Assembly (NCBI RefSeq): GCF_044324785.1
Contig: NZ_CP172127.1
Source of the DNA: Escherichia coli
GTDB lineage: Bacteria > Pseudomonadota > Gammaproteobacteria > Enterobacterales > Enterobacteriaceae
Strand: one strand, 5' to 3'
Length of the DNA stretch: 64,000 nucleotides
In this document: one piece after another, positions 1 through 64,000 of the stretch
Numbering within the stretch: the stretch's first letter is position 1
Layout of the letters: the number at the start of each line of letters is the position of its first letter
Notes under the pieces: model-generated
Told to the model about the DNA's origin: nothing
The model's database searches: none
The model's input: only the letters and a program-made list of their open reading frames with translations
Translations under genes and position numbers: made by a program

Positions 1-1
1 A

Positions 2-574
2 GAGCAAAAAGAGGTGGTGAGCATTCTTGATAGCAGCAGCCGCAATTTGCAAAAGTTGATCGAACAACTGCTTGATTACAACCGTAAACAGGCGGACGGT
101 GCGGTGGAACTGGAGAATGTTGAGTTAGCGCCACTGGTGGAAATGGTGGTTTCTGCTCATAGCCTGCCCGCACGGGCTAAAATGATGCATACCGACGTCG
201 ATCTCAAAGCAACAGCTTGCCTGGCGGAGCCAATGCTGCTGATGAGCGTACTGGATAATCTTTACTCCAATGCGGTGCACTACGGGGCTGAATCCGGTAA
301 CATTTGCCTTCGCAGCAGTTTACATGGCGCGCGGGTTTATATTGATGTCATCAATACAGGCACACCCATTCCGCAAGAGGAACGCGCCATGATCTTTGAA
401 CCCTTTTTTCAGGGAAGCCACCAGCGAAAAGGGGCGGTGAAGGGCAGCGGTCTGGGATTAAGCATTGCCAGGGATTGTATTCGCCGTATGCAAGGGGAAC
501 TGTATCTGGTCGACGAGAGCGGGCAAGACGTTTGCTTCCGCATTGAATTGCCGTCGTCGAAAAACACGAAATAA
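2..574 (+). CDS. glrK: Sensor histidine kinase GlrK (QseE), C-terminal fragment; 5' end lies outside the window
   Basis: Open frame from window edge to stop at 574; translation has histidine-kinase ATPase motifs (NAVHYG N-box, GSGLGLSIA G-box); followed by qseG and glrR as in K-12. Confidence 0.85.
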   Translation, partial: EQKEVVSILDSSSRNLQKLIEQLLDYNRKQADGAVELENVELAPLVEMVVSAHSLPARAKMMHTDVDLKATACLAEPMLLMSVLDNLYSNAVHYGAESGNICLRSSLHGARVYIDVINTGTPIPQEERAMIFEPFFQGSHQRKGAVKGSGLGLSIARDCIRRMQGELYLVDESGQDVCFRIELPSSKNTK

Positions 575-732
575 TGCTAACAGCCTATCCCATCAGGCTA
601 TTTTATTTGCCAGTTTGGCCCTGGGCAGTGCTCGAAATCCTCACGTACGACGTGTACGCTCCGGTTTCTCCGCGCTGTCCATGTCCAGACTGCCTGCAAT
701 AATTACGCCCACTGGGATAGGCATTAAGTCTG

Positions 733-1452
733 GTGAATATGCGACACATTTTTCAACGATTATTGCCCCGACGGCTGTGGCTGGCAGGGCTGCCATGTCT
801 GGCATTGCTGGGTTGCGTGCAGAGTCACAATAAACCAGCCATTGATACGCCAGCAGAAGAAAAAATTCCGGTTTATCAACTGGCTGACTATCTTTCTACT
901 GAATGTAGCGACATCTGGGCGCTGCAAGGTAAATCAACCGAAACCAATCCGCTTTACTGGCTGCGGGCGATGGATTGTGCTGATCGTTTAATGCCTGCGC
1001 AGTCGCGTCAGCAAGCCCGCCAATATGATGACGGCAGCTGGCAAAATACCTTTAAACAAGGGATTTTGCTCGCCGATGCCAAAATTACGCCGTATGAGCG
1101 CCGCCAGCTGGTCGCGCGTATTGATGTGTTAAGTACCGAGATCCCGGCACAGGTTCGCCCACTGTATCAACTCTGGCGCGACGGTCAGGCGCTGCAACTG
1201 CAACTGGCGGAAGAGCGCCAACGCTACAGCAAACTTCAGCAGTCCAGCGACAGCGAGCTTGATACTTTGCGCCAGCAACATCACGTTCTACAACAGCAAC
1301 TGGAACTCACCACCCGCAAGCTGGAAAACCTGACCGATATTGAACGCCAGCTCTCGACCCGCAAACCGGCTGGAAATTTCTCGCCGGATACGCCGCACGA
1401 GGGTGAAAAGCCCGCGCCATCCACCCATGAGGTCACGCCTGATGAGCCATAA
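733..1452 (+). CDS. qseG: Outer-membrane lipoprotein QseG (YfhG)
   Basis: 239-aa ORF with signal peptide and lipobox (LLGC); Gln-rich coiled-coil C-terminus; position between glrK and glrR; true start may be the third codon (739). Confidence 0.8.
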   Translation: MNMRHIFQRLLPRRLWLAGLPCLALLGCVQSHNKPAIDTPAEEKIPVYQLADYLSTECSDIWALQGKSTETNPLYWLRAMDCADRLMPAQSRQQARQYDDGSWQNTFKQGILLADAKITPYERRQLVARIDVLSTEIPAQVRPLYQLWRDGQALQLQLAEERQRYSKLQQSSDSELDTLRQQHHVLQQQLELTTRKLENLTDIERQLSTRKPAGNFSPDTPHEGEKPAPSTHEVTPDEP

Positions 1453-2776
1453 ACCTGCGCATTTATTATTGGTCGATGACGATCCGGGATTGCTGAAACT
1501 GCTTGGCCTGCGTCTGACCAGCGAAGGCTACAGCGTGGTTACGGCGGAAAGTGGTGCTGAAGGATTACGGGTACTGAATCGCGAAAAAGTAGATTTAGTC
1601 ATCAGCGACCTGCGGATGGATGAAATGGACGGTATGCAGCTGTTTGCTGAAATCCAGAAAGTGCAGCCGGGAATGCCAGTAATTATTCTTACTGCGCATG
1701 GTTCTATTCCCGATGCCGTTGCTGCAACACAGCAGGGCGTTTTTAGTTTCCTCACCAAGCCTGTCGATAAAGACGCGCTATATCAGGCAATTGACGATGC
1801 GCTGGAACAATCCGCGCCAGCCACCGATGAACGCTGGCGCGAGGCGATTGTCACCCGCAGCCCGCTGATGCTGCGTTTGCTGGAACAGGCGCGGCTGGTG
1901 GCACAATCAGACGTTAGCGTTTTGATTAACGGCCAGAGCGGCACCGGGAAAGAGATTTTCGCCCAGGCTATCCACAACGCCAGCCCGCGCAACAGCAAAC
2001 CATTTATTGCTATTAACTGTGGTGCATTGCCCGAGCAATTGCTGGAGTCGGAGCTGTTTGGTCATGCGCGTGGAGCGTTTACTGGCGCTGTCAGCAATCG
2101 CGAAGGTTTATTCCAGGCGGCGGAAGGCGGTACGCTATTTCTCGATGAGATTGGCGATATGCCCGCACCGTTGCAGGTTAAACTGCTGCGCGTGTTGCAG
2201 GAGCGTAAAGTGCGCCCGCTGGGCAGTAACCGCGATATTGATATCGACGTGCGGATTATTTCTGCCACTCACCGCGACCTGCCAAAAGCGATGGCGCGCG
2301 GGGAATTCCGTGAAGATCTTTATTACCGCCTCAACGTTGTCAGCCTGAAAATTCCGGCACTGGCGGAGCGCACAGAAGACATTCCGCTACTGGCAAATCA
2401 CCTGTTGCGCCAGGCGGCAGAGCGACATAAACCGTTTGTCCGCGCGTTCTCTACCGATGCGATGAAACGCCTGATGACCGCGAGCTGGCCGGGTAATGTG
2501 CGCCAGTTGGTCAACGTGATTGAACAGTGCGTGGCGCTGACCTCATCTCCGGTGATTAGTGATGCGCTGGTGGAGCAGGCGCTGGAGGGTGAAAATACGG
2601 CGCTGCCAACCTTTGTTGAGGCACGTAATCAGTTTGAACTCAACTATTTGCGTAAGCTGCTGCAAATTACCAAAGGCAACGTCACCCACGCGGCGAGAAT
2701 GGCGGGGCGCAACCGGACAGAATTTTATAAACTGCTTTCCCGACACGAGCTGGATGCAAACGATTTCAAGGAATGA
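1442..2776 (+). CDS. glrR: Sigma-54-dependent response regulator GlrR (YfhA)
   Basis: Receiver domain (LLVDDDP), AAA+ sigma-54 activator motifs (GESGTGKE, GAFTGA), C-terminal HTH; start chosen at MSHKPAHLL giving 444 aa; overlaps qseG by 11 bp. Confidence 0.9.
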
Positions 2777-2800
2777 ATTGGCGTTATGTGTTACGTTTAG

Positions 2801-3175
<375 letters not shown>

Positions 3176-3187
3176 ACCGCGTCAAGG

Positions 3188-3213
3188 GTTGCCGGATGTT
3201 TCCATCCGGCAAC
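3188..3213. terminator. 11-bp stem-loop between the convergent glnB and hmp 3' ends; possible bidirectional terminator, no clear U-tract
   Basis: Inverted repeat gttgccggatg / catccggcaac with 4-nt loop seen directly in the sequence. Confidence 0.4.
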
Positions 3214-3219
3214 ATCAAA

Positions 3220-4410
3220 TCACAGCACCTTATGCGGGCCAAAGCATTCGTAATGAATGTTTTCCTGCTTCACGCCCAGATCCACTAACTGTTTCGCGGC
3301 AAACTGCATGAAGCCAACCGGGCCGCAGAGATAGAACTGCATTGTCGGATCGCTGAACGCACCTTCCAGTTTGCTCAAATCCATCAGACCTTCGCTATCA
3401 AACTGACCTTTAGCGCGATCGGCTTCGCTTGGCTGACGATACCAGGTGTGCGCGGTAAAGCGCGGCAGTGCTTGCCCCAGTTCCTTAACTTCATCGGCAA
3501 AGGCGTGAACATCGCCATTTTCTGCCGCATGGAACCAGTTCACTTGTGCTGTGTGGCCAGCTTTTGCCAGCGTGTCGAGCATTGCCAGCATTGGCGTTTG
3601 ACCGACACCGGCAGAGATTAACGTCACTGGTGTGTCATCTGCGACAGCCATAAAGAAATCACCTGCTGGAGCAACCAGTTTCACGACATCGCCAACATTG
3701 GCGTGATTGTGCAGCCAGTTGGATACCTGCCCGCCCTCTTCGCGTTTCACCGCAATACGATAGCCTTTGCCATCCGGTTTGCGAGTCAAAGAGTACTGAC
3801 GAATTTCCTGATGCGGGAAACCTTCCGGCTTCAGCCAGACGCCGAGATATTGCCCCGGACGGTATTCTGCCACTGCGCCACCGTCGACCGGCTCCAGTTC
3901 GAAGCTGGTGATAAGTGCGCTGCGCGGTGTTTTAGCCACAATGCGGAAATCGCGAGTACCTTCCCAGCCACCGGCTTTGCTGGCGTTTTCGTTATAGATT
4001 TCCGCCTCGCGATTGATAAATACATTAGCCAGTACGCCATAGGCTTTACCCCACGCGTCCAGCACTTCCTGGCCCGGGCTGAACATTTCGTCCAGCGTCG
4101 CCAACAGGTGTTCGCCGACGATGTTGTACTGTTCCGGTTTGATCTGGAAACTGGTGTGCTTCTGCGCGATTTTTTCTACCGCTGGCAGCAGCGCAGGCAG
4201 GTTTTCAATATTACTGGCGTAGGCGGCAATGGCGTTAAACAGGGCTTCACGTTGATCGCCATTACGCTGGTTACTCATGTTAAAAATTTCTTTGAGTTCT
4301 GGGTTATGAGTAAACATACGGTCGTAGAAATGGGCGGTTAACTTTGGCCCTGTTTCCACCAGTAAAGGGATGGTGGCTTTTACTGTAGCGATGGTTTGAG
4401 CGTCAAGCAT
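3220..4410 (-). CDS. hmp: Flavohemoglobin (nitric oxide dioxygenase)
   Basis: ORF beginning [17 protein letters not shown] (396 aa) with globin domain plus FAD/NAD reductase domain; the ORF-track N-terminal extension was trimmed to this Met. Confidence 0.95.
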
Positions 4411-4436
4411 ATGGTCTTCCTTTTTTTGCATCTTAA

Positions 4437-4459
4437 TTGATGTATCTCAAATGCATCTT
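4437..4459. promoter_or_regulatory. NsrR-type operator in the hmp promoter
   Basis: On the hmp strand the sequence reads AAGATGCATTTGAGATACATCAA, a near match to the NsrR box as I remember it, 27-49 bp upstream of the hmp start codon. Confidence 0.6.
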
Positions 4460-4737
4460 ATAAAAAATAGCCCTGCAATGTAAATGGTTCTTTGGTGTTT
4501 TTCAGAAAGAATGTGATGAAGTGAAAAATTTGCATCACAAACCTGAAAAGAAATCCGTTTCTGGTTGCAAGCTCTTTATTCTCCAAAGCCTTGCGCAGCC
4601 TGAAGGTAATCGTTTGCGTAAATTCCTTTGTCAAGACCTGTTATCGCACAATGATTCGGTTATACTGTTCGCCGTTGTCCAACAGGACCGCCTATAAAGG
4701 CCAAAAATTTTATTGTTAGCTGAGTCAGGAGATGCGG

Positions 4738-5991
4738 ATGTTAAAGCGTGAAATGAACATTGCCGATTATGATGCCGAACTGTGGCAGGCTATGGAGCAG
4801 GAAAAAGTACGTCAGGAAGAGCACATCGAACTGATCGCCTCCGAAAACTACACCAGCCCGCGCGTAATGCAGGCGCAGGGTTCTCAGCTGACCAACAAAT
4901 ATGCTGAAGGTTATCCGGGCAAACGCTACTACGGCGGTTGCGAGTATGTTGATATCGTTGAACAACTGGCGATCGATCGTGCGAAAGAACTGTTCGGTGC
5001 TGACTACGCTAACGTCCAGCCGCACTCCGGCTCCCAGGCTAACTTTGCGGTGTACACCGCGCTGCTGGAACCAGGTGATACCGTTCTGGGTATGAACCTG
5101 GCGCATGGCGGTCACCTGACTCACGGTTCTCCGGTTAACTTCTCCGGTAAACTGTACAACATCGTTCCTTACGGTATCGATGCTAGCGGTCATATCGACT
5201 ACGCCGATCTGGAAAAACAAGCCAAAGAACACAAACCGAAAATGATTATCGGTGGCTTCTCTGCATATTCCGGCGTGGTTGACTGGGCGAAAATGCGTGA
5301 AATCGCTGACAGCATCGGTGCTTACCTGTTCGTTGATATGGCGCACGTTGCGGGCCTGGTTGCTGCTGGCGTCTACCCGAACCCGGTTCCTCATGCTCAC
5401 GTTGTTACTACCACCACTCACAAAACCCTGGCGGGTCCGCGCGGTGGCCTGATCCTGGCGAAAGGTGGTAGCGAAGAGCTGTACAAAAAACTGAACTCTG
5501 CCGTTTTCCCTGGTGGTCAGGGCGGTCCGTTGATGCACGTAATCGCCGGTAAAGCGGTTGCTCTGAAAGAAGCGATGGAGCCTGAGTTCAAAACTTACCA
5601 GCAGCAGGTCGCGAAAAACGCTAAAGCGATGGTAGAAGTGTTCCTCGAGCGCGGCTACAAAGTGGTTTCCGGCGGTACTGATAACCACCTGTTCCTGGTT
5701 GATCTGGTTGATAAAAACCTGACCGGTAAAGAAGCTGACGCCGCTCTGGGCCGTGCTAACATCACCGTTAACAAAAACAGCGTACCGAACGATCCGAAGA
5801 GCCCGTTTGTGACCTCCGGTATTCGCGTGGGTACTCCGGCGATTACCCGTCGTGGCTTTAAAGAAGCCGAAGCGAAAGAACTGGCTGGCTGGATGTGTGA
5901 CGTGCTGGACAGCATCAATGATGAAGCGGTTATTGAGCGCATCAAAGGTAAAGTTCTCGACATCTGCGCACGTTACCCGGTTTACGCATAA
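4738..5991 (+). CDS. glyA: Serine hydroxymethyltransferase
   Basis: 417-aa [19 protein letters not shown]... with the PLP-lysine region ([14 protein letters not shown]); divergent from hmp. Confidence 0.95.
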
Positions 5992-6024
5992 GCGAAACGG
6001 TGATTTGCTGACAATGTGCTCGTT

Positions 6025-6048
6025 GTTCATGCCGGAAGCGGCATGAAC
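6025..6048 (+). terminator. 10-bp perfect stem-loop immediately downstream of glyA
   Basis: gttcatgccg gaag cggcatgaac; lies 34 bp after the glyA stop; the 3' flank (gcctta...) is not a U-tract. Confidence 0.45.
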
Positions 6049-6135
6049 GCCTTATCCGGCCTACAAAACTTTGCAAATTCAATATATTGCAATATCCGTG
6101 TAGGCCTGATAAGCGTAGTGCATCAGGCAATCTTA
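6049..6135. repeat. REP/BIME-type palindromic repeats between glyA and yphH
   Basis: Motifs gccttatccggcctaca and tgtaggcctgataagcgtagtgcatcaggca characteristic of enterobacterial REP elements. Confidence 0.6.
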
Positions 6136-6188
6136 GGTTTGTGATCATCAAGGCTTCCTTCGGGAAGCCTTTCTACGTTATTGCGCCA

Positions 6189-7382
6189 TCAAATCTGCCG
6201 TAACTGCGCCTCAACATACAAATAGCCAATTCCCAGCACCTGTTGTGCGCGGCTTAATTGCCCAAAGCCAATCTGTGTCGCTTTCACGCTCGGTCCTTCG
6301 TCGCGGTCGAAAGGGTTAAATCCCGTCTGGCGAATGATGGTATTAAGCCAGTTCTCACCAAAGGCACAACTGCGACCGTACAACCAAATCTGATTAATAT
6401 TGAGGATGTTGAGGAAGTTATACAGACTCAAACCAATGGCGTTGGCAGAGCGATCAACCCAACTGGTGATCCACGGTTCTCCACTCTGCCAGGCAGCGAT
6501 TAACTGCGCAGTAGTCAGTTTTTCAGGATCAAGCTGAGTATTAACCGGTTGTGATTTTAGCCATACCCGCGCCTGTTTTTTTAATGCGCTTAACGAGGCG
6601 ACGGTTTCCAGGCAGCCATAACGTCCGCAGTCGCAGACGACGCCATCCGGATTAACGATGGTGTGACCAATCTGTCCGCTACCATACAAACTGCCGCGAT
6701 AAATTTGCTCGTTAATCACGAACGACGAGCCAATGCCGTAATCAACGTTGATCACGCAGAAATCCCGGCCCTGCGAATTATTTTGCCATTTCTCCGCCAG
6801 CGCCAGCATCACGCAGTCATTATCGACCATCACCCGAATGCCGAGCTTCTCTTCCAGCAGATACTTTACCTCAACCGGCGTTGTCCACGGTGCTTGCGGC
6901 ATGGTTTGCGACACGCCAGTCACCGGATCAACCTGACCGTGGATTGCCAGCGCCAGGTTGATGGTACGGTCCGGCCACAATTTACGGTGGCGATGCCAGC
7001 ATTTTTCGATTTCGGACAGCAGCGCCTGCGGCGTCGGTGCATCAATCTGTAAATACTCAAATTCACCTTTCGGACTTAAACAGGCGTTAGCGACCTGACA
7101 CTCAATACTGGTGGGCGTCACGTTCAGGCACAGCGTCCAGTCACCTTCCGGCGCAATCAGCCATGTACCGCTACTATGCCCGCGCGTCTGGCTTTCATCG
7201 TCGATATTCACCACCCGTTTTTCGCTTTCCAGTTCCTGCAAAATATTACTGACCGCCGGAATCGAAATTTGCGCCAGCCGGGCCAGGGTTGATTTATTGG
7301 CGCGCTTTTGCCGGTACAGCAGTTCCAGAATCACGCATTTGTTATGGTGGCGAATCTGTTGATTATTAATGCAGGCTCTCAT
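6189..7382 (-). CDS. yphH: ROK-family (NagC/Mlc-like) transcriptional regulator
   Basis: About 397-aa ORF with N-terminal HTH and a ROK sugar-kinase-like fold (CxCGxxGC zinc motif: CDCGRYGCLE); divergent from yphG. Confidence 0.8.
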   Translation of the reverse strand: MRACINNQQIRHHNKCVILELLYRQKRANKSTLARLAQISIPAVSNILQELESEKRVVNIDDESQTRGHSSGTWLIAPEGDWTLCLNVTPTSIECQVANACLSPKGEFEYLQIDAPTPQALLSEIEKCWHRHRKLWPDRTINLALAIHGQVDPVTGVSQTMPQAPWTTPVEVKYLLEEKLGIRVMVDNDCVMLALAEKWQNNSQGRDFCVINVDYGIGSSFVINEQIYRGSLYGSGQIGHTIVNPDGVVCDCGRYGCLETVASLSALKKQARVWLKSQPVNTQLDPEKLTTAQLIAAWQSGEPWITSWVDRSANAIGLSLYNFLNILNINQIWLYGRSCAFGENWLNTIIRQTGFNPFDRDEGPSVKATQIGFGQLSRAQQVLGIGYLYVEAQLRQI

Positions 7383-7499
7383 CTTCACTAAACCTTGTTT
7401 AGTTAATTGCGTGATTATTCCGCGAAAACATTGCCAGATTGTTCAATACACTGCCACAAATCTTTTAATTCAGTATGTCTTGTTAATATTGAGGGCACC

Positions 7500-10400
7500 A
7501 TGACTCCAGTAAAAGTGTGGCAAGAGCGCGTTGAGATCCCGACCTATGAAACCGGGCCGCAGGATATACATCCCATGTTCCTGGAAAATCGCGTTTATCA
7601 GGGATCGTCCGGCGCGGTTTATCCCTACGGCGTGACCGATACGCTGAGCGAGCAGAAAACCCTGAAATCCTGGCAGGCGGTGTGGCTGGAAAACGACTAC
7701 ATCAAAGTGATGATCCTGCCGGAACTGGGCGGTCGGGTGCATCGCGCGTGGGATAAAGTGAAACAGCGCGATTTTGTCTATCACAATGAAGTCATTAAAC
7801 CGGCGCTGGTGGGGCTGCTGGGACCGTGGATCTCCGGCGGGATTGAGTTTAACTGGCCGCAACACCATCGCCCGACCACCTTTATGCCCGTTGATTTCAC
7901 CCTCGAAGCCCATGAAGACGGCGCACAGACGGTGTGGGTAGGCGAAACGGAGCCGATGCATGGTTTACAGGTGATGACAGGTTTCACCCTGCGTCCTGAC
8001 CGGGCGGCGCTGGAAATCGCCAGCCGCGTCTATAACGGCAACGCCACGCCGCGTCATTTCTTGTGGTGGGCCAACCCGGCAGTGAAAGGGGGTGAAGGGC
8101 ATCAGAGCGTTTTCCCACCGGATGTGACTGCGGTGTTTGATCACGGCAAACGGGCCGTCTCTGCTTTCCCCATCGCCACCGGCACTTACTACAAAGTGGA
8201 CTACTCCGCTGGAGTGGACATTTCTCGCTATAAAAATGTGCCTGTTCCAACCTCATATATGGCTGAAAAATCACAGTACGATTTTGTTGGCGCGTGGTGT
8301 CACGATGAAGATGGCGGTTTGCTGCACGTTGCCAACCACCATATTGCGCCAGGTAAAAAACAGTGGAGTTGGGGACACAGTGAATTTGGCCAGGCGTGGG
8401 ATAAGAGTCTGACCGACAATAACGGCCCGTATATCGAACTGATGACTGGTATTTTTGCCGATAACCAGCCCGATTTTACCTGGCTTGATGCTTACGAAGA
8501 GAAGCGTTTCGAGCAGTATTTCCTGCCTTATCATTCTCTGGGCATGGTGCAAAATGCCTCCCGCGATGCGGTGATAAAACTCCAGCGTAGTGAGCGGGGG
8601 ATTGAGTGGGGGCTGTATGCCATCTCTCCGTTGAACGGATACCGCCTGGCGATCCGCGAAATCGGCAAATGCAACGCGTTACTTGATGATGCCGTGGCCT
8701 TGACACCAGCGACCGCCATCCAGGGCGTGTTGCACGGTATCAATCCTGAAAGGCTGACCATTGAGCTCTCCGATGCCGACGGCAATATTGTACTGAGTTA
8801 TCAGGAACATCAGCCGCAAGAGTTGCCGTTGCCGGACGTCGCCAAAGCGCCACTGGCAGCACAAGACATTACCAGTACAGATGAAGCCTGGTTTATCGGT
8901 CAGCATCTGGAGCAATATCATCACGCCAGCCGTTCACCGTTCGATTACTACCTGCGCGGCGTGGCGCTGGATCCGCTGGATTATCGCTGTAATCTGGCGC
9001 TGGCGATGCTGGAATATAACCGCGCAGATTTCCTGCAAGCGGTGGCGTATGCCACTCAGGCGCTGAAACGCGCACATGCGCTGAACAAAAATCCGCAGTG
9101 CGGACAGGCGAGTTTGATTCGCGCCAGTGCTTACGAACGTCAGGGGCAATATCAACAAGCCGAAGAGGATTTCTGGCGTGCGGTCTGGAGCGGCAACAGT
9201 AAAGCCGGTGGCTATTATGGTCTGGCACGGCTGGCGGCGCGTAATGGTCACGTCGACGCTGGTCTGGATTTTTGCCAACAAAGTCTTCGCGCCTGCCCAA
9301 CCAATCAGGAAGTGCTTTGCCTGCATAATCTGCTGCTGGTGTTAAGTGGTCGTCAGGACAACGCGCGTTTGCAGCGTGAGAAACTGCTGCGTGATTATCC
9401 GCTGAACGCCACTCTGTGGTGGCTGAACTGGTTCGATGGTCGTAGCGAATCAGCCCTCGCGCAGTGGCGCAGTCTGTGTCAGGGACGCGACGTTAACGCC
9501 CTGATGACCGCCGGGCAACTGATTAACTGGGGAATGCCCACCCTGGCGGCAGAGATGCTGAACGCACTGGACTGCCAGCGCACGCTGCCGCTTTACTTGC
9601 AAGCCAGCATGCTGCCGAAAGCTGAACGCGGCGAACTGGTCACAAAAGCCATTTATGTCTTCCCGCAGTTTGTCCGTTTCCCGAATACGCTGGAAGAAGT
9701 GGCGGCGCTGGAGAGTATTGAAGAGTGCTGGTTTGCCCGTCATTTACTGGCCTGCTTCTACTACAACAAGCGCAGCTACAACAAAGCCATTACTTTATGG
9801 CAACGTTGCGTAGAGATGTCGCCGGAGTTTGCCGACGGCTGGCGCGGGTTAGCGATCCATGCGTGGAATAAGCAACACGATTATGAGCTGGCCGCGCGTT
9901 ATCTTGATAATGCTTATCAGCTTGCTCCGCAGGATGCACGTCTGCTTTTCGAACGGGATTTGCTGGATAAGTTAAGCGGAGCCACACCGGAGAAACGACT
10001 GGCGCGTCTGGAAAATAATCTGGAAATTGCGCTGAAACGCGACGACATGACCGCAGAACTGCTCAATTTGTGGCATCTCACGGGTCAAGCAGACAAAGCG
10101 GCGGACATTCTCGCCACGCGCAAATTCCACCCGTGGGAAGGCGGGGAAGGGAAGGTCACCAGTCAGTTTATCCTCAACCAGTTATTACGCGCCTGGCAGC
10201 ATCTTGATGCCAGAGAGCCGCAGCAGGCCAGCGAACTGCTTCATGCCGCGCTGCATTATCCGGAGAATTTAAGCGAAGGCCGTTTACCGGGGCAAACTGA
10301 CAACGACATCTGGTTCTGGCAGGCGATATGCGCCAACGCGCAGGGTGATGAAACTGAAGCGACGCGTTGTTTACGTCTGGCGGCGACTGGCGATCGCACC

Positions 10401-10781
10401 ATTAACATTCACAGTTATTACAACGATCAGCCGGTTGATTATCTCTTCTGGCAAGGAATGGCGCTGCGACTGCTGGGCGAACAACAAATCGCACAGCAAC
10501 TGTTTAGTGAAATGAAACAGTGGGCGCAAGAGATGGCGAAAACCAGTATCGAGGCGGATTTCTTTGCTGTTTCACAACCTGACCTGTTGTCGCTGTATGG
10601 CGATTTACAACAGCAGCATAAAGAAAAATGCCTGATGGTGGCGATGCTGGCGTCCGCGGGACTAGGGGAGGTTGCGCAATATGAATCTGCTCGTGCTGAA
10701 TTGACGGCGATTAATCCGGCCTGGCCGAAAGCAGCATTATTCACCACCGTGATGCCTTTTATTTTTAACCGCGTTCACTAA
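7500..10781 (+). CDS. yphG: Large conserved protein of unknown function with C-terminal TPR-like repeats
   Basis: Long ORF (1124 aa from 7407); start placed at MTPVKVW (7500), which has a GAGGG Shine-Dalgarno, giving 1093 aa; first gene of the yphGFEDCB block. Confidence 0.75.
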   Translation: MTPVKVWQERVEIPTYETGPQDIHPMFLENRVYQGSSGAVYPYGVTDTLSEQKTLKSWQAVWLENDYIKVMILPELGGRVHRAWDKVKQRDFVYHNEVIKPALVGLLGPWISGGIEFNWPQHHRPTTFMPVDFTLEAHEDGAQTVWVGETEPMHGLQVMTGFTLRPDRAALEIASRVYNGNATPRHFLWWANPAVKGGEGHQSVFPPDVTAVFDHGKRAVSAFPIATGTYYKVDYSAGVDISRYKNVPVPTSYMAEKSQYDFVGAWCHDEDGGLLHVANHHIAPGKKQWSWGHSEFGQAWDKSLTDNNGPYIELMTGIFADNQPDFTWLDAYEEKRFEQYFLPYHSLGMVQNASRDAVIKLQRSERGIEWGLYAISPLNGYRLAIREIGKCNALLDDAVALTPATAIQGVLHGINPERLTIELSDADGNIVLSYQEHQPQELPLPDVAKAPLAAQDITSTDEAWFIGQHLEQYHHASRSPFDYYLRGVALDPLDYRCNLALAMLEYNRADFLQAVAYATQALKRAHALNKNPQCGQASLIRASAYERQGQYQQAEEDFWRAVWSGNSKAGGYYGLARLAARNGHVDAGLDFCQQSLRACPTNQEVLCLHNLLLVLSGRQDNARLQREKLLRDYPLNATLWWLNWFDGRSESALAQWRSLCQGRDVNALMTAGQLINWGMPTLAAEMLNALDCQRTLPLYLQASMLPKAERGELVTKAIYVFPQFVRFPNTLEEVAALESIEECWFARHLLACFYYNKRSYNKAITLWQRCVEMSPEFADGWRGLAIHAWNKQHDYELAARYLDNAYQLAPQDARLLFERDLLDKLSGATPEKRLARLENNLEIALKRDDMTAELLNLWHLTGQADKAADILATRKFHPWEGGEGKVTSQFILNQLLRAWQHLDAREPQQASELLHAALHYPENLSEGRLPGQTDNDIWFWQAICANAQGDETEATRCLRLAATGDRTINIHSYYNDQPVDYLFWQGMALRLLGEQQIAQQLFSEMKQWAQEMAKTSIEADFFAVSQPDLLSLYGDLQQQHKEKCLMVAMLASAGLGEVAQYESARAELTAINPAWPKAALFTTVMPFIFNRVH

Positions 10782-10877
10782 ACCTTATTAACTGTAATAT
10801 TTGAGCGGCACGCGCTGCCGCTCACGCTCAAATAATTAAAATAAGCCGTTGTAAATAAAAACCCTACAGGAGGCACT

Positions 10878-11861
10878 ATGCCTAAAAAAATGAGAACAAC
10901 CCGTAATCTATTATTAATGGCTACGCTATTAGGTAGCGCACTATTCGCCAGGGCTGCGGATAAAGAAATGACCATTGGCGCAATATACCTTGATACCCAG
11001 GGATATTACGCTGGCGTGCGTCAGGGCGTTCAGGATGCGGCAAAAGATTCTTCAGTACAGGTACAGTTAATTGAAACTAACGCCCAGGGTGATATTTCGA
11101 AAGAAAGTACCTTTGTTGATACCCTCGTGGCGCGTAATGTCGATGCCATTATTTTATCGGCAGTGTCTGAAAATGGCAGTAGCCGTACCGTTCGTCGCGC
11201 CAGTGAAGCGGGTATTCCGGTGATTTGCTACAACACCTGTATTAATCAAAAAGGCGTCGATAAATATGTCTCGGCGTATCTGGTCGGCGATCCGCTGGAA
11301 TTTGGTAAAAAACTGGGTAACGCTGCCGCCGATTATTTTATTGCCAACAAAATTGACCAGCCGAAAATTGCCGTTATCAATTGCGAAGCCTTTGAAGTTT
11401 GTGTGCAACGACGTAAAGGGTTTGAAGAAGTATTAAAAGCCCGCGTTCCCGGCGCGCAAATTGTCGCTAATCAGGAAGGGACTGTTTTAGATAAAGCGAT
11501 TTCCGTTGGTGAAAAACTAATTATCTCCACGCCGGATCTCAACGCCATTATGGGCGAATCGGGCGGTGCGACACTCGGCGCGGTAAAAGCGGTACGTAAT
11601 CAAAATCAGGCCGGAAAAATTGCTGTTTTCGGTTCTGATATGACCACTGAAATTGCTCAGGAGCTGGAAAACAACCAGGTGCTGAAAGCGGTGGTGGATA
11701 TTTCCGGTAAGAAAATGGGCAATGCTGTTTTCGCGCAAACTTTGAAGGTTATCAATAAACAAGCCGACGGTGAAAAAGTGATTCAGGTGCCTATCGATCT
11801 CTATACCAAAACGGAAGACGGTAAACAGTGGCTGGCAACGCACGTTGATGGTCTGCCCTAA
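10878..11861 (+). CDS. yphF: Periplasmic sugar-binding protein of an ABC transporter
   Basis: 327-aa ORF with signal peptide (MRTTRNLLLMATLLGSALFARA) and periplasmic-binding-protein fold features. Confidence 0.85.
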   Translation: MPKKMRTTRNLLLMATLLGSALFARAADKEMTIGAIYLDTQGYYAGVRQGVQDAAKDSSVQVQLIETNAQGDISKESTFVDTLVARNVDAIILSAVSENGSSRTVRRASEAGIPVICYNTCINQKGVDKYVSAYLVGDPLEFGKKLGNAAADYFIANKIDQPKIAVINCEAFEVCVQRRKGFEEVLKARVPGAQIVANQEGTVLDKAISVGEKLIISTPDLNAIMGESGGATLGAVKAVRNQNQAGKIAVFGSDMTTEIAQELENNQVLKAVVDISGKKMGNAVFAQTLKVINKQADGEKVIQVPIDLYTKTEDGKQWLATHVDGLP

Positions 11862-11883
11862 TCGCTGATTCGCAGAGGTCCCT

Positions 11884-13395
11884 ATGTTCACGGCAACAGA
11901 GGCAGTCCCGGTAGCAAAAGTGGTGGCAGGAAATAAGCGTTATCCCGGCGTCGTTGCGTTGGATAACGTTAACTTCACGCTCAATAAAGGCGAAGTTCGT
12001 GCGCTGTTAGGCAAAAACGGCGCGGGCAAATCGACCCTCATTCGAATGCTTACCGGTAGCGAACGTCCGGATAGCGGTGATATCTGGATTGGCGAGACGT
12101 GACTGGAAGGTGACGAAGCTACGCTGACTCGCCGTGCCGCTGAACTGGGGGTACGCGCGGTTTATCAGGAGTTAAGTCTGGTGGAAGGGCTGACGGTGGC
12201 GGAAAACCTCTGCCTCGGTCAATGGCCCCGCCGCAACGGCATGATTGATTACCCGCAAATGGCGCAGGATGCCCAACGTTGCTTACTGGCGCTGGGCGTT
12301 GACGTTAGTCCTGAACAACTTGTTTCAACACTAAGCCCGGCGCAAAAGCAGCTGGTGGAAATTGCGCGGGTGATGAAAGGCGAGCCGCGCGTGGTCATTC
12401 TTGATGAACCTACCAGTTCGCTTGCCAGTGCGGAAGTTGAACTGGTGATCAGCGCGGTTAAAAAGATGTCGGCACTGGGCGTGGCGGTGATTTATGTCAG
12501 CCACCGGATGGAAGAAATTCGCCGCATTGCCTCCTGTGCCACCGTTATGCGCGATGGTCAGGTGGCGGGCGATGTGATGCTCGAAAACACCTCCACGCAT
12601 CATATTGTGTCGCTAATGCTCGGGCGCGATCACGTTGATATTGCGCCGGTTTCCCCTCAGGAAATTGTCGATCAGGCCGTGCTGGAAGTCCGTGCGTTAC
12701 GCCATAAGCCCAAGCTGGAGGATATCAGCTTTACGCTCCGTCGTGGCGAAGTACTCGGCATTGCTGGCCTGCTGGGGGCAGGGCGCAGTGAATTGTTGAA
12801 AGCCATAGTTGGGCTGGATACGTATGAACAGGGCGAAATTGTTATCAACGGCGAGAAAATCACGCGCCCCGATTACGGCGACATGCTGAAACGCGGCATT
12901 GGCTATACGCCAGAAAACCGCAAAGAAGCGGGGATCATTCCCTGGCTGGGCGTTGACGAAAATACGGTGCTGACCAATCGGCAAAAAATCAGCGCCAACG
13001 GTGTGCTGCAATGGTCCACCATCCGCCGCCTGACCGAAGAGGTGATGCAGCGGATGACGGTCAAGGCCGCCAGTAGCGAAACGCCCATCGGCACGCTTTC
13101 TGGCGGCAATCAGCAAAAAGTGGTGATCGGTCGTTGGGTCTATGCCGCCAGCCAGATTTTGTTGCTCGACGAGCCAACGCGTGGCGTCGATATCGAAGCC
13201 AAACAGCAGATTTACCGTATTGTCCGCGAGCTGGCTGCCGAAGGAAAAAGCGTGGTGTTTATCTCCAGTGAAGTGGAGGAGTTGCCGCTGGTGTGTGACC
13301 GCATCCTGTTATTACAGCACGGCACGTTCTCGCAGGAGTTTCACGCTCCGGTCAATGTGGATGAGCTGATGTCCGCCATTCTGTCTGTGCACTGA
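11884..13395 (+). pseudogene. yphE: Sugar ABC transporter ATP-binding protein with duplicated ABC domains, interrupted by an in-frame TGA at 12100-12102 (codon 73)
   Basis: ORFs 11884..12102 and 12181..13395 are in the same frame; the 26 codons between them have no stop and read as ABC ATPase sequence; Walker [10 protein letters not shown] lies upstream of the stop; uninterrupted length would be 503 aa. Confidence 0.7.
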
Positions 13396-13419
13396 TGAAT
13401 TTTACCGAGGAACCTGAAG

Positions 13420-14418
13420 ATGTCTGCTTCGTCATTACCATTGCCGCAGGGCAAGAGCGTCTCGCTCAAACAATTTGTCAGTCGCCATATTAATGAGATC
13501 GGTTTGCTGGTGGTGATTGCCATTCTTTATCTGGTCTTCTCCCTGAACGCGCCTGGCTTTATCTCATTGAATAACCAGATGAACGTGCTGCGCGATGCCG
13601 CCACCATCGGGATCGCCGCCTGGGCGATGACGCTGATTATTATCTCTGGTGAAATTGATGTCAGCGTTGGGCCGATGGTGGCTTTTGTCTCGGTGTGCCT
13701 GGCATTTTTGCTGCAATTTGAAGTTCCGCTGGCGGTGGCGTGTCTGCTGGTGTTGCTGTTAGGCGCGCTGATGGGAACGCTGGCCGGGGTGCTGCGCGGC
13801 GTGTTTAACGTACCAAGTTTCGTGGCCACGCTGGGGCTGTGGAGCGCCCTGCGCGGAATGGGGCTGTTTATGACCAACGCACTGCCAGTGCCGATTGACG
13901 AAAATGAGGTGTTGGACTGGTTGGGGGGACAATTTCTCGGTGTGCCGGTATCTGCGCTGATCATGATGGTGCTGTTTGCGCTGTTTGTGTTCATTAGCCG
14001 CAAAACCGCCTTCGGGCGCTCGGTTTTTGCCGTTGGCGGTAATGCCACGGCGGCGCAGTTATGCGGTATTAACGTTCGTCGGGTACGCATTCTTATTTTT
14101 ACCCTTTCGGGATTATTAGCAGCGGTGACCGGCATTTTGTTGGCGGCGCGCCTCGGTTCTGGTAACGCAGGTGCGGCAAACGGTCTGGAGTTTGACGTCA
14201 TCGCCGCGGTCGTGGTCGGCGGTACGGCACTTTCCGGCGGTCGCGGTTCCCTGTTCGGTACATTGCTTGGTGTGCTGGTGATTACGCTAATCGGTAACGG
14301 TCTGGTGCTGCTCGGTATTAACTCCTTTTTCCAGCAGGTGGTACGCGGCGTCATCATCGTGGTGGCGGTGCTGGCGAATATCTTGCTGACCCAGCGAAGC
14401 AGTAAAGCGAAACGCTAA
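13420..14418 (+). CDS. yphD: ABC transporter permease (ribose/monosaccharide type)
   Basis: 332-aa highly hydrophobic multi-pass protein directly downstream of the ATPase gene. Confidence 0.85.
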   Translation: MSASSLPLPQGKSVSLKQFVSRHINEIGLLVVIAILYLVFSLNAPGFISLNNQMNVLRDAATIGIAAWAMTLIIISGEIDVSVGPMVAFVSVCLAFLLQFEVPLAVACLLVLLLGALMGTLAGVLRGVFNVPSFVATLGLWSALRGMGLFMTNALPVPIDENEVLDWLGGQFLGVPVSALIMMVLFALFVFISRKTAFGRSVFAVGGNATAAQLCGINVRRVRILIFTLSGLLAAVTGILLAARLGSGNAGAANGLEFDVIAAVVVGGTALSGGRGSLFGTLLGVLVITLIGNGLVLLGINSFFQQVVRGVIIVVAVLANILLTQRSSKAKR

Positions 14419-14483
14419 ACCTTAACGCCCCTGGCGCGGGTGCGGCAGGGATGAAAATTAATCGTATTGTTAATGAGGGATTT

Positions 14484-15545
14484 ATGAAAACGATGCTGGC
14501 AGCTTATTTACCAGGAAATTCGACCGTCGATCTGCGGGAAGTTGCGGTGCCGACGCCGGGGATTAACCAGGTACTGATCAAAATGAAATCCTCCGGAATT
14601 TGCGGAAGCGATGTCCACTATATCTACCACCAGCACCGCGCTACGGCGGCGGCACCCGATAAACCGTTATACCAGGGATTTATCAACGGTCATGAACCGT
14701 GCGGGCAAATTGTGGCGATGGGGCAAGGCTGCCGCCATTTTAAAGAGGGCGACCGTGTGCTGGTGTATCATATTTCTGGCTGTGGTTTTTGCCCGAACTG
14801 CCGTCGTGGTTTTCCTATCTCTTGTACTGGCGAAGGAAAAGCGGCTTACGGCTGGCAGCGTGACGGCGGCCATGCTGAATACCTGCTGGCGGAAGAAAAA
14901 GATCTGATCCTGCTCCCGGACGCGCTGAGCTATGAAGATGGTGCGTTTATCAGTTGCGGCGTTGGTACAGCGTATGAAGGGATTTTGCGCGGCGAAGTTT
15001 CCGGCAGTGATAACGTGCTGGTGGTCGGTCTGGGGCCGGTCGGCATGATGGCGATGATGCTGGCGAAAGGTCGCGGTGCAAAACGGATCATCGGCGTTGA
15101 TATGCTGCCGGAACGTCTGGCGATGGCAAAACAGTTAGGGGTGATGGATCACGGCTATTTAGCGACCACCGAAGGTCTGCCGCAGATAATTGCTGAACTT
15201 ACCCACGGTGGCGCGGATGTTGCGCTCGATTGTTCTGGTAATGCCGCAGGTCGCTTGCTGGCACTGCGATCCACCGCTGACTGGGGACGGGTGGTTTACA
15301 TCGGAGAAACCGGAAAAGTGGAGTTCGAGGTCAGCGCCGATCTGATGCACCATCAACGGCGGATTATCGGCTCCTGGGTGACCAGTCTGTTCCATATGGA
15401 AAAATGCGCCCATGATCTGACGGACTGGAAACTGTGGCCGCGTAACGCCATTACCCATCGCTTCACGCTGGAACAGGCAGGTGATGCCTATGCGCTGATG
15501 GCGAGCGGCAAATGCGGGAAAGTTGTGATTAACTTCCCGGATTAA
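14484..15545 (+). CDS. yphC: Zinc-dependent alcohol/polyol dehydrogenase (MDR family)
   Basis: GHE zinc-ligand motif (GHEPCG), structural-zinc Cys cluster (CGFCPNCRRG), Rossmann motif (VVGLGPVG); start chosen at MKTMLAAYL (353 aa). Confidence 0.85.
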   Translation: MKTMLAAYLPGNSTVDLREVAVPTPGINQVLIKMKSSGICGSDVHYIYHQHRATAAAPDKPLYQGFINGHEPCGQIVAMGQGCRHFKEGDRVLVYHISGCGFCPNCRRGFPISCTGEGKAAYGWQRDGGHAEYLLAEEKDLILLPDALSYEDGAFISCGVGTAYEGILRGEVSGSDNVLVVGLGPVGMMAMMLAKGRGAKRIIGVDMLPERLAMAKQLGVMDHGYLATTEGLPQIIAELTHGGADVALDCSGNAAGRLLALRSTADWGRVVYIGETGKVEFEVSADLMHHQRRIIGSWVTSLFHMEKCAHDLTDWKLWPRNAITHRFTLEQAGDAYALMASGKCGKVVINFPD

Positions 15546-15556
15546 GGAGTTAGCGG

Positions 15557-16429
15557 ATGACCATCTATACCTTGTCCCACGGGTCGCTAAAGCTGGGCGT
15601 TTCTGACCAGGGCGGCGTAATCGAAGGCTTCTGGCGCGATACGACGCCGCTCTTACGTCCTGGTAAAAAAAGCGGTGTGGCAACCGATGCCTCTTGTTTT
15701 CCGCTGGTGCCATTTGCAAACCGGGTGAGCGGCAACCGTTTTGTCTGGCAGGGGCGTGAGTATCAACTGCAACCGAATGTTGAGTGGGATGCGCACTATC
15801 TGCACGGCGACGGCTGGCTGGGGCAGTGGCAATGTGTCTCGCGCAGCGAAGATAGCTTGTGTCTGGTGTATGAACATCGCAGCGGTGTTTATCACTATCG
15901 GGTAAGTCAGGCGTTTCATTTAACGGCGGATACGCTGACGGTGACGCTCTCTGTCACCAATCAAGGGGCAGAGACGCTGCCATTTGGTACCGGCTGGCAT
16001 CCTTATTTTCCGTTGTCACCACAAACGCGGATTCAGGCGCAGGCGAGCGGTTACTGGCTGGAGCGGGAGCAGTGGCTGGCGGGTGAGTTTTGCGAGCAGC
16101 TACCGCAGGAGCTGGATTTCAACCAGCTCGCGCCGTTGCCGCACCAGTGGGTAAACAATGGCTTTGCCGGATGGAATGGTCAGGCCCGCATCGAGCAGCC
16201 GCAGGAGGGTTATGCCATCATCATGGAAACGACGCCACCTGCACCATGTTATTTCATCTTTGTTTCCGACCCGGCGTTTGATAAAGGATATGCGTTTGAT
16301 TTCTTCTGTCTGGAACCGATGAGCCATGCGCCGGATGACCATCATCGCCCGGAAGGGGGTGATCTCATTGCGCTTGCACCAGGGGAATCAACAACTTCAG
16401 AGATGTCGTTGCGGGTTGCGTTACTGTAA
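15557..16429 (+). CDS. yphB: Aldose 1-epimerase family protein
   Basis: 290-aa ORF in the sugar-utilisation cluster; assigned from gene order and length rather than a specific motif. Confidence 0.8.
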   Translation: MTIYTLSHGSLKLGVSDQGGVIEGFWRDTTPLLRPGKKSGVATDASCFPLVPFANRVSGNRFVWQGREYQLQPNVEWDAHYLHGDGWLGQWQCVSRSEDSLCLVYEHRSGVYHYRVSQAFHLTADTLTVTLSVTNQGAETLPFGTGWHPYFPLSPQTRIQAQASGYWLEREQWLAGEFCEQLPQELDFNQLAPLPHQWVNNGFAGWNGQARIEQPQEGYAIIMETTPPAPCYFIFVSDPAFDKGYAFDFFCLEPMSHAPDDHHRPEGGDLIALAPGESTTSEMSLRVALL

Positions 16430-16437
16430 TTTATAAA

Positions 16438-16471
16438 ATGCCGGATAAGGCGTTCACGCCGCATCCGGCAT
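16438..16471. repeat. REP element between the convergent yphB and yphA
   Basis: Palindrome atgccggataaggcgttcacgccgcatccggcat. Confidence 0.5.
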
Positions 16472-16475
16472 GTTT

Positions 16476-16898
16476 TTAACGCCGATCGAGAGAAATTGCC
16501 CCCGGCCCGGTAATTGCCAACAGCAGGAATGCGCCAGCGATACTGACATTCTTCCAGAAATTAATCATATTTGGCCCAACCGCATCGCCGGTCATATCCC
16601 AGTAATGGTGACCAATTACCGCTGTACCCAGCGTGTAGAAAATAAACAGCACCGCCAGCGGACGGGTGAAAAAGCCAAGCACGATTAATATCGCGGCGGG
16701 CACTTCCATAACTACCGCAATAATCGCTGCCAGCATCGGCATTGGCGCGCCCAGCGAGGCCATATATTGGACCGTACCGTCAAAACCCATCATTTTGGGA
16801 AAACCAAAAATAATGAAAATTAAGACCACGGCGATACGGGCAATTAATAACAAAACGGGGCGTGCAGCACCAAAATCAAAATAACGTAGTGAGTTCAT
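16476..16898 (-). CDS. yphA: DoxX-family inner membrane protein
   Basis: Hydrophobic 140-aa protein starting [10 protein letters not shown]; the ORF-track upstream extension (MPGAWRG...) was rejected. Confidence 0.8.
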
Positions 16899-16994
16899 AA
16901 CCAATCCCTTTGCAAGATAATGTGATTTAAACGTAATACACACTCTGGTACCTCGCCACGCCCCAGGCATTGAGATATTCGCTAATTATCCTGG

Positions 16995-18206
<1,212 letters not shown>

Positions 18207-19019
18207 TTAAAGATCCAGCCCAGCCGCTACGTGGCGAATGCCGCGAATCGCTAAACCCGCATCAGCGTTGATCATCACACCGCTTAATGCGCGATTATTG
18301 CGCCGCGATGCCAACATCACATACGGACCCGTAAAATCCGCCGGTTGCGGGAAAAATTGCAGCGGTAAAATGGCGGCAATTTTCTCAGGCGTCAGAGACT
18401 GCATTATCGAGGTTTCACTTTGCCCGAGCGCCTGTGGGCCGCGCAGGTCGCTGGCCATACCACACGGGCCGACGCCATTCACCCGCACTTTCGGTGCCAG
18501 TTCATAAGCCAGTTGGCGAATAAGTCCGGTTGCGGCATGTTTACTGGCGGTGTACAGCGGGCCACCGCCGCCGGGATACCAGGCGGCGTTTGACAGTGTG
18601 AAAATCATGCTGCCTTCACTGGCGATTAACGCCGGAGCGCAGGCTTTTGCGCCCAGCAGGTAACCGAGTACGTTGACGTTAAACAGCTCGTGGAAGCCAG
18701 TTTCGAGCGTCTCTGCAGGAGTATTAACCAGTGAGGCATTGTGATCCCAGATGCCCGCATTGCCGATAAAACAATCCAGCTTGCCAGAACGAGTCAGGAT
18801 CTGATCGACCGCGCGTTGATAATCGGCATAACAGGTCACGTTACCTTCCACCGCCAGAATATGTTCGCCAAATCGCTGACGCAGACTGGCGACTTTTGCC
18901 GCCGACAGTTCCAGCGTGGCAACCTGCGCGCCTTCTTCGATAAATCGCTCGACCAGCGCCAGGCCTAATCCCGATCCGCCGCCGGTAATAAAGATGGACT
19001 CGTTATGCAGATCGCTCAT
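18207..19019 (-). CDS. hcaB: Short-chain dehydrogenase: 2,3-dihydroxy-2,3-dihydrophenylpropionate dehydrogenase
   Basis: 270-aa SDR with TGGGSGLG cofactor motif and YxxxK active site (YTASKHA). Confidence 0.9.
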
Positions 19020-19335
19020 GGCTGCGCCTCCGGTAAGTCGATGAAGATGTCACCACCTTCAACGTGTACTGGATAAGTGGTGAGCGGATCGGTGGCGGGC
19101 AGGCATAATGCTTTCCCCGTTTTCAGGCAAAAACTGGCGGCGTGCAGCGGGCACTCCACCGTGGCGTCATCTTCCAGATACCCTTCTGACATCGACGCAT
19201 TACCATGGCTGCAACGATCGTTAATGGCATAAAACTCGCCGCCTACGTTGAACAGGGCGATGACGGGCGAGGTATCGATCCGGAGAGCCTCACCCTCCGG
19301 CACATCCGCAACGGGACACGCATAAATTCGATTCA

Positions 19336-19336
<1 letters not shown>
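19016..19336 (-). CDS. hcaC: Rieske-type ferredoxin subunit of the dioxygenase
   Basis: 106-aa protein with Rieske motifs CSHG and CPLH; overlaps hcaB start by 4 bp. Confidence 0.9.
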
Positions 19337-21248
<1,912 letters not shown>

Positions 21249-21347
21249 CTATTTTTGTGCCATAAGGATGTTGCTGGTTGGTTGCTAATATGTGAAATAG
21301 TTAATTTCTACCAGCTGAGACGTTTTTTCGATAACAAGGGGAAGGTG

Positions 21348-22238
21348 ATGGAACTACGGCATTTACGCTATTTCGTCGCAGTGGCGCAGGCACTGAACTT
21401 TACCCGTGCGGCGGAAAAACTGCATACCTCACAGCCTTCGTTAAGCAGCCAGATCCGCGATCTTGAAAACTGTGTCGGTGTTCCGTTGCTGGTGAGGGAT
21501 AAGCGCAAAGTCGCGTTGACGGCGGCGGGAGAATGTTTTCTCCAGGACGCGCTGGCAATCCTCGAACAAGCGGAAAATGCCAAATTACGGGCGCGGAAAA
21601 TTGTTCAGGAAGACAGACAATTAACCATTGGCTTTGTGCCATCGGCGGAAGTGAATTTACTGCCAAAAGTATTACCGATGTTTCGTCTCAGACAGCCAGA
21701 TACCTTAATTGAGCTGGTGAGTTTAATCACCACGGAACAGGAAGAAAAAATTCGCCGTGGTGAACTCGACGTCGGCTTAATGCGCCATCCTGTTTATAGC
21801 CCGGAGATTGATTATCTGGAGCTTTTTGACGAACCATTAGTGGTGGTGTTACCGGTTGATCACCCTTTAGCACATGAAAAAGAGATCACTGCCGCGCAAC
21901 TGGATGGCGTGAATTTCGTCAGTACTGATCCAGCGTATTCCGGTTCGCTTGCGCCGATCGTTAAAGCGTGGTTTGCGCAAGAAAACAGCCAGCCAAATAT
22001 CGTCCAGGTGGCAACGAATATTCTGGTGACCATGAATCTGGTGGGGATGGGGCTGGGCGTCACTTTGATACCCGGTTATATGAATAATTTTAATACCGGC
22101 CAGGTGGTATTTCGACCCATTGCCGGAAATGTGCCTTCCATTGCTTTACTGATGGCGTGGAAGAAAGGGGAGATGAAGCCGGCATTACGCGATTTCATCG
22201 CCATTGTGCAGGAACGTTTGGCAAGCGTAACGGCATAA
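21348..22238 (+). CDS. hcaR: LysR-family activator of the hca operon
   Basis: LysR HTH (MELRHLRYFVAVAQALNFTRAAEKLHTSQPSLS); divergent from hcaE; start trimmed from the ORF-track extension to give 296 aa. Confidence 0.85.
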   Translation: MELRHLRYFVAVAQALNFTRAAEKLHTSQPSLSSQIRDLENCVGVPLLVRDKRKVALTAAGECFLQDALAILEQAENAKLRARKIVQEDRQLTIGFVPSAEVNLLPKVLPMFRLRQPDTLIELVSLITTEQEEKIRRGELDVGLMRHPVYSPEIDYLELFDEPLVVVLPVDHPLAHEKEITAAQLDGVNFVSTDPAYSGSLAPIVKAWFAQENSQPNIVQVATNILVTMNLVGMGLGVTLIPGYMNNFNTGQVVFRPIAGNVPSIALLMAWKKGEMKPALRDFIAIVQERLASVTA

Positions 22239-22397
22239 TTACGCATTATTTTTGCAACATGCGTCGCGGATCGCAGTTTTTTAGTGCTTGTGAACTGGTG
22301 TTACAGACATCGGGAAGCAGGCTCGAATATTCTTATTTTTCAACTTGCACCAACATTCGATTAACCCCAGACTAACGCCTCCTGACGGGAGGGACTC

Positions 22398-23537
22398 ATG
22401 GTTTTGCAATCCACGCGCTGGTTGGCGCTCGGCTATTTCACATACTTTTTTAGTTACGGCATTTTTCTACCTTTCTGGAGCGTCTGGCTTAAGGGGATTG
22501 GTTTAACGCCAGAAACCATCGGCCTGTTATTGGGGGCAGGTCTGGTTGCCCGTTTTCTCGGGAGCTTGCTCATCGCGCCCCGCGTCAGCGATCCTTCTCG
22601 CCTGATTTCCGCCTTGCGCGTGCTGGCACTGCTGACACTTCTCTTTGCTGTCGCATTCTGGGCGGGGGCGCACGTAGCGTGGCTGATGCTGGTGATGATT
22701 GGCTTTAACCTCTTTTTCTCACCACTGGTACCGTTGACCGATGCACTGGCGAATACGTGGCAAAAGCAGTTCCCGCTTGATTACGGCAAAGTGCGATTGT
22801 GGGGCTCGGTGGCGTTTGTCATTGGCTCGGCGCTGACGGGCAAACTGGTCAGTATGTTTGATTATCGGGTGATCCTCGCGCTGTTGACGTTGGGCGTGGC
22901 ATCCATGCTGCTCGGCTTTCTCATCCGTCCGACGATTCAGCCACAAGGGGCAAGCCGCCAGCAGGAGAGCACCGGTTGGTCTGCGTGGTTGGCGTTGGTT
23001 CGCCAGAACTGGCGCTTTCTGGCCTGCGTTTGTTTATTGCAGGGGGCGCATGCGGCCTATTACGGTTTTAGCGCCATTTACTGGCAGGCTGCTGGCTACT
23101 CGGCCTCGGCGGTGGGCTATTTGTGGTCGCTGGGCGTGGTGGCGGAAGTCATTATCTTTGCGCTGAGTAATAAACTTTTCCGCCGTTGTAGTGCACGCGA
23201 TATGCTGTTGATCTCAGCGATTTGCGGCGTAGTGCGCTGGGGCATTATGGGAGTAACTACGGCGTTGCCGTGGTTGATAGTGGTGCAAATTCTGCATTGT
23301 GGCACCTTCACGGTCTGCCACCTGGCCGCCATGCGCTATATTGCCGCTCGCCAGGGTAGCGAAGTCATCCGTTTACAGGCGGTTTACTCTGCCGTCGCGA
23401 TGGGCGGCAGTATTGCGATCATGACCGTTTTCGCCGGTTTCCTGTATCAATATCTGGGGCACGGCGTGTTCTGGGTGATGGCGCTGGTGGCGCTTCCGGC
23501 AATGTTTTTGCGCCCGAAAGTTGTTCCCTCATGCTGA
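22398..23537 (+). CDS. hcaT: MFS transporter (probable phenylpropionate permease)
   Basis: 379-aa 12-TM-like hydrophobic protein following hcaR. Confidence 0.85.
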   Translation: MVLQSTRWLALGYFTYFFSYGIFLPFWSVWLKGIGLTPETIGLLLGAGLVARFLGSLLIAPRVSDPSRLISALRVLALLTLLFAVAFWAGAHVAWLMLVMIGFNLFFSPLVPLTDALANTWQKQFPLDYGKVRLWGSVAFVIGSALTGKLVSMFDYRVILALLTLGVASMLLGFLIRPTIQPQGASRQQESTGWSAWLALVRQNWRFLACVCLLQGAHAAYYGFSAIYWQAAGYSASAVGYLWSLGVVAEVIIFALSNKLFRRCSARDMLLISAICGVVRWGIMGVTTALPWLIVVQILHCGTFTVCHLAAMRYIAARQGSEVIRLQAVYSAVAMGGSIAIMTVFAGFLYQYLGHGVFWVMALVALPAMFLRPKVVPSC

Positions 23538-24809
23538 TTCGAGCATTTTGCGGATCTGCTCCTGTTGATGTGTTGTCAGCGTCAAGTCCGTATAGATCAG
23601 CGGTGGTGAAAAGAGCGGTAACGGCATGGTATAAGGCGCAATAATCAGTGCCGCGCCGCGCGGAGCGCCTGTCTGCAAAAATACCTTTACCGACATATGT
23701 TTAATGTTGAGCGGCAGTAACGTTAGTTCGCGTAGCTGCTGCTCAATCTGCGCTTCTCGCTCGCTATCATTCCCGGTCAGTAGAATAATCTGTTTCTCAT
23801 GCAGGTCGTTTTCCTGCATTAGCCAGGCACCGAAAATCACCGCGACCAGACCGCTTTCCTCATCAGAAAGATGGACGCCGTATTCACTTTCAAATCCGGC
23901 CAGCGCCGCGCGGGTGGTGCGCACCAGGCGTGGATACAGGCGGGCGAACTCTTCCGGCAGGGTGTTATCAATACCGATGGCAAACAAACTGCGATTTAAC
24001 GCCTGGGCGAGGTGGGTATAAAGCTGATCGCACAACCCCTGTTCATCATAAAAACGAACATTTCCCAGCTCACGAAAGTGGTTTACTAGACGTTTGATAG
24101 ACTTACGCAGTTGTCTGTCCCGCTGATGCGCATCCCGCAGTGGATCGGGAACCCGCAACATGGAAAAAAGTAATGCCATAAACAGTGGCTCATCAGGCGG
24201 TACAGGCTGGAGCGCCCGACGCTGCCAGTGGCGTCCAATTTCCTGCGCTACCTGAAATTCAAGGCAGGATTCCGCCCAGCGACGTTGGAGCGGATTAAAC
24301 TGAGGCGTAATTCCAGCGTGGTGTTGCAGCAAACAATATTGCAGATACAGACACAGGAAATGAATATCGCGCGTTTCAAAGCGTTTTTGCAGCCGTCGGG
24401 AGCAGAGATTCACTAACGCTTGTAGATTGGTATCGTCGTAAAAGTTACGCGCAATTCCGCGTCGCTTCAGTTCACTCTTCAGGGCGGGGGTGAAATGGCT
24501 GGTAATAAATGACGGACACAGACGGAAACCACGTCGTAGCCAGTGAAATAAACACAAACGTTGGTTAAGCACTGTACCTTCAACCCGGTAGCTACCGTCA
24601 TAACCAGTAGTCAGTGTGAGTTGATGATAGCGCAGGATCTCACGTCCTGTTTCGCTGATATCAAGACTGGCAATATCATCATCCACACCATTAAGCTCGC
24701 TGAAAGTTGCCGTGGTGGCGGTCAACCCCGGCTGAAAGAGTGTCAGCAAGATCTGGCAGCGGCGCTGGGGAGCCGAAAGGACAGATGGTGGAGCAAGCGT
24801 AGGCATCAT
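23529..24809 (-). CDS. csiE: Stationary-phase inducible protein CsiE
   Basis: About 426-aa ORF starting MMPTLAPP; 3' end overlaps the hcaT 3' end by 9 bp (convergent). Confidence 0.85.
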   Translation of the reverse strand: MMPTLAPPSVLSAPQRRCQILLTLFQPGLTATTATFSELNGVDDDIASLDISETGREILRYHQLTLTTGYDGSYRVEGTVLNQRLCLFHWLRRGFRLCPSFITSHFTPALKSELKRRGIARNFYDDTNLQALVNLCSRRLQKRFETRDIHFLCLYLQYCLLQHHAGITPQFNPLQRRWAESCLEFQVAQEIGRHWQRRALQPVPPDEPLFMALLFSMLRVPDPLRDAHQRDRQLRKSIKRLVNHFRELGNVRFYDEQGLCDQLYTHLAQALNRSLFAIGIDNTLPEEFARLYPRLVRTTRAALAGFESEYGVHLSDEESGLVAVIFGAWLMQENDLHEKQIILLTGNDSEREAQIEQQLRELTLLPLNIKHMSVKVFLQTGAPRGAALIIAPYTMPLPLFSPPLIYTDLTLTTHQQEQIRKMLESA

Positions 24810-24999
24810 CTGTAGATCTCCCATAAGCATAATTGATAAGAATAGCTAAAGTTTGCTCAGGGAAATGGCGAAGGGAATGCTAATCATCAGAAATGTTGGC
24901 AAGCGTCACAGAATTTTTCTCATCTTAAACTGTTCTGACCAGTGGATTAGCATGTCTTAAGGTAGTTTTGTGAATGATTATCGTGCTAGCGATCATGGG

Positions 25000-25854
25000 T
25001 TAGTTCTGCGGATTCAACGCGCTAAGGATAAAATCCACTATCTGTTCGCGATAAACATCGCCGTGACGATCGGAAAAAGCATCAATGTGTTCGCCATCCG
25101 GGATTAGGATCAACCGTTTTGGCTCTTTTGCCAGGCTATACAACTTTTCGCTGTGCTGCCATGGGATAACGTGATCAGCTTTACCGTGAATCAGTAAAAG
25201 CGGGATCGGGCTGACGCTGGCGATGTAATTTTCGCCGCTGTAACTCTCATCAAGTAAGTAGCCACTGCCGGGGATCATCTGGTTGGCGATGGTCGCATAA
25301 GAGGCAAATGTGGAGTCGAGGATCACCGCACGTATGCCTTCACGATCACCCTGACCAATAACATCCAGAATATTCGCCCCGCCAATACTCTGCCCGAACA
25401 GCACCAGCCGTTGTGGGTTTACATCACTGCGATGGCGCACCACATTGATGGCACTTTGCGTATCGTCCAGCAATCCGGCCTGGGACGGCGTGCCTTTTGA
25501 TTTACCGAATCCACGATAATCAAACATAAAAACATTGAAATTACGTTCGGGTAACCAACTGACCAGCGGCCAGTGGGCGGACATATTTCCGGCATTGCCG
25601 TGAGCATGAATAATGGTAGCAATGGCGTTATCAGCAGGGCCCGTCGAAGAAGGGATAAACCAGCCTTGCAGATGAGTACCGTCCTTAGCCGTAAATTCGA
25701 CGGATTCCGCCGACCAGGGTTCGGGACCGTAGATTTTGTCGTCAGGGTAATAGAAAAAATTGATGGCGATGCGCGGTATTAAATAAATGCAGAAGGCAAC
25801 AACAAAGAGAATAAACAGAATTTTGAGAACGCGTTTGTTCACTGGCAGCGCCAT
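25000..25854 (-). CDS. yfhR: Alpha/beta-hydrolase family protein (putative peptidase/esterase)
   Basis: N-terminal membrane anchor, GQSIGG nucleophile-elbow motif (GxSxG), catalytic His near C-terminus; start at MALPVNKR gives 284 aa. Confidence 0.8.
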   Translation of the reverse strand: MALPVNKRVLKILFILFVVAFCIYLIPRIAINFFYYPDDKIYGPEPWSAESVEFTAKDGTHLQGWFIPSSTGPADNAIATIIHAHGNAGNMSAHWPLVSWLPERNFNVFMFDYRGFGKSKGTPSQAGLLDDTQSAINVVRHRSDVNPQRLVLFGQSIGGANILDVIGQGDREGIRAVILDSTFASYATIANQMIPGSGYLLDESYSGENYIASVSPIPLLLIHGKADHVIPWQHSEKLYSLAKEPKRLILIPDGEHIDAFSDRHGDVYREQIVDFILSALNPQN

Positions 25855-25998
25855 AACCTTTCCTTGCGACTTCTTTATCATCCATTAATCGGGGAAAGAT
25901 GGTGGGAGAGTGGCGAAAGAAAGTAAAGCGGTGAGGAAGTATTTCGGAATAGCGCCTGAAAGGCGAGGGCGGGTGAGTGACATCACCCGCCAGAGTCA

Positions 25999-26802
25999 TT
26001 AACGCTTCAGGGCGTCGCTTAACTCGTCACGCATGTTCGCCAGCATGGCTTTAACAACGCGCGGGTTACCAGCAACGATGTTACCGGTCAGCATGTAGTT
26101 ATGACCACCGGTGAAGTCGCTGACGATGCCGCCCGCTTCACGAACCAGCAGCTCGCCTGCGGCGAAATCCCACGGACGCAGACCGATTTCAAAGAAACCG
26201 TCAACGCGACCCGCAGCAACGTAAGCCAGATCCAGCGCCGCAGAACCGGTACGACGGAAGTCAGCGCATTCGTTGAACAGTTTGCCGACGATGTTGATGT
26301 AGGTGGTGGCGTACTGTTTTGCTTTGAACGGGAAGCCGGTCGCCAGAATAGTACCGTCGAGATCGCGAGCGGTGCTGCCGCGCAGACGGTAGCCGTTCAG
26401 CTGTGCGCCCTGACCGCGAGTGGCGGTGAACAGTTCGTTACGCATAGGATCGTAAACCACAGCAACTTCAGTGCGGCCTTTGATACGAACGGCGATAGAT
26501 ACCGCGAAGTGCGGCAGACGTTTGATAAAGTTGGTAGTGCCATCCAGTGGATCGATAACCCATTGAACATCCTGATCAGTACCTTCAAGTTCACCGCTTT
26601 CTTCGGTGATGATGGTGTGCTGTGGGTAAGATTTACGAATCGTGTCGATAATCACCGCTTCGGCAGCTTTATCTACGTTGGTCACGAAGTCGTTACTGCC
26701 TTTCTGGCTCGCTTCTACAGCGTCCGGGGTTTCATAGTTTTTGGCAATTAAATTACCCGCCTTGCGCGCTGCGCGCACGGCGATGTTCAGCATCGGATGC
26801 AT
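25999..26802 (-). CDS. suhB: Inositol monophosphatase / NusA-associated antiterminator factor SuhB
   Basis: 267-aa IMPase-family protein with metal-binding motifs (DPLDGT, WDFAAG). Confidence 0.95.
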   Translation of the reverse strand: MHPMLNIAVRAARKAGNLIAKNYETPDAVEASQKGSNDFVTNVDKAAEAVIIDTIRKSYPQHTIITEESGELEGTDQDVQWVIDPLDGTTNFIKRLPHFAVSIAVRIKGRTEVAVVYDPMRNELFTATRGQGAQLNGYRLRGSTARDLDGTILATGFPFKAKQYATTYINIVGKLFNECADFRRTGSAALDLAYVAAGRVDGFFEIGLRPWDFAAGELLVREAGGIVSDFTGGHNYMLTGNIVAGNPRVVKAMLANMRDELSDALKR

Positions 26803-26920
26803 CGGTCTCTCTCACTGGATGTTAAAGAACGGGAAAACGGCGCAGAGTATAGCAGCGAGATCGGCATCTGTCTTCGTTTTATGATAAGATGCGCGAATAA
26901 TCTTTAGACGAAGAAAGACA

Positions 26921-27661
26921 ATGCTGCAAAATATTCGAATTGTGCTGGTGGAGACGTCACACACCGGCAATATGGGTTCTGTTGCCCGTGCCATGAAAAC
27001 AATGGGATTAACCAATCTGTGGCTGGTTAATCCACTGGTGAAACCTGACTCCCAGGCGATTGCCCTGGCAGCAGGGGCCAGCGATGTGATTGGTAATGCT
27101 CATATCGTCGATACGCTCGACGAAGCGTTAGCCGGTTGTAGCCTGGTGGTGGGCACCAGCGCACGCTCCCGCACGCTGCCGTGGCCGATGCTCGACCCGC
27201 GCGAATGTGGTCTGAAAAGCGTCGCTGAAGCGGCAAATACCCCGGTGGCGCTGGTTTTTGGTCGTGAGCGTGTTGGCTTGACCAATGAAGAGTTGCAGAA
27301 ATGCCATTATCATGTCGCGATTGCTGCGAACCCGGAATACAGTTCGCTGAACCTGGCGATGGCGGTTCAGGTTATTGCCTATGAAGTGCGCATGGCCTGG
27401 CTGGCAACTCAGGAAGATGGCGAACAAGTCGAGCATGAAGAGACGCCGTATCCGCTGGTCGATGATCTGGAGCGTTTTTATGGTCATCTGGAACAAACGC
27501 TGCTGGCAACCGGTTTTATTCGTGAAAACCATCCGGGGCAGGTGATGAATAAATTGCGCCGTCTGTTTACCCGTGCGCGCCCGGAAAGCCAGGAATTGAA
27601 TATCCTGCGCGGGATTCTGGCTTCTATAGAGCAGCAGAATAAAGGTAATAAGGCCGAATAA
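26921..27661 (+). CDS. trmJ: tRNA (cytidine/uridine-2'-O)-methyltransferase TrmJ (SPOUT family)
   Basis: 246-aa SpoU-type methyltransferase ([14 protein letters not shown]); divergent from suhB. Confidence 0.9.
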
Positions 27662-27663
27662 CA

Positions 27664-27757
27664 GTGGTTGCCTGATGCGACGCTTAATGCGTCTTATCAG
27701 GCCTACAATGTACAGAACCGTAGGTCGGATAAGGTGTTCACACCGCATCCGACAACA
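27664..27757. repeat. REP/BIME cluster downstream of trmJ
   Basis: Motifs tgcctgatgcgacgcttaatgcgtcttatcaggcctaca and cggataaggtgttcacaccgcatccg. Confidence 0.55.
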
Positions 27758-27795
27758 GGTACAAACGCCACGATAAAAAAATGGCACTGAAGGTT

Positions 27796-27847
27796 AAATA
27801 CCCGACTAAATCAGTCAAGTAAATAGTTGACCAATTTACTCGGGAAT
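27796..27847. promoter_or_regulatory. Two adjacent IscR type-1-like operator sites in the iscR promoter region
   Basis: ATACCCGACTAAATCAGTCAAGTAAAT and AAATAGTTGACCAATTTACTCGGGAAT fit the IscR type-1 motif as I remember it (ATAnnnGACTnnnnnAGTCnnnTAT-like), 85-135 bp upstream of iscR. Confidence 0.5.
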
Positions 27848-27930
27848 GTCAGACTTGACCCTGCTATGCAATACCCCCACTTTTACAATAAAAAACCCCG
27901 GGCAGGGGCGAGTTTGAGGTGAAGTAAGAC

Positions 27931-28419
27931 ATGAGACTGACATCTAAAGGGCGCTATGCCGTGACCGCAATGCTTGACGTTGCGCTCAACTCTGAAGCGG
28001 GCCCGGTACCGTTGGCTGATATTTCCGAACGTCAGGGAATTTCCCTTTCTTATCTGGAACAACTGTTTTCCCGTCTGCGTAAAAATGGTCTGGTTTCCAG
28101 CGTACGTGGACCAGGCGGTGGTTATCTGTTAGGCAAAGATGCCAGCAGCATCGCCGTTGGCGAAGTGATTAGCGCCGTTGACGAATCTGTAGATGCTACC
28201 CGTTGTCAGGGTAAAGGCGGCTGCCAGGGCGGCGATAAATGCCTGACCCACGCGCTGTGGCGTGATTTGAGCGACCGTCTCACCGGTTTTCTCAACAACA
28301 TTACTTTAGGCGAACTGGTTAATAACCAGGAAGTGCTGGATGTGTCTGGTCGTCAGCATACTCACGACGCGCCACGCACCCGCACACAAGACGCGATCGA
28401 CGTTAAGTTACGCGCTTAA
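27931..28419 (+). CDS. iscR: Fe-S cluster-containing transcriptional regulator IscR (Rrf2 family)
   Basis: 162-aa [22 protein letters not shown]... with Rrf2 HTH and cluster-ligand cysteines ([16 protein letters not shown]). Confidence 0.95.
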
Positions 28420-28530
28420 TAAAAAGTATTCAGAATCAGGCCGGAGTGTTTAACACTCCGTAAACACGGTCGTACATCCAGCCGGTAGCCTGGTTCCTTG
28501 CATTGAGTGATGTACGGAGTTTATAGAGCA

Positions 28531-29745
28531 ATGAAATTACCGATTTATCTCGACTACTCCGCAACCACGCCGGTGGACCCGCGTGTTGCCGAGAAAATGA
28601 TGCAGTTTATGACGATGGACGGAACCTTTGGTAACCCGGCCTCCCGTTCTCACCGTTTCGGCTGGCAGGCTGAAGAAGCGGTAGATATCGCCCGTAATCA
28701 GATTGCCGATCTGGTCGGCGCTGACCCGCGTGAAATCGTCTTTACCTCTGGTGCAACCGAATCTGACAACCTGGCGATCAAAGGTGCAGCCAACTTTTAT
28801 CAGAAAAAAGGCAAGCACATCATCACCAGTAAAACCGAACACAAAGCGGTACTGGATACCTGCCGTCAGCTGGAGCGCGAAGGTTTCGAAGTCACCTACC
28901 TGGCACCGCAGCGTAATGGCATTATCGACCTGAAAGAACTGGAAGCAGCGATGCGTGACGACACCATCCTCGTTTCCATCATGCACGTAAATAACGAAAT
29001 CGGCGTGGTGCAGGATATCGCGGCTATCGGCGAAATGTGCCGTGCTCGCGGCATTATCTATCACGTTGATGCAACCCAGAGCGTGGGCAAACTGCCTATC
29101 GACCTGAGCCAGTTGAAAGTTGACCTGATGTCATTCTCCGGTCACAAAATCTATGGCCCGAAAGGGATCGGTGCGCTGTATGTGCGTCGTAAACCGCGCG
29201 TACGCATCGAAGCGCAAATGCACGGCGGCGGTCACGAGCGCGGTATGCGTTCCGGCACTCTGCCTGTTCACCAGATCGTTGGTATGGGCGAAGCCTATCG
29301 CATCGCAAAAGAAGAGATGGCGACCGAGATGGAACGTCTGCGCGGCCTGCGTAACCGTCTGTGGAACGGCATCAAAGATATCGAAGAAGTTTACCTGAAC
29401 GGTGACCTGGAACACGGTGCGCCGAACATTCTCAACGTCAGCTTCAACTACGTTGAAGGTGAGTCGCTGATTATGGCGCTGAAAGACCTCGCGGTTTCTT
29501 CCGGCTCCGCCTGTACGTCGGCAAGCCTCGAACCGTCCTACGTGCTGCGCGCGCTGGGGCTGAACGACGAGCTGGCACATAGCTCTATCCGTTTCTCTTT
29601 AGGTCGTTTTACTACTGAAGAAGAGATCGACTACACCATCGAGTTAGTTCGTAAATCCATCGGTCGTCTGCGTGACCTTTCTCCGCTGTGGGAAATGTAC
29701 AAGCAGGGCGTGGATCTGAACAGCATCGAATGGGCACATCATTAA
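28531..29745 (+). CDS. iscS: Cysteine desulfurase IscS
   Basis: 404 aa starting [19 protein letters not shown]-lysine ([12 protein letters not shown]) and active-site Cys loop (SSGSACTS). Confidence 0.95.
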
Positions 29746-29772
29746 TCGGTATCGGAATCAGGAGAATTTATA

Positions 29773-30159
29773 ATGGCTTACAGCGAAAAAGTTATCGACC
29801 ATTACGAGAATCCGCGTAACGTGGGTTCCTTTGACAACAACGACGAGAACGTCGGCAGCGGCATGGTGGGTGCACCGGCCTGTGGCGACGTGATGAAGTT
29901 GCAGATTAAAGTCAACGATGAAGGTATCATTGAAGACGCGCGTTTTAAAACTTACGGCTGCGGTTCTGCTATCGCTTCCAGCTCCCTGGTCACCGAATGG
30001 GTGAAAGGGAAGTCTCTCGACGAAGCGCAGGCGATCAAAAACACCGATATTGCTGAAGAACTTGAACTGCCGCCGGTGAAAATTCACTGTTCTATTCTGG
30101 CAGAAGACGCGATCAAAGCCGCCATTGCGGACTATAAAAGCAAACGTGAAGCAAAATAA
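29773..30159 (+). CDS. iscU: Fe-S cluster scaffold protein IscU
   Basis: 128 aa with GAPACGDV and LPPVKIHCS motifs. Confidence 0.95.
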   Translation: MAYSEKVIDHYENPRNVGSFDNNDENVGSGMVGAPACGDVMKLQIKVNDEGIIEDARFKTYGCGSAIASSSLVTEWVKGKSLDEAQAIKNTDIAEELELPPVKIHCSILAEDAIKAAIADYKSKREAK

Positions 30160-30175
30160 GAGTTGAGGTTTGGTT

Positions 30176-30499
30176 ATGTCGATTACACTGAGCGACAGTG
30201 CAGCAGCGCGAGTAAATACCTTTCTGGCTAACCGCGGCAAAGGGTTTGGCCTGCGTCTGGGCGTGAGAACCTCCGGATGTTCAGGTATGGCTTATGTACT
30301 GGAATTTGTTGACGAACCGACGCCGGAAGACATCGTGTTTGAAGACAAAGGCGTGAAAGTCGTGGTCGATGGCAAAAGCCTGCAATTTCTGGACGGTACG
30401 CAGCTGGACTTCGTAAAAGAAGGCCTGAACGAAGGGTTTAAATTCACCAACCCGAACGTTAAAGATGAGTGTGGTTGCGGCGAAAGCTTCCACGTTTGA
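30176..30499 (+). CDS. iscA: A-type Fe-S carrier IscA
   Basis: 107 aa, C-terminal CGCGESF motif. Confidence 0.95.
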
Positions 30500-30512
30500 T
30501 GCGCATACCGAT

Positions 30513-30556
30513 AACCCCACCGTGGTCGCCTGCGCGTGGGGTTTGTTTTACCTGAT
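30513..30556 (+). terminator. Stem-loop with U-rich tail between iscA and hscB; possible partial terminator or attenuator
   Basis: ccccacc...gcgcgtgggg followed by tttgtttt. Confidence 0.35.
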
Positions 30557-30594
30557 TCGCCGTTATCGCGGCGGATCGCAGCCCTGAGAATGTT

Positions 30595-31110
30595 ATGGAT
30601 TACTTCACCCTCTTTGGCTTGCCTGCCCGTTATCAACTCGATACCCAGGCGCTGAGCCTGCGTTTTCAGGATCTACAACGTCAGTATCATCCTGATAAAT
30701 TCGCCAGCGGAAGCCAGGCGGAACAACTCGCCGCCGTACAGCAATCTGCAACCATTAACCAGGCCTGGCAAACGCTGCGTCATCCGTTAATGCGCGCGGA
30801 ATATTTGCTTTCTTTGCACGGTTTTGATCTCGCCAGCGAGCAGCATACTGTGCGCGACACCGCGTTCCTGATGGAACAGCTGGAGCTGCGCGAAGAACTG
30901 GACGAGATCGAACAGGCGAAAGATGAAGCGCGGCTGGAAAGCTTTATCAAACGTGTGAAAAAGATGTTTGATACCCGCCATCAGTTGATGGTTGAACAGT
31001 TAGACAACGAGACGTGGGACGCGGCGGCGGATACCGTGCGTAAGCTGCGTTTTCTCGATAAACTGCGAAGCAGTGCCGAACAACTCGAAGAAAAACTGCT
31101 CGATTTTTAA
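30595..31110 (+). CDS. hscB: J-domain co-chaperone HscB
   Basis: 171 aa, J-domain with HPD motif (QRQYHPDKF). Confidence 0.95.
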
Positions 31111-31126
31111 TTTCTGGAAGCTAAAC

Positions 31127-32977
31127 ATGGCCTTATTACAAATTAGTGAACCTGGTTTGAGTGCTGCGCCGCATCAGCGTCGTCTGGCGGCCGGTATCGA
31201 CCTGGGCACAACCAACTCGCTGGTGGCGACAGTGCGCAGCGGTCAGGCCGAAACGTTAGCCGACCATGAAGGCCGTCACCTGCTGCCGTCTGTTGTTCAC
31301 TATCAACAGCAAGGGCATTCGGTGGGTTATGACGCGCGTACTAACGCAGCGCTTGACACCGCCAACACCATTAGTTCTGTTAAACGCCTGATGGGGCGCT
31401 CGCTGGCTGATATCCAGCAACGCTATCCGCATCTGCCTTATCAATTCCAGGCCAGCGAAAACGGCCTGCCGATGATTGAAACGGCGGCGGGGCTGCTGAA
31501 CCCGGTGCGCGTTTCTGCGGACATCCTCAAAGCACTGGCGGCGCGGGCAACTGAAGCCCTGGCAGGCGAGCTGGATGGTGTCGTTATCACCGTTCCGGCG
31601 TACTTTGACGATGCCCAGCGTCAGGGCACCAAAGACGCGGCGCGTCTGGCGGGGTTGCATGTTCTGCGCTTACTTAACGAACCGACCGCTGCGGCTATCG
31701 CCTACGGGCTGGATTCCGGTCAGGAAGGCGTGATCGCCGTTTATGACCTCGGCGGCGGGACGTTTGATATTTCCATTCTGCGCTTAAGTCGCGGCGTGTT
31801 TGAAGTGCTGGCGACCGGCGGTGATTCTGCGCTCGGCGGCGATGATTTCGACCATCTGCTGGCGGATTACATTCGCGAGCAGGCGGGCATTCCTGATCGT
31901 AGCGATAACCGCGTTCAGCGTGAACTGCTGGATGCTGCCATTGCGGCCAAAATCGCGCTGAGCGATGCGGACTCCGTGACCGTTAACGTTGCGGGCTGGC
32001 AGGGCGAAATCAGCCGTGAACAATTCAACGAACTGATCGCGCCACTGGTAAAACGAACCTTACTGGCTTGTCGCCGTGCGCTGAAAGACGCGGGCGTAGA
32101 AGCTGATGAAGTGCTGGAAGTGGTGATGGTTGGCGGTTCTACTCGCGTGCCGCTGGTGCGTGAACGAGTAGGCGAATTTTTCGGTCGTCCACCGCTGACT
32201 TCCATCGACCCGGATAAAGTCGTCGCTATTGGCGCGGCAATTCAGGCGGATATTCTGGTGGGTAACAAGCCAGACAGCGAAATGCTGCTGCTTGATGTGA
32301 TCCCACTGTCGCTGGGCCTCGAAACGATGGGCGGCCTGGTGGAGAAAGTGATTCCGCGTAATACCACTATTCCGGTGGCCCGCGCTCAGGATTTCACCAC
32401 CTTTAAAGATGGTCAGACGGCGATGTCTATCCATGTAATGCAGGGTGAGCGTGAACTGGTGCAGGACTGCCGCTCGCTGGCGCGTTTTGCGCTGCGTGGT
32501 ATCCCGGCGCTACCGGCTGGCGGCGCGCATATTCGCGTGACGTTCCAGGTCGATGCCGACGGTCTTTTGAGCGTGACGGCGATGGAGAAATCCACCGGCG
32601 TTGAGGCGTCTATTCAGGTCAAACCGTCTTACGGTCTGACCGACAGCGAAATCGCCTCGATGATCAAAGACTCAATGAGCTATGCCGAGCAGGACGTAAA
32701 AGCCCGTATGCTGGCAGAACAAAAAGTAGAAGCGGCGCGTGTGCTGGAAAGTTTGCACGGCGCGCTGGCTGCTGATGCCGCGCTGTTAAGCGCCGCAGAG
32801 CGTCAGGTCATCGACGATGCTGCCGCTCACCTGAATGAAGTGGCTCAGGGCGATGATGTTGACGCCATCGAACAAGCGATTAAAAACGTAGACAAACAAA
32901 CCCAGGATTTCGCCGCTCGCCGCATGGACCAGTCGGTTCGTCGTGCGCTGAAAGGCCATTCCGTGGACGAGGTTTAA
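31127..32977 (+). CDS. hscA: Hsp70-family chaperone HscA
   Basis: 616 aa from [10 protein letters not shown]; Hsp70 signatures ([17 protein letters not shown]); the ORF-track extension that overlaps hscB was rejected. Confidence 0.95.
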
Positions 32978-32978
32978 T

Positions 32979-33314
32979 ATGCCAAAGATTGTTATTTTGC
33001 CTCATCAGGATCTCTGCCCTGATGGCGCTGTTCTGGAAGCGAATAGCGGTGAAACCATTCTCGACGTTGCGCTGCGTAACGGTATCGAGATTGAACACGC
33101 CTGTGAAAAATCCTGTGCTTGCACCACCTGCCACTGCATCGTTCGCGAAGGTTTTGACTCGCTGCCGGAAAGCTCAGAGCAGGAAGACGACATGCTGGAC
33201 AAAGCCTGGGGACTGGAGCCGGAAAGCCGTTTAAGCTGCCAGGCGCGCGTTACCGACGAAGATTTAGTGGTCGAAATCCCGCGTTACACTATCAACCATG
33301 CGCGTGAGCATTAA
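32979..33314 (+). CDS. fdx: [2Fe-2S] ferredoxin Fdx
   Basis: 111 aa with adrenodoxin-type Cys ligands ([12 protein letters not shown] ... C). Confidence 0.95.
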
Positions 33315-33325
33315 CAGAGGTTAGT

Positions 33326-33526
33326 ATGGGACTTAAGTGGACCGATAGCCGCGAAATTGGCGAAGCACTGTACGATGCGTATCCCGATCTTGATCCGAAA
33401 ACGGTTCGATTCACCGATATGCATCAGTGGATTTGCGATCTGGAAGATTTCGACGACGACCCGCAGGCATCCAACGAGAAAATCCTCGAAGCGATTTTGT
33501 TAGTCTGGCTGGACGAAGCCGAATAA
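33326..33526 (+). CDS. iscX: Fe-S assembly accessory protein IscX (YfhJ)
   Basis: 66-aa acidic protein [24 protein letters not shown]. Confidence 0.9.
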
Positions 33527-33703
33527 TTTCCGCGTCATGCTTCACGCCGCAGATGCGTTGGCTGCGCTCGTTCACCCCAGTCACATAGTTATCTATGCTC
33601 CTGGGGCTTCACTCACTTGCCGCCTTACTGCAACGCGAATCATTTAGCGGAAAAATCCTGGGGCTGCCAACTGGCGGCCCTTTTACAAATAAGGATAACT
33701 AAA

Positions 33704-34987
33704 ATGACAGAAGCGATGAAAATTACCCTCTCTACCCAACCTGCCGACGCGCGCTGGGGAGAAAAAGCGACTTACAGCATTAATAATGATGGCATTACCC
33801 TGCATTTGAACGGGGTGGACGATCTGGGGCTGATCCAGCGTGCGGCGCGCAAGATTGACGGTCTGGGCATCAAGCATGTTCAGTTAAGCGGTGAAGGCTG
33901 GGATGCGGATCGTTGCTGGGCATTCTGGCAAGGTTACAAAGCCCCGAAAGGCACGCGTAAAATGGAGTGGCCGGATCTGGACGATGCCCAGCGCCAGGAA
34001 CTGGATAACCGCCTGATGATCATCGACTGGGTGCGTGACACCATCAACGCACCGGCGGAAGAACTGGGGCCATCGCAACTGGCACAGCGTGCTGTTGATC
34101 TGATCAGCAACGTCGCAGGCGATCGTGTGACTTATCGGATCACCAAAGGTGAAGATCTGCGTGAGCAAGGTTATATGGGGCTGCACACTGTCGGACGCGG
34201 TTCAGAACGTTCCCCGGTATTGCTGGCGCTGGATTACAACCCAACTGGCGATAAAGAAGCGCCAGTGTACGCGTGCCTGGTTGGTAAAGGCATCACCTTT
34301 GATTCCGGCGGCTACAGCATCAAACAGACCGCATTTATGGACTCGATGAAGTCGGACATGGGCGGCGCGGCAACGGTTACCGGGGCGCTGGCGTTTGCCA
34401 TTACGCGCGGACTGAACAAGCGCGTGAAGCTGTTCCTCTGCTGTGCGGATAACCTGATCAGCGGCAACGCGTTCAAACTGGGCGATATTATTACCTATCG
34501 CAACGGTAAAAAAGTTGAAGTGATGAACACTGATGCCGAAGGGCGTCTGGTGCTGGCTGATGGCCTGATTGATGCCAGTGCGCAGAAACCGGAACTGATC
34601 ATTGATGCGGCGACCCTCACCGGGGCGGCGAAAACCGCGCTGGGTAATGATTATCACGCGCTGTTCAGTTTTGACGATGCGCTTGCCGGTCGCTTGCTGG
34701 CGAGTGCCTCACAAGAGAATGAACCGTTCTGGCGTCTGCCGCTGGCGGAGTTCCACCGCAGCCAGCTGCCGTCTAACTTTGCGGAACTGAACAATACCGG
34801 AAGCGCGGCGTACCCGGCAGGCGCGAGCACGGCGGCGGGCTTCCTGTCGCACTTTGTTGAGAACTATCAGCAAGGCTGGCTGCATATCGACTGCTCGGCG
34901 ACTTACCGTAAAGCGCCGGTTGAACAGTGGTCTGCGGGTGCTACGGGACTTGGTGTGCGCACGATTGCTAATCTGTTAACGGCGTAA
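33704..34987 (+). CDS. pepB: Peptidase B (M17 leucyl aminopeptidase family)
   Basis: 427 aa from [11 protein letters not shown]17 signature [11 protein letters not shown]-track upstream extension rejected. Confidence 0.9.
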
Positions 34988-34995
34988 ACGTCTTA

Positions 34996-35075
34996 TTTGG
35001 CCTACAAAATTGCGAAAATCCAATAGATTGAGATTCTCTTGTAGGCCTGATAAGCGTGGCGCATCAGGCACTTGT
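34996..35075. repeat. REP/BIME element between pepB and sseB
   Basis: ttggcctacaaaattgcg ... ttgtaggcctgataagcgtggcgcatcaggca. Confidence 0.55.
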
Positions 35076-35105
35076 GCCCCGAACGTTGAATGAATTGTGG
35101 TTCTT

Positions 35106-35882
35106 ATGTCCGAAACAAAAAACGAACTTGAAGATCTGCTGGAAAAAGCAGCAACCGAACCGGCGCACCGCCCGGCCTTTTTCCGTACGCTACTGGGATC
35201 CACCGTCTGGGTGCCTGGTACGGCGGCGCAGGGCGAGGCTGTGGTTGAAGATAGCGCACTTGATTTACAGCACTGGGAAAAAGAAGACGGCACCAGTGTC
35301 ATTCCTTTTTTCACCTCGTTAGAAGCACTTCAACAGGTGGTTGAAGACGAACAGGCATTTGTCGTAATGCCCGTTCGCACATTGTTTGAGATGACCCTTG
35401 GCGAAACGCTCTTCCTTAATGCCAAACTGCCAACCGGTAAAGAATTTATGCCGCGTGAAATCAGTTTGCTGATTGGTGAAGAAGGAAATCTGCTGAGCAG
35501 CCAGGAAGTACTGGAAGGCGGTGAATCGCTGATATTATCGGAAGTTGCAGAGCCACCAGCACAAATGATTGATTCACTCACCACCTTATTTAAAACCATT
35601 AAGCCAGTGAAGCGTGCTTTTCTTTGTTCAATTAAAGAGAACGAAGAGGCACAGCCTAATTTACTTATTGGCATTGAAGCCGATGGTGATATCGAAGAAA
35701 TTATTCAGGCGGCGGGAAGTGTAGCGACCGATACATTACCTGGCGATGAACCCATCGATATTTGTCAGGTGAAAAAAGGGGAAAAAGGAATTAGCCACTT
35801 TATTACCGAACATATTGTGCCATTCTATGAACGTCGCTGGGGTGGTTTTTTGCGTGACTTTAAACAGAACCGGATAATCTAA
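35106..35882 (+). CDS. sseB: SseB (enhancer of serine sensitivity) family protein
   Basis: 258 aa from MSETKNELEDLL; position between pepB and sseA. Confidence 0.85.
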   Translation: MSETKNELEDLLEKAATEPAHRPAFFRTLLGSTVWVPGTAAQGEAVVEDSALDLQHWEKEDGTSVIPFFTSLEALQQVVEDEQAFVVMPVRTLFEMTLGETLFLNAKLPTGKEFMPREISLLIGEEGNLLSSQEVLEGGESLILSEVAEPPAQMIDSLTTLFKTIKPVKRAFLCSIKENEEAQPNLLIGIEADGDIEEIIQAAGSVATDTLPGDEPIDICQVKKGEKGISHFITEHIVPFYERRWGGFLRDFKQNRII

Positions 35883-35885
35883 AAT

Positions 35886-35912
35886 ATGCCGCCCCAAAGG
35901 GCGGCATTCGGG
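35886..35912. terminator. Bidirectional intrinsic terminator: ends sseB on the + strand and the putative ryfA transcript on the - strand
   Basis: Hairpin gccgccc caaa gggcggc; on the - strand it is followed by atatttt. Confidence 0.55.
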
Positions 35913-36199
35913 CTTACCTGCTGTTCTGAAGGTTGTTAACCACCAATAAATTGTTGCCGGAGAGACTCCGGTTATTATTTACCTCGGTTAACAGCGCACC
36001 AGAAACAATAAGTACGATACAAAAGCACCGTATCTTCATTGTGCGGTCCATGCGAAGACCGCATCACGACAGCACCACTGGCGATATTGCCGCGATAGCA
36101 AGCGCTGAGACGCGCTTGCCCTAACGGTCGCGGAACATCCTTTCCTTAAGCCAGCGCCCGCTTGCGAGACGGCGGAAAGGTCCGCAGTGGATAACACAC
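35893..36199 (-). ncRNA. ryfA: Putative ryfA transcript (about 300 nt), a small mRNA/sRNA carrying a short hydrophobic ORF
   Basis: From memory, ryfA lies next to the sseB 3' end in K-12. Candidate - strand promoter (-35 TTGTCA, 16-bp spacer, -10 TATTGT) near 36207-36234 and the terminator at 35886-35912 bound a roughly 300-nt unit. Confidence 0.45.
35914..36051 (-). CDS. Small hydrophobic ORF (45 codons; 41 from the internal Met at 36039): MDRTMKIRCFCIVLIVSGALLTEVNNNRSLSGNNLLVVNNLQNSR; candidate type I toxin-like membrane peptide (TimP-like)
   Basis: Hand-translated from the - strand; hydrophobic stretch CFCIVLIVSGALL; lies inside the putative ryfA transcript; not in the ORF track because it is under 60 aa. 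Confidence 0.35.
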   Translation of the reverse strand: MDRTMKIRCFCIVLIVSGALLTEVNNNRSLSGNNLLVVNNLQNSR

Positions 36200-36262
36200 T
36201 AACAGAACAATAATAACTCTCTTTTACTTGACAAAAAGAGAGTTACTGGCGAGTATTGTGTC

Positions 36263-36359
36263 CGCTGAGACGCGCTTGCATTACTACGGTTATACAATCT
36301 GCTGGAAAGGCCGCGAACCAAACCAGCAACAAATAACCGCCTGATTTTGGCGGTTTTTT
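36263..36359 (+). ncRNA. Candidate sRNA (about 97 nt) divergent from ryfA, with a 17-nt perfect antisense match to the ryfA 5' region; antitoxin-like (TimR-like)
   Basis: Promoter TTGACA (36228-36233), 17-bp spacer, GAGTAT; internal hairpin tgctgg...ccagca; intrinsic terminator aaccgcc tgatttt ggcggtt plus T6 at 36335-36359; 36263-36279 is identical to 36103-36119 on the same strand. Confidence 0.4.
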
Positions 36360-36539
36360 GTTGTTTAAAGAAAGTGAAATTACACGTTTAAGTAATATCT
36401 TTTACCAGTTAGTATATTTTAATATTAAGCGGGATTTGTTTATATTTGTCTGAATTCGGACTGATAAGCCAAATGAATTCAAAATCTATCCTTTTTTATC
36501 TACTTGACATCGTTGATGCATAAAGCGAGTATTGAGTAG

Positions 36540-36626
36540 ACGAGATACACTTGCAGTAATACAACCTGCTGGAAAGGCCGCGAATCAGACCAGCAATAAA
36601 AAAACCGCCAAATTCGGCGGTTTTTT
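36540..36626 (+). ncRNA. Sibling copy of the candidate sRNA (about 87 nt) with degenerate antisense region; its terminator is bidirectional and also serves sseA
   Basis: Same promoter architecture (TTGACA 36504-36509, 17-bp spacer, GAGTAT), same internal hairpin (cctgctggaaaggccgcgaa...cagca), terminator aaaaaaaccgccaaattcggcggtttttt. Confidence 0.35.
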
Positions 36627-36642
36627 ATTGCCTGTAAAAAGC

Positions 36643-37488
36643 TTATTTCAATGGCTCAACCGGTAAATCTGCCCGTGCGCCCCATTCACTCCATGCGCCG
36701 TCGTACAGTTTCACGTTTGGCACATCCAGCGTCGCGAGTGCCAACAAAACCACGGCTGCCGTTACACCAGAACCGCAACTGACGATAATAGGTTTGTCAT
36801 AACTTACGCCGCGACCAAAAAATATCGCATCCAGTTCATCGGTCGTTTTTAGTTCGCCTTCGCGCACCAGTTCCGTCCACGGAACATTCAGTGCTCCGGG
36901 AATATGTCCGCGACGTAAACCTGGGCGAGGTTCATCAACTTCTGCGTTAAAACGTGCAGCCGGGCGGGCATCGATAATTTGCGCCGTATTTTCATGGCTT
37001 GCCAATAACACATCGGTTACTTTCACCACGGCTTCAGGATTAAACGCGGCGTTAAACTCTCCTTCCGGCAGCTCTACTGCGCCTTCTTCTAATAGCAGAT
37101 CATCACGCTGCCAGCCTGCAAGTCCACCACCCAGAATCGACACTTTCTCTACACCAAAGGTGCGCAGCATCCACCATGCTCGTGGGGCTGAGAAAAGATT
37201 ACCTTCGTCATAGACAATCAGGTGCTTATCCTGGTTAACGCCTAATTCACGCATCGCCACGGCGAACGTTTCCGGGCGCGGCAGCATGTGCGGAAGCGGG
37301 GAAGTGTGATCAGAAAGCGCTTCGATATCAAAAAACACTGCGCCGGGAATATGTCCATTCAGATACTCCTGAGCAACGTTACGATCTTCCTGTCCAGGCG
37401 ACGCCATGCGGGCATCGATAATCTGAATTTCCGGGTCATCAATATGTTCGGCGAGCCAGTCGGCTCCTACAAACCATGTCGTGGACAT
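36643..37488 (-). CDS. sseA: 3-mercaptopyruvate sulfurtransferase (tandem rhodanese domains)
   Basis: 281 aa from MSTTWFVGADWL; active-site Cys loop (CGSGVTA); ORF-track upstream extension rejected. Confidence 0.9.
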   Translation of the reverse strand: MSTTWFVGADWLAEHIDDPEIQIIDARMASPGQEDRNVAQEYLNGHIPGAVFFDIEALSDHTSPLPHMLPRPETFAVAMRELGVNQDKHLIVYDEGNLFSAPRAWWMLRTFGVEKVSILGGGLAGWQRDDLLLEEGAVELPEGEFNAAFNPEAVVKVTDVLLASHENTAQIIDARPAARFNAEVDEPRPGLRRGHIPGALNVPWTELVREGELKTTDELDAIFFGRGVSYDKPIIVSCGSGVTAAVVLLALATLDVPNVKLYDGAWSEWGARADLPVEPLK

Positions 37489-37694
37489 AGGCATCTCCAT
37501 TTTTGCCGGGGTTAGGCTAAATTGTCGGATGTTTAGTGAAAGGCGACAAGCAAAAGAGGCTGATTTGGCTGTCTGAGCCACAATTCTCACTAAAATTCGG
37601 ATTGTATGGGCGTGATACTGAATTACATAACGTAAATTCTCACGCATAATAATTATTCGACGTTGCTAACGGGCCATTGTGGCAGGGATGAAAA

Positions 37695-40600
37695 ATGAAA
37701 AAGTTACGCGTAGCCGCCTGCATGCTAATGCTGGCGCTGGCAGGGTGCGACAACAACGATAACGCGCCAACAGCGGTGAAAAAAGATGCGCCTTCTGAAG
37801 TTACTAAAGCGGCCTCTTCAGAAAACGTGAGTTCAGCAAAACTCTCCGCGCCGGAGCGACAAAAACTGGCCCAACAGAGTGCCGGTAAGGCGCTGACATT
37901 GCTGGATCTCTCTGAAGTTCAACTTGATGGCGCAGCCACGCTGGTGCTGACGTTCTCCATCCCTCTCGACCCGGATCAGGATTTCTCACGCGTTATCCAT
38001 GTCGTCGATAAGAAAAGCGGCAAAGTGGATGGTGCCTGGGAGCTGTCAGATAATCTTAAAGAGTTGCGTTTACGCCACCTCGAACCGAAACGTGATTTGA
38101 TCGTCACTATTGGCAAGGAGGTCAAAGCACTCAACAACGCAACCTTCAGTAAAGATTACGAAAAAACTATAACTACCCGCGATATCCAACCCAGCGTCGG
38201 TTTTGCCAGCCGTGGCTCGTTGTTACCTGGTAAAGTTATTGAAGGGCTGCCGGTAATGGCGCTCAACGTTAACAATGTCGATGTTAACTTCTTCCGTGTT
38301 AAGCCAGAATCTCTGCCTGCATTCATTAGCCAATGGGAATACCGCAATTCGCTGGCGAACTGGCAGTCTGACAAACTGCTGCAGATGGCGGATCTGGTCT
38401 ACACCGGACGGTTTGATCTCAATCCTGCGCGTAATACCCGTGAAAAATTATTGCTGCCGCTGGGCGATATCAAACCGCTTCAGCAGGCAGGCGTGTATCT
38501 GGCTGTGATGAATCAGGCTGGACGTTACGATTACAGTAATCCCGCGACGCTGTTTACGTTAAGTGATATCGGCGTTTCAGCTCACCGTTATCACAATCGT
38601 CTGGATATCTTTACCCAAAGTCTGGAAAACGGCGCGGCCCAGCAAGGAATTGAAGTCTCTTTATTAAATGAGAAAGGGCAGACTCTGACTCAGGCAACCA
38701 GTGACGCTCAGGGGCATGTGCAGCTGGAAAATGATAAAAACGCCGCATTATTGCTGGCACGTAAAGACGGTCAGACAACGCTACTCGATTTAAAACTTCC
38801 GGCGCTGGACTTAGCAGAATTTAACATTGCTGGCGCGCCAGGCTATAGCAAACAGTTTTTCATGTTTGGCCCGCGCGATCTTTATCGCCCGGGTGAAACG
38901 GTAATCCTCAATGGTTTGCTGCGTGATGCAGACGGTAAAGCGTTGCCCAATCAACCCATCAAGTTAGACGTGATTAAACCCGATGGGCAGGTACTCAGGA
39001 GCGTCGTTAGTCAGCCGGAAAATGGCCTCTACCACTTTACCTGGCCACTCGATAGCAATGCGGCAACCGGTATGTGGCATATTCGCGCTAACACGGGCGA
39101 TAACCAGTATCGGATGTGGGATTTCCACGTCGAAGATTTTATGCCAGAGCGCATGGCGCTGAATCTGACCGGTGAGAAAACCCCGCTAACGCCGAAAGAT
39201 GAAGTGAAATTCTCCGTGGTGGGGTACTACCTGTATGGTGCGCCTGCTAATGGTAATACTTTGCAAGGGCAACTTTTCCTGCGCCCACTGCGTGAAGCTG
39301 TGTCAGCCTTACCTGGTTTCGAATTCGGCGATATAGCTGCCGAAAATCTTTCCCGCACGCTGGATGAAGTTCAGTTGACGCTGGATGATAAAGGGCGTGG
39401 CGAAGTTTCTACAGAAAGCCAGTGGAAGGAAACGCATTCCCCATTGCAGGTTATTTTCCTGGGTAGTTTGCTGGAATCGGGCGGTCGCCCAGTGACGCGC
39501 CGCGCTGAGCAGGCTATCTGGCCTGCCGATGCATTGCCGGGGATCCGTCCGCAATTCGCCTCGAAATCGGTTTACGATTATCGCACTGACAGCACGGTGA
39601 AACAGCCCATTGTTGATGAAGGCAGTAACGCCGCTTTTGACATCGTTTATAGCGATGCGCAAGGCGTAAAAAAAGCCGTGTCGGGCTTGCAGGTGCGCCT
39701 GATTCGCGAACGCCGCGATTACTACTGGAACTGGTCAGAAGATGAAGGCTGGCAGTCACAGTTTGATCAAAAAGATCTGATTGAAAATGAACAAACTCTG
39801 GATCTTCAGGCGGATGAAACCGGTAAGGTCAGTTTCCCGGTAGAGTGGGGCGCTTATCGTCTGGAAGTCAAAGCGCCGAATGAAGCGGTCAGTAGTGTGC
39901 GTTTCTGGGCTGGCTATAGCTGGCAGGACAACAGCGACGGGAGCGGTGCCGTGCGACCCGACCGTGTCACGCTGAAACTGGATAAAGCCAGTTATCGCCC
40001 TGGCGATACCATTAAGTTGCATATTGCCGCGCCAACGGCGGGTAAAGGTTATGCGATGGTCGAGTCCAATGAAGGGCCGCTGTGGTGGCAAGAGATTGAT
40101 GTTCCGGCTCAAGGGCTGGATCTGACGATTCCGGTCGATAAAACCTGGAATCGTCATGATCTGTATTTAAGTACGCTGGTGGTACGTCCTGGCGATAAAT
40201 CTCGCTCCGCGACGCCAAAACGTGCGGTTGGGGTGTTGCATTTGCCGCTTGGTGATGAAAACCGTCGCCTCGATCTGGCGCTGGAAACCCCCACCCAAAT
40301 GCGCCCCAATCAGCCATTAACCGTGAAAATTAAAGCCAGCAATAAAAACGGTGAGATGCCAAAACAGGTGAATGTGCTGGTGTCTGCCGTTGATAGCGGT
40401 GTGCTGAATATTACTGATTACGTTACCCCCGATCCGTGGCAGGCGTTCTTTGGTCAGAAACGCTATGGTGCAGACATTTACGATATTTACGGTCAGGTCA
40501 TTGAAGGTCAGGGGCGTCTGGCAGCTCTGCGTTTTGGTGGCGATGGTGATGAGCTGAAACGTGGTGGTAAACCGCCGGTCAATCACGTCAATATTGTCGC

Positions 40601-42656
40601 GCAGCAGGCGCTGCCGGTAACGCTCAACGAACAGGGTGAAGGCTCGGTTACACTGCCGATTGGTGATTTTAACGGTGAATTGCGCGTCATGGCGCAAGCC
40701 TGGACGGCAGATGACTTCGGTAGCAACGAAAGCAAAGTGATAGTTGCCGCACCGGTGATTGCTGAACTGAACATGCCGCGCTTTATGGCGAGTGGCGATA
40801 CCTCGCGTCTGACGCTGGATATCACTAATCTTACCGATAAACCGCAAAAACTGAACGTTGCCCTGACCGCCAGTGGTTTGCTTGAACTGGTCAGCGATTC
40901 ACCCGCAGCCGTTGAATTAGCGCCAGGCGTACGTACTACGCTGTTTATCCCGGTGCGAGCATTGCAAGGTTATGGCGATGGAGAAATTCAGGCCACCATT
41001 AGCGGGTTAGCGTTACCGGGTGAAACCGTTGCCGATCAGCATAAGCAGTGGAAAATCGGCGTCCGTCCGGCGTTCCCGGCACAAACGGTTAATTACGGTA
41101 CGACGTTGCAGCCTGGTGAGACATGGGCGATTCCGGCGGATGGATTGCAAAACTTCTCGCCTGTTACGCTGGAAGGGCAATTGTTGTTGAGCGGCAAACC
41201 ACCGCTGAACATCGCACGTTATATCAAAGAGTTAAAAGCGTATCCGTACGGCTGTCTTGAGCAAACCGCCAGCGGCCTGTTCCCGTCACTTTATACCAAC
41301 GCAGCCCAACTGCAGGCGTTGGGCATCAAAGGCGACAGTGATGAGAAACGCCGTGCATCGGTCGATATCGGCATTTCCCGTTTGCTGCAAATGCAACGTG
41401 ATAACGGCGGCTTTGCGCTGTGGGATAAAAACGGTGACGAAGAGTACTGGCTGACGGCTTACGTGATGGATTTCCTGGTCCGCGCAGGTGAGCAGGGTTA
41501 CAGCGTGCCGACGGACGCCATTAACCGGGGAAATGAGCGTCTGCTGCGCTATTTACAAGATCCGGGCATGATGTCGATCCCGTACGCGGATAATCTCAAA
41601 GCCAGTAAATTCGCCGTACAGTCTTACGCTGCGCTGGTGCTGGCCCGTCAGCAAAAAGCTCCACTGGGTGCGCTGCGTGAAATCTGGGAGCATCGTGCAG
41701 ATGCCGCTTCTGGTTTACCGCTGCTGCAACTTGGCGTTGCGCTGAAAACCATGGGTGATGCGACGCGTGGTGAAGAAGCAATTGCGTTGGCGCTGAAAAC
41801 GCCGCGTAATAGTGATGAGCGGATATGGCTGGGTGATTACGGTAGTCCACTGCGCGACAACGCGTTGATGCTCTCCTTGCTGGAAGAAAATAAACTGCTA
41901 CCCGATGAGCAGAACACTTTGCTGAACACGCTTTCGCAGCAGGCATTTGGTGAACGCTGGCTATCGACCCAGGAAAGCAACGCGTTGTTCCTGGCTGCCC
42001 GTACGATTCAGGATTTACCGGGTAAATGGCAGGCGCAAACCTCTTTCTCAGCTGAGCCGCTGACAGGCGAGAAAACGCTAAACAGCAATCTGAATAGCGA
42101 TCAACTTGCCACCTTGCAGGTGACCAACAGTGGCGATCAGCCGTTATGGCTGCGTGTGGATGCCAGCGGTTATCCGCAATCCGCACCTTTACCGGCGAAC
42201 AATGTGCTGCAAATCGAGCGTCATATTCTTGGTACTGATGGTAAGAGCAAATCGCTGGACTCGTTACGTAGCGGCGATCTGGTGCTGGTCTGGTTGCAGG
42301 TAAAAGCCAGTAACAGCGTGCCGGATGCGTTAGTCGTGGATCTGCTGCCTGCGGGTCTGGAACTGGAAAACCAGAATCTGGCGAACGGTAGCGCCAGCCT
42401 GGAGCAAAGTGGTGGCGAAGTGCAGAACTTACTGAACCAGATGCAGCAGGCGAGTATTAAGCACATTGAGTTCCGTGACGATCGCTTTGTGGCGGCGGTT
42501 GCCGTTGATGAATACCAACCGGTAACGCTGGTGTATCTGGCGCGGGCGGTGACGCCGGGAACGTATCAGGTGCCGCAGCCTATGGTGGAATCGATGTATG
42601 TTCCCCAATGGCGGGCGACCGGCGCGGCTGAAGATTTGCTGATTGTCAGACCGTAA
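37695..42656 (+). CDS. yfhM: Bacterial alpha-2-macroglobulin (ECAM) lipoprotein
   Basis: 1653-aa ORF with lipoprotein signal (LALAGC) and thioester motif CLEQ (YPYGCLEQTASG). Confidence 0.9.
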   Translation: MKKLRVAACMLMLALAGCDNNDNAPTAVKKDAPSEVTKAASSENVSSAKLSAPERQKLAQQSAGKALTLLDLSEVQLDGAATLVLTFSIPLDPDQDFSRVIHVVDKKSGKVDGAWELSDNLKELRLRHLEPKRDLIVTIGKEVKALNNATFSKDYEKTITTRDIQPSVGFASRGSLLPGKVIEGLPVMALNVNNVDVNFFRVKPESLPAFISQWEYRNSLANWQSDKLLQMADLVYTGRFDLNPARNTREKLLLPLGDIKPLQQAGVYLAVMNQAGRYDYSNPATLFTLSDIGVSAHRYHNRLDIFTQSLENGAAQQGIEVSLLNEKGQTLTQATSDAQGHVQLENDKNAALLLARKDGQTTLLDLKLPALDLAEFNIAGAPGYSKQFFMFGPRDLYRPGETVILNGLLRDADGKALPNQPIKLDVIKPDGQVLRSVVSQPENGLYHFTWPLDSNAATGMWHIRANTGDNQYRMWDFHVEDFMPERMALNLTGEKTPLTPKDEVKFSVVGYYLYGAPANGNTLQGQLFLRPLREAVSALPGFEFGDIAAENLSRTLDEVQLTLDDKGRGEVSTESQWKETHSPLQVIFLGSLLESGGRPVTRRAEQAIWPADALPGIRPQFASKSVYDYRTDSTVKQPIVDEGSNAAFDIVYSDAQGVKKAVSGLQVRLIRERRDYYWNWSEDEGWQSQFDQKDLIENEQTLDLQADETGKVSFPVEWGAYRLEVKAPNEAVSSVRFWAGYSWQDNSDGSGAVRPDRVTLKLDKASYRPGDTIKLHIAAPTAGKGYAMVESNEGPLWWQEIDVPAQGLDLTIPVDKTWNRHDLYLSTLVVRPGDKSRSATPKRAVGVLHLPLGDENRRLDLALETPTQMRPNQPLTVKIKASNKNGEMPKQVNVLVSAVDSGVLNITDYVTPDPWQAFFGQKRYGADIYDIYGQVIEGQGRLAALRFGGDGDELKRGGKPPVNHVNIVAQQALPVTLNEQGEGSVTLPIGDFNGELRVMAQAWTADDFGSNESKVIVAAPVIAELNMPRFMASGDTSRLTLDITNLTDKPQKLNVALTASGLLELVSDSPAAVELAPGVRTTLFIPVRALQGYGDGEIQATISGLALPGETVADQHKQWKIGVRPAFPAQTVNYGTTLQPGETWAIPADGLQNFSPVTLEGQLLLSGKPPLNIARYIKELKAYPYGCLEQTASGLFPSLYTNAAQLQALGIKGDSDEKRRASVDIGISRLLQMQRDNGGFALWDKNGDEEYWLTAYVMDFLVRAGEQGYSVPTDAINRGNERLLRYLQDPGMMSIPYADNLKASKFAVQSYAALVLARQQKAPLGALREIWEHRADAASGLPLLQLGVALKTMGDATRGEEAIALALKTPRNSDERIWLGDYGSPLRDNALMLSLLEENKLLPDEQNTLLNTLSQQAFGERWLSTQESNALFLAARTIQDLPGKWQAQTSFSAEPLTGEKTLNSNLNSDQLATLQVTNSGDQPLWLRVDASGYPQSAPLPANNVLQIERHILGTDGKSKSLDSLRSGDLVLVWLQVKASNSVPDALVVDLLPAGLELENQNLANGSASLEQSGGEVQNLLNQMQQASIKHIEFRDDRFVAAVAVDEYQPVTLVYLARAVTPGTYQVPQPMVESMYVPQWRATGAAEDLLIVRP

Positions 42657-44969
42657 ATGCCTCGCCAGTTAACAAAACGCGGCTGCTGGATAATGCTGGC
42701 AGCTGCGCCCTTTCTCCTTTTTCTTGCAGCGTGGGGAGCTGATAAACTCTGGCCTCTACCGCTGCATGAAGTCAATCCCGCACGCGTGGTTGTGGCTCAG
42801 GATGGGACGCCGCTCTGGCGCTTTGCCGATGCGGACGGCATCTGGCGTTATCCGGTAACAATCGAAGATGTTTCTCCACGTTACCTTGAAGCGCTGATCA
42901 ATTATGAAGATCGCTGGTTCTGGAAGCATCCGGGGGTGAATCCATTCTCGGTGGCGCGCGCAGCATGGCAAGATCTCACTTCGGGAAGAGTTATTTCCGG
43001 TGGCAGCACGCTCACTATGCAGGTTGCTCGTCTGCTTGATCCTCACCCCAAAACATTTGGCGGCAAAATTCGCCAGCTCTGGCGCGCGTTGCAACTGGAG
43101 TGGCATCTGTCTAAGCGTGAAATTCTGACCTTGTATCTTGACCGCGCCCCGTTTGGCGGTACGTTACAGGGGATCGGTGCGGCAAGCTGGGCTTATCTCG
43201 GGAAGTCGCCTGCAAATTTGAGCTATTCCGAGGCGGCAATGCTGGCGGTTTTGCCGCAAGCGCCCAGCCGACTACGCCCGGATCGCTGGCCGGAACGTGC
43301 CGAAGCCGCGCGTAATAAAGTGCTCGAACGGATGGCTGCGCAAGGTGTGTGGTCCCGTGAGCAGGTAAAAGAATCAAGGGAAGAACCCATCTGGCTGGCA
43401 CCCCGACAAATGCCGCAACTGGCACCGCTGTTTTCGCGCATGATGCTCGGTAAAAGCAAAAGCGACAAAATCGTTACTACGCTGGATGCCGGTCTTCAAC
43501 GACGTCTGGAAGAACTGGCGCAAAACTGGAAAGGACGATTACCACCGCGCAGCTCACTGGCGATGATCGTGGTTGATCATACCGATATGCGTGTTCGCGG
43601 CTGGGTGGGTTCGGTTGATCTCAACGATGATTCACGCTTTGGTCATGTTGATATGGTCAATGCGATCCGATCGCCAGGATCGGTGCTCAAACCGTTTGTT
43701 TATGGTCTGGCGCTGGATGAAGGCTTGATCCACCCGGCATCACTGCTGCAAGACGTTCCCCGGCGTACCGGTGATTACCGACCTGGCAACTTTGACAGCG
43801 GTTTTCATGGCCCGATCAGCATGAGCGAGGCGCTGGTGCGCTCGCTGAATTTACCTGCTGTGCAGGTGCTGGAAGCCTATGGGCCGAAACGGTTTGCTGC
43901 AAAGTTACGCAATGTTGGATTGCCGTTATATTTGCCCAACGGTGCTGCACCGAATCTTTCGCTCATTCTCGGCGGCGCTGGTGCAAAACTGGGGGATATG
44001 GCGGCGGCCTATACCGCGTTTGCTCGCCACGGCAAGGCAGGTAAATTGCGCTTACAGCCTGACGATCCGCTGCTTGAACGGCCTTTAATGTCGTCGGGGG
44101 CGGCGTGGATCATTCGCCGGATTATGGCTGATGAAGCGCAACCCTTGCCGGATGGTGCCTTGCCGCGCGTTGCCCCACTGGCATGGAAAACGGGCACCAG
44201 CTATGGCTATCGTGATGCCTGGGCGATTGGGGTTAACGCTCGCTATGTTATTGGGATCTGGACTGGCAGACCGGACGGCACGCCCGTTGTTGGTCAGTTT
44301 GGCTTTGCCAGTGCCGTACCATTGTTGAATCAGGTCAATAATATCTTACTGTCGCGCAGTGCGAATCTGCCGGAAGACCCGCGCCCGAACTCAGTCACTC
44401 GTGGCGTTATCTGCTGGCCAGGCGGACAGTCTTTGCCGGAAGGTGACGGTAACTGTCGCCGCCGCCTGGCAACCTGGCTGCTGGACGGGAGTCAGCCGCC
44501 AACTCTATTACTGCCGGAGCAGGAAGGCATTAATGGCATTCGTTTCCCCATCTGGCTGGATGAAAACGGTAAACGTGTTGCCGCTGATTGCCCTCAGGCG
44601 CGACAAGAAATGATAAATGTCTGGCCGCTACCGCTGGAACCCTGGTTGCCCGCATCAGAACGCCGCGCTGTGCGCTTACCACCGGCCTCGACAATTTGCC
44701 CGCCATACGGTCACGATGCACAACTCCCACTGCAGCTGACAGGTGTTCGCGATGGCGCGATTATTAAACGTTTACCGGGCGCAGCGGAAGCGACTTTGCC
44801 GTTGCAATCAAGTGGAGGGGCAGGTGAACGCTGGTGGTTTCTGAATGGCGAACCGTTAACTGAACGCGGGCGCAACGTGACCCTGCATTTGATGGATAAA
44901 GGCGATTATCAATTGCTGGTGATGGATGAGGTGGGGCAAATCGCGACAGTGAAATTTGTCATGCAATAG
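42657..44969 (+). CDS. pbpC: Penicillin-binding protein 1C (glycosyltransferase/transpeptidase-fold)
   Basis: 770-aa ORF; transglycosylase motif EDRWFWKHPGVN, SxxK-type motif (SVLKPF); start codon directly abuts the yfhM stop. Confidence 0.9.
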   Translation: MPRQLTKRGCWIMLAAAPFLLFLAAWGADKLWPLPLHEVNPARVVVAQDGTPLWRFADADGIWRYPVTIEDVSPRYLEALINYEDRWFWKHPGVNPFSVARAAWQDLTSGRVISGGSTLTMQVARLLDPHPKTFGGKIRQLWRALQLEWHLSKREILTLYLDRAPFGGTLQGIGAASWAYLGKSPANLSYSEAAMLAVLPQAPSRLRPDRWPERAEAARNKVLERMAAQGVWSREQVKESREEPIWLAPRQMPQLAPLFSRMMLGKSKSDKIVTTLDAGLQRRLEELAQNWKGRLPPRSSLAMIVVDHTDMRVRGWVGSVDLNDDSRFGHVDMVNAIRSPGSVLKPFVYGLALDEGLIHPASLLQDVPRRTGDYRPGNFDSGFHGPISMSEALVRSLNLPAVQVLEAYGPKRFAAKLRNVGLPLYLPNGAAPNLSLILGGAGAKLGDMAAAYTAFARHGKAGKLRLQPDDPLLERPLMSSGAAWIIRRIMADEAQPLPDGALPRVAPLAWKTGTSYGYRDAWAIGVNARYVIGIWTGRPDGTPVVGQFGFASAVPLLNQVNNILLSRSANLPEDPRPNSVTRGVICWPGGQSLPEGDGNCRRRLATWLLDGSQPPTLLLPEQEGINGIRFPIWLDENGKRVAADCPQARQEMINVWPLPLEPWLPASERRAVRLPPASTICPPYGHDAQLPLQLTGVRDGAIIKRLPGAAEATLPLQSSGGAGERWWFLNGEPLTERGRNVTLHLMDKGDYQLLVMDEVGQIATVKFVMQ

Positions 44970-45117
44970 TCTATTTTGTCCCTGATTGTTGCTTAAACTG
45001 GGTTTATTTTAAAAAAATGTTACCTTCATCAATAGTCAACGGCTCTGTTGCTCATTATAATCCGCGCCATCTCGTACGCTGGTACAGACAACAACAGAAC
45101 AATTTACAGAGGTAAAA

Positions 45118-45549
45118 ATGGCTATTGAACGTACTTTTTCCATCATCAAACCGAACGCGGTAGCAAAAAACGTGATTGGTAGTATCTTTGCGCGCTTTGA
45201 AGCTGCAGGGTTCAAAATTGTCGGCACCAAAATGCTGCACCTGACCGTTGAACAGGCTCGTGGCTTTTATGCTGAACACGATGGAAAACCGTTCTTTGAT
45301 GGTCTGGTTGAATTCATGACTTCTGGCCCGATCGTGGTTTCCGTGCTGGAAGGTGAAAATGCTGTTCAGCGTCACCGCGATCTGCTGGGCGCGACCAATC
45401 CGGCAAACGCACTGGCCGGTACTCTGCGTGCTGATTACGCTGACAGCCTGACCGAAAATGGTACCCACGGTTCTGATTCCGTCGAATCTGCCGCTCGCGA
45501 AATCGCTTATTTCTTCGGCGAAGGCGAAGTGTGCCCGCGCACCCGTTAA
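45118..45549 (+). CDS. ndk: Nucleoside diphosphate kinase
   Basis: 143 aa, [15 protein letters not shown], active-site His region NGTHGSDS. Confidence 0.95.
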
Positions 45550-45610
45550 TAATTTCGTAAATGCCGCGTGCAAACGTGGCATCCGTGCGCCAGAATTTGT
45601 ACAATGCAGC

Positions 45611-45651
45611 GCCCCCGGACGAGCAGCCGCTCACCGGGGCGTTTCTTTTTT
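45611..45651 (+). terminator. Probable intrinsic terminator downstream of ndk
   Basis: GC-rich stem gcccccgg...ccggggc followed by gtttcttttttc. Confidence 0.5.
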
Positions 45652-45698
45652 CAACCCTCCAGGGGCCATAACGTGTAATAACGAGGCCGGAATAGCAT

Positions 45699-46853
45699 AT
45701 GTCTGAACAATTAGTCACACCTGAAAACGTCACCACGAAAGATGGAAAAATCAACCTGCTGGATCTCAACCGTCAGCAGATGCGGGAGTTTTTTAAAGAT
45801 TTAGGTGAAAAACCCTTCCGCGCCGATCAGGTGATGAAGTGGATGTATCACTATTGCTGCGACAACTTTGATGAGATGACCGACATCAACAAAGTGTTGC
45901 GCGGCAAGCTGAAAGAGGTGGCGGAAATCCGTGCACCGGAAGTGGTTGAAGAACAGCGTTCATCTGACGGCACCATTAAATGGGCGATCGCCGTTGGCGA
46001 TCAGCGCGTTGAAACGGTGTATATCCCGGAAGACGACCGTGCCACGCTCTGCGTCTCTTCGCAGGTGGGGTGTGCGCTGGAGTGTAAATTCTGTTCCACC
46101 GCCCAGCAGGGCTTTAACCGCAACCTGCGGGTATCGGAAATTATCGGCCAGGTGTGGCGTGCAGCGAAAATCGTCGGCGCAGCAAAAGTCACCGGTCAGC
46201 GTCCAATCACTAACGTAGTGATGATGGGCATGGGCGAGCCGCTGCTCAACCTGAACAACGTCGTTCCGGCGATGGAAATCATGCTTGATGATTTCGGTTT
46301 TGGCCTGTCAAAACGTCGCGTCACGCTTTCCACTTCCGGTGTGGTTCCGGCGCTGGATAAACTGGGCGATATGATCGACGTTGCGCTGGCTATCTCCCTG
46401 CACGCGCCGAACGACGAAATTCGTGACGAAATTGTGCCGATCAACAAAAAGTACAATATCGAAACGTTCCTTGCGGCGGTGCGCCGTTATCTGGAGAAAT
46501 CCAACGCCAATCAGGGCCGAGTCACTATTGAATACGTGATGCTTGACCACGTTAACGACGGCACTGAACACGCGCACCAACTGGCGGAGCTACTGAAAGA
46601 TACGCCGTGTAAGATCAACCTGATCCCGTGGAACCCGTTCCCTGGCGCGCCGTATGGACGCAGTTCGAACAGCCGTATCGACCGTTTCTCAAAAGTGCTG
46701 ATGAGCTACGGTTTCACCACTATTGTGCGTAAAACTCGTGGTGATGATATCGATGCTGCCTGTGGTCAGTTGGCGGGCGATGTTATCGACCGTACGAAAC
46801 GTACCCTGCGTAAACGGATGCAGGGTGAAGCCATCGATATTAAAGCGGTCTGA
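45699..46853 (+). CDS. rlmN: Radical-SAM 23S rRNA/tRNA adenine-C2 methyltransferase RlmN
   Basis: 384 aa; radical SAM CxxxCxxC (CALECKFC) and C-terminal Cys. Confidence 0.95.
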
Positions 46854-46858
46854 TAGCC

Positions 46859-46900
46859 ATTACGCCACGGTTACTTTATGTACCGTGGCGTAATCTTTTA
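46859..46900 (+). terminator. Intrinsic terminator downstream of rlmN
   Basis: 13-bp stem attacgccacggt / accgtggcgtaat followed by ctttta. Confidence 0.6.
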
Positions 46901-47137
46901 TGAATGAAGTATTAAGTTGCAATTGTCTGGTCAATATTAACGGTGCGTTTTTGCTGACTTTAAGGCAGTATGTAACGATGCAACAGTAAGTTAGCCTTAG
47001 TGAATGTGGGCTTTGTCACGAGCACACAGACGGTCTTATACTGTATGATAACGGTTAACTTAACGGATGTTTCGCGGTGTGGGTGAGCATGATGGTTCAC
47101 CGGCATCTCAATTCTCATTTAAACGTACCTGCAGCGA

Positions 47138-48151
47138 ATGAATACTGAAGCCACGCACGACCAAAATGAAGCACTTACTACCGGCGCTCGCCTGCGTAAT
47201 GCTCGCGAACAACTAGGACTTAGTCAGCAGGCCGTTGCCGAGCGACTTTGCCTGAAGGTTTCCACGGTACGCGACATTGAAGAAGATAAGGCACCCGCCG
47301 ATCTTGCTTCAACATTCCTGCGCGGATATATCCGCTCTTATGCGCGTCTGGTACATATTCCAGAAGAAGAACTGCTGCCAGGGCTGGAAAAGCAGGCTCC
47401 ACTGCGGGCTGCAAAAGTTGCGCCGATGCAGAGTTTTTCCCTTGGTAAACGCCGCAAAAAACGTGACGGCTGGCTGATGACCTTCACCTGGCTGGTGTTG
47501 TTTGTGGTTATTGGTCTGAGCGGTGCCTGGTGGTGGCAAGACCACAAGGCTCAGCAGGAAGAGATCACCACTATGGCCGATCAATCTTCGGCAGAACTGA
47601 GCAGTAATAGCGAGCAGGGGCAGAGTGTTCCGTTAAATACGTCGACAACTACAGACCCGGCTGCAACGTCCACGCCGCCAGCGTCTGTGGATACTACCGC
47701 AACCAACACGCAAACACCTGCCGTAACTGCGCCAGCACCAGCTGTTGATCCGCAACAGAATGCGGTTGTTTCGCCTTCGCAGGCAAATGTTGATACCGCC
47801 GCGACCCCGGCACCAACGGCAACAACAACGCCAGATGGTGCTGCGCCGTTGCCAACCGATCAGGCTGGCGTGACCACGCCGGTGGCTGATCCGAATGCGC
47901 TGGTGATGAACTTTACTGCCGATTGTTGGCTGGAGGTCACTGATGCTACCGGTAAAAAACTGTTTAGCGGTATGCAGCGTAAAGACGGTAATTTGAACTT
48001 AACCGGCCAGGCACCGTACAAACTGAAAATTGGTGCGCCAGCCGCAGTACAGATCCAGTATCAAGGGAAACCTGTCGATCTGAGTCGTTTTATCAGAACT
48101 AACCAGGTTGCGCGTCTGACCCTCAATGCCGAACAATCACCGGCGCAGTAA
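47138..48151 (+). CDS. rodZ: Cytoskeleton protein RodZ (HTH, single TM, Pro/Thr/Ala-rich periplasmic linker)
   Basis: 337 aa; N-terminal Xre-type HTH, TM segment [16 protein letters not shown], low-complexity linker. Confidence 0.9.
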
Positions 48152-48177
48152 CAGACGGGTAACGCGGGAGATTTTTC

Positions 48178-49296
48178 ATGCATAACCAGGCTCCAATTCA
48201 ACGTAGAAAATCAACACGTATTTACGTTGGGAATGTGCCGATTGGCGATGGTGCTCCCATCGCCGTACAGTCCATGACCAATACGCGTACGACAGACGTC
48301 GAAGCAACGGTCAATCAAATCAAGGCGCTGGAACGCGTTGGCGCTGATATCGTCCGTGTCTCCGTACCGACGATGGACGCGGCAGAAGCGTTCAAACTCA
48401 TCAAACAGCAGGTTAACGTGCCGCTGGTGGCTGACATCCACTTCGACTATCGCATTGCGCTGAAAGTAGCGGAATACGGCGTCGATTGTCTGCGTATTAA
48501 CCCTGGCAATATCGGTAATGAAGAGCGTATTCGCATGGTGGTTGACTGTGCGCGCGATAAAAACATTCCGATCCGTATTGGCGTTAACGCCGGATCGCTG
48601 GAAAAAGATCTGCAAGAAAAGTATGGCGAACCGACGCCGCAGGCGTTGCTGGAATCCGCCATGCGTCATGTTGATCATCTCGATCGCCTGAACTTCGATC
48701 AGTTCAAAGTCAGCGTGAAAGCGTCAGACGTCTTCCTCGCTGTTGAGTCTTATCGTTTGCTGGCAAAACAGATCGATCAGCCGCTGCATCTGGGGATCAC
48801 CGAAGCGGGTGGTGCGCGCAGCGGGGCGGTTAAATCCGCCATTGGTTTAGGTCTGCTGCTGTCTGAAGGCATCGGCGACACGCTGCGCGTATCGCTGGCG
48901 GCCGATCCGGTTGAAGAGATCAAAGTCGGTTTCGATATTTTGAAATCGCTGCGTATCCGTTCGCGAGGGATCAACTTCATCGCCTGCCCGACCTGTTCGC
49001 GTCAGGAATTTGATGTTATCGGTACGGTTAACGCGCTGGAGCAACGCCTGGAAGATATCATCACTCCGATGGACGTTTCGATTATCGGCTGCGTGGTGAA
49101 TGGCCCAGGTGAGGCGCTGGTTTCTACACTCGGCGTCACCGGCGGCAACAAGAAAAGCGGCCTCTATGAAGATGGCGTGCGCAAAGACCGTCTGGACAAC
49201 AACGATATGATCGACCAGCTGGAAGCACGCATTCGTGCGAAAGCCAGTCAGCTGGACGAAGCGCGTCGAATTGACGTTCAGCAGGTTGAAAAATAA
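48178..49296 (+). CDS. ispG: 4-hydroxy-3-methylbut-2-enyl diphosphate synthase (MEP pathway)
   Basis: 372 aa, Cys ligands ([15 protein letters not shown]). Confidence 0.95.
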
Positions 49297-49386
49297 TAAC
49301 GTGATGGGAAGCGCCTCGCTTCCCGTGTATGATTGAACCCGCATGGCTCCCGAAACATTGAGGGAAGCGTTGAGGGTTCATTTTTA
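49297..49386 (+). ncRNA. sroE: Probable SroE-like 3'UTR-derived sRNA between ispG and hisS
   Basis: Two stem-loops (gggaagcg cctc cgcttccc; tgaaccc...gggttca) followed by T5 at 49381-49385; from memory, SroE sits in this spacer in K-12. Confidence 0.45.
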
Positions 49387-49406
49387 TATTCAGAAAGAGA
49401 ATAAAC

Positions 49407-50681
49407 GTGGCAAAAAACATTCAAGCCATTCGCGGCATGAACGATTACCTGCCTGGCGAAACGGCCATCTGGCAGCGCATTGAAGGCACACTGAAAAACG
49501 TGCTCGGCAGCTACGGTTACAGTGAAATCCGCTTGCCGATTGTAGAGCAGACCCCGCTATTCAAACGTGCGATTGGTGAAGTCACCGACGTGGTTGAAAA
49601 AGAGATGTACACCTTTGAGGATCGCAATGGCGACAGCCTTACTCTGCGCCCTGAAGGGACGGCGGGCTGTGTACGCGCCGGCATCGAGCATGGTCTTCTG
49701 TACAATCAGGAACAGCGTCTGTGGTATATCGGGCCGATGTTCCGTCACGAGCGTCCGCAGAAAGGGCGTTATCGTCAGTTCCATCAGTTGGGCTGCGAAG
49801 TTTTCGGTCTGCAAGGTCCGGATATCGACGCTGAACTGATTATGCTCACTGCCCGCTGGTGGCGCGCGCTGGGTATTTCCGAGCACGTAACTCTTGAGCT
49901 GAACTCTATCGGTTCGCTGGAAGCACGCGCCAATTACCGCGATGCGCTGGTGGCATTCCTTGAGCAGCATAAAGAAAAGCTGGACGAAGACTGCAAACGC
50001 CGCATGTACACTAACCCGCTGCGCGTGCTGGATTCAAAAAATCCAGAAGTGCAGGCGCTTCTCAACGACGCTCCGGCATTAGGCGATTATCTGGACGAGG
50101 AATCTCGTGAGCATTTTGCCGGTCTGTGCAAACTGCTTGAGAGCGCGGGGATCGCTTACACCGTAAACCAGCGTCTGGTGCGTGGTCTGGATTACTATAA
50201 CCGTACCGTTTTCGAGTGGGTGACTAACAGCCTCGGTTCCCAGGGCACCGTGTGTGCAGGCGGTCGTTATGACGGTCTGGTGGAACAACTGGGTGGTCGT
50301 GCAACACCGGCAGTCGGTTTTGCGATGGGCCTCGAACGTCTTGTATTGTTAGTACAGGCCGTTAATCCGGAATTTAAAGCCGATCCTGTTGTCGATATAT
50401 ACCTGGTGGCTTCAGGTGCTGATACACAATCTGCGGCTATGGCATTAGCTGAGCGTCTGCGTGATGAATTACCGGGCGTGAAACTGATGACCAACCACGG
50501 CGGCGGCAACTTTAAGAAACAGTTTGCCCGTGCTGATAAATGGGGTGCCCGCGTTGCTGTGGTGCTGGGTGAGTCTGAAGTGGCTAACGGCACAGCAGTA
50601 GTGAAGGATTTGCGCTCTGGTGAGCAAACGGCAGTTGCGCAGGATAGCGTAGCCGCGCATTTGCGCACGTTACTGGGTTAA
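49407..50681 (+). CDS. hisS: Histidyl-tRNA synthetase
   Basis: 424 aa with GTG start ([16 protein letters not shown]), class II aaRS motifs. Confidence 0.95.
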
Positions 50682-50698
50682 GGAAGGAGAAGGACAGC

Positions 50699-51319
50699 GT
50701 GGAAATTTACGAGAACGAAAACGACCAGGTAGAAGCGGTTAAACGCTTTTTTGCTGAAAATGGCAAAGCACTGGCTGTTGGGGTGATTTTGGGCGTTGGC
50801 GCACTGATTGGCTGGCGCTACTGGAACAGCCATCAGGTTGATTCTGCACGCTCCGCTTCTCTTGCCTATCAAAATGCGGTTACCGCAGTGAGCGAAGGCA
50901 AACCGGATAGCATCCCGGCGGCGGAAAAATTTGCTGCTGAAAATAAAAATACTTATGGTGCGCTGGCTTCTTTGGAACTTGCGCAGCAATTTGTTGACAA
51001 AAATGAACTAGAGAAAGCTGCCGCCCAGTTACAACAGGGGCTGGCAGACACGAGCGATGAAAATCTCAAAGCCGTGATAAATCTGCGTCTTGCTCGCGTT
51101 CAGGTACAGCTCAAGCAGGCTGATGCCGCGCTGAAAACCCTTGATACCATCAAAGGTGAAGGGTGGGCTGCCATTGTTGCCGACCTGCGTGGTGAAGCAT
51201 TGCTGAGCAAAGGTGATAAGCAAGGTGCGCGTAGTGCATGGGAAGCAGGCGTGAAAAGCGATGTTACTCCGGCACTGAGCGAAATGATGCAGATGAAAAT
51301 TAATAATTTGTCCATCTGA
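50699..51319 (+). CDS. yfgM: Membrane-anchored TPR-like protein YfgM (ancillary SecYEG translocon subunit)
   Basis: 206 aa, single N-terminal TM then alpha-helical repeats. Confidence 0.9.
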   Translation: MEIYENENDQVEAVKRFFAENGKALAVGVILGVGALIGWRYWNSHQVDSARSASLAYQNAVTAVSEGKPDSIPAAEKFAAENKNTYGALASLELAQQFVDKNELEKAAAQLQQGLADTSDENLKAVINLRLARVQVQLKQADAALKTLDTIKGEGWAAIVADLRGEALLSKGDKQGARSAWEAGVKSDVTPALSEMMQMKINNLSI

Positions 51320-51329
51320 GAGGGACCCG

Positions 51330-52508
51330 ATGCAATTGCGTAAATTACTGCTGCCAGGACTGCTTTCCGTTACCCTTTTAAGCGGCTGTTCGCTGTTTAA
51401 CAGCGAAGAAGATGTGGTAAAGATGTCCCCATTGCCAACCGTTGAAAACCAGTTTACGCCGACCACGGCGTGGAGCACTTCCGTTGGTAGCGGCATTGGC
51501 AACTTCTATTCCAATCTTCATCCGGCACTGGCGGACAACGTTGTCTATGCAGCGGACCGCGCTGGTTTAGTAAAAGCGCTGAATGCGGATGATGGCAAAG
51601 AAATCTGGTCTGTCAGCCTGGCCGAGAAAGATGGCTGGTTCTCTAAAGAGCCTGCATTACTTTCTGGCGGTGTGACCGTGTCTGGTGGGCATGTCTACAT
51701 TGGCAGCGAAAAGGCGCAGGTTTACGCGCTGAATACCAGCGATGGTACTGTGGCATGGCAAACTAAAGTCGCGGGTGAAGCACTTTCGCGCCCGGTGGTC
51801 AGCGACGGTCTGGTGTTAATCCACACCAGTAACGGTCAGTTACAAGCGCTGAACGAAGTTGACGGCGCTGTCAAATGGACAGTTAACCTCGATATGCCTT
51901 CGCTCTCTTTGCGTGGCGAGTCTGCGCCGGCAACGGCTTTTGGTGCGGCCGTCGTGGGGGGCGATAATGGTCGCGTCAGCGCAGTGCTGATGGAACAGGG
52001 CCAGATGATTTGGCAGCAGCGTATTTCCCAGGCGACCGGTTCTACCGAAATTGACCGTCTGAGCGATGTTGACACGACTCCCGTCGTTGTTAACGGCGTT
52101 GTTTTCGCGCTGGCCTATAATGGTAACCTGACGGCGCTTGATCTGCGCAGTGGTCAGATTATGTGGAAACGCGAACTGGGTTCGGTGAATGATTTCATCG
52201 TCGATGGCAATCGCATCTATCTGGTCGATCAAAATGACCGGGTGATGGCGTTGACCATTGATGGCGGCGTTACGCTGTGGACACAAAGCGATCTGCTGCA
52301 TCGCCTGCTGACTTCTCCGGTGCTGTATAATGGCAACCTGGTGGTAGGTGACAGCGAAGGTTATCTGCACTGGATTAACGTCGAAGATGGTCGTTTCGTT
52401 GCCCAGCAAAAAGTTGATAGTTCCGGTTTCCAGACTGAACCGGTTGCCGCTGACGGCAAACTGCTGATCCAGGCAAAAGACGGAACCGTGTACTCTATTA
52501 CACGTTAA
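51330..52508 (+). CDS. bamB: Outer-membrane assembly lipoprotein BamB (beta-propeller)
   Basis: 392 aa, lipobox LLSGC, repeated propeller blades. Confidence 0.95.
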   Translation: MQLRKLLLPGLLSVTLLSGCSLFNSEEDVVKMSPLPTVENQFTPTTAWSTSVGSGIGNFYSNLHPALADNVVYAADRAGLVKALNADDGKEIWSVSLAEKDGWFSKEPALLSGGVTVSGGHVYIGSEKAQVYALNTSDGTVAWQTKVAGEALSRPVVSDGLVLIHTSNGQLQALNEVDGAVKWTVNLDMPSLSLRGESAPATAFGAAVVGGDNGRVSAVLMEQGQMIWQQRISQATGSTEIDRLSDVDTTPVVVNGVVFALAYNGNLTALDLRSGQIMWKRELGSVNDFIVDGNRIYLVDQNDRVMALTIDGGVTLWTQSDLLHRLLTSPVLYNGNLVVGDSEGYLHWINVEDGRFVAQQKVDSSGFQTEPVAADGKLLIQAKDGTVYSITR

Positions 52509-52529
52509 TCGTCTCTGTCGTTCACTTTG

Positions 52530-52566
52530 AAAACGGCTCCTGGACAGGGGCCGTTTTCCTGTTTTT
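52530..52566 (+). terminator. Intrinsic terminator downstream of bamB
   Basis: Hairpin aaacggc...gccgttt followed by cctgttttt. Confidence 0.55.
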
Positions 52567-52625
52567 AACAACGACACGAATATAGCGTGCGTTGTCTGAT
52601 GATTTATAAAAATGAGGCTTTAAAC

Positions 52626-54098
52626 ATGGTACCTGTGGTCGCGCTTGTCGGGCGCCCTAACGTAGGAAAATCCACGTTATTTAACCGTCTAACTCGCACC
52701 CGAGATGCGCTGGTTGCGGATTTCCCGGGTCTGACTCGTGACCGTAAGTACGGTCGTGCAGAAATTGAAGGCCGTGAGTTTATCTGCATTGATACCGGCG
52801 GGATTGATGGTACAGAAGACGGTGTAGAAACCCGTATGGCGGAACAGTCGCTGCTGGCGATTGAAGAAGCGGACGTCGTACTGTTTATGGTGGATGCGCG
52901 CGCGGGCCTGATGCCGGCGGATGAAGCGATTGCCAAACATCTGCGCTCCCGTGAAAAACCGACCTTCCTGGTGGCAAACAAAACTGACGGTCTGGATCCC
53001 GATCAGGCAGTGGTTGATTTCTACTCGCTTGGTTTAGGGGAAATCTACCCGATCGCCGCGTCTCACGGTCGTGGCGTATTAAGTCTGCTGGAGCATGTGC
53101 TGCTGCCGTGGATGGAAGATCTCGCACCGCAAGAGGAAGTCGACGAAGACGCTGAATACTGGGCGCAATTTGAAGCAGAAGAAAACGGCGAAGAAGAAGA
53201 GGAAGATGACTTCGACCCGCAAAGTCTGCCAATCAAACTGGCGATTGTGGGTCGTCCGAACGTAGGTAAGTCTACACTCACGAACCGTATTCTTGGTGAA
53301 GAGCGCGTTGTTGTTTACGACATGCCTGGCACGACGCGTGACAGCATCTACATTCCAATGGAACGCGACGGACGTGAGTATGTACTCATTGACACCGCTG
53401 GCGTACGTAAACGCGGCAAAATCACCGATGCTGTAGAGAAGTTCTCGGTAATCAAAACGTTGCAGGCCATTGAAGATGCCAACGTGGTGATGTTGGTGAT
53501 TGATGCGCGCGAAGGTATTTCCGATCAGGATCTCTCCCTGCTGGGCTTTATTCTCAATAGTGGGCGCTCACTTGTCATTGTGGTGAATAAGTGGGATGGC
53601 CTGAGCCAGGAAGTGAAAGAGCAGGTGAAAGAAACGCTGGACTTCCGTCTGGGCTTTATCGATTTTGCTCGTGTGCACTTTATCTCTGCCTTGCACGGCA
53701 GTGGTGTTGGTAATCTGTTTGAATCAGTACGTGAAGCGTATGACAGCTCCACCCGTCGTGTGGGGACCTCTATGCTGACGCGCATCATGACGATGGCTGT
53801 TGAAGATCACCAGCCGCCGCTGGTACGTGGTCGTCGTGTGAAGCTGAAATATGCCCACGCTGGTGGTTATAACCCGCCGATTGTGGTGATTCACGGTAAC
53901 CAGGTGAAAGACCTGCCGGATTCCTACAAGCGTTACTTGATGAACTACTTCCGCAAATCGCTGGACGTAATGGGATCGCCGATTCGTATTCAGTTCAAAG
54001 AAGGGGAAAACCCGTATGCGAACAAGCGTAACACCCTGACGCCAACCCAGATGCGTAAACGTAAGCGCCTGATGAAGCATATCAAGAAAAGTAAGTAA
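52626..54098 (+). CDS. der: Ribosome-associated GTPase Der (EngA), tandem GTPase domains plus KH-like domain
   Basis: 490 aa from [16 protein letters not shown]; second P-loop GRPNVGKST; acidic linker between the GTPase domains. Confidence 0.9.
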
Positions 54099-54160
54099 TC
54101 ACTTATCTGGTTTCCCTTTCCACACGGAGAGGGAAACCGAATAACACGCGAGGAGTATTT

Positions 54161-54376
54161 ATGGCACTCAACTGTCCAACCTGCAAAATCCCTCTCGAAC
54201 GCAATGGCGAGACTGCCCACTGTGCAACTTGCGACAAAGACTTTACCGTCCAGGCACTTTGCCCTGAGTGTCATCAGCCGTTACAAGTGTTAAAAGCTTG
54301 TGGTGCTGTGGATTATTTCTGCCAACATGGGCACGGTTTAATATCTAAAAAACGCGTTGAATTTGTTATTGCTTAA
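54161..54376 (+). CDS. yfgJ: Small zinc-ribbon protein YfgJ
   Basis: 71 aa with four CxxC pairs (CPTC, CATC, CPEC, CQHG region). Confidence 0.8.
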   Translation: MALNCPTCKIPLERNGETAHCATCDKDFTVQALCPECHQPLQVLKACGAVDYFCQHGHGLISKKRVEFVIA

Positions 54377-54585
54377 TATCATGTGAATATATTGTTTTAT
54401 CATTTATATTTAATATGTGAATGGTAAAACAATCTGTTATTAGTGGAATAACTAATGTAATTGAGTGAAATCACTAATTTAAATAATTAAGAATATATTT
54501 ATTCTTTATGACATGCCTTTCTGAATAATCAGGGATACAATATTAAAGCTTATTTTTGACTGTATCATTGTCACAGGGAAAGTGC

Positions 54586-56763
54586 ATGCTGCGATGGAAA
54601 CGCTGTATTATTCTAACATTTATCTCTGGTGCTGCTTTCGCGGCACCAGAGATAAATGTTAAGCAAAACGAATCGTTACCTGATTTAGGTAGCCAGGCAG
54701 CACAGCAGGATGAACAAACCAACAAGGGTAAATCGCTGAAAGAGCGCGGAGCCGATTACGTCATCAACTCCGCCACGCAAGGGTTTGAAAACTTGACCCC
54801 TGAGGCGCTGGAATCTCAGGCCAAAAGCTATCTGCAAAGTCAAATCACCTCAACCGCACAATCTTATATTGAAGACACACTCTCTCCCTACGGTAAGGTC
54901 CGTTCGAACCTCTCCATTGGCCAGGGCGGCGATCTGGATGGCAGTTCCATCGATTATTTTGTTCCCTGGTACGATAATCAAACCACTGTTTATTTCAGTC
55001 AATTTTCTGCGCAACGAAAAGAAGATCGTACAATCGGGAATATTGGTCTTGGAGTAAGACATAATTTTGATGAATGGTTATTGGGTGGAAATATATTTTA
55101 TGATTATGATTTTACCCGAGGACATCGCCGTTTAGGTTTAGGCGGCGAAGCGTGGACTGATTATTTAAAATTCTCTGGCAACTATTATCATCCGCTTTCT
55201 GACTGGAAAGACTCTGAAGATTTCGACTTTTATGAAGAACGCCCTGCGCGCGGCTGGGATATTCGTGCCGAAGCCTGGTTACCTTCTTATCCGCAACTGG
55301 GGGGCAAAGTTGTCTTCGAGCAATATTACGGCGATGAAGTCGCCCTTTTTGGTACGGATAATTTGGAGAAAGATCCCTACGCGGTAACGCTTGGACTGAA
55401 TTATCAACCGGTGCCATTACTGACCGTTGGGACGGATTATAAAGCAGGGACCGGAGATAACAGCGATGTCAGCATTAATGCCACTCTTAATTATCAGTTC
55501 GGCGTTCCGCTAAAAGATCAATTGGATAGCGATAAAGTGAAAGCGGCTCACTCGTTGATGGGCAGTCGTCATGATTTTGTTGAGCGTAATAACTTTATTG
55601 TTCTGGAATACAAAGAAAAAGATCCGCTTGATGTCACCCTGTGGTTAAAAGCGGATGCCACCAACGAGCACCCTGAGTGCGTCATTAAGGACACTCCCGA
55701 AGCGGCCGTCGGGCTGGAAAAATGTAAATGGACCATTAACGCGCTTATCAACCACCACTACAAAATTGTCGCTGCGTCATGGCAGGCGAAAAACAATGCT
55801 GCCCGCACGCTGGTTATGCCGGTTATCAAAGAGAATACCCTGACAGAGGGTAACAATAACCACTGGAACCTGGTGCTGCCCGCCTGGCAGTACAGCTCTG
55901 ACAAAGCCGAACAAGAAAAACTCAATACCTGGCGAGTACGTCTGGCACTGGAAGATGAAAAGGGCAACCGACAGAACTCTGGCATGGTGGAAATCACCGT
56001 TCAGCAGGACCGTAAAATTGAGTTGATTGTTAATAACATCGCGAACGTGCCGGAAGAGAACAACCACAGCCATGAAGCCAGCGCCCAGGCAGATGGCGTT
56101 GATGGTGTGGTGATGGATCTCGATGTAACCGACAGCTTTGGCGATAACACCGACCGCAACGGCGATGCGCTGCCGGAAGATAACCTCACGCCGCAGCTTT
56201 ACGACGCGCAGGACAAACGAGTGACGTTAACCAACAAGCCTTGCTCGACCGACAACCCCTGCGTTTTTATCGCTAAACAAGATAAAGAAAAGGGCACTGT
56301 CACCCTCTCCAGTACCTTACCCGGCACCTATCGCTGGAAAGCAAAAGCCGCGCCCTACGACGACAGTAACTATGTGGATGTCACTTTCCTCGGGACAGAA
56401 ATTGGTGGGCTAAATGCATTTATCTATCGTGTGGGGGCAGCTAAACCCAGCAACCTGATAGGTAAAGATAAAGAACCGCTGCCGCTCAACAACACTTATC
56501 GATTTGTTTTGTGGCGTGACAGCAATAAAGACGGTGTCTTCCAGCAGGTCGAAAAACTGACTGACGAAGAGATGGCGCAGTACGACTACAAGTGGGAATT
56601 TACCGGCAAGAGCATCAATGGTGAAGTGGGTGCACAGGCGAACACATCCAATGAGGACATTGTGATTCCGGCCACTAACCGCGAAGCGGCGCAAACCTAT
56701 GGCGCACAAGCGGGAGATGGCTTGCAGGGATACGGTTTACGCGTGCTGTATACCAAAAAATAA
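54586..56763 (+). CDS. sinH: Intimin/invasin-family inverse autotransporter (SinH-like)
   Basis: Signal peptide MLRWKRCIILTFISGAAFA; region ERPARGWDIRAEAWLPSYPQLGGKVVFEQYYGD...GSRHDFVERNNFIVLEYKEK resembles the intimin/invasin beta-barrel as I remember it; C-terminal passenger; lies next to sinI and ratA. Confidence 0.7.
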   Translation: MLRWKRCIILTFISGAAFAAPEINVKQNESLPDLGSQAAQQDEQTNKGKSLKERGADYVINSATQGFENLTPEALESQAKSYLQSQITSTAQSYIEDTLSPYGKVRSNLSIGQGGDLDGSSIDYFVPWYDNQTTVYFSQFSAQRKEDRTIGNIGLGVRHNFDEWLLGGNIFYDYDFTRGHRRLGLGGEAWTDYLKFSGNYYHPLSDWKDSEDFDFYEERPARGWDIRAEAWLPSYPQLGGKVVFEQYYGDEVALFGTDNLEKDPYAVTLGLNYQPVPLLTVGTDYKAGTGDNSDVSINATLNYQFGVPLKDQLDSDKVKAAHSLMGSRHDFVERNNFIVLEYKEKDPLDVTLWLKADATNEHPECVIKDTPEAAVGLEKCKWTINALINHHYKIVAASWQAKNNAARTLVMPVIKENTLTEGNNNHWNLVLPAWQYSSDKAEQEKLNTWRVRLALEDEKGNRQNSGMVEITVQQDRKIELIVNNIANVPEENNHSHEASAQADGVDGVVMDLDVTDSFGDNTDRNGDALPEDNLTPQLYDAQDKRVTLTNKPCSTDNPCVFIAKQDKEKGTVTLSSTLPGTYRWKAKAAPYDDSNYVDVTFLGTEIGGLNAFIYRVGAAKPSNLIGKDKEPLPLNNTYRFVLWRDSNKDGVFQQVEKLTDEEMAQYDYKWEFTGKSINGEVGAQANTSNEDIVIPATNREAAQTYGAQAGDGLQGYGLRVLYTKK

Positions 56764-56817
56764 GATTGGCGTAAGGCCAGTCGGCCAGTCGCTGAAGGTT
56801 CATTAAGGAGAGCATCA

Positions 56818-64000: not shown

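Follow-up and report, generated by a model that had tools for sequence, protein, structure and literature searches.

The 23-bp element upstream of hmp in an Escherichia coli strain: very probably the NsrR operator, doubling as an FNR operator

The 23-mer AAGATGCATTTGAGATACATCAA lies on the minus strand at 4459..4437 of the analysed E.coli DNA (a stretch of 64 kb, called the window here). We are highly confident that this element is the NsrR operator of the hmp promoter and doubles as an FNR operator. It is the already published NsrR operator of E.coli hmp, known in exactly the same form, and nothing in the feature at 4437-4459 is new: it is real but ordinary. Our own analysis showed that the sequence equals the published one, and it supplied the matrix score, the placement with respect to promoter and transcription start, and the conservation. 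That NsrR occupies the site in vivo, that hmp is derepressed by NO or by nsrR mutation, and how the cluster reacts are taken from the literature.

Identity and architecture of the site

The element is located in the 327-nt spacer between the divergent genes hmp and glyA, with the ATG of hmp 49 nt downstream. The start codon of glyA (4738..5991, plus strand; RefSeq annotation) is 279 nt away from the operator, and the glyA promoter is not overlapped. In the 64-kb window the 23-mer occurs exactly once; with up to three mismatches allowed, no second copy was found in the window, nor was there any match in 100 dinucleotide-preserving shuffles. The plus strand of 4437-4459, TTGATGTATCTCAAATGCATCTT, agrees in 23 of 23 positions with the hmp entry in Table 4 of Mehta et al. 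2015 (PMC5320621), which has a ChIP-seq peak in strain CFT073. The PatSer ln P of the hmp site is -18.22 (threshold -14.28), which places it sixth among the 27 sites of that table (PMC5320621). The CFT073 coordinate given there, 2948634, is the start of the 23-mer in the CFT073 record (site at 2948634-2948656), and K-12 MG1655 carries the same 23-mer at 2685786-2685808 without any difference. This hmp site had also been predicted by Rodionov et al. 2005.

The first-pass annotation of this DNA had proposed an NsrR-like operator from a match to the NsrR box in the hmp/glyA divergent region, overlapping the hmp promoter. This box was right, as its plus-strand form is the hmp entry of Mehta et al. 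2015 (PMC5320621). The placement holds as well: the site lies between hmp (3220..4410, minus strand) and glyA (4738..5991, plus strand) and overlaps both the -10 hexamer of hmp (TAAGAT, 4460..4455) and the mapped start of transcription (4447). A scan with a RegulonDB matrix had been suggested as a check; with a matrix from the published ChIP-seq set in place of the RegulonDB one, the score is above the threshold (ln P -18.22 vs -14.28).

By the definition of Partridge 2009, in the form in which PMC5320621 and PMC10783083 relay it, an NsrR operator is a 23-bp inverted repeat of two 11-bp half-sites similar to AAGATGCATTT with a gap of 1 bp. The element at 4437..4459 (minus strand; exact single match and matrix) has this 11-1-11 architecture in the form of an imperfect inverted repeat, AAGATGCATTT-G-AGATACATCAA. 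Its left, promoter-proximal half (4449..4459, minus strand) is exactly AAGATGCATTT. With 15.6 bits in the half-site matrix this is the best score on both strands within 4381-4760, and the half-site is the one listed as hmp(44) by Mehta et al. with a PatSer score of 10.92 (PMC5320621). The right half (4437..4447, minus strand; AGATACATCAA, reverse complement TTGATGTATCT) was assigned by its symmetry with the left half and is degenerate. Seven of the 11 symmetric positions agree between the halves, and operator positions 14 (G) and 23 (A), both in the right half, are Escherichia-specific departures from the family pattern. A second single half-site, AAGATGCAAAA, is present in the 5' UTR of hmp (4424..4434, minus strand), 25 nt downstream of the first. 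It is weak (7.4 bits), poorly conserved outside Escherichia, and corresponds to hmp(19) of Mehta et al. (PatSer score 5.00; PMC5320621).

The NsrR consensus gATGyAT-N5-ATrCATc, which was derived by comparative genomics (Rodionov et al. 2005), fits 4437-4459 with zero mismatches; a search of the window that tolerates two mismatches gives no other site. For scoring, a palindromic weight matrix was built from the 11-1-11 sites of Table 4 of Mehta et al. 2015. The hmp site and one of two duplicate entries were excluded from the training set (leave-one-out), and two versions were used, one from all 25 remaining sites and one from the 15 sites with a ChIP-seq peak. The operator scored 18.1 bits with the 25-site matrix and 18.9 bits with the 15-site matrix (training sites, 12.0-32.2 bits), and by the leave-one-out matrix it ranks first among the 63,978 positions of the window. 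Its score was equalled in four of 200 shuffles of the 64-kb window with the 25-site matrix and in two of 200 with the 15-site matrix. Because both the matrix and the spacer are AT-rich, the null was repeated on the spacer alone; here 11 of 5,000 dinucleotide shuffles of the 327 nt reached the operator score. A consensus match without mismatches, the first rank in the window and the small number of shuffles that equal the score together mean that the site is real, well beyond chance.

Four further matches of the NsrR matrix, at 29896-29918 (inside iscU), 44999-45021 (in the pbpC-ndk spacer), 20614-20636 and 593-615, were at or below the level of the shuffles and were dismissed. IscR, an Rrf2-family paralogue of NsrR, is encoded in the window at about 27.9-28.4 kb. 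The iscR promoter region gave no notable match to the NsrR matrix, which fits the distinct specificities of IscR and NsrR. No RNA family was found in an Rfam scan of the hmp-glyA spacer. Elsewhere in the window, Rfam matches at the gathering threshold were obtained for the iscRS stability element (28420-28529, plus strand) and for the sRNAs ryfA (35881-36185, minus strand), IS128 (36317-36495, minus strand) and sroE (49296-49387, plus strand), all of which are expected in the corresponding part of the E.coli chromosome.

Position of the operator in the hmp promoter

A sigma-70 scan of the hmp strand identified a promoter with 9 of 12 consensus bases, composed of the -35 hexamer TTTACA (4479..4484, minus strand), an 18-nt spacer and the -10 hexamer TAAGAT (4455..4460, minus strand). 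TAAGAT is conserved across 79 Enterobacteriaceae, and TTTACA hardly varies in the alignment across species. The first five bases of the operator coincide with the final five of TAAGAT. In the E.coli row of Fig. S3 of Rodionov et al. 2005, the experimentally mapped start of transcription is the A after TTTG. This A is operator position 13 (4447, minus strand), 7 nt past the -10 hexamer, and leaves a 5' UTR of 37 nt. Thus the operator, whose centre is position -1, spans -12 to +11 relative to the hmp start. It overlaps promoter and start, as is looked for in a repressor site of a nitrosative-stress gene, and this geometry, across the -10 hexamer and the start, is the one expected for a repressor that blocks RNA polymerase.

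The hmp gene itself (hmpA; 3220..4410, minus strand; RefSeq, uninterrupted ORF) encodes an NO-inducible flavohaemoglobin of 396 amino acids, followed by the stop codon. Residues 1-396 are 99% identical to the copy of E.coli E69. An in-frame ATG at 4429-4431, inside the second half-site, leads a mechanical list of open reading frames to an hmp of 403 amino acids (3220..4431). No Shine-Dalgarno sequence precedes this ATG at 4431, which belongs to the 5' UTR; the RefSeq start is at 4410. The hmp strand carries a run of seven A residues (4421-4427) in the interval from the second half-site to the Shine-Dalgarno sequence of hmp; its length is 6, 7 or 8 in sampled E.coli. Over a 79-nt promoter stretch 1,774 genomes show 95-99% identity, some of them probably because the length of this run varies.

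Conservation and the embedded FNR box

A 551-nt stretch (4300-4850) matches 5,425 of 5,426 complete E.coli genomes with at least 95% identity, and the annotations there are always hmpA (NO-inducible flavohaemoprotein) and glyA (serine hydroxymethyltransferase). A 30-mer centred on the operator is present without change in 5,219 of the 5,426 genomes. The 327-nt spacer differs from that of K-12 MG1655 at only two positions, 4596 and 4562, both in the central spacer and away from the hmp core promoter and the operator. MetR sites, among others, are described in the hmp-glyA region. The hmp sites of K-12 and CFT073 are placed identically with respect to the -10 hexamer, the start and the ATG, and operator and core promoter show no difference; over the whole spacer, CFT073 differs from the window by the substitutions at 4596 and 4562 and by single-base indels at 4469 and 4427. 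The suggestion of the first-pass annotation that the regulatory region is intact is thus borne out on the cis side: the two spacer bases that differ from K-12 are outside promoter and operator, and the hmp ORF is uninterrupted.

In strain N3 the stretch 4300-4850 (551 nt, which spans the spacer) is 100% identical to the window, and the first 8 kb contain 113 differences. Compared with N3, about 120 additional bases are present in the window somewhere from approximately 16.5 to 34 kb, where the offset between anchors goes from +2 to -118. Small indels between the two are found near 11 kb, 16.5 kb and 48 kb, and pepB of N3 is annotated as frameshifted.

For the family, one genome per species was scanned with the Hmp protein, which yielded 80 Enterobacteriaceae loci. 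The 78 loci with at least 330 nt upstream of hmp were used, and the best NsrR matrix match within these 330 nt was recorded. In 78 of 78 other Enterobacteriaceae loci this match lies 40-61 nt before the ATG, mostly at 48-50; the match is therefore conserved at the orthologous position in every locus. The scores range from 17.2 to 30.5 bits over the 78 loci and from 20.3 to 30.5 bits in the 74 non-Escherichia loci. The E.coli operator has the lowest NsrR score of the 79 orthologues, 17.2 bits, as compared to a median of 26.0 and a minimum of 20.3 outside Escherichia. G at position 14 is exclusive to Escherichia operators among the Enterobacteriaceae compared. Positions 1, 2, 4, 5, 8, 9, 13, 15, 16 and 18 never vary in the 43 distinct operators.

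The hmp operator of Salmonella Typhimurium, AAGATGCATTTGATATACATCAT, is orthologous and has an equal distance from the ATG. It differs from the E.coli operator at two bases, with T instead of G at position 14 and T instead of A at position 23, and it scores about 8 bits above E.coli with the NsrR matrix (25.4 for the identical sequence in L014). The operator of the Enterobacter/Klebsiella type is AAGATGCATTTAAAATACATCAT, and that of Escherichia sp. L004 contains a perfect FNR box.

The mean column information of the operator is 1.62 bits, as compared to 1.31 bits in the rest of the spacer. In plain phylogenetic footprinting the operator does not stand out: it ranks 58th of 308 23-nt windows of the spacer, as conservation is higher still on the glyA side. 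The informative test is therefore the positional conservation of the matrix match rather than plain footprinting. Moreover, the conservation of the left half is not separable from that of the -10 hexamer and the start site.

The promoter-distal part of the operator contains an FNR-type box, TTGAG-ATAC-ATCAA (TTGAGATACATCAA; 4437..4450, minus strand), which agrees with TTGAT-N4-ATCAA in 9 of 10 bases and is situated just downstream of the hmp transcription start. Four boxes of this quality are found in the window and 2.25 are expected, that is, their number is at chance level. A 9/10 match is too common in the window for the sequence by itself to prove an FNR site. In the literature, Fnr is a reported negative regulator of hmp (PMC2884951); by the account that PMC2884951 gives of them, Poole 1996 and Cruz-Ramos 2002 reported FNR binding and anaerobic repression through this site. 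Candidate FNR sites are also marked in the hmp alignment of Rodionov et al. 2005 (Fig. S3). FNR binding at the hmp site of E.coli is already known from such reports, and the element is a composite operator for NsrR and FNR. As the same bases form the FNR box, the NO response of the element does not run through NsrR alone.

Could the element then be an operator for FNR only, with an incidental resemblance to the NsrR box? The distal 14 bases with their 9/10 match just past the start site and the reported negative regulation by Fnr would fit this, and so would the Escherichia-specific G12 and A23, which improve the FNR match and lower the NsrR score. We nevertheless consider it very improbable. 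Apart from the chance-level frequency of such boxes in the window, AAGATGCATTT, a perfect NsrR half-site, falls outside the FNR box. Most other genera have, at the orthologous place, a strong palindrome for NsrR that fits FNR poorly (3-7 of 10), and an NsrR ChIP-seq peak exists at the identical sequence. Alternatively, the element could be nothing but core promoter together with the first transcribed bases, and promoter constraint or chance would then account for its conservation and its AT-rich near-palindrome. It is true that its first five bases belong to the -10 hexamer, that its centre is the start site, and that the whole spacer is well conserved with the operator not being the most conserved block. 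Yet the right half (+1 to +11), which has no promoter role, keeps the dyad with the left half in 79 species, the matrix score was equalled by only the 11 of 5,000 composition-matched shuffles mentioned above, and the sequence is identical to a site bound in ChIP-seq. To us this explanation is slightly less credible still than that of an operator for FNR only. No evidence contradicts the explanation as an NsrR operator.

What is mildly new is that the E.coli operator combines the weakest NsrR match of the family with a near-consensus FNR box, and that a few genomes carry a 29-bp duplication. Across the family, operators with a better FNR-box match tend to have lower NsrR scores, in a comparison that is uncorrected for phylogeny. 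Substitutions at positions 12 and 23 in Escherichia, Salmonella and Citrobacter bring the FNR box to 9-10 of 10, and together with G14 they make the NsrR match the lowest among 79 Enterobacteriaceae. It is conceivable, if rather doubtful, that selection reshaped the hmp operator of these three genera into a compromise site for NsrR and FNR. If this were true, FNR, as a sensor of O2 and NO, would take over part of the control of hmp from the NO sensor NsrR, and hmp would be left as a leaky, low-affinity target of NsrR.

The tandem duplication of 29 bp occurs in five of the 5,426 complete E.coli genomes (746, SCU-109, CE2050, ECamp083 and MS14384). The duplicated unit, TTTGAGATACATCAATTAAGATGCAAAAA on the hmp strand, corresponds to 4422-4450 of the window, which itself is without duplication. 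As seen in MS14384 (L085, positions ~30-90), the right half, the FNR box and the second half-site are present once more, and the 5' UTR of hmp becomes 29 nt longer.

Regulation of hmp by NsrR

NsrR is an NO-sensitive FeS repressor of the Rrf2 family; NO lowers its affinity for DNA and relieves the repression of hmp (PMC6950321, PMC2884951), which is strongly repressed by NsrR (PMC2884951). The nsrR gene is outside the window. In K-12 it is located between purA and rnr, about 1.7 Mb away, and it is present in 5,425 of 5,426 complete E.coli genomes.

From the position of the site and the cited literature the following course can be proposed. When no NO is present, the iron-sulfur repressor NsrR would bind the 23-bp imperfect palindrome as a dimer. 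The bound dimer would lie over the -10 hexamer except for its first base, over the start and over transcribed bases 1 to 11, so that RNA polymerase could not form a productive complex and hmp would be off. On reaction of NO with the iron-sulfur cluster, NsrR would lose affinity for the DNA, whereupon the NO-detoxifying flavohaemoglobin could be made. We infer that promoter occlusion, i. e. the exclusion of RNA polymerase by occupancy of -12 to +11, is the mechanism of repression. Under anoxia, FNR could bind the embedded TTGAG-N4-ATCAA box and would act likewise, as a repressor.

The ytfE operator, AAGATGCATTTAAAATGCATCTT, is the best NsrR site of E.coli and has the same 11-1-11 architecture as that of hmp. 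The left half of the hmp site, AAGATGCATTT, is identical to both ytfE half-sites. Whereas the ytfE site is a perfect palindrome with an ln P of -25.13 and a ChIP-seq peak height of 247, the right half of the hmp site is degenerate (7/11 symmetric), its ln P is -18.22, its peak height is 32, and it has an FNR box inside (peak heights from PMC5320621). The low score of the E.coli operator agrees with this modest ChIP-seq peak. The hmp site may therefore repress less tightly than those of ytfE and hcp.

Direct binding has been studied with related proteins. Purified Salmonella NsrR shifts the Salmonella hmp operator in EMSA, and the operator has also been modelled (PMC10783083). In the crystal structure from Streptomyces coelicolor (PDB 7B0C), a dimer of [4Fe-4S]-NsrR, an NO-responsive Rrf2 repressor, sits with its winged helix-turn-helix on the 23-bp hmpA1 operator (PMC9338935), which likewise is found upstream of a flavohaemoglobin gene. 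The sequence of the hmpA1 operator, AACACGAATATCATCTACCAATT, differs from that of E.coli hmp, and ScNsrR binds the E.coli hmp operator very weakly; the DNA-contacting residues differ between the two proteins (PMC9338935).

Hmp that is made without regulation produces superoxide and lowers fitness in macrophages (PMC2884951). Since it is harmful, an intact switch is the expected state. The site at 4437-4459 therefore serves as a sanity check only: the strain carries the standard, unaltered cis switch, which holds the flavohaemoglobin off until NO arrives.

Follow-up and report, generated by a model that had tools for sequence, protein, structure and literature searches.

Comparative genomics of the conserved Escherichia coli yph locus points to a galactose-type sugar as its substrate

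The window analyzed here is a 64,000-nucleotide stretch of E. coli DNA. At positions 6189 to 16898 it carries yphG, yphF, yphE, yphD, yphC, and yphB on one strand, framed by the oppositely oriented yphH and yphA (Table 1). The block lies at its usual E. coli location between glyA and hcaD and has the gene order of the RefSeq-annotated yph locus of E. coli VCSW7. This colinearity and the Pfam assignments bear out the genes and coordinates proposed in an earlier, sequence-only reading. The block was found in 5,370 of 5,426 complete E. coli genomes (≥80% coverage), and the dN/dS of all eight genes against the reference locus was 0 to 0.12. The single in-frame stop across the eight genes is at yphE codon 73; the other seven genes are intact. 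No substrate is assigned to yph in the literature searched, the NCBIfam equivalog models, or the RefSeq annotation, nor did the literature and database searches turn up a defined function. The locus is a conserved "known unknown," still uncharacterized, as had been surmised. The yphA gene, convergent to yphB, is placed across the locus next to yphH in other Enterobacterales (L007, L012, and L016) and was not found in any non-enterobacterial locus sampled; it is probably a syntenic neighbor outside the functional unit.

Table 1. Features of the yph locus (positions in the window)
Feature	Positions	Strand	Description
yphH	6189..7382	-	ROK-family transcription regulator, 397 aa from ATG at 7382
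yphH-yphG divergent intergenic region	7383..7499		117 bp; presumed promoters and YphH operator
yphG	7500..10781	+	1093 aa, cytoplasmic; DUF5107 (188.9 bits) and TPR_16/TPR_2/TPR_14/TPR_1; intact
YphG residues 1-345	7500..8534	+	aldose-1-epimerase (galactose-mutarotase) fold domain, noncanonical conserved site
YphG residues 357-435	8568..8804	+	small all-beta linker domain
YphG residues 460-1092	8877..10775	+	TPR-type alpha-superhelix, conserved polar positions, loop FHPWEGGEG (876-884)
yphF	10878..11861	+	Peripla_BP_4 (115.9 bits); periplasmic sugar-binding protein, CUT2-type ABC transporter
yphE	11884..13395	+	fused double-NBD ABC ATPase gene, inactivated by nonsense codon
yphE stop TGA, codon 73 (CGA>TGA)	12100..12102	+	context ACG TGA CTG
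yphD	13420..14418	+	BPD_transp_2 (123.6 bits); ABC permease
yphC	14451..15545	+	ADH_N, ADH_zinc_N, Glu_dehyd_C; Zn-dependent medium-chain dehydrogenase
yphB	15557..16429	+	Aldose_epim (180.8 bits); aldose 1-epimerase family protein
yphA	16476..16898	-	DoxX (73.3 bits); DoxX-family inner-membrane protein

YphH matches Pfam ROK with 113 bits and, weakly, a MarR-type winged helix-turn-helix at residues 18 to 55 (21 bits; cutoff, 24.6). It differs from its VCSW7 orthologue at four amino acids (dN/dS, 0.08), and its mechanically called ORF extends to a GTG at 7388. Like the Mlc/NagC-type ROK repressors, it combines a ROK domain with an N-terminal winged-helix region and is divergent from its presumed target operon, but with the NagC and Mlc models it reached 110 and 108 bits, well short of the NCBIfam equivalog cutoffs of 650 and 530. 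Another difference from the Mlc/NagC-type arrangement is that an AraC-family regulator stands in for YphH in most other phyla. In each of the 13 proteobacterial loci sampled, yphH and yphG were divergently oriented. The spacer between them showed 85% mean column identity over Escherichia, E. albertii, Enterobacter sp., RIT691, and Budvicia, genomes in which the bordering proteins are just 58 to 83% identical, and it contains an inverted repeat, TTCACTAAAC/GTTTAGTTAA, at 7384 to 7406. A consensus sigma-70 scan gave no match in the spacer, and the count for the whole locus was not above that of shuffles. Presumably, the 117-bp spacer holds a YphH operator and YphH acts as a repressor.

Two evolutionary modules, yphH-yphG and yphFEDCB, make up the yph locus, a composition that is described here for the first time. 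Colinear yphFEDCB without yphG and yphH was found in Acidisoma cellulosilytica (L087), Vibrio nigripulchritudo (L088), and a third assembly (L091), with identities to E. coli of 49 to 53% (binding protein), 53 to 56% (ATPase), 65 to 68% (permease), 61 to 66% (dehydrogenase), and 41 to 45% (epimerase). In all three, the block adjoins genes for a GntR/FCD regulator and for an MR_MLE enzyme scoring above the equivalog cutoff of the NCBIfam galactonate dehydratase model (577, 339, and 342 bits versus 311); L091 additionally has an SGL-type lactonase. In a fourth locus, from a GC-rich MAG (L090), yphG lies directly 5' of the yphFEDCB-like block, an AraC regulator replaces the ROK protein, and YphG is only 36% identical to that of E. 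coli. Across the four loci, the binding proteins are 49 to 60% identical to YphF and the permeases 65 to 68% identical to YphD, while the YphB homolog (41 to 46%) is paired with the YphC homolog, adjacent or overlapping.

YphFED shares the three-part CUT2 build (Peripla_BP_4, a two-NBD ATPase of ~500 aa, and BPD_transp_2) with AraFGH, MglBAC, RbsACB, AlsBAC, XylFGH, and YtfQRT-YjfF. The yph proteins scored partially on all models of these E. coli importers but missed each equivalog cutoff widely (e.g., AraG, 454 versus 689; RbsC, 227 versus 398), which argues for a distinct specificity; in this strain, the truncation of the ATPase at codon 73 is a further difference. YphF orthologues have a Sec-type signal peptide, and the best PDB relatives of YphF, none of them close, are ribose, galactofuranose (YtfQ), galactose, and allose binding proteins. 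Neither YphF (dN/dS, 0.016) nor YphC reached any NCBIfam equivalog cutoff. The yphD gene differs from the reference at 30 nucleotides and at no amino acid. In YphC (Glu_dehyd_C, 41.4 bits; cutoff, 34.9), the catalytic and structural Zn sites are intact, with the catalytic ligands (Cys of GICGSD, His/Glu of GHEPCG) and the structural Cys4 lobe (CGFCPNCRRGFPISC); the sequence also has GLGPVG...GVD. YphB is nearly identical to PDB 3NRE, E. coli b2544 (675.8 bits).

YphG had been described as TPR-like. This was right for its larger part, but according to an AF2 model (pLDDT, 95; pTM, 0.92), YphG is a mutarotase-fold domain of about 345 residues followed by a small beta domain and a TPR superhelix, an architecture not recognized before. 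The best fold matches of the N-terminal domain were real mutarotases throughout; residues 460 to 1092 were modeled as all-helical save a nonhelical stretch at 874 to 884, and matched OGT, SPINDLY, Ctr9, Ski3, and designed CTPR superhelices. A polar site is strongly conserved. E313, close to the C-terminal end of the beta-domain, is invariant, as are A554 and R782 in the helical domain, where Q472, Y483, D491, W563, E818, F876, E880, and G881 are at least 90% conserved. Unlike GalM and its relatives, YphG has H123, H215, K287, and E116 as its conserved set, and its domain is fused to the beta linker and ~630 TPR residues. It also falls outside the sequence model of GalM, YeaD, YphB, and hexose-6-phosphate mutarotase: Pfam did not place it in Aldose_epim, and the hhalign probability was 0.4%. 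The only close solved relative, PDB 5CD6 (BDI_1685 of Parabacteroides distasonis, a structural genomics entry named "TPR-domain containing protein"), gives no functional clue, since the literature searched holds no published function for it. It has 580 aa and lacks the C-terminal ~500 TPR residues of YphG, including R782, E818, and the FHPWEGGEG loop.

The neighborhoods of YphG homologs, surveyed here across phyla for the first time, were compared in 80 loci from Enterobacterales, Aeromonas, Photobacterium, Bacteroidota, Firmicutes, and Bifidobacterium. An XylE-like MFS sugar transporter accompanied the homolog in 43 of them, mostly directly upstream (median gap, 66 bp); in Firmicutes an AraF-like CUT2 binding protein takes its place. 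GH2 enzymes were nearby in 32 of the 80 loci (median gap, 110 bp) and GH35 beta-galactosidases in 11, and GalM, GH36, GH97, GH95, and GH31 were further neighbors. A galactosidase-type GH or GalM was present in 47 of the 67 nonproteobacterial loci. One GH2 representative tested grouped with 8U01 in subfamily GH2_20, a beta-galactosidase acting on xyloglucan/RG-II (PMC12243196). The remaining neighbors were heterogeneous. A second enterobacterial variant at the same chromosomal position has the arrangement yphH<>yphG-MFS-epimerase. Many distant homologs carry signal peptides and sit in PULs among GH16, GH3, sulfatases, and esterases, and two are fusion proteins, with CBM9 in one case and an EEP phosphoesterase domain in the other. 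We conclude that the YphG family is large and phylum spanning, with a consistent galactosidase/sugar-transporter neighborhood that gives a usable functional lead.

Together, these comparisons point to a galactose-type sugar. Our preferred, though still tentative, explanation is that the locus serves the uptake of a galacto-configured aldose and its oxidation toward galactonate by YphC and YphB, with YphG as an uncharacterized carbohydrate-active partner. D-Galactose would most likely be the substrate; D-fucose and L-arabinose have the same ring configuration. Under the control of YphH, the sugar would be imported by the CUT2-type ABC importer YphF/YphE/YphD, the mutarotase YphB would supply the required anomer, and YphC, as an NAD+-dependent Zn dehydrogenase, would oxidize C1 to the aldonolactone or aldonate. 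The aldonate would then be completed via a galactonate-type dehydratase/kinase/aldolase route encoded elsewhere, presumably dgo, outside the window. The scheme resembles De Ley-Doudoroff and other oxidative aldose pathways (galactose 1-dehydrogenase, lactonase, DgoD, DgoK, and DgoA) in its mutarotase and dehydrogenase beside a sugar importer and in the three yphFEDCB loci with their dehydratase-model enzymes, GntR/FCD regulators, and, in one case, lactonase. Unlike those pathways, the E. coli yph locus does not encode a lactonase, dehydratase, kinase, or aldolase. The sequence-only reading of a self-contained carbohydrate-utilization locus thus holds for uptake and conversion; with no kinase, dehydratase, or aldolase and with two modules, the locus is not self-contained. 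The dehydrogenase also differs, being a Zn-dependent MDR enzyme: the usual bacterial galactose dehydrogenases are of the SDR or GFO type, and the best-known MDR-type aldose dehydrogenases are archaeal, e.g., those of Sulfolobus. Further points against the galactonate route are that the dehydratase adjacency was seen in three loci, two of them barely over the cutoff, and that the lactonase is missing from the E. coli locus. The literature searched contains no experiment or paper linking galactose or galactonate to any yph gene. E. coli galK mutants fail to grow on galactose, which means that the operon is silent in that setting or that the true substrate is something other than D-galactose.

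Use of the locus for another class of substrate (a polyol, a cyclitol, or a non-galacto sugar, for example), with YphC as a sorbitol/xylitol/inosose-type secondary-alcohol dehydrogenase rather than an aldose 1-dehydrogenase, is in our view unlikely. By score, the nearest named relatives of YphC are L-threonine 3-dehydrogenase (170 bits), scyllo-inosose 3-dehydrogenase IolM (168 bits), and xylitol and sorbitol dehydrogenases, but all these matches are far under their cutoffs. YphF is about equally far from ribose, allose, galactose, rhizopine, and galactofuranose binders. Three other contexts of YphC homologs deviate: in L094/L095 a 64% identical homolog is paired with a GMC oxidoreductase and lacks an epimerase neighbor, and the contexts in L089 and L092 are unrelated. 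E. coli YphG is only 36 to 43% identical to the galactosidase-adjoining homologs; under this reading, those contexts would not carry over to E. coli. On the other side, the dehydrogenase adjoins an aldose 1-epimerase in four independent lineages, overlapping it in two loci, which argues against a polyol-type substrate because an epimerase only makes sense with a cyclic hemiacetal. The galactonate-dehydratase-model enzyme recurs in three of the four lineages and the lactonase in one, and the yphFEDCB module and YphG, as two independent context signals, both point to galacto-configured sugars.

Within the galacto-configured reading, YphG would be a cytoplasmic partner whose conservation spans phyla and in which a mutarotase-fold domain with a remodeled active site packs against the TPR superhelix. 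It would most likely bind the sugar at or near the anomeric center and catalyze a preparatory conversion, either by setting galactose free from a small galactoside or a modified galactose that has been imported or by interconverting ring forms or anomers. A glycosidase role fits poorly with XylE-like MFS and CUT2 transporters, which usually carry free monosaccharides. Alternatively, YphG could be a nonenzymatic, sugar-sensing scaffold whose mutarotase-like domain binds sugar and whose TPR part binds a regulator, transporter, or other enzyme, tuning uptake or transcription; we consider this unlikely. It would agree with the true TPR repeats, typically a protein-protein interaction fold, with the lack of any CAZy-type or NCBIfam catalytic family match, and with a nearly always adjacent regulator (AraC in 51 of the 80 loci, mostly divergent; ROK in 13, all proteobacterial). 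The canonical mutarotase His also seems to be replaced by Asn192; this and the missing Aldose_epim membership count against the preferred reading as well. The "HG" His aligns to a gap. However, the regulator type varies while YphG stays constant, which leaves it without a fixed partner; the conserved positions abound in His, Glu, Asp, Lys, Asn, and Trp and reach into the helical-domain loop, as is typical of a catalytic or sugar site; and the high pTM indicates a compact single body rather than an open docking solenoid. The secreted homologs, their PUL positions among enzymes, and the CBM9 and EEP fusions are hard to square with cytoplasmic regulation and support a carbohydrate-active role. 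A role for YphG as no more than an oversized galactose/arabinose mutarotase, a GalM analogue equilibrating anomers after uptake, is improbable. The fold matches of YphG, its position directly 3' of the monosaccharide transporter in many of the 43 transporter-bearing loci, and E313, which sits about where the catalytic Glu of GalM lies, would suit this role. Yet it would be redundant with GalM, which co-occurs in 8 loci, and more broadly with the GalM, YphB-like, or DUF4432-like cytoplasmic epimerase encoded alongside in at least 24 loci, including 13 enterobacterial ones. It would also leave unexplained 750 additional length-conserved residues with conserved polar positions, and the Asn192 replacement and the secreted homologs in PULs count against it as well.

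The premature stop noted earlier in the ATPase gene is real: yphE codon 73 is TGA here and CGA (Arg) in the reference. The gene is otherwise equal in length to the 503-aa reference, with three amino acid differences including R73*. A 61-nt probe centered on the stop matched none of 5,264 complete E. coli genomes exactly, so the stop is private to the strain or lineage; among the matches listed, the best were all one base off (98.4%). Intact reference YphE has two ABC_tran stretches (Pfam). The longest ORF left, from a GTG at 12181, encodes 404 aa and would lack the first Walker A, located near residues 40 to 47 judging from the AAA_21 P-loop match at 40 to 56. UGA followed by C is the weakest E. 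coli termination context, and partial read-through is conceivable. R73* should nevertheless abolish or severely lower ABC uptake in this strain. It is a recent, isolated event and not a sign of the general decay that had been suggested from it. That yph is a cryptic or decaying remnant without present function, whether in this strain or throughout E. coli, is very improbable: the nonsense codon, the split or truncated yphG of other E. coli (841 plus 244 aa in L004; clusters P0002, P0028, and P0038), and the lack of a yph phenotype in the literature searched are outweighed by the near-universal retention of the locus, the strong purifying selection on its genes, which extends to yphE 3' of the stop (dN/dS, 0.13), the confinement of the stop to this sequence, the intergenic position of the IS1397 insertions in some strains, and the expression of YphF, which rises along with other carbon-scavenging transporters (PMC8753852, PMC2868799).

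The eight yph genes occupy positions 6189-16898 of the window and are flanked by glyA and hcaD, which is the standard yph position. ORF listing, Pfam matches and colinearity with E. coli VCSW7, a strain with a RefSeq-annotated yph locus, confirmed the gene cluster that the sequence-only reading had named here. At a coverage of at least 80%, the block is present in 5,370 of 5,426 complete E. coli genomes. Since the locus is catalogued and ubiquitous, its sequence is itself not a discovery. The yph genes are part of the E. coli "y-ome": they occur in approximately 99% of strains and are under purifying selection, with their role unassigned.

Genes of the yph locus (window coordinates) and domains of the YphG model (residues)
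Feature	Position	Strand	Description
yphH	6189-7382	-	ROK (ORF listing, Pfam, colinearity with VCSW7)
yphG	7500-10781	+	1093 aa, DUF5107 and TPR
yphF	10878-11861	+	periplasmic binding protein
yphE	11884-13395	+	two-domain ABC ATPase
yphD	13420-14418	+	permease
yphC	14451-15545	+	Zn-dependent dehydrogenase
yphB	15557-16429	+	aldose 1-epimerase; protein of PDB 3NRE
yphA	16476-16898	-	DoxX
YphG domain 1	residues 1-345		beta domain
YphG domain 2	residues 357-435		small beta domain
YphG domain 3	residues 460-1092		all-helical

The description of the locus as a "known unknown" held within the literature and databases searched, where no substrate was assigned to it and no role to YphG. None of the eight proteins has an NCBIfam equivalog, and their RefSeq names are generic. 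Named sugar systems were missed by wide margins: among the Ara, Xyl, Als, Mgl, Rbs, Ytf and Lsr systems, the best equivalogs were AlsB for YphF (64 versus a cutoff of 335), AraG for YphE (454 versus 689) and RbsC for YphD (227 versus 398). The searched full-text literature, including that on PF17128, IPR033396, 5CD6 and BDI_1685, gave no substrate or role for YphG or DUF5107, and none of the incidental mentions in it linked yphC or yphB to galactonate or galactose dehydrogenase. YphF protein was increased on levoglucosan compared to fructose, along with other carbon-scavenging binding proteins (PMC8753852), and yphF, yphG and yphA are among the differentially expressed genes of a microarray list (PMC2868799). 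Other incidental mentions, as a K. pneumoniae PCR marker and as a phagotrophy-associated orthogroup in stramenopiles, give no function.

YphF, YphE and YphD make up a CUT2-type importer, with Peripla_BP_4, a fused two-NBD ATPase of approximately 500 aa and a BPD_transp_2 permease encoded in one operon; in this strain, the stop at codon 73 truncates the ATPase. YphC is a Zn-dependent medium-chain dehydrogenase/reductase (Pfam ADH_N and ADH_zinc_N) with Cys/His/Glu Zn ligands and a Cys4 lobe. Its translation contains the motifs GICGSD, GHEPCG, CGFCPNCRRGFPISC and GLGPVG...GVD; the Rossmann motif is of the NAD type, the catalytic and structural Zn sites are intact, and the Pfam match to Glu_dehyd_C is above threshold. 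YphB can be assigned to the aldose 1-epimerase family by its matches to Aldose_epim (180.8 bits versus 27) and to PDB 3NRE, E. coli b2544 (675.8 bits). YphH has a ROK domain (113 bits) and a weak wHTH (21 bits versus a cutoff of 24.6) in Pfam; it scored below the NagC and Mlc equivalog cutoffs of NCBIfam and is best classified as a ROK-family protein that is neither. Inspection of positions 7383-7499 by eye revealed no convincing CRP site or Mlc/NagC-type operator, and promoter and terminator scans performed no better than shuffles (7 versus 8.4 and 20 versus 14.1, respectively). YphA passes Pfam DoxX (73.3 bits versus a cutoff of 23.6), and the neighborhoods of the sampled loci gave no support for a functional tie to the operon.

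The premature stop reported for the ATPase gene is real: codon 73 of yphE is TGA (12100-12102) instead of the CGA of the reference, and it is the only in-frame stop across the eight yph genes. None of 5,264 genomes matched a 61-nt probe centered on it exactly; the best matches listed each have one mismatch, and the stop is private to this strain or lineage. The first Walker A region precedes the stop and is missing from the longest ORF downstream of it (GTG at 12181, 404 aa), and therefore the importer should be inactive; the ABC importer of this strain is probably dead through one recent mutation. UGA-C is the leakiest stop context in E. coli, so residual read-through at codon 73 is conceivable. 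Compared to the VCSW7 orthologues, every gene had a dN/dS between 0.00 and 0.12, and the part of yphE behind the stop had 0.13. The suggestion that the locus may be decaying was thus not borne out: the lesion is single and recent, and the rest of the locus is under purifying selection. The stop is of local interest only, and with its importer probably dead this strain carries a smaller practical message than the YphG family. In other E. coli strains, yphG is split (841 plus 244 aa in SCPM-O-B-8794, locus L004, 2286-5657) or truncated to 955, 741 and 643 aa (protein clusters P0002, P0028 and P0038); these are sporadic, independent lesions. IS1397 was rejected as a lesion of yph genes, the insertion being intergenic in several strains: in AF39 (L093, 10500-11848; also hits H9 and H10) it lies between yphB and yphA and disrupts no gene.

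A search of 1.84 billion cluster representatives with YphG gave 1,142 homologs at an E value of ≤1e-30, which are mostly full length (approximately 1,100 aa) and 27 to 45% identical. The structure prediction for YphG that the sequence-only reading had proposed was performed with AlphaFold2 from an 80-sequence alignment (pLDDT 95.1, pTM 0.92), and the model and its fold matches revealed an N-terminal domain of mutarotase fold joined to a TPR superhelix. YphG passes DUF5107 (PF17128; 188.9 bits versus 24.4), with residues 39-324 covering model positions 5-281 of 310. In the helical region, TPR repeat models scored above threshold and the hairpins form a right-handed superhelix, with OGT, SPINDLY, Ctr9 and designed CTPRs as structural matches; the region is not an (alpha/alpha)6 barrel.

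The N-terminal domain (residues 1-345) has the mutarotase beta-sandwich fold, YphG has no Pfam Aldose_epim match, and hhalign found no relationship between the domain and the alignments of GalM-like or YphB-like proteins (probability 0.4%). The sole profile comparison with a signal was that to stand-alone DUF4432-like proteins, whose genes adjoin YphG in Paenibacillus and Ruminiclostridium; the probability was 96%. Aligned in this way, the "FLWaaHP" His that is canonical in mutarotases falls on Asn192 of YphG and the His of "HGE" on a gap. The catalytic set of GalM is His96, His170 and Glu304 (L. lactis numbering). In the 80-sequence alignment, N65, N179 and E313 are invariant, E313 being by its position a candidate for the catalytic Glu of GalM, and H122, H123, R124, N192, H215, K286, K287, D306 and D325 are at least 90% conserved. 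In the helical part, R782 is invariant and E818 is conserved together with a non-helical loop, FHPWEGGEG (876-884). 5CD6, the only close solved relative (BDI_1685 of Parabacteroides distasonis), likewise has E116, H123, N192, H215, K287 and E313. Judged by these residues and the fold, the N-terminal domain seems to hold a genuine sugar-processing site of a non-canonical kind. The DUF4432-like proteins of approximately 330 aa (L035, 13303-14301; L048, 7853-8851; L049, 13318-14292) have "LPELGG" and "FLW..(H/N)P" in common with it and form a bridge to canonical epimerases.

Genome context, also proposed by the sequence-only reading, was analyzed at one genome per species. It placed YphG among sugar transporters, regulators and galactosidase-type glycoside hydrolases. 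At least 597 loci were obtained, and in the best 80, from Enterobacterales, Aeromonas, Photobacterium, Bacteroidota, Firmicutes and Bifidobacterium, ORFs were called and clustered and the cluster representatives annotated. A Sugar_tr MFS transporter (XylE-like, 313 bits) accompanies YphG in 43 of the 80 loci, mostly directly upstream and with a median gap of 66 bp, while an AraC-family regulator, mostly divergent, is found in 51 and a ROK regulator only in the 13 proteobacterial loci. In some Firmicutes, the MFS is replaced by a CUT2 ABC system with a binding protein nearest to AraF, the arabinose/galactose/D-fucose binder. A GH2 enzyme of approximately 935 aa is encoded near YphG in 32 of 80 loci, and its representative matched PDB 8U01 (subfamily GH2_20) with 1,086 bits. 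GH2_20 is reported to be a beta-galactosidase on decorated xyloglucan or RG-II (PMC12243196). Eleven loci have GH35 and 8 have a GalM-like epimerase; GH36, a GH36-like family, GH97, GH95 and GH31 each occur in 3 to 6; marine flavobacteria have sulfatases and GDSL esterases in addition. Altogether, 47 of the 67 non-proteobacterial loci contain a galactosidase-type GH or GalM. The other neighbors are heterogeneous (92 unannotated proteins and 146 Pfam families, each in at most 3), so there is no further recurrent partner, and in the 80 loci YphG is not accompanied by a kinase, aldolase or isomerase. An hcaT-like MFS next to type-2 clusters was rejected as a functional partner, since it is explained by synteny.

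In Bacteroidota, the glycosidases carry signal peptides and YphG and GalM do not, while in Firmicutes all three are cytoplasmic. Distant YphG homologs have signal or lipoprotein signal peptides and belong to PULs, where GH16, sulfatases, GH3 and esterases surround them; fusions to CBM9 and to an EEP domain were seen in one homolog each. Secreted-type DUF5107-TPR homologs were seen in L084 (4168-8279), L085 (10001-13390), L086 (10001-13303) and protein P0259, a CBM9 module following one of them and being fused to one.

YphC homologs of 61 to 66% identity led to three loci, L087 (Acidisoma cellulosilytica), L088 (Vibrio nigripulchritudo) and L091, in which binding protein, ATPase, permease, dehydrogenase and epimerase are 41 to 68% identical to YphF, YphE, YphD, YphC and YphB, and which lack YphG and ROK. 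In all three, a GntR/FCD regulator and an enolase-superfamily enzyme adjoin the block, and the latter passes the NCBIfam "galactonate dehydratase" equivalog (577, 339 and 342 versus 311 bits, respectively). L091 additionally has an SGL-type lactonase, L087 and L091 have an SDR, and the dehydrogenase and epimerase genes abut or overlap in L087 and L088. In L090 (1723-10978), from a MAG with 64% GC, a divergent AraC gene and a YphG-like gene precede the FEDCB block, corresponding to the E. coli gene order with another regulator (36% identity for YphG and 46 to 68% for the FEDCB proteins). Its ATPase gene is split (174 plus 315 aa), possibly through mutation or misassembly. Enterobacterales have a second variant at the same chromosomal position, with yphA and yphH on one strand and yphG, an MFS and an epimerase on the other. 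By gene content, the locus is a composite of two modules, yphH-yphG and yphFEDCB, and transporter, YphG and mutarotase form the invariant set. In the E. coli version, the MFS is swapped for an ABC system that brings the dehydrogenase. The sequence-only interpretation of the block as one self-contained carbohydrate-utilization locus was right in spirit but incomplete. In Enterobacter sp. BIGb0383, RIT691 and Budvicia diplopodorum (L006 to L008), a XylE-like MFS gene directly follows yphB, and therefore both routes are present there.

We propose that YphFED would import a galacto-configured aldose, YphB would supply the needed anomer, and YphC, as predicted from its Zn sites, Rossmann motif and Glu_dehyd_C match, would oxidize the aldose at C1. 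The aldonate would then enter a galactonate-type route encoded elsewhere, which in E. coli would be dgo. The YphG step would precede oxidation and have the imported compound as its substrate. Genomic context is what proposes YphC as an aldose 1-dehydrogenase feeding the galactonate pathway, and there is a counter-example: a 64% identical YphC homolog occurs with a GMC oxidoreductase and without an epimerase (L094, 3274-10053, and L095). The operon there comprises a CUT2 ABC system, the GMC-family flavoprotein oxidoreductase and a 141-aa small subunit; two further YphC homologs (58 to 59% identity) stand in unrelated contexts. The proposal is in tension with the Gal-minus phenotype of E. coli galK mutants, with the monosaccharide type of the transporters and with a dehydratase linkage that comes from three loci. 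Neither a lactonase nor DgoD, DgoK or DgoA is encoded at 6189-16898, so the locus differs from the complete De Ley-Doudoroff pathway.

For YphG, a hydrolase-like or other converting enzyme that frees galactose from a small galactoside or a modified galactose ranks first, as a tentative possibility; galactosidase-type neighbors are frequent, but the transporters are of the monosaccharide type, which is a poor fit for a glycosidase. Interconversion of ring forms or anomers, with the mutarotase fold on its side and the Asn192 replacement and the gap at the canonical histidines on the other, is doubtful. A non-catalytic sensor or scaffold, with its TPR superhelix set beside the invariant residues of the N-terminal domain, is unlikely, as is some other role altogether. 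A role as the missing lactonase was rejected, since most phyla have YphG without any dehydrogenase and YphG is absent from the L087 and L088 blocks. In the most far-reaching version of the converting-enzyme reading, in which we place little confidence, YphG and approximately 1,100 DUF5107-TPR clusters would be an unrecognized carbohydrate-active enzyme family with a remodeled His/His/Glu/Lys site in a mutarotase fold, clamped by a TPR superhelix with a conserved loop. Its substrates would be galactose-containing small glycosides or modified galactose, handled by cytoplasmic forms behind monosaccharide-type transporters and by secreted forms in PULs. The E. coli enzyme would supply an oxidative route for galactose that had escaped notice, from YphB/YphC via galactonate to Dgo.

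The two-module split and the proposed link of both modules to galacto-configured sugars turn a vague "putative sugar transporter" into a specific, bench-testable hypothesis about the function of a conserved y-ome operon. Of greater value is YphG, whose family is found in gut Bacteroidota, Firmicutes, bifidobacteria, and soil and marine bacteria, in or beside glycan-utilization loci and near beta-galactosidases for xyloglucan and pectin side chains. Judged by these neighborhoods, DUF5107-TPR proteins appear to be a large uncharacterized family tied to glycan-utilization loci, a recognition that is new here. If catalytic, YphG would be a missing step in plant-galactan use by gut and soil bacteria and a candidate for a new enzyme family.

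Over its full length, the window is of Escherichia coli chromosome type, with 98 to 99% identity to sequenced strains, none of them identical. Positions 1-6188 and 41001-64000 are 99.0 to 99.1% identical to E. coli strain N3, whereas the yph block reaches at best 98.1%, to other strains (soil, dog), a contrast that suggests a recombination mosaic. A 429-aa ORF at 4741-6030 on the minus strand, antisense over nearly all of glyA (4732-5991, plus strand), is most likely a mechanical shadow ORF. The segment 41001-64000 encodes sinH, an adhesion-domain protein, yfhM and pbpC; of 5,426 E. coli genomes, only 1,681 cover it to at least 80%, and it is a variable segment adjoining a core region.

What the first reader, a model, noticed from the sequence alone, without database searches (positions are those of the whole stretch)
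12100..12102. In-frame TGA stop at codon 73 of the ABC transporter ATPase gene yphE
ORFs 11884-12102 and 12181-13395 are in the same frame, and the 26 codons between them have no stop and continue the ABC ATPase sequence (...IWIGET*LEGDEATLTRRAAELGVRAVYQELSL...). The stop comes after the first Walker A motif, so at most a 72-aa fragment would be made unless translation restarts at GTG 12181. This looks like a single-base nonsense change, probably CGA to TGA, or a sequencing error. It would inactivate an otherwise intact transporter in the yph cluster.
Basis: seen in the sequence. Interest (0 to 1): 0.45.

Follow-up and report, generated by a model that had tools for sequence, protein, structure and literature searches.

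The report
Real nonsense mutation inactivating yphE
A single C-to-T change has turned codon 73 (arginine) of the E. coli sugar-transporter ATPase gene yphE into a stop codon; the change is real and inherited in one E. coli lineage, but it is an ordinary, already-annotated kind of gene loss.

Summary
TGA at 12100-12102 interrupts yphE (11884-13395, +) at codon 73, and the frame is otherwise open. The codon is CGA (Arg) in K-12, ST2747, N3 and 5235 of 5426 complete E. coli genomes; only two carry the TGA, and PGAP marks both "pseudo, internal stop". It is not a sequencing error. An independent NCBI assembly is 100% identical to the window over 20 kb, stop included, and this lineage's 404-aa downstream product is indexed in 122 blocks of the assembly collection. 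The intact parent allele still circulates: two assemblies carry a yphE that differs from the window's only by C at this position. The same stop also sits on at least two other unrelated haplotypes. That is not a special hotspot, because control stops (R54*, W68*, Q95*) are found at similar frequencies. The stop falls after Walker A of the first ATPase domain and before its Q-loop, signature and Walker B. A restart at GTG 12181 would give a protein lacking Walker A and the Q-loop. All 46 other K-12 orthologues lying wholly in the window are intact. Verdict: a recent, lineage-specific nonsense pseudogene; low interest.

The parts
11884..13395 (+). yphE pseudogene: the whole former coding region for the ATP-binding subunit, with two ABC domains, of the putative YphDEF sugar ABC transporter
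   Evidence: Gap-free 1512-nt alignment to K-12 yphE at 97.6% identity, in conserved synteny. Pfam ABC_tran at residues 26-178 and 278-432 of the reconstructed protein. Best NCBIfam matches are AraG/XylG/AlsA/MglA/RbsA-type ATPases, all below their equivalog cut-offs.
12100..12102 (+). Premature TGA at codon 73. The change is C to T at 12100; the ancestral codon is CGA (Arg).
   Evidence: The CGA 30-mer is in 5235 complete genomes and the TGA 30-mer in 2. Sister alleles L041 and L042 differ only at this base.
11884..12102 (+). N-terminal remnant ORF of 72 residues, containing only the start of NBD1 including Walker A
   Evidence: The exact 72-aa product is called on 160 contigs and indexed in 243 blocks of public assemblies.
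12010..12036 (+). Walker A (P-loop) of NBD1, GKNGAGKST, residues 43-51, upstream of the stop
   Evidence: Read directly from the translation. Lies within Pfam ABC_tran 26-178.
12103..12180 (+). 26 in-frame codons (residues 74-99) that fall in neither ORF. They include the probable Q-loop glutamine, Q95.
   Evidence: The Q-loop assignment is by position and motif (VYQE) and is inferred.
12168..12172 (+). AGGAG, a Shine-Dalgarno-like sequence 8 nt upstream of GTG 12181. It is part of the normal coding sequence (CAG GAG = Q95 E96).
   Evidence: Sequence. Its function as a ribosome-binding site is inferred only.
12181..13395 (+). C-terminal ORF of 404 residues from GTG. It lacks residues 1-99, that is Walker A and the Q-loop of NBD1.
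   Evidence: Gene callers call this ORF in every carrier. This lineage's exact product is on 89 contigs and in 122 blocks.
10878..11861 (+). yphF, periplasmic substrate-binding protein, intact
13420..14418 (+). yphD, ABC permease, intact. It lies downstream of the stop, so it may suffer polarity (inferred).
14451..16429 (+). yphC (Zn-dependent dehydrogenase family, 14451-15545) and yphB (aldose 1-epimerase, 15557-16429), both intact
6189..10781 (.). yphH (ROK-family regulator, 6189-7382, minus strand) and yphG (DUF5107/TPR protein, 7500-10781, plus strand), both intact

Best explanation
yphE in this genome is a recent pseudogene, fixed in one lineage, created by a single spontaneous C-to-T transition that turned codon 73 from CGA (Arg) into TGA. 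Shown: the change is real, derived, and inherited within one E. coli clone. Inferred: ribosomes terminate after residue 72, releasing a fragment that holds only the first strands and the P-loop of nucleotide-binding domain 1. Any protein started at the internal GTG 12181 would lack Walker A and the Q-loop of NBD1. NBD1 carries the only canonical Walker A lysine; NBD2 has GLLGAGRSE, with Arg in place of Lys. Either way the YphDEF importer would have no working ATPase. The untranslated gap may also reduce expression of yphD, yphC and yphB through polarity. The loss is most likely neutral or nearly so. It is one of many sporadic loss-of-function alleles of a conserved but dispensable accessory transporter whose substrate is unknown.
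For: Stop and frame. Ancestral CGA in K-12, ST2747, SK1144 and N3, and the CGA 30-mer in 5235 of 5426 complete genomes against 2 for TGA. PGAP annotates those two as 'pseudo, internal stop'. Not an error: L006 (GCA_958308385.1) is 100% identical to window 1884-22102, with 21 further similar places. The lineage-specific 404-aa product is on 89 contigs and in 122 blocks, and all 24 contigs read show the same 72 + 404 aa arrangement. Recent and arisen on this haplotype: L041 and L042 have yphE identical at 1511 of 1512 nt, with C at position 217. L041 differs from the window at only 5 sites between 5446 and 19810. The gene was under purifying selection until recently: dN/dS is 0.06-0.13 against five other alleles. 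Domain logic: ABC_tran at 26-178 and 278-432. No other decay: 46 other K-12 orthologues lying wholly in the window are full length with no indels. Other routes to loss exist at similar frequency: R54* 102 blocks, W68* 117 + 52 blocks, Q95* 94 blocks, each confirmed at DNA level in at least one locus read.
Against: No expression or transport data exist, so loss of function is inferred. TGA followed by C is, from my own knowledge of E. coli termination (Poole, Brown and Tate 1995), the weakest stop context, so a small fraction of full-length protein with Trp at position 73 may still be made. R73* is about 2-3.5 times more frequent in the index than each control nonsense allele (243 + 116 blocks against 52-117), and it occurs on at least 3 haplotypes. 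A mild mutational or selective bias is therefore not excluded.
Confidence: 0.86

Rival explanations
1. Sequencing or assembly error: the genome really has CGA at codon 73.
For: A single-base difference is the simplest kind of error. No complete RefSeq genome shares this exact 121-bp haplotype with the T.
Against: The identical allele in an identical 20-kb context is in an independent NCBI assembly, with 21 further similar places. The lineage-specific 404-aa product is on 89 contigs and in 122 blocks. The change is a substitution, not an indel in a homopolymer run. By contrast, the 96-aa frameshift product at the G5 run occurs mostly in assemblies where every neighbouring gene is fragmented.
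Confidence: 0.02
2. Leaky stop: UGA-C is read through by tRNA-Trp often enough for the lineage to keep a low but useful level of full-length YphE (R73W). On this reading the gene is attenuated rather than dead.
For: The stop is TGA followed by C, the weakest termination context in E. coli according to my own knowledge of the literature; this was not tested here. The rest of the gene and the operon are intact in this lineage.
Against: The intactness is explained just as well by the mutation being recent: there are no other differences from the intact sister allele. Typical readthrough is a few percent or less. One E66-type carrier lineage (L018) has since acquired a 39-bp deletion in the 3' part, so constraint is not maintained there. 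No stimulatory RNA structure lies downstream (z = -0.10).
Confidence: 0.07
3. Split gene: translation restarts at GTG 12181, preceded by AGGAG at 8 nt, and the 404-aa product alone or together with the 72-aa fragment still powers the transporter.
For: A strong SD-like AGGAG lies at 12168-12172, 8 nt before GTG 12181. Gene callers consistently predict this ORF.
Against: Residues 74-99, including the probable Q-loop Q95, would be in neither fragment. The 404-aa product lacks the only canonical Walker A. The AGGAG is ordinary coding sequence and is also present in intact alleles (K-12 reference sequence). Nothing indicates a selected arrangement: the TGA is in only 2 of 5237 scorable complete genomes.
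Confidence: 0.03
4. Convergent, positively selected loss, or a mutational hotspot: R73* recurs because losing YphDEF import is advantageous in some niche, or because this C is unusually mutable.
For: The same TGA sits on at least 3 haplotypes. With the window they share only 29-57 bp of identical sequence around the site. R73* totals 359 index blocks, against 52-117 for each control.
Against: Every control transition-to-stop tested in the same 100 codons is also present: R54*, W68* by two different changes, and Q95*. R54* and W68* each sit on more than one background. Block counts are inflated by clonal sampling: 22 of the 24 contigs read for P0001 are the window's own clone. The site is not a Dcm (CCWGG) site. 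Frequency in complete genomes is 0.04%.
Confidence: 0.08

Closest known systems
[quoted passage not shown]
   Same: Same locus, same gene neighbourhood (yphH-yphG-yphF-yphE-yphD-yphC-yphB), same length, 97.6% nucleotide identity with no gaps, and the same two ABC_tran domains.
   Different: Codon 73 is TGA instead of CGA, so the reading frame is broken. There are five further amino-acid differences (L124P, Q135L, A257S, E312D, E313T). The three that separate the window from K-12 but not from ST2747 (L124P, Q135L, A257S) are present in that intact allele.
yphE pseudogenes of E. coli AR_0061 (NZ_CP020058.1) and MDK9L1 (NZ_CP081333.1), annotated by PGAP as 'internal stop'
   Same: Exactly the same nonsense change, CGA to TGA at codon 73.
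   Different: A different haplotype, with 40 differences in yphE including D66E. The identical tract around the site is only 29 bp, so the origin is independent.
Intact sister alleles in GCA_021459405.1 (L041) and GCA_033739655.1 (L042)
   Same: Identical to the window's yphE at 1511 of 1512 nt. L041 also has a near-identical flank, with 5 differences over 14.4 kb.
   Different: C at gene position 217, giving an uninterrupted 503-aa protein.
Two-domain monosaccharide-importer ATPases (RbsA, MglA, AraG, XylG, AlsA)
   Same: Full-length similarity (E 1e-114 to 4e-136) and the same fused two-NBD architecture.
   Different: All scores are below the curated equivalog cut-offs (454 against 689 bits for AraG, for example), so the substrate cannot be assigned. 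No paper in the searched library mentioned two or more of the other yph genes, and the yphE mentions I saw say nothing about function.

Membership tests
yphE orthologue (two-NBD sugar ABC transporter ATPase) | Orthologous position and sequence: between yphF and yphD, full-length alignment to K-12 yphE | tested here: met
   1512-nt gap-free alignment at 97.6% identity; flanking genes in the same order
yphE orthologue (two-NBD sugar ABC transporter ATPase) | Two ABC_tran nucleotide-binding domains | tested here: met
   Pfam PF00005 at residues 26-178 (E 9e-31) and 278-432 (E 3e-24) of the reconstructed protein
yphE orthologue (two-NBD sugar ABC transporter ATPase) | Uninterrupted reading frame encoding the full 503-aa protein | tested here: not met
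   TGA at codon 73
yphE orthologue (two-NBD sugar ABC transporter ATPase) | Assignment to an ATPase of known substrate (equivalog-level score) | tested here: not met
   Best NCBIfam hits (AraG, XylG, AlsA, MglA, YtfR, RbsA, LsrA) are all below their curated cut-offs
Nonsense pseudogene | In-frame stop where intact orthologues have a sense codon | tested here: met
   CGA in K-12, ST2747, SK1144 and N3; CGA 30-mer in 5235 complete genomes
Nonsense pseudogene | Derived state on its own haplotype, with the intact parent allele identifiable | tested here: met
   L041 and L042 differ from the window's yphE only by C at position 217
Nonsense pseudogene | Real allele, reproduced in independent assemblies | tested here: met
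   L006 is 100% identical over 20 kb; 89 contigs and 122 blocks carry the lineage-specific 404-aa product
Nonsense pseudogene | Loss of protein function | not testable with these tools
   Inferred from the stop lying between Walker A and the Q-loop, signature and Walker B of NBD1
Programmed UGA recoding (selenocysteine or programmed readthrough) | Stable stem-loop (SECIS-like) immediately 3' of the UGA | tested here: not met
   The 66 nt from the UGA fold no better than shuffled sequences: -19.9 kcal/mol, z = -0.10
Programmed UGA recoding (selenocysteine or programmed readthrough) | UGA conserved among orthologues | tested here: not met
   TGA in 2 complete genomes against CGA in 5235

The most novel reading that the evidence does not exclude
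R73* of yphE is a convergently selected or hypermutable loss-of-function site. It arose at least three times on unrelated E. coli haplotypes and is somewhat commoner than neighbouring nonsense alleles. That could mean that shutting off the uncharacterised YphDEF importer, perhaps only partly because UGA-C is leaky, is advantageous in some niche.
Probability: 0.08. Interest if true: 0.3.

Novelty: already known. Interest (0 to 1): 0.1.

Why it matters
It matters little beyond annotation. In this lineage yphE should be annotated as a pseudogene, not as two separate genes of 72 and 404 aa, which is how many public records list it. The lineage is predicted to lack YphDEF-dependent uptake of a still unknown sugar. 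There is one practical use. The window's clone and its near-identical sisters with CGA (GCA_021459405.1 and GCA_033739655.1) form a natural, nearly isogenic pair. They could be used to look for the unknown substrate of the yph cluster. The analysis also shows that public E. coli sequencing is now deep enough that each of the four single-step nonsense changes I looked up in the first 100 codons of this gene has been sampled. Recurrence of one nonsense allele should therefore not be read as evidence of selection.

Tried and rejected
1. Sequencing error: rejected, because the allele is in many independent assemblies.

2. General genome decay, as in Shigella: rejected, because 46 other orthologues are intact with no indels.

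3. Selenocysteine or programmed recoding: rejected, because there is no structure downstream and the TGA is not conserved.

4. Dcm deamination hotspot: the site (ACG CGA CTGG) is not CCWGG.

5. Unique hotspot: weakened, because the controls R54*, W68* and Q95* are present at 52-117 blocks.

6. L007 as a separate origin: not counted, because it shares a 369-bp identical tract (11742-12110) with the window and may be a recombinant.

7. The 96-aa frameshift product P0002 as a comparable natural allele: largely rejected. It lies at a G5 run and occurs mostly in assemblies where all neighbouring genes are fragmented, which points to long-read indel errors.

8. Scan of GTDB species-representative genomes for the 41-mer around the stop: 0 hits. 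This is uninformative because there is only one genome per species.

9. Literature: no paper in the library mentions two or more of the other yph genes. The yphE mentions are incidental or unrelated. The readthrough paper I found (PMC9841425) concerns eukaryotic contexts, so the statement about UGA-C in E. coli rests on my own knowledge.

10. Identifying the source strain: only partly achieved. Some NCBI records name the product's source 'Escherichia coli O22', and the longest carrier contig is 5.68 Mb. The nearest complete RefSeq genome, N3, is a mosaic match.

Full report
**Observation.**

The window reads GAG ACG TGA CTG GAA at 12094-12108. ORF 11884-12102 (72 codons) and ORF 12181-13395 (404 codons, GTG start) are in the same frame. 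Translating 11884-13395 gives a 503-residue protein with one internal stop, at codon 73. The 26 codons between the two ORFs are open and continue the protein. The finding is therefore correct as written.

**What the gene is.**

The stretch aligns without gaps over all 1512 nt to yphE of E. coli K-12 at 97.6% identity. [quoted passage not shown] It sits in the usual neighbourhood of yphH, yphG, yphF, yphE, yphD, yphC and yphB.

The reconstructed protein has two Pfam ABC_tran domains, at residues 26-178 and 278-432. It resembles the two-domain monosaccharide-importer ATPases AraG, XylG, AlsA, MglA and RbsA. All of these score below their curated equivalog cut-offs, so no substrate can be assigned. 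The library holds no paper mentioning two or more of the other yph genes, and only incidental mentions of yphE.

**What the change is.**

The codon is CGA (Arg) in K-12, ST2747, SK1144 and N3. The difference is a single C-to-T change at gene position 217, window 12100.

I used 30-mers centred on the site. With megablast's 28-base word, only exact carriers can hit.
- The CGA version is in 5235 complete genomes.
- The TGA version is in 2, AR_0061 and MDK9L1.
- PGAP annotates yphE in both of those as a pseudogene with an 'internal stop'.

**Real or error.**

The exact 72-aa truncated product is indexed in 243 blocks of the public assembly collection and is called on 160 contigs. One carrier, GCA_958308385.1 (L006), is 100% identical to window 1884-22102. 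A further 21 of the 24 contigs read have the same context.

The 404-aa downstream product, with this lineage's exact sequence, is on 89 contigs and in 122 blocks. All 24 contigs read show the 72 + 404 aa arrangement. Some NCBI records name the source 'Escherichia coli O22'. A one-off sequencing error is excluded; the allele is fixed in a clone that has been sampled many times.

**Ancestry.**

The intact 503-aa version of exactly this protein, with R at position 73, is indexed in 40 blocks. At the DNA level, yphE of L041 (GCA_021459405.1) and L042 (GCA_033739655.1) is identical to the window's at 1511 of 1512 positions, with C at 217. L041 differs from the window at only 5 sites between 5446 and 19810.

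So the mutation arose on this haplotype, and recently. Nothing else in the gene has changed since. Historic constraint on the gene was strong: dN/dS is 0.06-0.13 against five other alleles.

**Recurrence.**

The same TGA occurs on other haplotypes.
- **E66 type** (P0003; L009, L010, L013-L020; 116 blocks): identical to the window only over 12082-12110, 29 bp.
- **L008:** identical to the window only over 12067-12123, 57 bp.
- **L007:** shares a 369-bp identical tract with the window, so I do not count it as a separate origin.

That gives at least three independent origins. One E66-type carrier (L018) has since gained a 39-bp deletion further along the gene, which is what one expects of a pseudogene.

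**Is it a hotspot?**

I looked up hypothetical truncated products for other single-transition stops in the same region. All of them exist:

| Allele | Change | Blocks |
|---|---|---|
| R54* | CGA to TGA (the only other CGA codon in the gene) | 102 |
| W68* | TGG to TAG, D66 background | 117 |
| W68* | TGG to TGA, E66 background | 52 |
| Q95* | CAG to TAG | 94 |

R54* and W68* sit on more than one background. For each allele at least one locus was confirmed at the DNA level; for Q95*, two of the three loci read showed no stop in the stretch examined.

R73* totals 359 blocks. That is 2-3.5 times more than each control but the same order of magnitude, and the count is inflated by clonal sampling. 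The site is not a Dcm site. I conclude that recurrence reflects sampling depth rather than anything special about this site. A modest bias is not excluded.

**Consequence (inferred).**

The stop lies after Walker A of NBD1 (GKNGAGKST, residues 43-51). It lies before the probable Q-loop (Q95), the signature (LSPAQ) and Walker B (VVILDEPT).

A restart at GTG 12181 is plausible on sequence grounds. AGGAG lies 8 nt upstream, but it is ordinary coding sequence that intact alleles also carry. The resulting protein would lack residues 1-99. Residues 74-99 would be in neither product.

NBD2 has Arg in place of the Walker A lysine (GLLGAGRSE). In this transporter class that usually marks the degenerate ATP site; this point rests on my own knowledge. 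The transporter is therefore most likely dead.

The stop context UGA-C is, from my own knowledge, the leakiest in E. coli, so a trace of full-length R73W protein is possible. The RNA downstream has no unusual structure (z = -0.10), and the TGA is not conserved, so programmed recoding is excluded. Polarity on yphD, yphC and yphB is possible but untested.

**Surroundings.**

All 46 other K-12 orthologues lying wholly within the window, from qseG to yfgJ, are full length with no indels or internal stops. qseE is cut by the window start. There is no general decay and no other lesion in the yph cluster.

**Verdict.**

This is an ordinary, recent, lineage-specific nonsense pseudogene of an accessory transporter gene. 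The same allele is already annotated as a pseudogene in RefSeq. Interest is low.

The only mildly useful by-product is the natural, nearly isogenic CGA/TGA strain pair, which could help find the unknown substrate of the yph cluster.

Noticed in passing
window 54556-64000: Beyond yfgJ (54161-54376) the window leaves K-12 synteny; K-12 has xseA and guaBA next. It carries sinH (an intimin-like inverse autotransporter, about 54586-56763), a SinI-family gene (56818-57795) and the start of a very large 'adhesion domain' gene that runs off the window end. This 9.7-kb stretch is essentially identical to E. coli N3 (2 mismatches over 54001-64000) and has some match in 1700 of 5426 complete genomes.
   Followed up: partly
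window 1-64000: Against the nearest complete RefSeq genome (N3) the window is a recombination mosaic. There are 0-1 mismatches per 2 kb at 54-64 kb and 3-79 per 2 kb elsewhere. No complete RefSeq genome exceeds 98.5% identity over 5000-29000.
   Followed up: partly
window 54161-54376: yfgJ, next to the sinH island, is unusually divergent from K-12. Only its 3' 123 nt align, at 81% identity, whereas the other genes are at 96-100%.
   Followed up: no
window 12146-12150; loci L021, L022, L024, L026: A G5 run in yphE is the site of a 1-bp deletion that produces a 96-aa product indexed in 173 blocks. Most of the long contigs carrying it have all neighbouring genes fragmented, which points to long-read homopolymer errors rather than real alleles.
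   Followed up: partly
L018 (GCA_902847155.1), yphE 3' part: One E66-type R73* carrier has an additional 39-bp in-frame deletion, giving a downstream ORF of 391 aa instead of 404. This is secondary decay of the pseudogene.
   Followed up: partly
window 35881-36185 (-), 36317-36495 (-), 28420-28529 (+), 49296-49387 (+): Rfam matches above the gathering score: ryfA sRNA (overlapping the timP toxin gene at 35914-36039), IS128 sRNA, the iscRS stability element and sroE. All are at their expected K-12 positions.
   Followed up: no
complete-genome hits H40 (14EC017) and H84 (D10): 27 of the 5413 complete genomes with a yphE match cover less than 80% of the gene; 14EC017 covers only 13%. D10's gene is annotated only as 'ATP-binding cassette domain-containing protein'. 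These suggest other, unrelated yphE disruptions.
   Followed up: no
L012 843-2125 (E. coli N3): In N3, pepB is annotated as frameshifted and the iscX-pepB spacer is about 120 bp shorter than in the window. The window's pepB (33704-34987) is intact.
   Followed up: no

Follow-up and report, generated by a model that had tools for sequence, protein, structure and literature searches.

The sseB–sseA spacer of an Escherichia coli genome very probably carries the timP (ryfA)–timR type I toxin–antitoxin locus, next to a second TimR-like gene

We find that the sseB–sseA spacer in the window (64,000 nucleotides of E. coli contig NZ_CP172127.1) very probably holds the timP (ryfA)–timR locus of E. coli, a type I toxin–antitoxin system; we give this reading a probability of roughly 0.93. 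The spacer comprises 760 nt between the end of sseB at 35882 and the start of the minus-strand gene sseA at 36643. An earlier note had interpreted it as a ryfA small-ORF mRNA with a divergent sRNA, in the manner of timP/timR, and this is correct, if not new: ryfA in the sseA–sseB spacer was renamed timP, and the divergent sRNA named timR, by Andresen et al. (2020, PMC7667032), who describe complementary TimR-like sRNAs upstream of timP in every enterobacterium that they analysed. The timP synteny described for K-12 is sseB–sseA, as in the window. The E. coli locus is already known, with timPR published since 2020, annotated in RefSeq and well dissected in mechanism. The small ORF bears the label timP in the E. 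coli genomes examined, and ryfA is present in 5,425 of 5,426 complete E. coli genomes. All elements placed by the earlier note (timP ORF, terminators, promoter motifs and both transcription units) were recovered (Table 1). The identity of both genes, their complementarity, the conservation and covariation of the RNA elements and the coding-type conservation of the ORF were established directly, and the comparative evidence (coding signature, seed/site covariation, pseudoknot covariation) was re-derived independently here.

Table 1. Features of the sseB–sseA spacer, with positions in the window and timP RNA numbering where given.
Feature	Position	Strand	Basis or detail
timP mRNA (= RyfA RNA), about 305 nt	35881..36185	-	Rfam RF00126 and fold
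timP intrinsic terminator (AUGCCGCCC-UUUG-GGGCGGCAU and U-tract)	35881..35907	-	Terminator scan; hairpin 35907-35886
timP CDS, 41 aa (MKIRCFCIVLIVSGALLTEVNNNRSLSGNNLLVVNNLQNSR) and stop	35914..36039	-	RefSeq, NCBIfam, frame conservation
SL4, RNA 124-143	36043..36062	-	Rfam consensus structure; 5' arm = site 4
Pseudoknot site 3, RNA 104-110, GCCAGUG, SL3 loop	36076..36082	-	Pairs with RNA 30-36
Stem-loop 2 of timP 5'UTR, RNA 67-88	36098..36119	-	TimR site = RNA 67-83, 36119-36103
Site 2, RNA 57-62, GACCGU	36124..36129	-	Complements 5' arm of SL4
Pseudoknot site 1, RNA 30-36, CGCUGGC, upper SL1	36150..36156	-	Pairs with RNA 104-110
Probable timP -10 box	36191..36196	-	GTAnnAT conserved upstream of RNA 5' end
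Candidate timP promoter of the earlier note, TTGTCA-16-TATTGT	36207..36234	-	Consensus scan, 9 of 12 matches
timR promoter	36228..36256	+	-35 TTGACA 36228-36233, 17-nt spacer, -10 GAGTAT 36251-36256; read from sequence
TimR antitoxin sRNA, about 100 nt, specificity class 1	36262..36361	+	5' seed, hairpin CUGCUGG...CCAGCA, intrinsic terminator
Rfam 'IS128' (RF00125) match	36317..36495	-	166.4 bits; AT-rich spacer and reverse complement of TimR terminator
Second TimR-like gene	36504..36626	+	TTGACA 36504-36509, GAGTAT 36527-36532, terminator 36599-36626

The Rfam search that the earlier note had suggested returned ryfA (RF00126) on the minus strand with 318.6 bits against a gathering score of 80 (E = 8e-88), over the complete model (1-296). 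The 305-nt RNA has a minimum free energy of -136.4 kcal/mol (z = -6.5 against shuffles) and ends in the 3' hairpin of the Rfam model, which the terminator scan scores as a 9-bp stem with 7 G-C pairs; RyfA of about 300 nt has been detected in Shigella. For its 5' end, Rfam, K-12 and CFT073 all give about 36185, in keeping with the Salmonella numbering, which puts the ORF at +145. This end fits the -10 box at 36196-36191, the conserved GTAnnAT found 5-7 nt upstream of the timP 5' end in Escherichia, Citrobacter, Superficieibacter, Yersinia, Rahnella and Erwinia. Consequently, the promoter proposed by the earlier note is less well placed: its motif is present, but would have timP transcripts begin near 36200, some 15 nt ahead of the accepted 5' end, and it may be an upstream or secondary timP promoter. 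Its -35 hexamer (TTGTCA, 36234-36229) overlaps that of the divergent timR promoter (TTGACA, 36228-36233). In the window, the probable -10 box is TGTTAT instead of the TATTAT of the other E. coli examined, owing to a C at 36195 that is private to the window and amounts to an A-to-G change at the second position of the box. Because of this change, timP may perhaps be weakly transcribed in the window's strain.

The comparisons across species draw on 16-18 timP homologues from 7 genera. Genome contigs were scanned with the pattern GCGGTCNNNGCANNGACCGCAC, taken from the SL4 hairpin, which proved too unspecific: it matched at least 120 loci, mostly in GC-rich unrelated genomes, and the 15 Enterobacterales among the matches listed were used for the comparative tests; no Salmonella was among those listed. 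A search for homologous proteins, its reach limited by the word index, returned Escherichia/Shigella TimP and one partial Klebsiella record. As it returned no Salmonella sequence, the Salmonella-like 38-aa form of Citrobacter TimP served as a proxy, from which E. coli TimP departs after about residue 18.

The 45-codon ORF described by the earlier note is present at 35914-36051, and extends timP to an in-frame ATG at 36051. The conserved start, however, is the second ATG, at 36039, which yields 41 aa: the alignment to the NCBIfam model NF040796 (toxic_TimP; 83.7 bits, cut-off 45; profile positions 1-39 of 40) begins at residue 5 of the 45-aa ORF, RefSeq places the timP CDS at the same position in strain N3, where ryfA is 100% identical, and the MDRT extension is missing in Rahnella, Erwinia and Yersinia similis. 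The resulting peptide has a hydrophobic, signal-peptide-like N-terminus (mean Kyte-Doolittle value of +2.6 for residues 5-18).

By itself, an ORF of this length is unremarkable, since 54 ORFs of at least 20 aa overlap the same 3.5 kb. The coding region also overlaps conserved hairpins of the Rfam model, and no RyfA-encoded peptide was detected in S. dysenteriae. These observations favour a reading in which the small ORF is no gene and arises only as a side effect of conserved RNA structure, and the transcripts form a non-coding sense/antisense-like pair. We consider this very improbable in view of the curated NF040796 match and of how the ORF evolves. All 16 homologues, drawn from 7 genera, keep the ORF in frame, so that the loss of frame in relatives which the earlier note had named as counter-evidence was not encountered, and neither was an equal rate of synonymous and non-synonymous change, with pS exceeding pN in all 13 pairs. 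In a nucleotide-only alignment, indels within the ORF measure only 3 or 6 nt, against 1, 2, 5, 14, 18 and 23 nt in the UTR. Values of dN/dS range from 0.07 to 0.92 in the 11 of 13 pairs where they are computable; they are 0.07-0.17 between Yersinia, Erwinia and Rahnella pairs, and high (0.55-0.92) in some close pairs, which we counted against the toxin reading. In Salmonella, moreover, His-tagged TimP was detected and mutation of the start codon abolished toxicity (PMC7667032), and over-expressed Salmonella TimP is toxic, including in an E. coli host (PMC7667032, PMC13000454). By analogy with this homologue, the E. coli peptide would be toxic as well.

On the plus strand, the unit of about 97 nt to which the earlier note had assigned its own promoter and terminator is TimR. 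The K-12 RNA ECS011 (TimR class 1) begins with CCGCUGAGACGCGCUUGC..., at the equivalent of 36262, and runs as bands of ~95-100 nt on Northern blots (PMC3175480); the 5' end of the K-12 TimR-homologue RNA lies 6 nt downstream of the -10 box. The terminator scan places the TimR terminator at 36335-36355, followed by a T-run, and the TGGAAAGGCCGC motif of TimR is conserved across 6 genera. The GCGAGTATTG motif of the timR promoter recurs upstream of the second TimR-like unit (repeat D3). An E-value search for a TimR family in Rfam gave terminator-driven noise only. The Rfam match to IS128 on the opposite strand is unlikely to represent a real RNA; strand-specific Northern analysis of K-12 revealed no IS128 and RNA from the opposite strand only, and its authors suggested an artefact or condition-specific expression (PMC3175480).

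An exact 17-nt repeat (D2; 36103-36119 and 36263-36279) reflects full complementarity of the TimR 5' end to timP stem-loop 2. It is unique to these two places in the 64 kb; when up to 3 mismatches are tolerated, shuffled sequence gives an expected 0.34 matches. RNAduplex was restricted to short segments, as long ones (145 nt against about 200 nt) paired uninformatively over their whole length; it predicts an uninterrupted 17-bp helix at -44.5 kcal/mol. The site occupies the same position as the one probed in Salmonella (PMC11228461). Of 16 cross-genus loci, 13 have a divergent upstream sRNA that pairs at this UTR position over 17-24 bp, as do 4 allele classes within E. coli, with differing sequence, so seed and target co-vary across the 4 E. 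coli classes and 6 genera. Cognate duplexes score -33.6 to -44.5 kcal/mol, and non-cognate ones mostly -12 to -25 kcal/mol, with a few at -33 to -37. TimR represses timP translation by base pairing in Salmonella, as proven by compensatory mutations, and the natural covariation of seed and site suggests such repression in E. coli.

Analysis of the timP leader reveals the same conserved architecture (SL1-SL4, an SL1-SL3 pseudoknot and a Shine-Dalgarno sequence within SL4). Over 41 scored pairs, partners are able to pair in 96.3% of 656 cells, against 36-49% when partners are slid. All 7 pairs of the pseudoknot, which is essential for translation in Salmonella (PMC11228461), form in 16 of 16 sequences, with compensatory double changes in 3 of the 7. 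In site 2, G57, C59, C60, G61 and U62 are invariant in 16 sequences; pairing of the Salmonella counterpart (C57/C58/G59) with site 4 frees the Shine-Dalgarno sequence (PMC13000454). SL4, with 7 of 7 pairs invariant in 16 sequences, sequesters the Shine-Dalgarno GGA (36049-36047) and holds the upstream in-frame AUG (36051-36049), its sequestering role being published for Salmonella (PMC11228461, PMC13000454).

The 146-nt leader of the minus-strand mRNA (~305 nt) folds into four stem-loops, the fourth hiding the Shine-Dalgarno sequence; by homology with Salmonella, the mRNA would be translated only in an alternative conformation. In this conformation, RNA 30-36 would form a pseudoknot with 104-110, and a second long-range pairing, of RNA 57-62 with 124-129, would open stem-loop 4. 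The 5' end of TimR (~100 nt) is predicted to pair with stem-loop 2, over 17 perfect bp in the window, which would destabilise the pseudoknot conformation and block TimP translation. The 41-residue TimP, with its signal-peptide-like hydrophobic N-terminus, may behave as Salmonella TimP does, which inserts into the inner membrane and, on over-production, causes it to leak. For E. coli, toxicity, membrane targeting and translational repression by TimR are thus expectations drawn from experiments in Salmonella.

Genetic data from pathogenic strains bear on a further alternative, in which RyfA acts mainly as a trans-acting regulatory RNA in E. coli, with TimR as its RNA partner or sponge. The ORF would then be dispensable, or the RNA dual-function, and toxin-antitoxin activity at most a part. 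In CFT073, ryfA alleles whose ORF was broken by stop codons or frameshifts still rescued all ryfA phenotypes, among them fimbriation, motility and stress responses (PMC8205139). In APEC, deletion of ryfA attenuates virulence, deletion of timR is neutral and the double deletion is again like the wild type (PMC13188913). Over-produced RyfA1 eliminates ompC mRNA in S. dysenteriae, and a paper on ProQ-RyfA binding exists. We regard such a role as a real possibility, though one short of an even chance. An RNA-only function is opposed by the protein-type conservation of the ORF in 7 genera (frame, indels in threes, pS > pN), by a leader known to gate translation and conserved with covariation, and by a Salmonella homologue that is translated and toxic. 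A regulatory role for RyfA is compatible with the toxin-antitoxin reading and does not exclude it.

Beside this toxin-antitoxin pair, the window holds a second TimR-like gene, an 86-nt direct repeat of TimR with 78% identity (D1). Its predicted RNA (36538-36626) carries the seed AGACGAGAUACACUUGC, which belongs to a different specificity class; against the resident timP it reaches -17.0 kcal/mol with a 5-bp helix only. The second unit is found in 394 of 5,426 complete E. coli genomes, is nearly invariant and is annotated in none, and the cognate timP allele (site GCAAGCGACGAGAUACACUUGC) occurs in 39 of the 5,426 (e.g., L128 and L129) and is absent from the window; carriers of this class-x timP include strains E7-1N7 and MSB1_4I. 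Because the seed class mismatches the resident timP and the cognate timP is not in the window, the second TimR-like gene is, judged by sequence, an orphan antitoxin in this strain. The cognate allele was identified by inspecting strains with tandem modules; a chimeric query (the timP flanks of the window around a predicted class-x site) had been rejected, since it gave 95% matches at best and falsely implied that no cognate allele exists, the real flanks being different.

The locus varies further within E. coli. Some strains (L129, L130) have tandem timP/timR modules, and the CTGCTGGAAAGGCCGCGAA core is conserved within the sseB-sseA spacer. In K-12, the TimR adjacent to timP is non-cognate and the cognate TimR is the distal copy, preceded by what is left of a second timP (46 nt). 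The K-12 annotation 'C0614' perhaps corresponds to this distal TimR; its published coordinates lie just upstream of that unit. In total, at least four specificity classes exist for timP/TimR in E. coli, often mismatched or orphaned between toxin and antitoxin. The 394 against 39 genomes, the K-12 arrangement and the strains with two tandem modules lead us to a tentative proposal, which we hold to be rather unlikely: the second gene might be an expressed orphan antitoxin of a distinct class, in a spacer that would be a recombination hotspot where at least four classes are duplicated, shuffled and orphaned, and it might neutralise an incoming timP or have acquired other targets. No description of an orphan or mismatched TimR at the sseB-sseA locus was found in the literature searched, and the partnerless second TimR-like gene is the only unreported detail of the locus. 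Mismatched or orphan TimRs and strain-variable allele classes could help explain conflicting results in E. coli, such as the neutral timR deletion, and the cognate TimR must be established strain by strain.

The closest known system is timP-timR of Salmonella enterica serovar Typhimurium (Andresen 2020; Eleftheraki & Holmqvist 2024; Eleftheraki 2026), which belongs to the same RNA family and protein family and lies in a related neighbourhood, adjoining sseB and sseA. Similar to the window, it has a divergent, non-overlapping antitoxin whose 5' end pairs with SL2, and the pseudoknot sites, the site 2-4 pairing and the Shine-Dalgarno-sequestering SL4 are all present in both. Leader positions agree within 1-2 nt (G75/G81/G133 in the window, G76/G81/G131 in Salmonella). 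The timP mRNA requires no nucleolytic processing, its activation being a purely structural pseudoknot switch (PMC11228461). In contrast to Salmonella, TimP in the window has 41 aa instead of 38, with a diverging C-terminal half, a further in-frame ATG precedes the start by four codons, the spacer lacks an STM2534-like gene and a second TimR-like gene is present. The RyfA1/RyfB1 and RyfA2/RyfB2 pairs of Shigella dysenteriae (Fris 2017) are the same genes under older names, the RyfA/RyfB pair having been read there as an sRNA regulating an sRNA (Fris et al. 2017). Their RyfA 'variable region' matches the cognate RyfB, and RyfB1 lowers RyfA1 but not RyfA2. S. dysenteriae carries two complete modules, whereas in the window a single toxin gene is accompanied by two antitoxin-like ones.

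More distant parallels are the divergently transcribed type I loci of E. coli tisB-istR1, shoB-ohsC, zorO-orzO and dinQ-agrB, which likewise combine a hydrophobic peptide of <50 aa, a divergent antitoxin sRNA and a sequestered ribosome-binding site; to our knowledge, they share no sequence homology with timPR. In these loci, as in timPR, the antitoxin binds the leader in a trans-like manner and at a long distance from the start codon, on its upstream side; timP mRNA differs from them in needing no processing step. Several paralogous antitoxin RNAs also occur in the multi-copy type I families Ibs-Sib and Ldr-Rdl, where short variable regions tell cognate from non-cognate toxin mRNAs. The Sib RNAs are true cis-antisense RNAs, whereas the timP/TimR classes all occur at one locus, as alleles or in tandem.

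In this E. coli DNA, the 760-nt spacer between the end of sseB (35882) and the start of the minus-strand gene sseA (36643) is the timPR locus. The earlier note had read it as a type I toxin–antitoxin-like module of the TimP/TimR kind, a small ryfA ORF with a divergent sRNA, and identity in Rfam, NCBIfam and RefSeq together with published work shows that this interpretation is correct and the locus already known. The spacer matches the Rfam ryfA model over its full length, and the ORF scores 83.7 bits against NCBIfam NF040796 (toxic_TimP; cut-off 45) in an alignment that begins at residue 5 of the 45-aa ORF. Strain N3 has a ryfA 100% identical to that of the window, and its annotated CDS corresponds to 35914-36039 (41 codons). 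The ryfA gene of the K-12 sseA–sseB spacer is timP; the homologous Salmonella gene codes for a toxic peptide of the inner membrane that the divergent sRNA TimR represses, and TimR-like sRNAs lie upstream of timP in every enterobacterium analysed (Andresen et al. 2020, PMC7667032). The terminator, promoter-like match and ORF described from sequence were all recovered by our scans, and 35800-36700 matched 5,425 of 5,426 complete E. coli genomes (megablast).

Features located in the window, with the basis of each assignment
Feature	Position	Strand	Basis
ryfA (RF00126)	36185..35881	-	Rfam gathering-threshold scan of whole window, 318.6 bits, E = 8e-88, full-length model
timP terminator (that of the earlier note)	35907-35886	-	consensus scan
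Candidate promoter TTGTCA-16-TATTGT of the earlier note	36234-36207	-	consensus scan
45-codon ORF of the earlier note	35914-36051	-	ORF list
timR -35, TTGACA (perfect)	36228-36233	+	sequence
timR spacer between -35 and -10, 17 nt		+	sequence
timR -10, GAGTAT	36251-36256	+	sequence
timR terminator, then T-run	36335-36355	+	consensus scan
Same terminator, bidirectional in the scan	36335-36355	both	consensus scan
'IS128' (RF00125)	36495..36317	-	Rfam gathering-threshold scan, 166 bits
Second TimR-like gene (predicted)	36504-36626	+	promoter TTGACA-17-GAGTAT (36504-36532), seed AGACGAGAUACACUUGC and terminator; both signals intact
iscRS stability element	28420-28529	+	Rfam gathering-level match, 131.7 bits; expected in this chromosomal region
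sroE sRNA	49296-49387	+	Rfam gathering-level match, 116.6 bits; expected in this chromosomal region

The ORF exists, but its proposed length of 45 codons, also used in the CFT073 paper, is corrected here to 41: the MDRT extension is missing in Rahnella, Erwinia and Yersinia similis, and the second ATG (36039) is therefore the conserved start. Likewise, the proposed timP promoter is present as a motif, but a start from it would fall ~15 nt upstream of the accepted 5′ end. The latter, at ~36185, is position 1 of the Rfam model, fits the +135 numbering of CFT073, and agrees with the placement of the timP ATG (+147 here versus +145 in Salmonella). A GTAnnAT −10-like motif lies 5-7 nt upstream of this 5′ end and is kept in all six genera compared; TTGTCA-16-TATTGT may be a second timP promoter. 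The probable timP −10 box (36191-36196, minus strand) reads TGTTAT in the window, with C at 36195; the other E. coli compared have TATTAT. Of the 4,489 genomes with a match to the 63-nt segment that spans this box, none is identical to the window (best 98.4%). Either the toxin gene has acquired a promoter-down change private to this strain, or C36195 is a sequencing error. We note a perfect 12-nt inverted repeat (TAACTCTCTTTT / AAAAGAGAGTTA, 36214-36245) around the overlapping −35 hexamers of timP and timR, retained in the K-12 remnant module and missing from the O157-type allele, which could be an operator or mere promoter symmetry.

A repeat search revealed that the 17 nt CGCTGAGACGCGCTTGC at 36103-36119 recur without change, in direct orientation, at 36263-36279 and nowhere else in the 64-kb window. 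As one copy is transcribed from the minus and the other from the plus strand, the plus-strand RNA is complementary, without a mismatch, to timP RNA 67-83 (counted from 36185). The divergent plus-strand unit of roughly 97 nt, proposed with its own promoter and terminator, is borne out by both signals and by the K-12 RNA ECS011 (= IS129), which has been sequenced and gives Northern bands of ~95 and 100 nt (Shinhara et al. 2011, PMC3175480). The ECS011 5′ start, CCGCUGAGACGCGCUUGCAUUAC..., maps to 36262; from this end and the band sizes we place TimR at ~36262-36361. No Rfam family was found for TimR. The IS128 match takes in the reverse complement of the TimR terminator, strand-specific probes detected no RNA from that opposite strand in the K-12 Northern (PMC3175480), and the IS128 family probably describes no real RNA.

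For cross-genus comparison, we used 16 sequences from Escherichia, Citrobacter, Superficieibacter, Yersinia, Rahnella and Erwinia; the 15 Enterobacterales loci, found among the matches listed by a poorly specific genome scan, are all ryfA by Rfam (180-313 bits). Two outcomes named beforehand as counting against the module, an ORF not kept in frame in relatives and equally frequent synonymous and non-synonymous changes, were not what we observed: the ORF, MK(I)R(C/Y)xCIxLxVxG..., is in frame in 16/16 sequences, and pS exceeds pN in 13/13 pairs (Nei-Gojobori), with dN/dS of 0.07-0.92 across the 11 computable pairs. When 18 full-length RNAs are aligned on nucleotides only (MAFFT), ORF indels are all 3 or 6 nt and 5′UTR indels 1, 2, 5, 14, 18 or 23 nt. 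That RyfA acts as a regulatory RNA is a live explanation beside this coding signature, compatible with the toxin–antitoxin reading and not exclusive of it, as ryfA alleles without the ORF complemented every ryfA phenotype in UPEC.

The divergent upstream unit carries a conserved core, TGGAAAGGCCGC, at 13 of the 16 loci, where unit and leader form a continuous 17-24 bp helix at the same leader position with lineage-specific paired sequence. The core motif is absent within 800 nt upstream of three homologues, those of Y. similis (L075, 4361-4467 (+)), Y. aleksiciae and C. amalonaticus (L120, L084). The ryfA 5′ leaders of these three are shortened, and Y. similis has the Rfam sRNA Ysr224 directly upstream of its ryfA, in the same orientation.

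Spacer alignment with other E. coli (the K-12 derivative L002, 1584-2400; the tandem-module strains L129, 1980-3460, and L130; L003; L004) shows that timP sites and TimR seeds fall into at least four specificity classes: class 1, GAGACGCGCTT; class 2, GTGAAACACCT; class 3, GTGGGGTGCCT; and class x, CGAGATACACTT. Cognate pairs reach −33.6 to −44.5 kcal/mol with helices of 17-20 bp; non-cognate pairs are mostly clearly weaker, a few lying at −33 to −37 kcal/mol (e.g., class-1 TimR with class-2 timP). In K-12, class-2 timP is adjoined by a non-cognate class-1 TimR, the expressed ECS011, and the cognate class-2 TimR is distal, beyond 46 nt left over from the 5′ end of a second timP. In strain AH50 there are two modules, each complete and cognate. 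Some E. coli carry two full tandem modules with a duplicated 84-nt sseB 3′ fragment, and Fris et al. 2017 reported ryfA1/ryfB1 and ryfA2/ryfB2 as tandem modules, along with a 'variable region'.

The window holds a second TimR-like unit, with 36556-36641 (86 nt) repeating 36289-36374 at 78% identity. Its predicted 89-nt RNA (36538-36626) folds like TimR and pairs with the resident timP at −17.0 kcal/mol through a 5-bp helix, versus −44.5 kcal/mol and 17 bp for TimR. Antitoxin units of its class, class x, occur in 394 of 5,426 complete E. coli genomes and are annotated in none; the class-x timP allele occurs in 39 (e.g., MSB1_4I and the tandem-module strain E7-1N7). Given these counts and a seed unlike the resident timP site, the second unit is, as judged from sequence, an orphan antitoxin in the window strain and roughly 350 others. 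In the short spacer of roughly 3,400 genomes, a TimR with a class-1 seed has a terminator resembling that of the second unit, and this spacer is shorter by 267 nt, the distance between the repeats, which fits deletion by recombination between TimR units. ISEcB1 (IS3 family) and IS1A are found in the spacers of strains 06-00048 (L006) and MSB1_4I (L128), between timP/TimR and the distal TimR or sseA, in agreement with a structurally unstable spacer. Our literature search found no description of an orphan TimR or of class shuffling at this locus.

In sum, the observation is confirmed and its toxin–antitoxin interpretation supported. The main finding, timPR itself, contains nothing new; the modest side observation, apparently undescribed, is of an orphan antitoxin and of specificity classes shuffled at this locus.

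The published leader architecture is conserved across 16 leaders, with 96.3% of 656 cells paired versus 36-49% with partners slid 1-3 columns. All 16 leaders keep the pseudoknot helix (RNA 30-36 with 104-110) paired, with compensatory double changes in 3 of 7 pairs. SL4, the 5′UTR stem-loop bearing the Shine-Dalgarno GGA, is invariant, and site 2 (GACCGU, RNA 57-62) is nearly so and complementary to the SL4 5′ arm. Identity, complementarity, covariation and coding signature are observed here, and the published Salmonella mechanism is the best-supported account. The leader would hold the ribosome-binding site inside SL4, and a pseudoknot-bearing conformer with site 2–4 pairing would release it; TimR binding to SL2 of that conformer would destabilise the pseudoknot and so prevent translation of the membrane-damaging peptide. 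Toxicity of TimP and its repression by TimR would extend to E. coli by analogy with Salmonella; a 2026 APEC paper states that E. coli TimP toxicity 'remains to be determined' and reports a timR deletion without phenotype. The site 2–4 interaction of Salmonella timP (Eleftheraki et al. 2026) is matched by GACCGU here, and Salmonella G76/G81/G131 correspond to G75/G81/G133, a numbering that agrees within 1-2 nt.

What the first reader, a model, noticed from the sequence alone, without database searches (positions are those of the whole stretch)
36103..36279. 17-nt perfect antisense match between the candidate sRNA and the ryfA 5' region
Positions 36263-36279 (cgctgagacgcgcttgc), at the predicted 5' end of the + strand sRNA, are identical to 36103-36119 on the same strand. 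The sRNA is therefore perfectly complementary over 17 nt to the - strand ryfA transcript, about 50-70 nt upstream of the small ORF start. A trans-encoded match of this length is unlikely by chance in a 700-bp region and fits sRNA-mediated repression of the peptide mRNA.
Basis: seen in the sequence. Interest (0 to 1): 0.55.

Follow-up and report, generated by a model that had tools for sequence, protein, structure and literature searches.

The report
Known TimR–timP antitoxin/toxin RNA pairing
The 17-base match is real and is the pairing site by which the small RNA TimR (RyfB) shuts off translation of the toxic peptide TimP encoded in ryfA, a toxin-antitoxin pair already worked out in Salmonella, so it is correct but ordinary.

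Summary
CGCTGAGACGCGCTTGC occurs exactly twice in the window, at 36103-36119 and 36263-36279 on the + strand. Chance expectation is 0.03.

The first copy lies inside ryfA (Rfam RF00126, 36185..35881, minus strand). There it forms the 5' arm, the loop and 3 nt of the 3' arm of stem-loop SL2. It sits 64-80 nt upstream of the annotated timP start codon.

The second copy sits 7 nt after a conserved TTGACA-17-GAGTAT promoter. It is therefore the 5' end of a divergent, terminator-ended sRNA of about 100 nt.

This is the published timPR (ryfA/ryfB) type I toxin-antitoxin system. In Salmonella, TimR pairs with SL2, disrupts an SL1-SL3 pseudoknot and blocks TimP translation.

Across 15 Enterobacterales loci the two sites co-vary strongly. 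Ten of 25 intermolecular pairs carry changes on both sides. Cognate duplexes average -40.9 kcal/mol against -27.2 for non-cognate ones.

Novelty: already known.

Side observations:
- The window carries a second TimR paralog (about 36539-36632) whose seed has no target here but matches another E. coli timP allele.
- In K-12 the cognate sRNA is the distal copy.
- Some genomes carry deletions exactly between the two repeats.

The parts
35881..36185 (-). ryfA RNA, i.e. the timP toxin mRNA (about 305 nt, ending in an intrinsic terminator at 35907-35886)
   Evidence: Rfam RF00126, 318.6 bits, full model 1-296. Terminator-like site found.
35914..36039 (-). timP coding sequence, 41 aa: MKIRCFCIVLIVSGALLTEVNNNRSLSGNNLLVVNNLQNSR. 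An in-frame upstream AUG at 36051 gives the 45-aa ORF.
   Evidence: ORF list. The RefSeq timP CDS lies at the equivalent position in E. coli N3 and K-12. NCBIfam NF040796 toxic_TimP, 84.2 bits against a cut-off of 45.
36103..36119 (-). TimR binding site in the timP 5'UTR (mRNA nt 67-83, GCAAGCGCGUCUCAGCG). It covers the 5' arm, the loop and 3 nt of the 3' arm of SL2.
   Evidence: Exact reverse complement of 36263-36279. Structure.
36097..36120 (-). Stem-loop SL2 (mRNA nt 66-89: 9-bp stem, 6-nt loop GUCUCA)
   Evidence: Minimum-free-energy fold. Consensus fold and pair counts on 15 homologs. The loop has an opening energy of 0.0 kcal/mol.
36150..36156 (-). Pseudoknot site in the upper SL1 (mRNA nt 30-36, CGCUGGC)
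   Evidence: Pairs with nt 104-110. 100% of cells are paired in 15 homologs, and 3 of 7 pairs carry compensatory changes. Function shown in Salmonella (PMC11228461).
36076..36082 (-). Pseudoknot partner in the SL3 loop (mRNA nt 104-110, GCCAGUG)
36043..36062 (-). SL4, the hairpin that sequesters the Shine-Dalgarno region just upstream of the timP AUG (mRNA nt 124-143)
   Evidence: Seven pairs, invariant and 100% paired in 15 homologs. Role taken from PMC11228461.
36190..36195 (-). Probable -10 box of the timP promoter. It reads TGTTAT here and TATTAT in K-12 and N3.
   Evidence: A TAnnAT box sits at this position upstream of ryfA in the 15 loci with an intact ryfA 5' end (sequences). The window differs at 36196 (alignment A1). 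The assignment is an inference.
36228..36256 (+). Promoter of the proximal sRNA: -35 TTGACA (36228-36233), 17-nt spacer, -10 GAGTAT (36251-36256)
   Evidence: Same geometry in all 15 TimR-like copies from 6 genera. The generic promoter scan missed it because the -10 matches only 3 of 6 consensus bases.
36263..36361 (+). Proximal TimR/RyfB-type antitoxin sRNA, about 100 nt. The 5' end is predicted at 36263 +/- 1.
   Evidence: Promoter geometry. Conserved body CTGCTGGAAAGGCCGC. Terminator at 36335-36355 followed by a T-run.
36263..36279 (+). Seed of the proximal sRNA (CGCUGAGACGCGCUUGC), perfectly complementary to 36119-36103 of the mRNA
   Evidence: Hybrid energy -35.1 kcal/mol, net -17.4 after opening both sites.
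36504..36632 (+). Second (distal) TimR paralog: promoter TTGACA 36504-36509 / GAGTAT 36527-36532, seed GACGAGAUACACUUGC at 36539-36554, terminator 36599-36626. It is an orphan in this window.
   Evidence: Repeat D1, 78% identical to the proximal copy. Its seed has no other match with up to 3 mismatches in the window. Duplex with the window's own SL2 is only -16.7 kcal/mol, against -32.1 with the allele of E. coli AF14.

Best explanation
The locus between sseB and sseA is the timPR (ryfA/ryfB) type I toxin-antitoxin module.

The minus strand gives a roughly 305-nt mRNA with a long structured 5'UTR made of SL1 to SL4. It encodes the 41-aa membrane peptide TimP. The plus strand gives a divergent, non-overlapping sRNA of about 100 nt (TimR), and the first 17 nt of that sRNA are the second copy of the repeat.

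TimR nucleates on the open 6-nt loop of SL2 and zips into a 17-bp duplex that unfolds SL2. In the Salmonella system this prevents or destabilises the SL1-SL3 pseudoknot. Without the pseudoknot the ribosome cannot start on the SL4-sequestered Shine-Dalgarno sequence, so TimP is not made.

Shown here:
- the repeat
- the family memberships
- the promoter and terminator anatomy
- the energetics
- the conservation of SL1-SL4 and the pseudoknot
- co-variation of seed and target

Inferred from published work on the Salmonella orthologue:
- repression of translation
- the pseudoknot mechanism
- toxicity of the peptide
For: Sequence anatomy:
- Exact 17-nt repeat, far beyond chance.
- ryfA RF00126 at 318.6 bits.
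- TimP NF040796 at 84.2 bits.
- RefSeq annotates timP at this position in E. coli.
- The sRNA promoter TTGAC[AT]-17-xAxTAT is invariant in 15 copies. The seed ends 22-23 nt after the -10 by regex in 14 copies; the 15th (Rahnella bruchi) reads 23 by eye, because the regex stopped early. The seed is therefore the 5' end of the sRNA.
- Terminator at 36335-36355.

Energetics:
- Hybrid -35.1 kcal/mol. Opening costs are +13.6 for the target and +4.1 for the sRNA, giving a net -17.4. The SL2 loop is freely accessible.

Co-variation:
- In 15 loci from Escherichia, Citrobacter, Superficieibacter, Yersinia, Erwinia and Rahnella the SL2 loop sequence differs. Twelve of the 15 carry an exact match of at least 10 nt 74-95 nt upstream of ryfA +1. 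In K-12, Y. artesiana and Esch_E1V33 the match is shorter or imperfect.
- Cognate duplexes average -40.9 kcal/mol against -27.2 +/- 7.2 for non-cognate ones.
- On the concatenated alignment, 10 of 25 intermolecular pairs have changes on both sides. The covariation score is 0.429 against 0.183 +/- 0.018 in shuffles (0 of 500 reach it) and at most 0.14 for slid registers.

mRNA structure:
- The 5'UTR architecture is kept, with 91% of cells paired.
- The pseudoknot is 100% paired, with 3 of 7 pairs compensatory.

Literature:
- 18-nt TimR-timP complementarity, compensatory M6 mutants and in vitro translation inhibition (PMC7667032).
- TimR site in SL2 and pseudoknot disruption (PMC11228461).
- Structural switch (PMC13000454).
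- RyfB1 lowers RyfA1 in Shigella (PMC5333039).
- TimR was detected by northern blot in E. coli CFT073 and CH138 (PMC13188913).
Against: - There are no expression or 5'-end data for this particular sequence. The sRNA start is inferred from promoter geometry.
- In E. coli and Shigella the TimP peptide itself has not been detected (PMC5333039, PMC13188913).
- Deleting timR in avian pathogenic E. coli had little phenotype, whereas deleting ryfA did. That study reads this as RyfA and TimR also acting as riboregulators (PMC13188913).
- In this window the conserved -10 box of timP carries a G at the -11 position (TGTTAT). No exact copy of a 55-nt query spanning this box was found in 5,426 complete E. 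coli genomes. The toxin gene may therefore be poorly transcribed in this strain.
- Within E. coli, pairing is not always with the adjacent sRNA. In K-12 the proximal copy is imperfectly matched.
Confidence: 0.93

Rival explanations
1. RyfA works mainly as a non-coding regulatory RNA. The 17-nt pairing would then be sRNA-sRNA antagonism: TimR titrates or destabilises RyfA, or RyfA sponges TimR. It would not be control of a peptide toxin.
For: RyfB1 overproduction lowers RyfA1 RNA levels, and no peptide was detected in Shigella (PMC5333039). [quoted passage not shown]
Against: The ORF scores as TimP family (84.2 bits against a cut-off of 45). The SD-sequestering SL4 and the AUG context are invariant in 15 homologs from 6 genera, which is what a translated gene predicts. 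TimP toxicity and translation control were shown directly in Salmonella (PMC7667032). This rival also uses the same pairing, so it changes the downstream reading and not the finding.
Confidence: 0.12
2. The duplex acts chiefly as an RNase III substrate, so that TimR triggers cleavage and decay of the timP mRNA. This is the pattern in several other type I systems, and translation blockade would be secondary.
For: A perfect 17-bp duplex can form (-35.1 kcal/mol). RyfA1 levels drop when RyfB1 is overproduced (PMC5333039). Duplex cleavage by RNase III is common in type I systems (introduction of PMC11228461).
Against: In Salmonella, deleting timR did not substantially change timP mRNA levels but strongly raised TimP. 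TimR also blocks translation in a purified system without RNases (PMC7667032, PMC11228461).
Confidence: 0.1
3. The repeat is a non-functional relic of the tandem duplication that shaped this intergenic region, or a chance match.
For: The region is visibly built from duplicated units: two sRNA copies 267 nt apart at 78% identity, and a leftover ryfA 5' fragment in K-12.
Against: Chance is excluded. A relic would decay. Instead the two sites change together in six genera, while intermolecular pairing is kept in 81% of cells and non-cognate combinations pair far less well.
Confidence: 0.01

Closest known systems
timPR type I toxin-antitoxin system of Salmonella enterica (TimP toxin / TimR sRNA; formerly ryfA / STnc2070)
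   Same: - Same Rfam RNA family and same TimP peptide family.
- Same divergent, non-overlapping gene arrangement next to sseB.
- The 5' end of the sRNA pairs with SL2 of the 5'UTR, more than 60 nt upstream of the RBS (17 nt here, 18 nt in Salmonella).
- Same SL1-SL4 architecture, with an SL1-SL3 pseudoknot and an SL4-sequestered SD.
   Different: - The seed and target sequences are species- and allele-specific.
- The E. coli-type locus lacks STM2534 and carries a second TimR paralog.
- No experiments exist on this particular allele.
RyfA1/RyfB1 and RyfA2/RyfB2 sibling pairs of Shigella dysenteriae (Fris et al. 2017)
   Same: - Orthologous locus.
[quoted passage not shown]
- Divergent sRNAs of about 100 nt with about 17 nt of complementarity overlapping that variable region.
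   Different: S. dysenteriae keeps two complete ryfA genes in tandem. The window has one ryfA and two sRNAs. That study treated RyfA as non-coding.
tisB/istR-1, zorO/orzO, shoB/ohsC and dinQ/agrB (trans-encoded type I systems of E. coli)
   Same: - A small hydrophobic toxin mRNA with a long structured 5'UTR.
- A divergently encoded antitoxin sRNA with a short (about 18-20 nt) perfect match far upstream of the RBS.
   Different: Those mRNAs need 5' processing to become translatable, and the antitoxins block a standby site or trigger RNase III cleavage. timP is not processed and uses a pseudoknot-based structural switch (PMC11228461, PMC13000454). There is no sequence homology.

Membership tests
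timPR (ryfA/TimR) type I toxin-antitoxin system | Toxin transcript belongs to the ryfA RNA family (RF00126) | tested here: met
   318.6 bits against a gathering score of 80, full-length match 36185..35881.
timPR (ryfA/TimR) type I toxin-antitoxin system | The transcript encodes a TimP-family small hydrophobic peptide | tested here: met
   41-aa ORF at 36039..35914. NF040796 toxic_TimP at 84.2 bits against a cut-off of 45. The same CDS is annotated as timP in RefSeq E. coli.
timPR (ryfA/TimR) type I toxin-antitoxin system | A divergently transcribed, non-overlapping sRNA gene with its own promoter and intrinsic terminator lies upstream of the toxin gene | tested here: met
   TTGACA-17-GAGTAT at 36228-36256, terminator at 36335-36355 plus a T-run. 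The body motif CTGCTGGAAAGGCCGC is shared with homologs in 6 genera. Transcription itself was not tested.
timPR (ryfA/TimR) type I toxin-antitoxin system | The 5' end of the sRNA is complementary (about 17-18 nt) to SL2 of the toxin 5'UTR, more than 60 nt upstream of the start codon | tested here: met
   17 of 17 nt, mRNA nt 67-83, 64-80 nt upstream of the AUG. Hybrid -35.1 kcal/mol, net -17.4.
timPR (ryfA/TimR) type I toxin-antitoxin system | Seed and target co-vary among homologous loci | tested here: met
   Ten of 25 pairs have double changes. Covariation score 0.429 against 0.183 +/- 0.018 in shuffles (0 of 500). Cognate duplexes -40.9 against non-cognate -27.2 kcal/mol.
timPR (ryfA/TimR) type I toxin-antitoxin system | An SL1-SL3 pseudoknot and an SL4 hairpin that sequesters the SD are present in the 5'UTR | tested here: met
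   A 7-bp pseudoknot can form (nt 30-36 with nt 104-110). It is 100% paired in 15 homologs, with 3 pairs compensatory. SL4 is 100% paired but invariant, so it offers no co-variation evidence.
timPR (ryfA/TimR) type I toxin-antitoxin system | The mapped sRNA 5' end includes the seed | not testable with these tools
   Only inferred, from the invariant distance between the -10 box and the seed and from the Salmonella data (PMC7667032).
timPR (ryfA/TimR) type I toxin-antitoxin system | The peptide is toxic when overproduced, and the sRNA represses its translation through the pairing | not testable with these tools
   Shown for the Salmonella orthologue only (PMC7667032, PMC11228461). Not established in E. 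coli (PMC13188913).

The most novel reading that the evidence does not exclude
The E. coli timPR locus behaves as a shuffled set of specificity modules.

At least four SL2-target / sRNA-seed classes exist:
- A: CGCGT type (this window)
- B: TGTTT type (K-12)
- C: CACCC type
- D: TGTAT type

Strains carry one toxin allele but often two sRNAs, only one of them cognate. The window's distal sRNA (seed D) is an orphan whose matching toxin allele is found in other strains such as AF14.

In K-12 the adjacent sRNA (seed A) is the mismatched one, and the distal sRNA is the true partner. A seed-A sRNA is present in about 4,528 of 5,426 complete genomes, but an allele-A target in only about 2,908.

If the orphan sRNAs are expressed and maintained by selection, two roles are possible. 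They could neutralise incoming timP alleles after recombination, or they could act on other targets, as the APEC study hints for TimR. That would be an antitoxin-repertoire layer that I did not find described in the papers I read.

Separately, seed and target are direct repeats. Deletions exactly between them recur (E. coli 06-00048, C. amalonaticus, two Yersinia species). Such a deletion removes both promoters in one step, which would be a safe way to lose the module.
Probability: 0.2. Interest if true: 0.4.

Novelty: already known. Interest (0 to 1): 0.12.

Why it matters
For the finding itself, it matters little. The finding correctly rediscovers from raw sequence a published regulatory interaction. 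NCBI already annotates the toxin gene, and the mechanism has been dissected in Salmonella.

Its value here is twofold. It is a positive control for the scan. It also supplies an independent, quantitative confirmation that seed and target co-evolve across six genera.

The side observations could interest people working on type I toxin-antitoxin evolution and on E. coli ryfA phenotypes:
- orphan and swapped TimR paralogs within E. coli
- repeat-mediated deletions
- a private -11 change in the timP promoter of this strain

One practical consequence follows. Which sRNA is deleted as 'timR' in a given strain determines whether the true partner was removed.

Tried and rejected
- RNAduplex on the full-length RNAs gave meaningless end-to-end duplexes (-77.5 kcal/mol against -63.5 for shuffles). 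I replaced it with short-region duplexes plus explicit opening energies.
- The generic promoter scan did not report the sRNA promoter, because its -10 (GAGTAT) matches only 3 of 6 consensus bases. The promoter was recognised from conservation instead. The scan's minus-strand hit (TTGTCA...TATTGT, 36234-36207) lies too far from the ryfA 5' end to be its promoter.
Most hits were chance matches in GC-rich genomes. Fifteen Enterobacterales loci were recovered, but no Salmonella locus, so the comparison with Salmonella rests on the papers.
- A first longest-common-word script included a 15-nt overlap between the two regions compared and returned trivial matches. It was corrected.
- A 55-nt megablast query across the timP -10 box could not give allele frequencies, because the 28-nt word requirement failed. 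It shows only that no exact copy of that 55-nt query exists in the 5,426 genomes.
- I considered a target elsewhere in the window for the distal sRNA. None exists with up to 3 mismatches.
- I considered direct RBS occlusion as the mechanism. I rejected it because the site is 64 nt from the AUG.

Full report
**1. The observation**

The + strand reads CGCTGAGACGCGCTTGC at 36103-36119 and again at 36263-36279. A search allowing up to two mismatches finds only these two sites on either strand of the 64-kb window. The expectation from shuffles is 0.03. The repeat finder lists the same pair (D2). The longest word shared by the ryfA 5' region and the 455 nt that follow is 17. In 300 shuffles the mean was 7.4 and the maximum 10. 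The match is exactly 17 nt, because the next positions on both sides would be mismatches.

**2. What lies there**

Rfam places ryfA (RF00126) at 36185..35881 on the minus strand with 318.6 bits. The minus strand carries a small ORF. [quoted passage not shown]

The interval lies between sseB and sseA. It matches 5,425 of 5,426 complete E. coli genomes, where RefSeq annotates timP at the same place. The closest genome is strain N3, at 99.6% over 811 nt.

In mRNA coordinates the first 17-mer is nt 67-83. That is the 5' arm, the 6-nt loop and three bases of the 3' arm of a 9-bp hairpin, SL2. It lies 64-80 nt upstream of the annotated AUG.

The second 17-mer starts 7 nt after a GAGTAT box, which is preceded by a 17-nt spacer and TTGACA (36228-36256). 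About 70 nt downstream is an intrinsic terminator (36335-36355). Together these define a divergent, non-overlapping sRNA of about 100 nt whose first bases are the seed.

The generic promoter scan missed this promoter. However, its geometry (TTGAC[AT], 17 nt, xAxTAT) is identical in all 15 homologous copies I collected. The seed end falls 22-23 nt after the -10 by regex in 14 of them. The 15th (Rahnella bruchi) reads 23 by eye, because the regex stopped early.

**3. Energetics**

- The 17-bp hybrid is worth -35.1 kcal/mol.
- Opening the target costs 13.6 kcal/mol.
- Opening the sRNA 5' end costs 4.1 kcal/mol.
- The net is -17.4 kcal/mol.
- The SL2 loop costs nothing to open, so it is a natural nucleation point.
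- Co-folding the 5'UTR with the sRNA gains about 20 kcal/mol over the separate folds, and it uses exactly this duplex.

**4.

One pattern scan of the species-representative genome collection returned many chance hits. It also returned 15 Enterobacterales ryfA loci, all confirmed by Rfam. Together with E. coli loci fetched by similarity, this gave 15 loci with an intact 5'UTR. They come from Escherichia, Citrobacter, Superficieibacter, Yersinia, Erwinia and Rahnella.

The SL2 loop differs from genus to genus. Twelve of the 15 loci carry an exact copy of at least 10 nt of their own version 74-95 nt upstream of ryfA +1, at the start of the divergent sRNA. In K-12, Y. artesiana and Esch_E1V33 the match is shorter or imperfect.

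Duplex energies for all sRNA-target combinations average -40.9 kcal/mol for cognate pairs and -27.2 +/- 7.2 for non-cognate pairs. The own target ranks first, alone or tied, for 9 of 15 sRNAs. The others are beaten only by the target of another locus in the set, often one with the same or nearly the same SL2, or, as in K-12, have their true partner in the distal copy.

I then counted pairs on a gap-free concatenated alignment (A3):
- 81% of cells are paired.
- Ten of 25 intermolecular pairs have changes on both sides. For example, one position shows A-U in 5 loci, G-C in 5, C-G in 2 and U-A in 2.
- The covariation score is 0.429, against 0.183 +/- 0.018 in shuffles (0 of 500 reach it).
- Registers slid by 1-3 columns score at most 0.14.

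The two sites co-vary, so the refutation criterion is not met.

**5. The mRNA context**

On the 15 5'UTRs, the four stem-loops and a 7-bp SL1-SL3 interaction (nt 30-36 with nt 104-110) are kept. Overall 91% of cells are paired. The SL1-SL3 helix is 100% paired, with three compensatory pairs. RNAalifold predicts that helix on its own. SL4, which holds the Shine-Dalgarno region, is invariant.

**6. Comparison with what is known**

This is the timPR system.
- Andresen et al. 2020 (PMC7667032) showed that Salmonella ryfA encodes the toxic inner-membrane peptide TimP. They found an 18-nt complementarity between the TimR 5' end and the timP 5'UTR. They proved it with compensatory mutants and in vitro translation. 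They also noted complementary divergent sRNAs in all enterobacteria examined.
- Eleftheraki & Holmqvist 2024 (PMC11228461) placed the site in SL2. They showed that translation needs an SL1-SL3 pseudoknot and that TimR binding destabilises it.
- A 2026 paper (PMC13000454) added a long-range switch that frees the SD.
- Fris et al. 2017 (PMC5333039) had predicted the equivalent RyfB1-RyfA1 pairing in Shigella. They listed four versions of a 'variable region' in SL2. The window carries their CGCGT version.
- TimR has been seen on northern blots in E. coli CFT073 and CH138 (PMC13188913).

All sequence-level defining features of the family are met here. Toxicity, repression and the sRNA 5' end cannot be tested with these tools. 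The finding is therefore correct and already known.

**7. Rival readings**

Chance, or a duplication relic, is excluded by the co-variation.

Two readings remain as non-exclusive variants, because E. coli and Shigella studies did not detect the peptide and did see RNA-level effects (PMC5333039, PMC13188913):
- the pairing mainly controls RyfA as a non-coding regulator;
- the pairing mainly triggers RNase III decay.

The Salmonella data favour translational control, since timP mRNA levels were unchanged in the timR mutant and repression worked in a purified system.

**8. Things seen in passing**

*(a) A second TimR paralog.* It lies at about 36539-36632, 78% identical in its body to the first copy, with the same promoter geometry but a different seed, GACGAGAUACACUUGC. 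That seed has no other match in the window with up to three mismatches. It pairs poorly with the window's SL2 (-16.7 kcal/mol). It pairs well (-32.1) with the SL2 allele of E. coli AF14, where it is the cognate copy.

*(b) K-12 is swapped.* In K-12 the adjacent sRNA has the same seed as in the window, but SL2 is a different allele (-28.3 kcal/mol). The distal sRNA is the good partner (-35.7). A 50-mer around the allele-A target is found in 2,908 of 5,426 complete genomes. The seed-A sRNA 50-mer is found in 4,528, and the seed-D sRNA 50-mer in 394. At least about 1,600 genomes therefore carry a seed-A sRNA without its perfect target.

*(c) Deletions between the repeats.* In E. coli 06-00048 the sequence runs directly from the 3' side of SL2 into an sRNA body, joined exactly at the seed/target repeat. 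The same fused form occurs in C. amalonaticus, Y. similis and Y. aleksiciae (lower Rfam scores). This is what a deletion between the two direct repeats would produce. It removes SL1 and both promoters.

*(d) The IS128 hit.* The Rfam IS128 hit (36495..36317, minus strand) overlaps the sRNA terminator. Compared with K-12 it lacks 46 bp that contain a ryfA-like 5' fragment. This suggests that IS128 is a remnant of a second ryfA copy.

*(e) A promoter variant.* The window differs from N3 and K-12 at 36196. This changes the conserved TAnnAT box upstream of ryfA to TGTTAT, an A to G change at -11. No exact copy of a 55-nt query spanning this box exists in the 5,426 genomes.

**9. Verdict**

The mechanism is known from the orthologous system, and the novelty class is 'already known'. 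Interest is low (0.12). The only mildly new angle is the population-level mosaic of seeds and targets. I rate it separately at probability 0.2 of being a selected antitoxin repertoire, with interest 0.4 if true.

Noticed in passing
window 36504-36632 (+): A second TimR-like sRNA gene has the same promoter geometry and a terminator but a different seed (GACGAGATACACTTGC, 36539-36554). The seed has no target in the window. It matches the SL2 allele of E. coli AF14 (locus L126), so it is an orphan antitoxin here. Its 50-mer occurs in 394 of 5,426 complete E. coli genomes.
   Followed up: partly
L001 (E. coli K-12 MC4100) 601-1468; also L003, L126, L128, L129: In K-12 the sRNA adjacent to timP has the window's seed but is mismatched to K-12's SL2 allele (-28.3 kcal/mol). 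The distal sRNA is the good partner (-35.7). E. coli strains mix at least four target/seed classes. The seed-A sRNA is present in 4,528 genomes and the allele-A target in 2,908.
   Followed up: partly
L127 2740-2850 (E. coli 06-00048); L080 (C. amalonaticus), L071 (Y. similis), L116 (Y. aleksiciae): In these fused loci the sRNA body abuts SL2 exactly at the seed/target repeat. SL1 and both promoters are missing. This is the expected product of a deletion between the two direct repeats. In 06-00048 an IS3-family element is also inserted in the sRNA terminator.
   Followed up: partly
window 36317-36495 (-): The Rfam IS128 (RF00125) hit overlaps the bidirectional terminator of the proximal sRNA. 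Compared with K-12 (261 bits) it scores 166 bits and lacks 46 bp that contain a ryfA-like 5' fragment (CGGCCCTTTCCGCCGT). IS128 looks like the remnant of a second ryfA gene.
   Followed up: partly
window 36196 (and 36291): At 36196 the window has C where N3 and K-12 have T. This turns the conserved TAnnAT box upstream of ryfA into TGTTAT, a G at the -11 position. No exact copy of a 55-nt query spanning it was found in 5,426 E. coli genomes. At 36291 a T in place of A introduces a U:U mismatch in the small hairpin of the sRNA.
   Followed up: partly
L071 4361-4467 (+): In Yersinia similis the Rfam family Ysr224 (133.9 bits) lies immediately upstream of the fused ryfA copy, on the same strand.
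   Followed up: no

Follow-up and report, generated by a model that had tools for sequence, protein, structure and literature searches.

In the 64,000-nucleotide stretch of Escherichia coli DNA analysed here (the window), an inverted repeat sits in the region of about 80 bp which separates timP (ryfA), on the minus strand, from timR, on the plus strand. An earlier note on this DNA had read the symmetry as a shared operator or a cruciform-prone element that could couple the two transcripts, which raises the question of whether the dyad is a shared control switch or a local quirk of promoter DNA. If it were a true operator, a type I toxin-antitoxin pair would be balanced also at transcription initiation, and an operator or a promoter switch would add control at transcription to a system for which only post-transcriptional control has so far been assumed. 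The evidence set out below makes the local quirk the more likely answer. The value of the analysis lies in a correction, with the plus-strand transcript named as TimR and the mapped timP promoter elements placed.

The timP/timR locus and its inverted repeat

Positions 35880-36660 of the window are the E. coli sseB-sseA spacer, with 99.6% identity to strain N3. The timP mRNA, or RyfA RNA, lies on the minus strand at 35881-36185, where Rfam family RF00126 is matched over its full length with 318.6 bits (gathering score 80); its 5' end is at 36185 in the Rfam match and at 36183 by homology to Salmonella. The timP coding sequence (35914-36039, minus strand) specifies a small toxic protein of the inner membrane, 41 aa long, and near-identical E. 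coli genomes list this ORF under the name TimP, which its homologues bear as well. On the plus strand, the TimR antitoxin sRNA is placed at 36265-36362, with a 5' end set by homology to the Salmonella +1 (CTACGG...) to within ±2 nt and a strong, bidirectional terminator stem at 36335-36355; no Rfam family matched TimR itself. The 5' sequence of TimR, CGCTGAGACGCGCTTGC (36263-36279, plus strand), has the same DNA letters as 36103-36119, the TimR-binding site in the timP 5' UTR (minus strand). As a consequence of this direct DNA repeat, TimR is perfectly complementary to the timP mRNA over 17 nt.

A RyfA RNA, a small hydrophobic TimP ORF and a divergent complementary sRNA are therefore all present, as in loci of the timP/timR (ryfA) type, and the plus-strand transcript beside ryfA is, judged by its sequence, the antitoxin sRNA TimR (alias RyfB1, STnc2070). 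The type I toxin-antitoxin system timP/timR has been described (Andresen et al. 2020, PMC7667032; Fris et al. 2017, PMC5333039), and the window shares with the published system of Salmonella, E. coli and Shigella the locus itself, the Rfam ryfA match, the 41-aa TimP ORF, the divergent sRNA of about 100 nt, complementary over 17 nt to the toxin 5' UTR, the sseB/sseA synteny and the back-to-back promoters some 80 bp apart. The published work differs in that it covers post-transcriptional control, and the Salmonella allele studied there is without the palindrome; no mention of the palindrome was found in the literature searched on timP, timR and ryfA. The sequences through which toxin and antitoxin interact co-vary across at least three allele types, namely GAGACGCGCTTGC, GTGAA(A/G)CACCTGC and GTGGGGTG(T/C)CTGC. 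Several Escherichia species have interaction-sequence types in common, which suggests, at the level of sequence comparison, trans-specific polymorphism or recombination of specificity types.

The inverted repeat reported between the two genes, with 11-bp perfect arms at 36215-36244, is real and is in fact slightly longer: direct reading of the sequence, a repeat finder and a pattern search all agree on a perfect 12+12 bp repeat at 36214-36245. The left arm, TAACTCTCTTTT (36214-36225), is 100% complementary to the right arm, AAAAGAGAGTTA (36234-36245), which forms the first 12 bp of the 17-bp timR promoter spacer. The centre of 8 nt, ACTTGACA (36226-36233, plus strand), contains the timR -35 hexamer TTGACA (36228-36233), and TTGTCA is read on the minus strand at 36234-36229. 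The 64-kb window has 4 perfect inverted repeats whose arms reach 12 nt or more and whose loop does not exceed 20 nt, against 0.07 in 100 dinucleotide shuffles; a rate of 0.07 per 64 kb amounts to about five such repeats per whole genome by chance, and a chance origin is unlikely. Alignment of the 82 nt between the two transcription starts with their own inverse gave a score of 35, against 16 ± 4 in 500 shuffles (p about 0.002-0.004), and the hairpin formed by the dyad in single-stranded DNA has a folding energy of -9.5 kcal/mol (z = -6.3). Elsewhere in the window, perfect repeats with 11-12-nt arms occur at 46860-46893, 54621-54654, 57840-57868 and 3188-3213; at least three of them lie just beyond ORF ends and are terminator-like by position, and the repeat at 54621-54654 is near the start of an ORF.

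Promoters of timP and timR

The 5' ends of the Salmonella RNAs were taken from cloning primers in Table S2 of Andresen et al. (PMC7667032), namely GGCCCTTTCCGCCGTC for timP and CTACGGTGTGCC for TimR, the same table also holding 40 nt upstream of each start. Alignment to Salmonella placed the corresponding +1 positions of the window at 36183 for timP and at about 36265 for TimR. The alignment comprised 13 representative loci from E. coli alleles, E. whittamii, cryptic Escherichia, E. albertii, Salmonella, C. freundii and two other Citrobacter; the loci of Salmonella, C. freundii, E. albertii, E. marmotae and the cryptic clades had been found through TimP protein look-ups.

Upstream of timR, the arrangement TTGACA-N17-GA(G/C/T)TAT is kept in the 13 loci and in a paralogue, its distance to the TimR 5' end being constant, and the sequence of the spacer is almost wholly different between lineages. 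The timR -10 box of the window is GAGTAT (36251-36256, plus strand), 17 bp past TTGACA, and reads GAGTAT, GACTAT or GATTAT in other lineages. The proposal that TTGACA serves as the -35 box of a plus-strand promoter is thus borne out, this hexamer being the conserved timR -35 positioned upstream of the Salmonella-mapped TimR 5' end; the two hexamers stand 17 bp apart, are conserved and precede a mapped 5' end, as in a sigma-70 promoter. Given this alignment, the centre of the dyad is the timR -35 and its right arm belongs to the timR promoter spacer, unconstrained in sequence. A different short palindrome, (C)TCCCTT-AA-AAGGGA(G), is found in the timR spacer of Salmonella (L012) and C. freundii (L014), just upstream of the -10; it is statistically at chance level, yet is present in both genera.

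Two candidate -10 boxes are to be considered for timP. A TATTAT hexamer, at a constant 12 nt from the 5' end of timP, is invariant across the 13-locus alignment; at this place (36191-36196, minus strand) the window has TGTTAT, the hexamer being TATTAT in almost all of the other E. coli, Salmonella and Citrobacter. A promoter scan predicted an alternative sigma-70 promoter on the minus strand, TTGTCA (36234-36229)-N16-TATTGT (36212-36207), with a consensus score of 9/12 and a start near 36200. The same TTGTCA-16-TATTGT is listed as the constitutive ryfA promoter beneath a sigma-70 genomic SELEX peak by Shimada et al. 2014 (PMC3946193), where the hexamers are an in silico, sequence-based assignment and not a mapped start. 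Its minus-strand -35 hexamer is exactly that of the earlier note, and the palindrome goes unmentioned in that study. The Salmonella timP +1 (GGCCCTTTCC...), the Rfam ryfA 5' end and the published size of the RyfA RNA (about 300 nt) all fit the -10 at 36196-36191, from which TTGTCA is 32 bp away; the ROSE start-site supplement has no ryfA entry.

The left arm of the dyad covers -31 to -42 of the timP start predicted from Salmonella, that is, the weak -35 zone GAGTTA and a minus-strand A-tract, and it also forms the spacer of the predicted TTGTCA-N16-TATTGT promoter. Since TTGTCA is 32 bp from the -10 of the mapped start, the left arm contains the -35 zone of the mapped timP start, and the two -35 boxes adjoin without overlap. 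The designation of TTGTCA as the ryfA -35 box is uncertain: the scan and Shimada et al. 2014 arrive at the same hexamers, but the mapped Salmonella 5' end fits the other -10. Likewise, the picture of overlapping divergent -35 boxes depends on the sequence-predicted TTGTCA promoter and gives way to adjacent boxes for the mapped start. As to the window's own timP promoter, a C at 36195 makes the second, critical base of the -10 hexamer a G, and a 90-nt query was matched at 99% or more by only 11 of 5426 genomes; by its sequence, TGTTAT is possibly a promoter-down mutation in the toxin gene.

Conservation, origin and possible function of the dyad

Of 5426 E. coli genomes, 4292 carry the 32-nt element unaltered, 3272 of them with G at the polymorphic centre position 36226 (the K-12 form) and 1020 with A (the window's form), T being found there in one locus (L033); the element carries at least one change in a further 576 genomes and is missing from about 558. 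The arms match at 12 of 12 positions in the main E. coli allele, at 11 in the second K-12 copy, at 10 in ETEC4070 and L026 (two left-arm mismatches each) and at 9 in E. whittamii (three mismatches). Variants changed on a single side include AAAGAGAGAGTTA (strain 405), AAAAGAGGGTTA (strain TC_EC10) and TTAC... (second K-12 copy), and among seven distinct variants none of the 12 pairs was altered on both sides, so that no compensatory arm change was seen. No dyad across the -35 was found in the E. albertii-type allele, which occurs also in some E. coli and cryptic clades, or in Salmonella, C. freundii and two other Citrobacter, and self-inverted-repeat scores in lineages outside the E. coli-type allele are at chance (p 0.2-0.85). 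The E. albertii-type allele, Salmonella and Citrobacter nevertheless retain the two promoters and the two RNAs as well as the interaction site that co-varies. Within the window, the promoter of a second timR-like gene (TTGACA-N17-GAGTAT, 36504-36532) is also without a dyad. Conservation in orthologous spacers, the check that the earlier note had proposed, does not reach beyond one Escherichia allele, an outcome which that note had itself regarded as refuting its reading. Within E. coli, purifying selection on the dyad is conceivable, given the 4292 of 5426 genomes and the presence of the dyad in both tandem K-12 copies. A longer imperfect mirror, AAAAG[A/G]GAGTATT facing its complement, picked out by eye in every lineage with differing spacings, was rejected, as Smith-Waterman comparison with 500 shuffles placed it at chance outside the E. 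coli-type allele.

The dyad is probably a lineage-specific quasi-palindrome in the bidirectional timP/timR promoter region of about 80 bp, without a dedicated regulator. Its centre is the antitoxin -35, its right arm unconstrained spacer and its left arm the AT-rich zone at -31 to -42 of the toxin promoter; the symmetry would have arisen by mutation, most simply by intrastrand template switch or quasi-palindrome correction, or by drift from a precursor with 9-11 of 12 matches. Such symmetry would at most modify promoter strength, and any coupling of the transcripts would come more plausibly from the back-to-back RNA polymerase sites than from the palindrome. Quasi-palindrome correction, or intrastrand template-switch mutation (the Ripley model), is a known process, and the dyad resembles its products in being a perfect short repeat in fast-evolving non-coding DNA, with sister variants at 9-11 of 12 and a derived base which completes the symmetry. 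This base is the A at 36215, where all sister variants have T, as quasi-palindrome correction would predict. The E. coli-type spacer is moreover unrelated to the outgroup spacers, in which AAAAG(A/G) adjoins the -10, and both this and the A at 36215 are expected leftovers of a template switch or quasi-palindrome correction. A search for the exact mutational event, as an inversion or an 11-nt block swap, matched only the 5-mer GCCAG/CTGGC, at chance level; the event is not reconstructable because the whole promoter region has strongly diverged between allele types. With the locus, the RNAs and the minus-strand hexamers already known, the palindrome is best filed as an undescribed, allele-specific feature of a known divergent promoter.

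Binding of the 12-8-12 palindrome by an Escherichia-specific dimeric transcription factor, which would occlude the timR -35 together with the timP -35/UP zone and co-regulate both genes, is an unlikely alternative to this quasi-palindrome. Palindromic operators shared by divergent promoters are well established, as with bioO/BirA at bioA-bioBFCD, tetO/TetR and the LexA boxes at tisB/istR and dinQ/agrB, the last of these at other type I toxin loci. The timP/timR dyad resembles them as an inverted repeat over core elements of two divergent genes, but they are conserved along with their regulator and follow a defined consensus, whereas the dyad is allele-specific and uncompensated and lacks a LexA consensus. 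The perfect symmetry centred on the -35 hexamer, the high frequency of the element in E. coli, the rarity of a 12+12 perfect repeat under shuffling and the published effects of OmpR and CRP on RyfA are all compatible with an operator. Genomic SELEX shows binding of sigma-70 and sigma-S holoenzymes to the timP/timR spacer, which also bears an H-NS flag, and an OmpR motif is predicted somewhere in -100 to +10 of the RyfA start; together these keep the operator idea alive, and a protein could act near the dyad. By inspection, no LexA-like CTGT-N8-ACAG was present in the dyad, and a crude OmpR tandem consensus (GTTACA) had no match in 36180-36290, both being weak tests; resemblances of the dyad to CpxR, ArcA, IHF, Fur, CRP and LexA sites, sought by eye, included none that was convincing. 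An operator is further opposed by the loss of symmetry in alleles and species which retain both promoters and RNAs, by natural arms that differ at 1-3 positions with no symmetry-preserving pattern and zero compensatory changes, and by the description of timP mRNA as constitutively abundant. In published Salmonella data, timP mRNA is high in all SalCom conditions and deletion of timP or timR leaves the RNA level of the other unchanged; for Salmonella at least, this speaks against a shared operator with a strong effect, and the E. coli allele may behave differently. The dyad thus overlaps core promoter elements as an operator would, with neither a conserved or compensated symmetry nor a known regulator or consensus, and the suggestion of a shared operator is not supported, the symmetry being confined to one allele and its arm variants uncompensated.

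The symmetry could alternatively reflect two sigma-70 promoters sharing one -35 position (TTGACA/TTGTCA) and the same spacer on opposite strands, such that the orientation of RNA polymerase sets the ratio of the transcripts. The 9/12 score of TTGTCA-N16-TATTGT and its listing as the ryfA promoter under the sigma-70 SELEX peak speak for such mirrored promoters, as does the occurrence of TATTGT outside the arms on both strands (36207-36212, minus; 36254-36259, plus). The SELEX hexamers were, however, assigned from sequence and not from start-site mapping; the mapped Salmonella +1, the Rfam 5' end and the RNA size of about 300 nt fit the conserved TATTAT instead, and beyond the E. coli-type allele ATGTCA stands in place of TTGTCA and TATTGT is not retained, which leaves this arrangement with little probability. 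That the dyad sets the ratio of toxin mRNA to antitoxin sRNA transcription, as an operator specific to Escherichia or as a symmetric switch based on RNA polymerase competition, is seen as quite improbable. Extrusion of the palindrome as a cruciform under negative supercoiling between the diverging polymerases, which would mask the timR -35 and couple the promoters, is favoured by the perfect AT-rich arms, by a hairpin energy for each DNA strand of -9.5 kcal/mol (z = -6) and, under the twin-domain model, by the position between divergent starts. An unpaired centre of 8 nt with arms of only 12 bp would nonetheless make extrusion costly and the dyad a poor substrate, and the dyad is not conserved, with arm SNPs tolerated in natural strains; the notion of a cruciform-prone element is, like the operator, not supported in view of the missing conservation and uncompensated arm variants, and is very unlikely. 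Less probable still is a weak intrinsic terminator on the minus strand, shielding the timP promoter from read-through antisense to timR. The scan lists the dyad as terminator-like on that strand, with an RNA hairpin of -15.9 kcal/mol followed by UUAUUGUUCUGUU, but only 3 of 14 pairs are G-C, the U-tract is interrupted, upstream on the minus strand there is already the strong bidirectional terminator (36335-36355), no minus-strand promoter is predicted between that terminator and the dyad, and the dyad is missing from other lineages. A G+C-rich stem, an unbroken U-tract and a transcription unit ending at the dyad, as would characterise an intrinsic terminator, are all lacking.

Paralogues and rearrangements of the locus

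The second timR-like gene of the window (36501-36632) has its own promoter, a conserved body, CTGCTGGAAAGGCCGCGAA, and its own terminator. No timP lies alongside it, and its 5' recognition sequence, CGAGATACACTTGC, mismatches the timP site of the window strain, which gives it the look of an orphan antitoxin paralogue. An Rfam IS128 RNA match (RF00125, 166 bits) at 36317-36495 on the minus strand, antisense to the timR terminator, spans the AT-rich stretch between the two timR genes, and its 3' part is simply the bidirectional terminator. K-12 (L002, 1105-1300) has a truncated second timP 5' end together with an entire promoter region, a dyad matching at 11/12 and a further timR, and the TimR-binding site of K-12 timP, GCTGTGAAACACCTGC, matches the distal timR2 and not the neighbouring timR1; this arrangement implies, as far as the sequences go, an old tandem duplication with subsequent loss of one toxin gene.

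In E. albertii (L018/L019) and E. marmotae (L016/L017), the timR terminator hairpin (AACCGCC...GGCGGTT) is missing and CCAGCAATAAAAAACTTATTTCAC runs into the end of sseA. In E. marmotae (L016/L017) and C. amalonaticus (L008), the timP 5' UTR runs straight into the timR body, joined to it at the direct repeat common to both, a fusion which removes both promoters as well as timP stem-loop 1; these fusions look like recurrent inactivation of the locus through recombination between the complementarity repeats.
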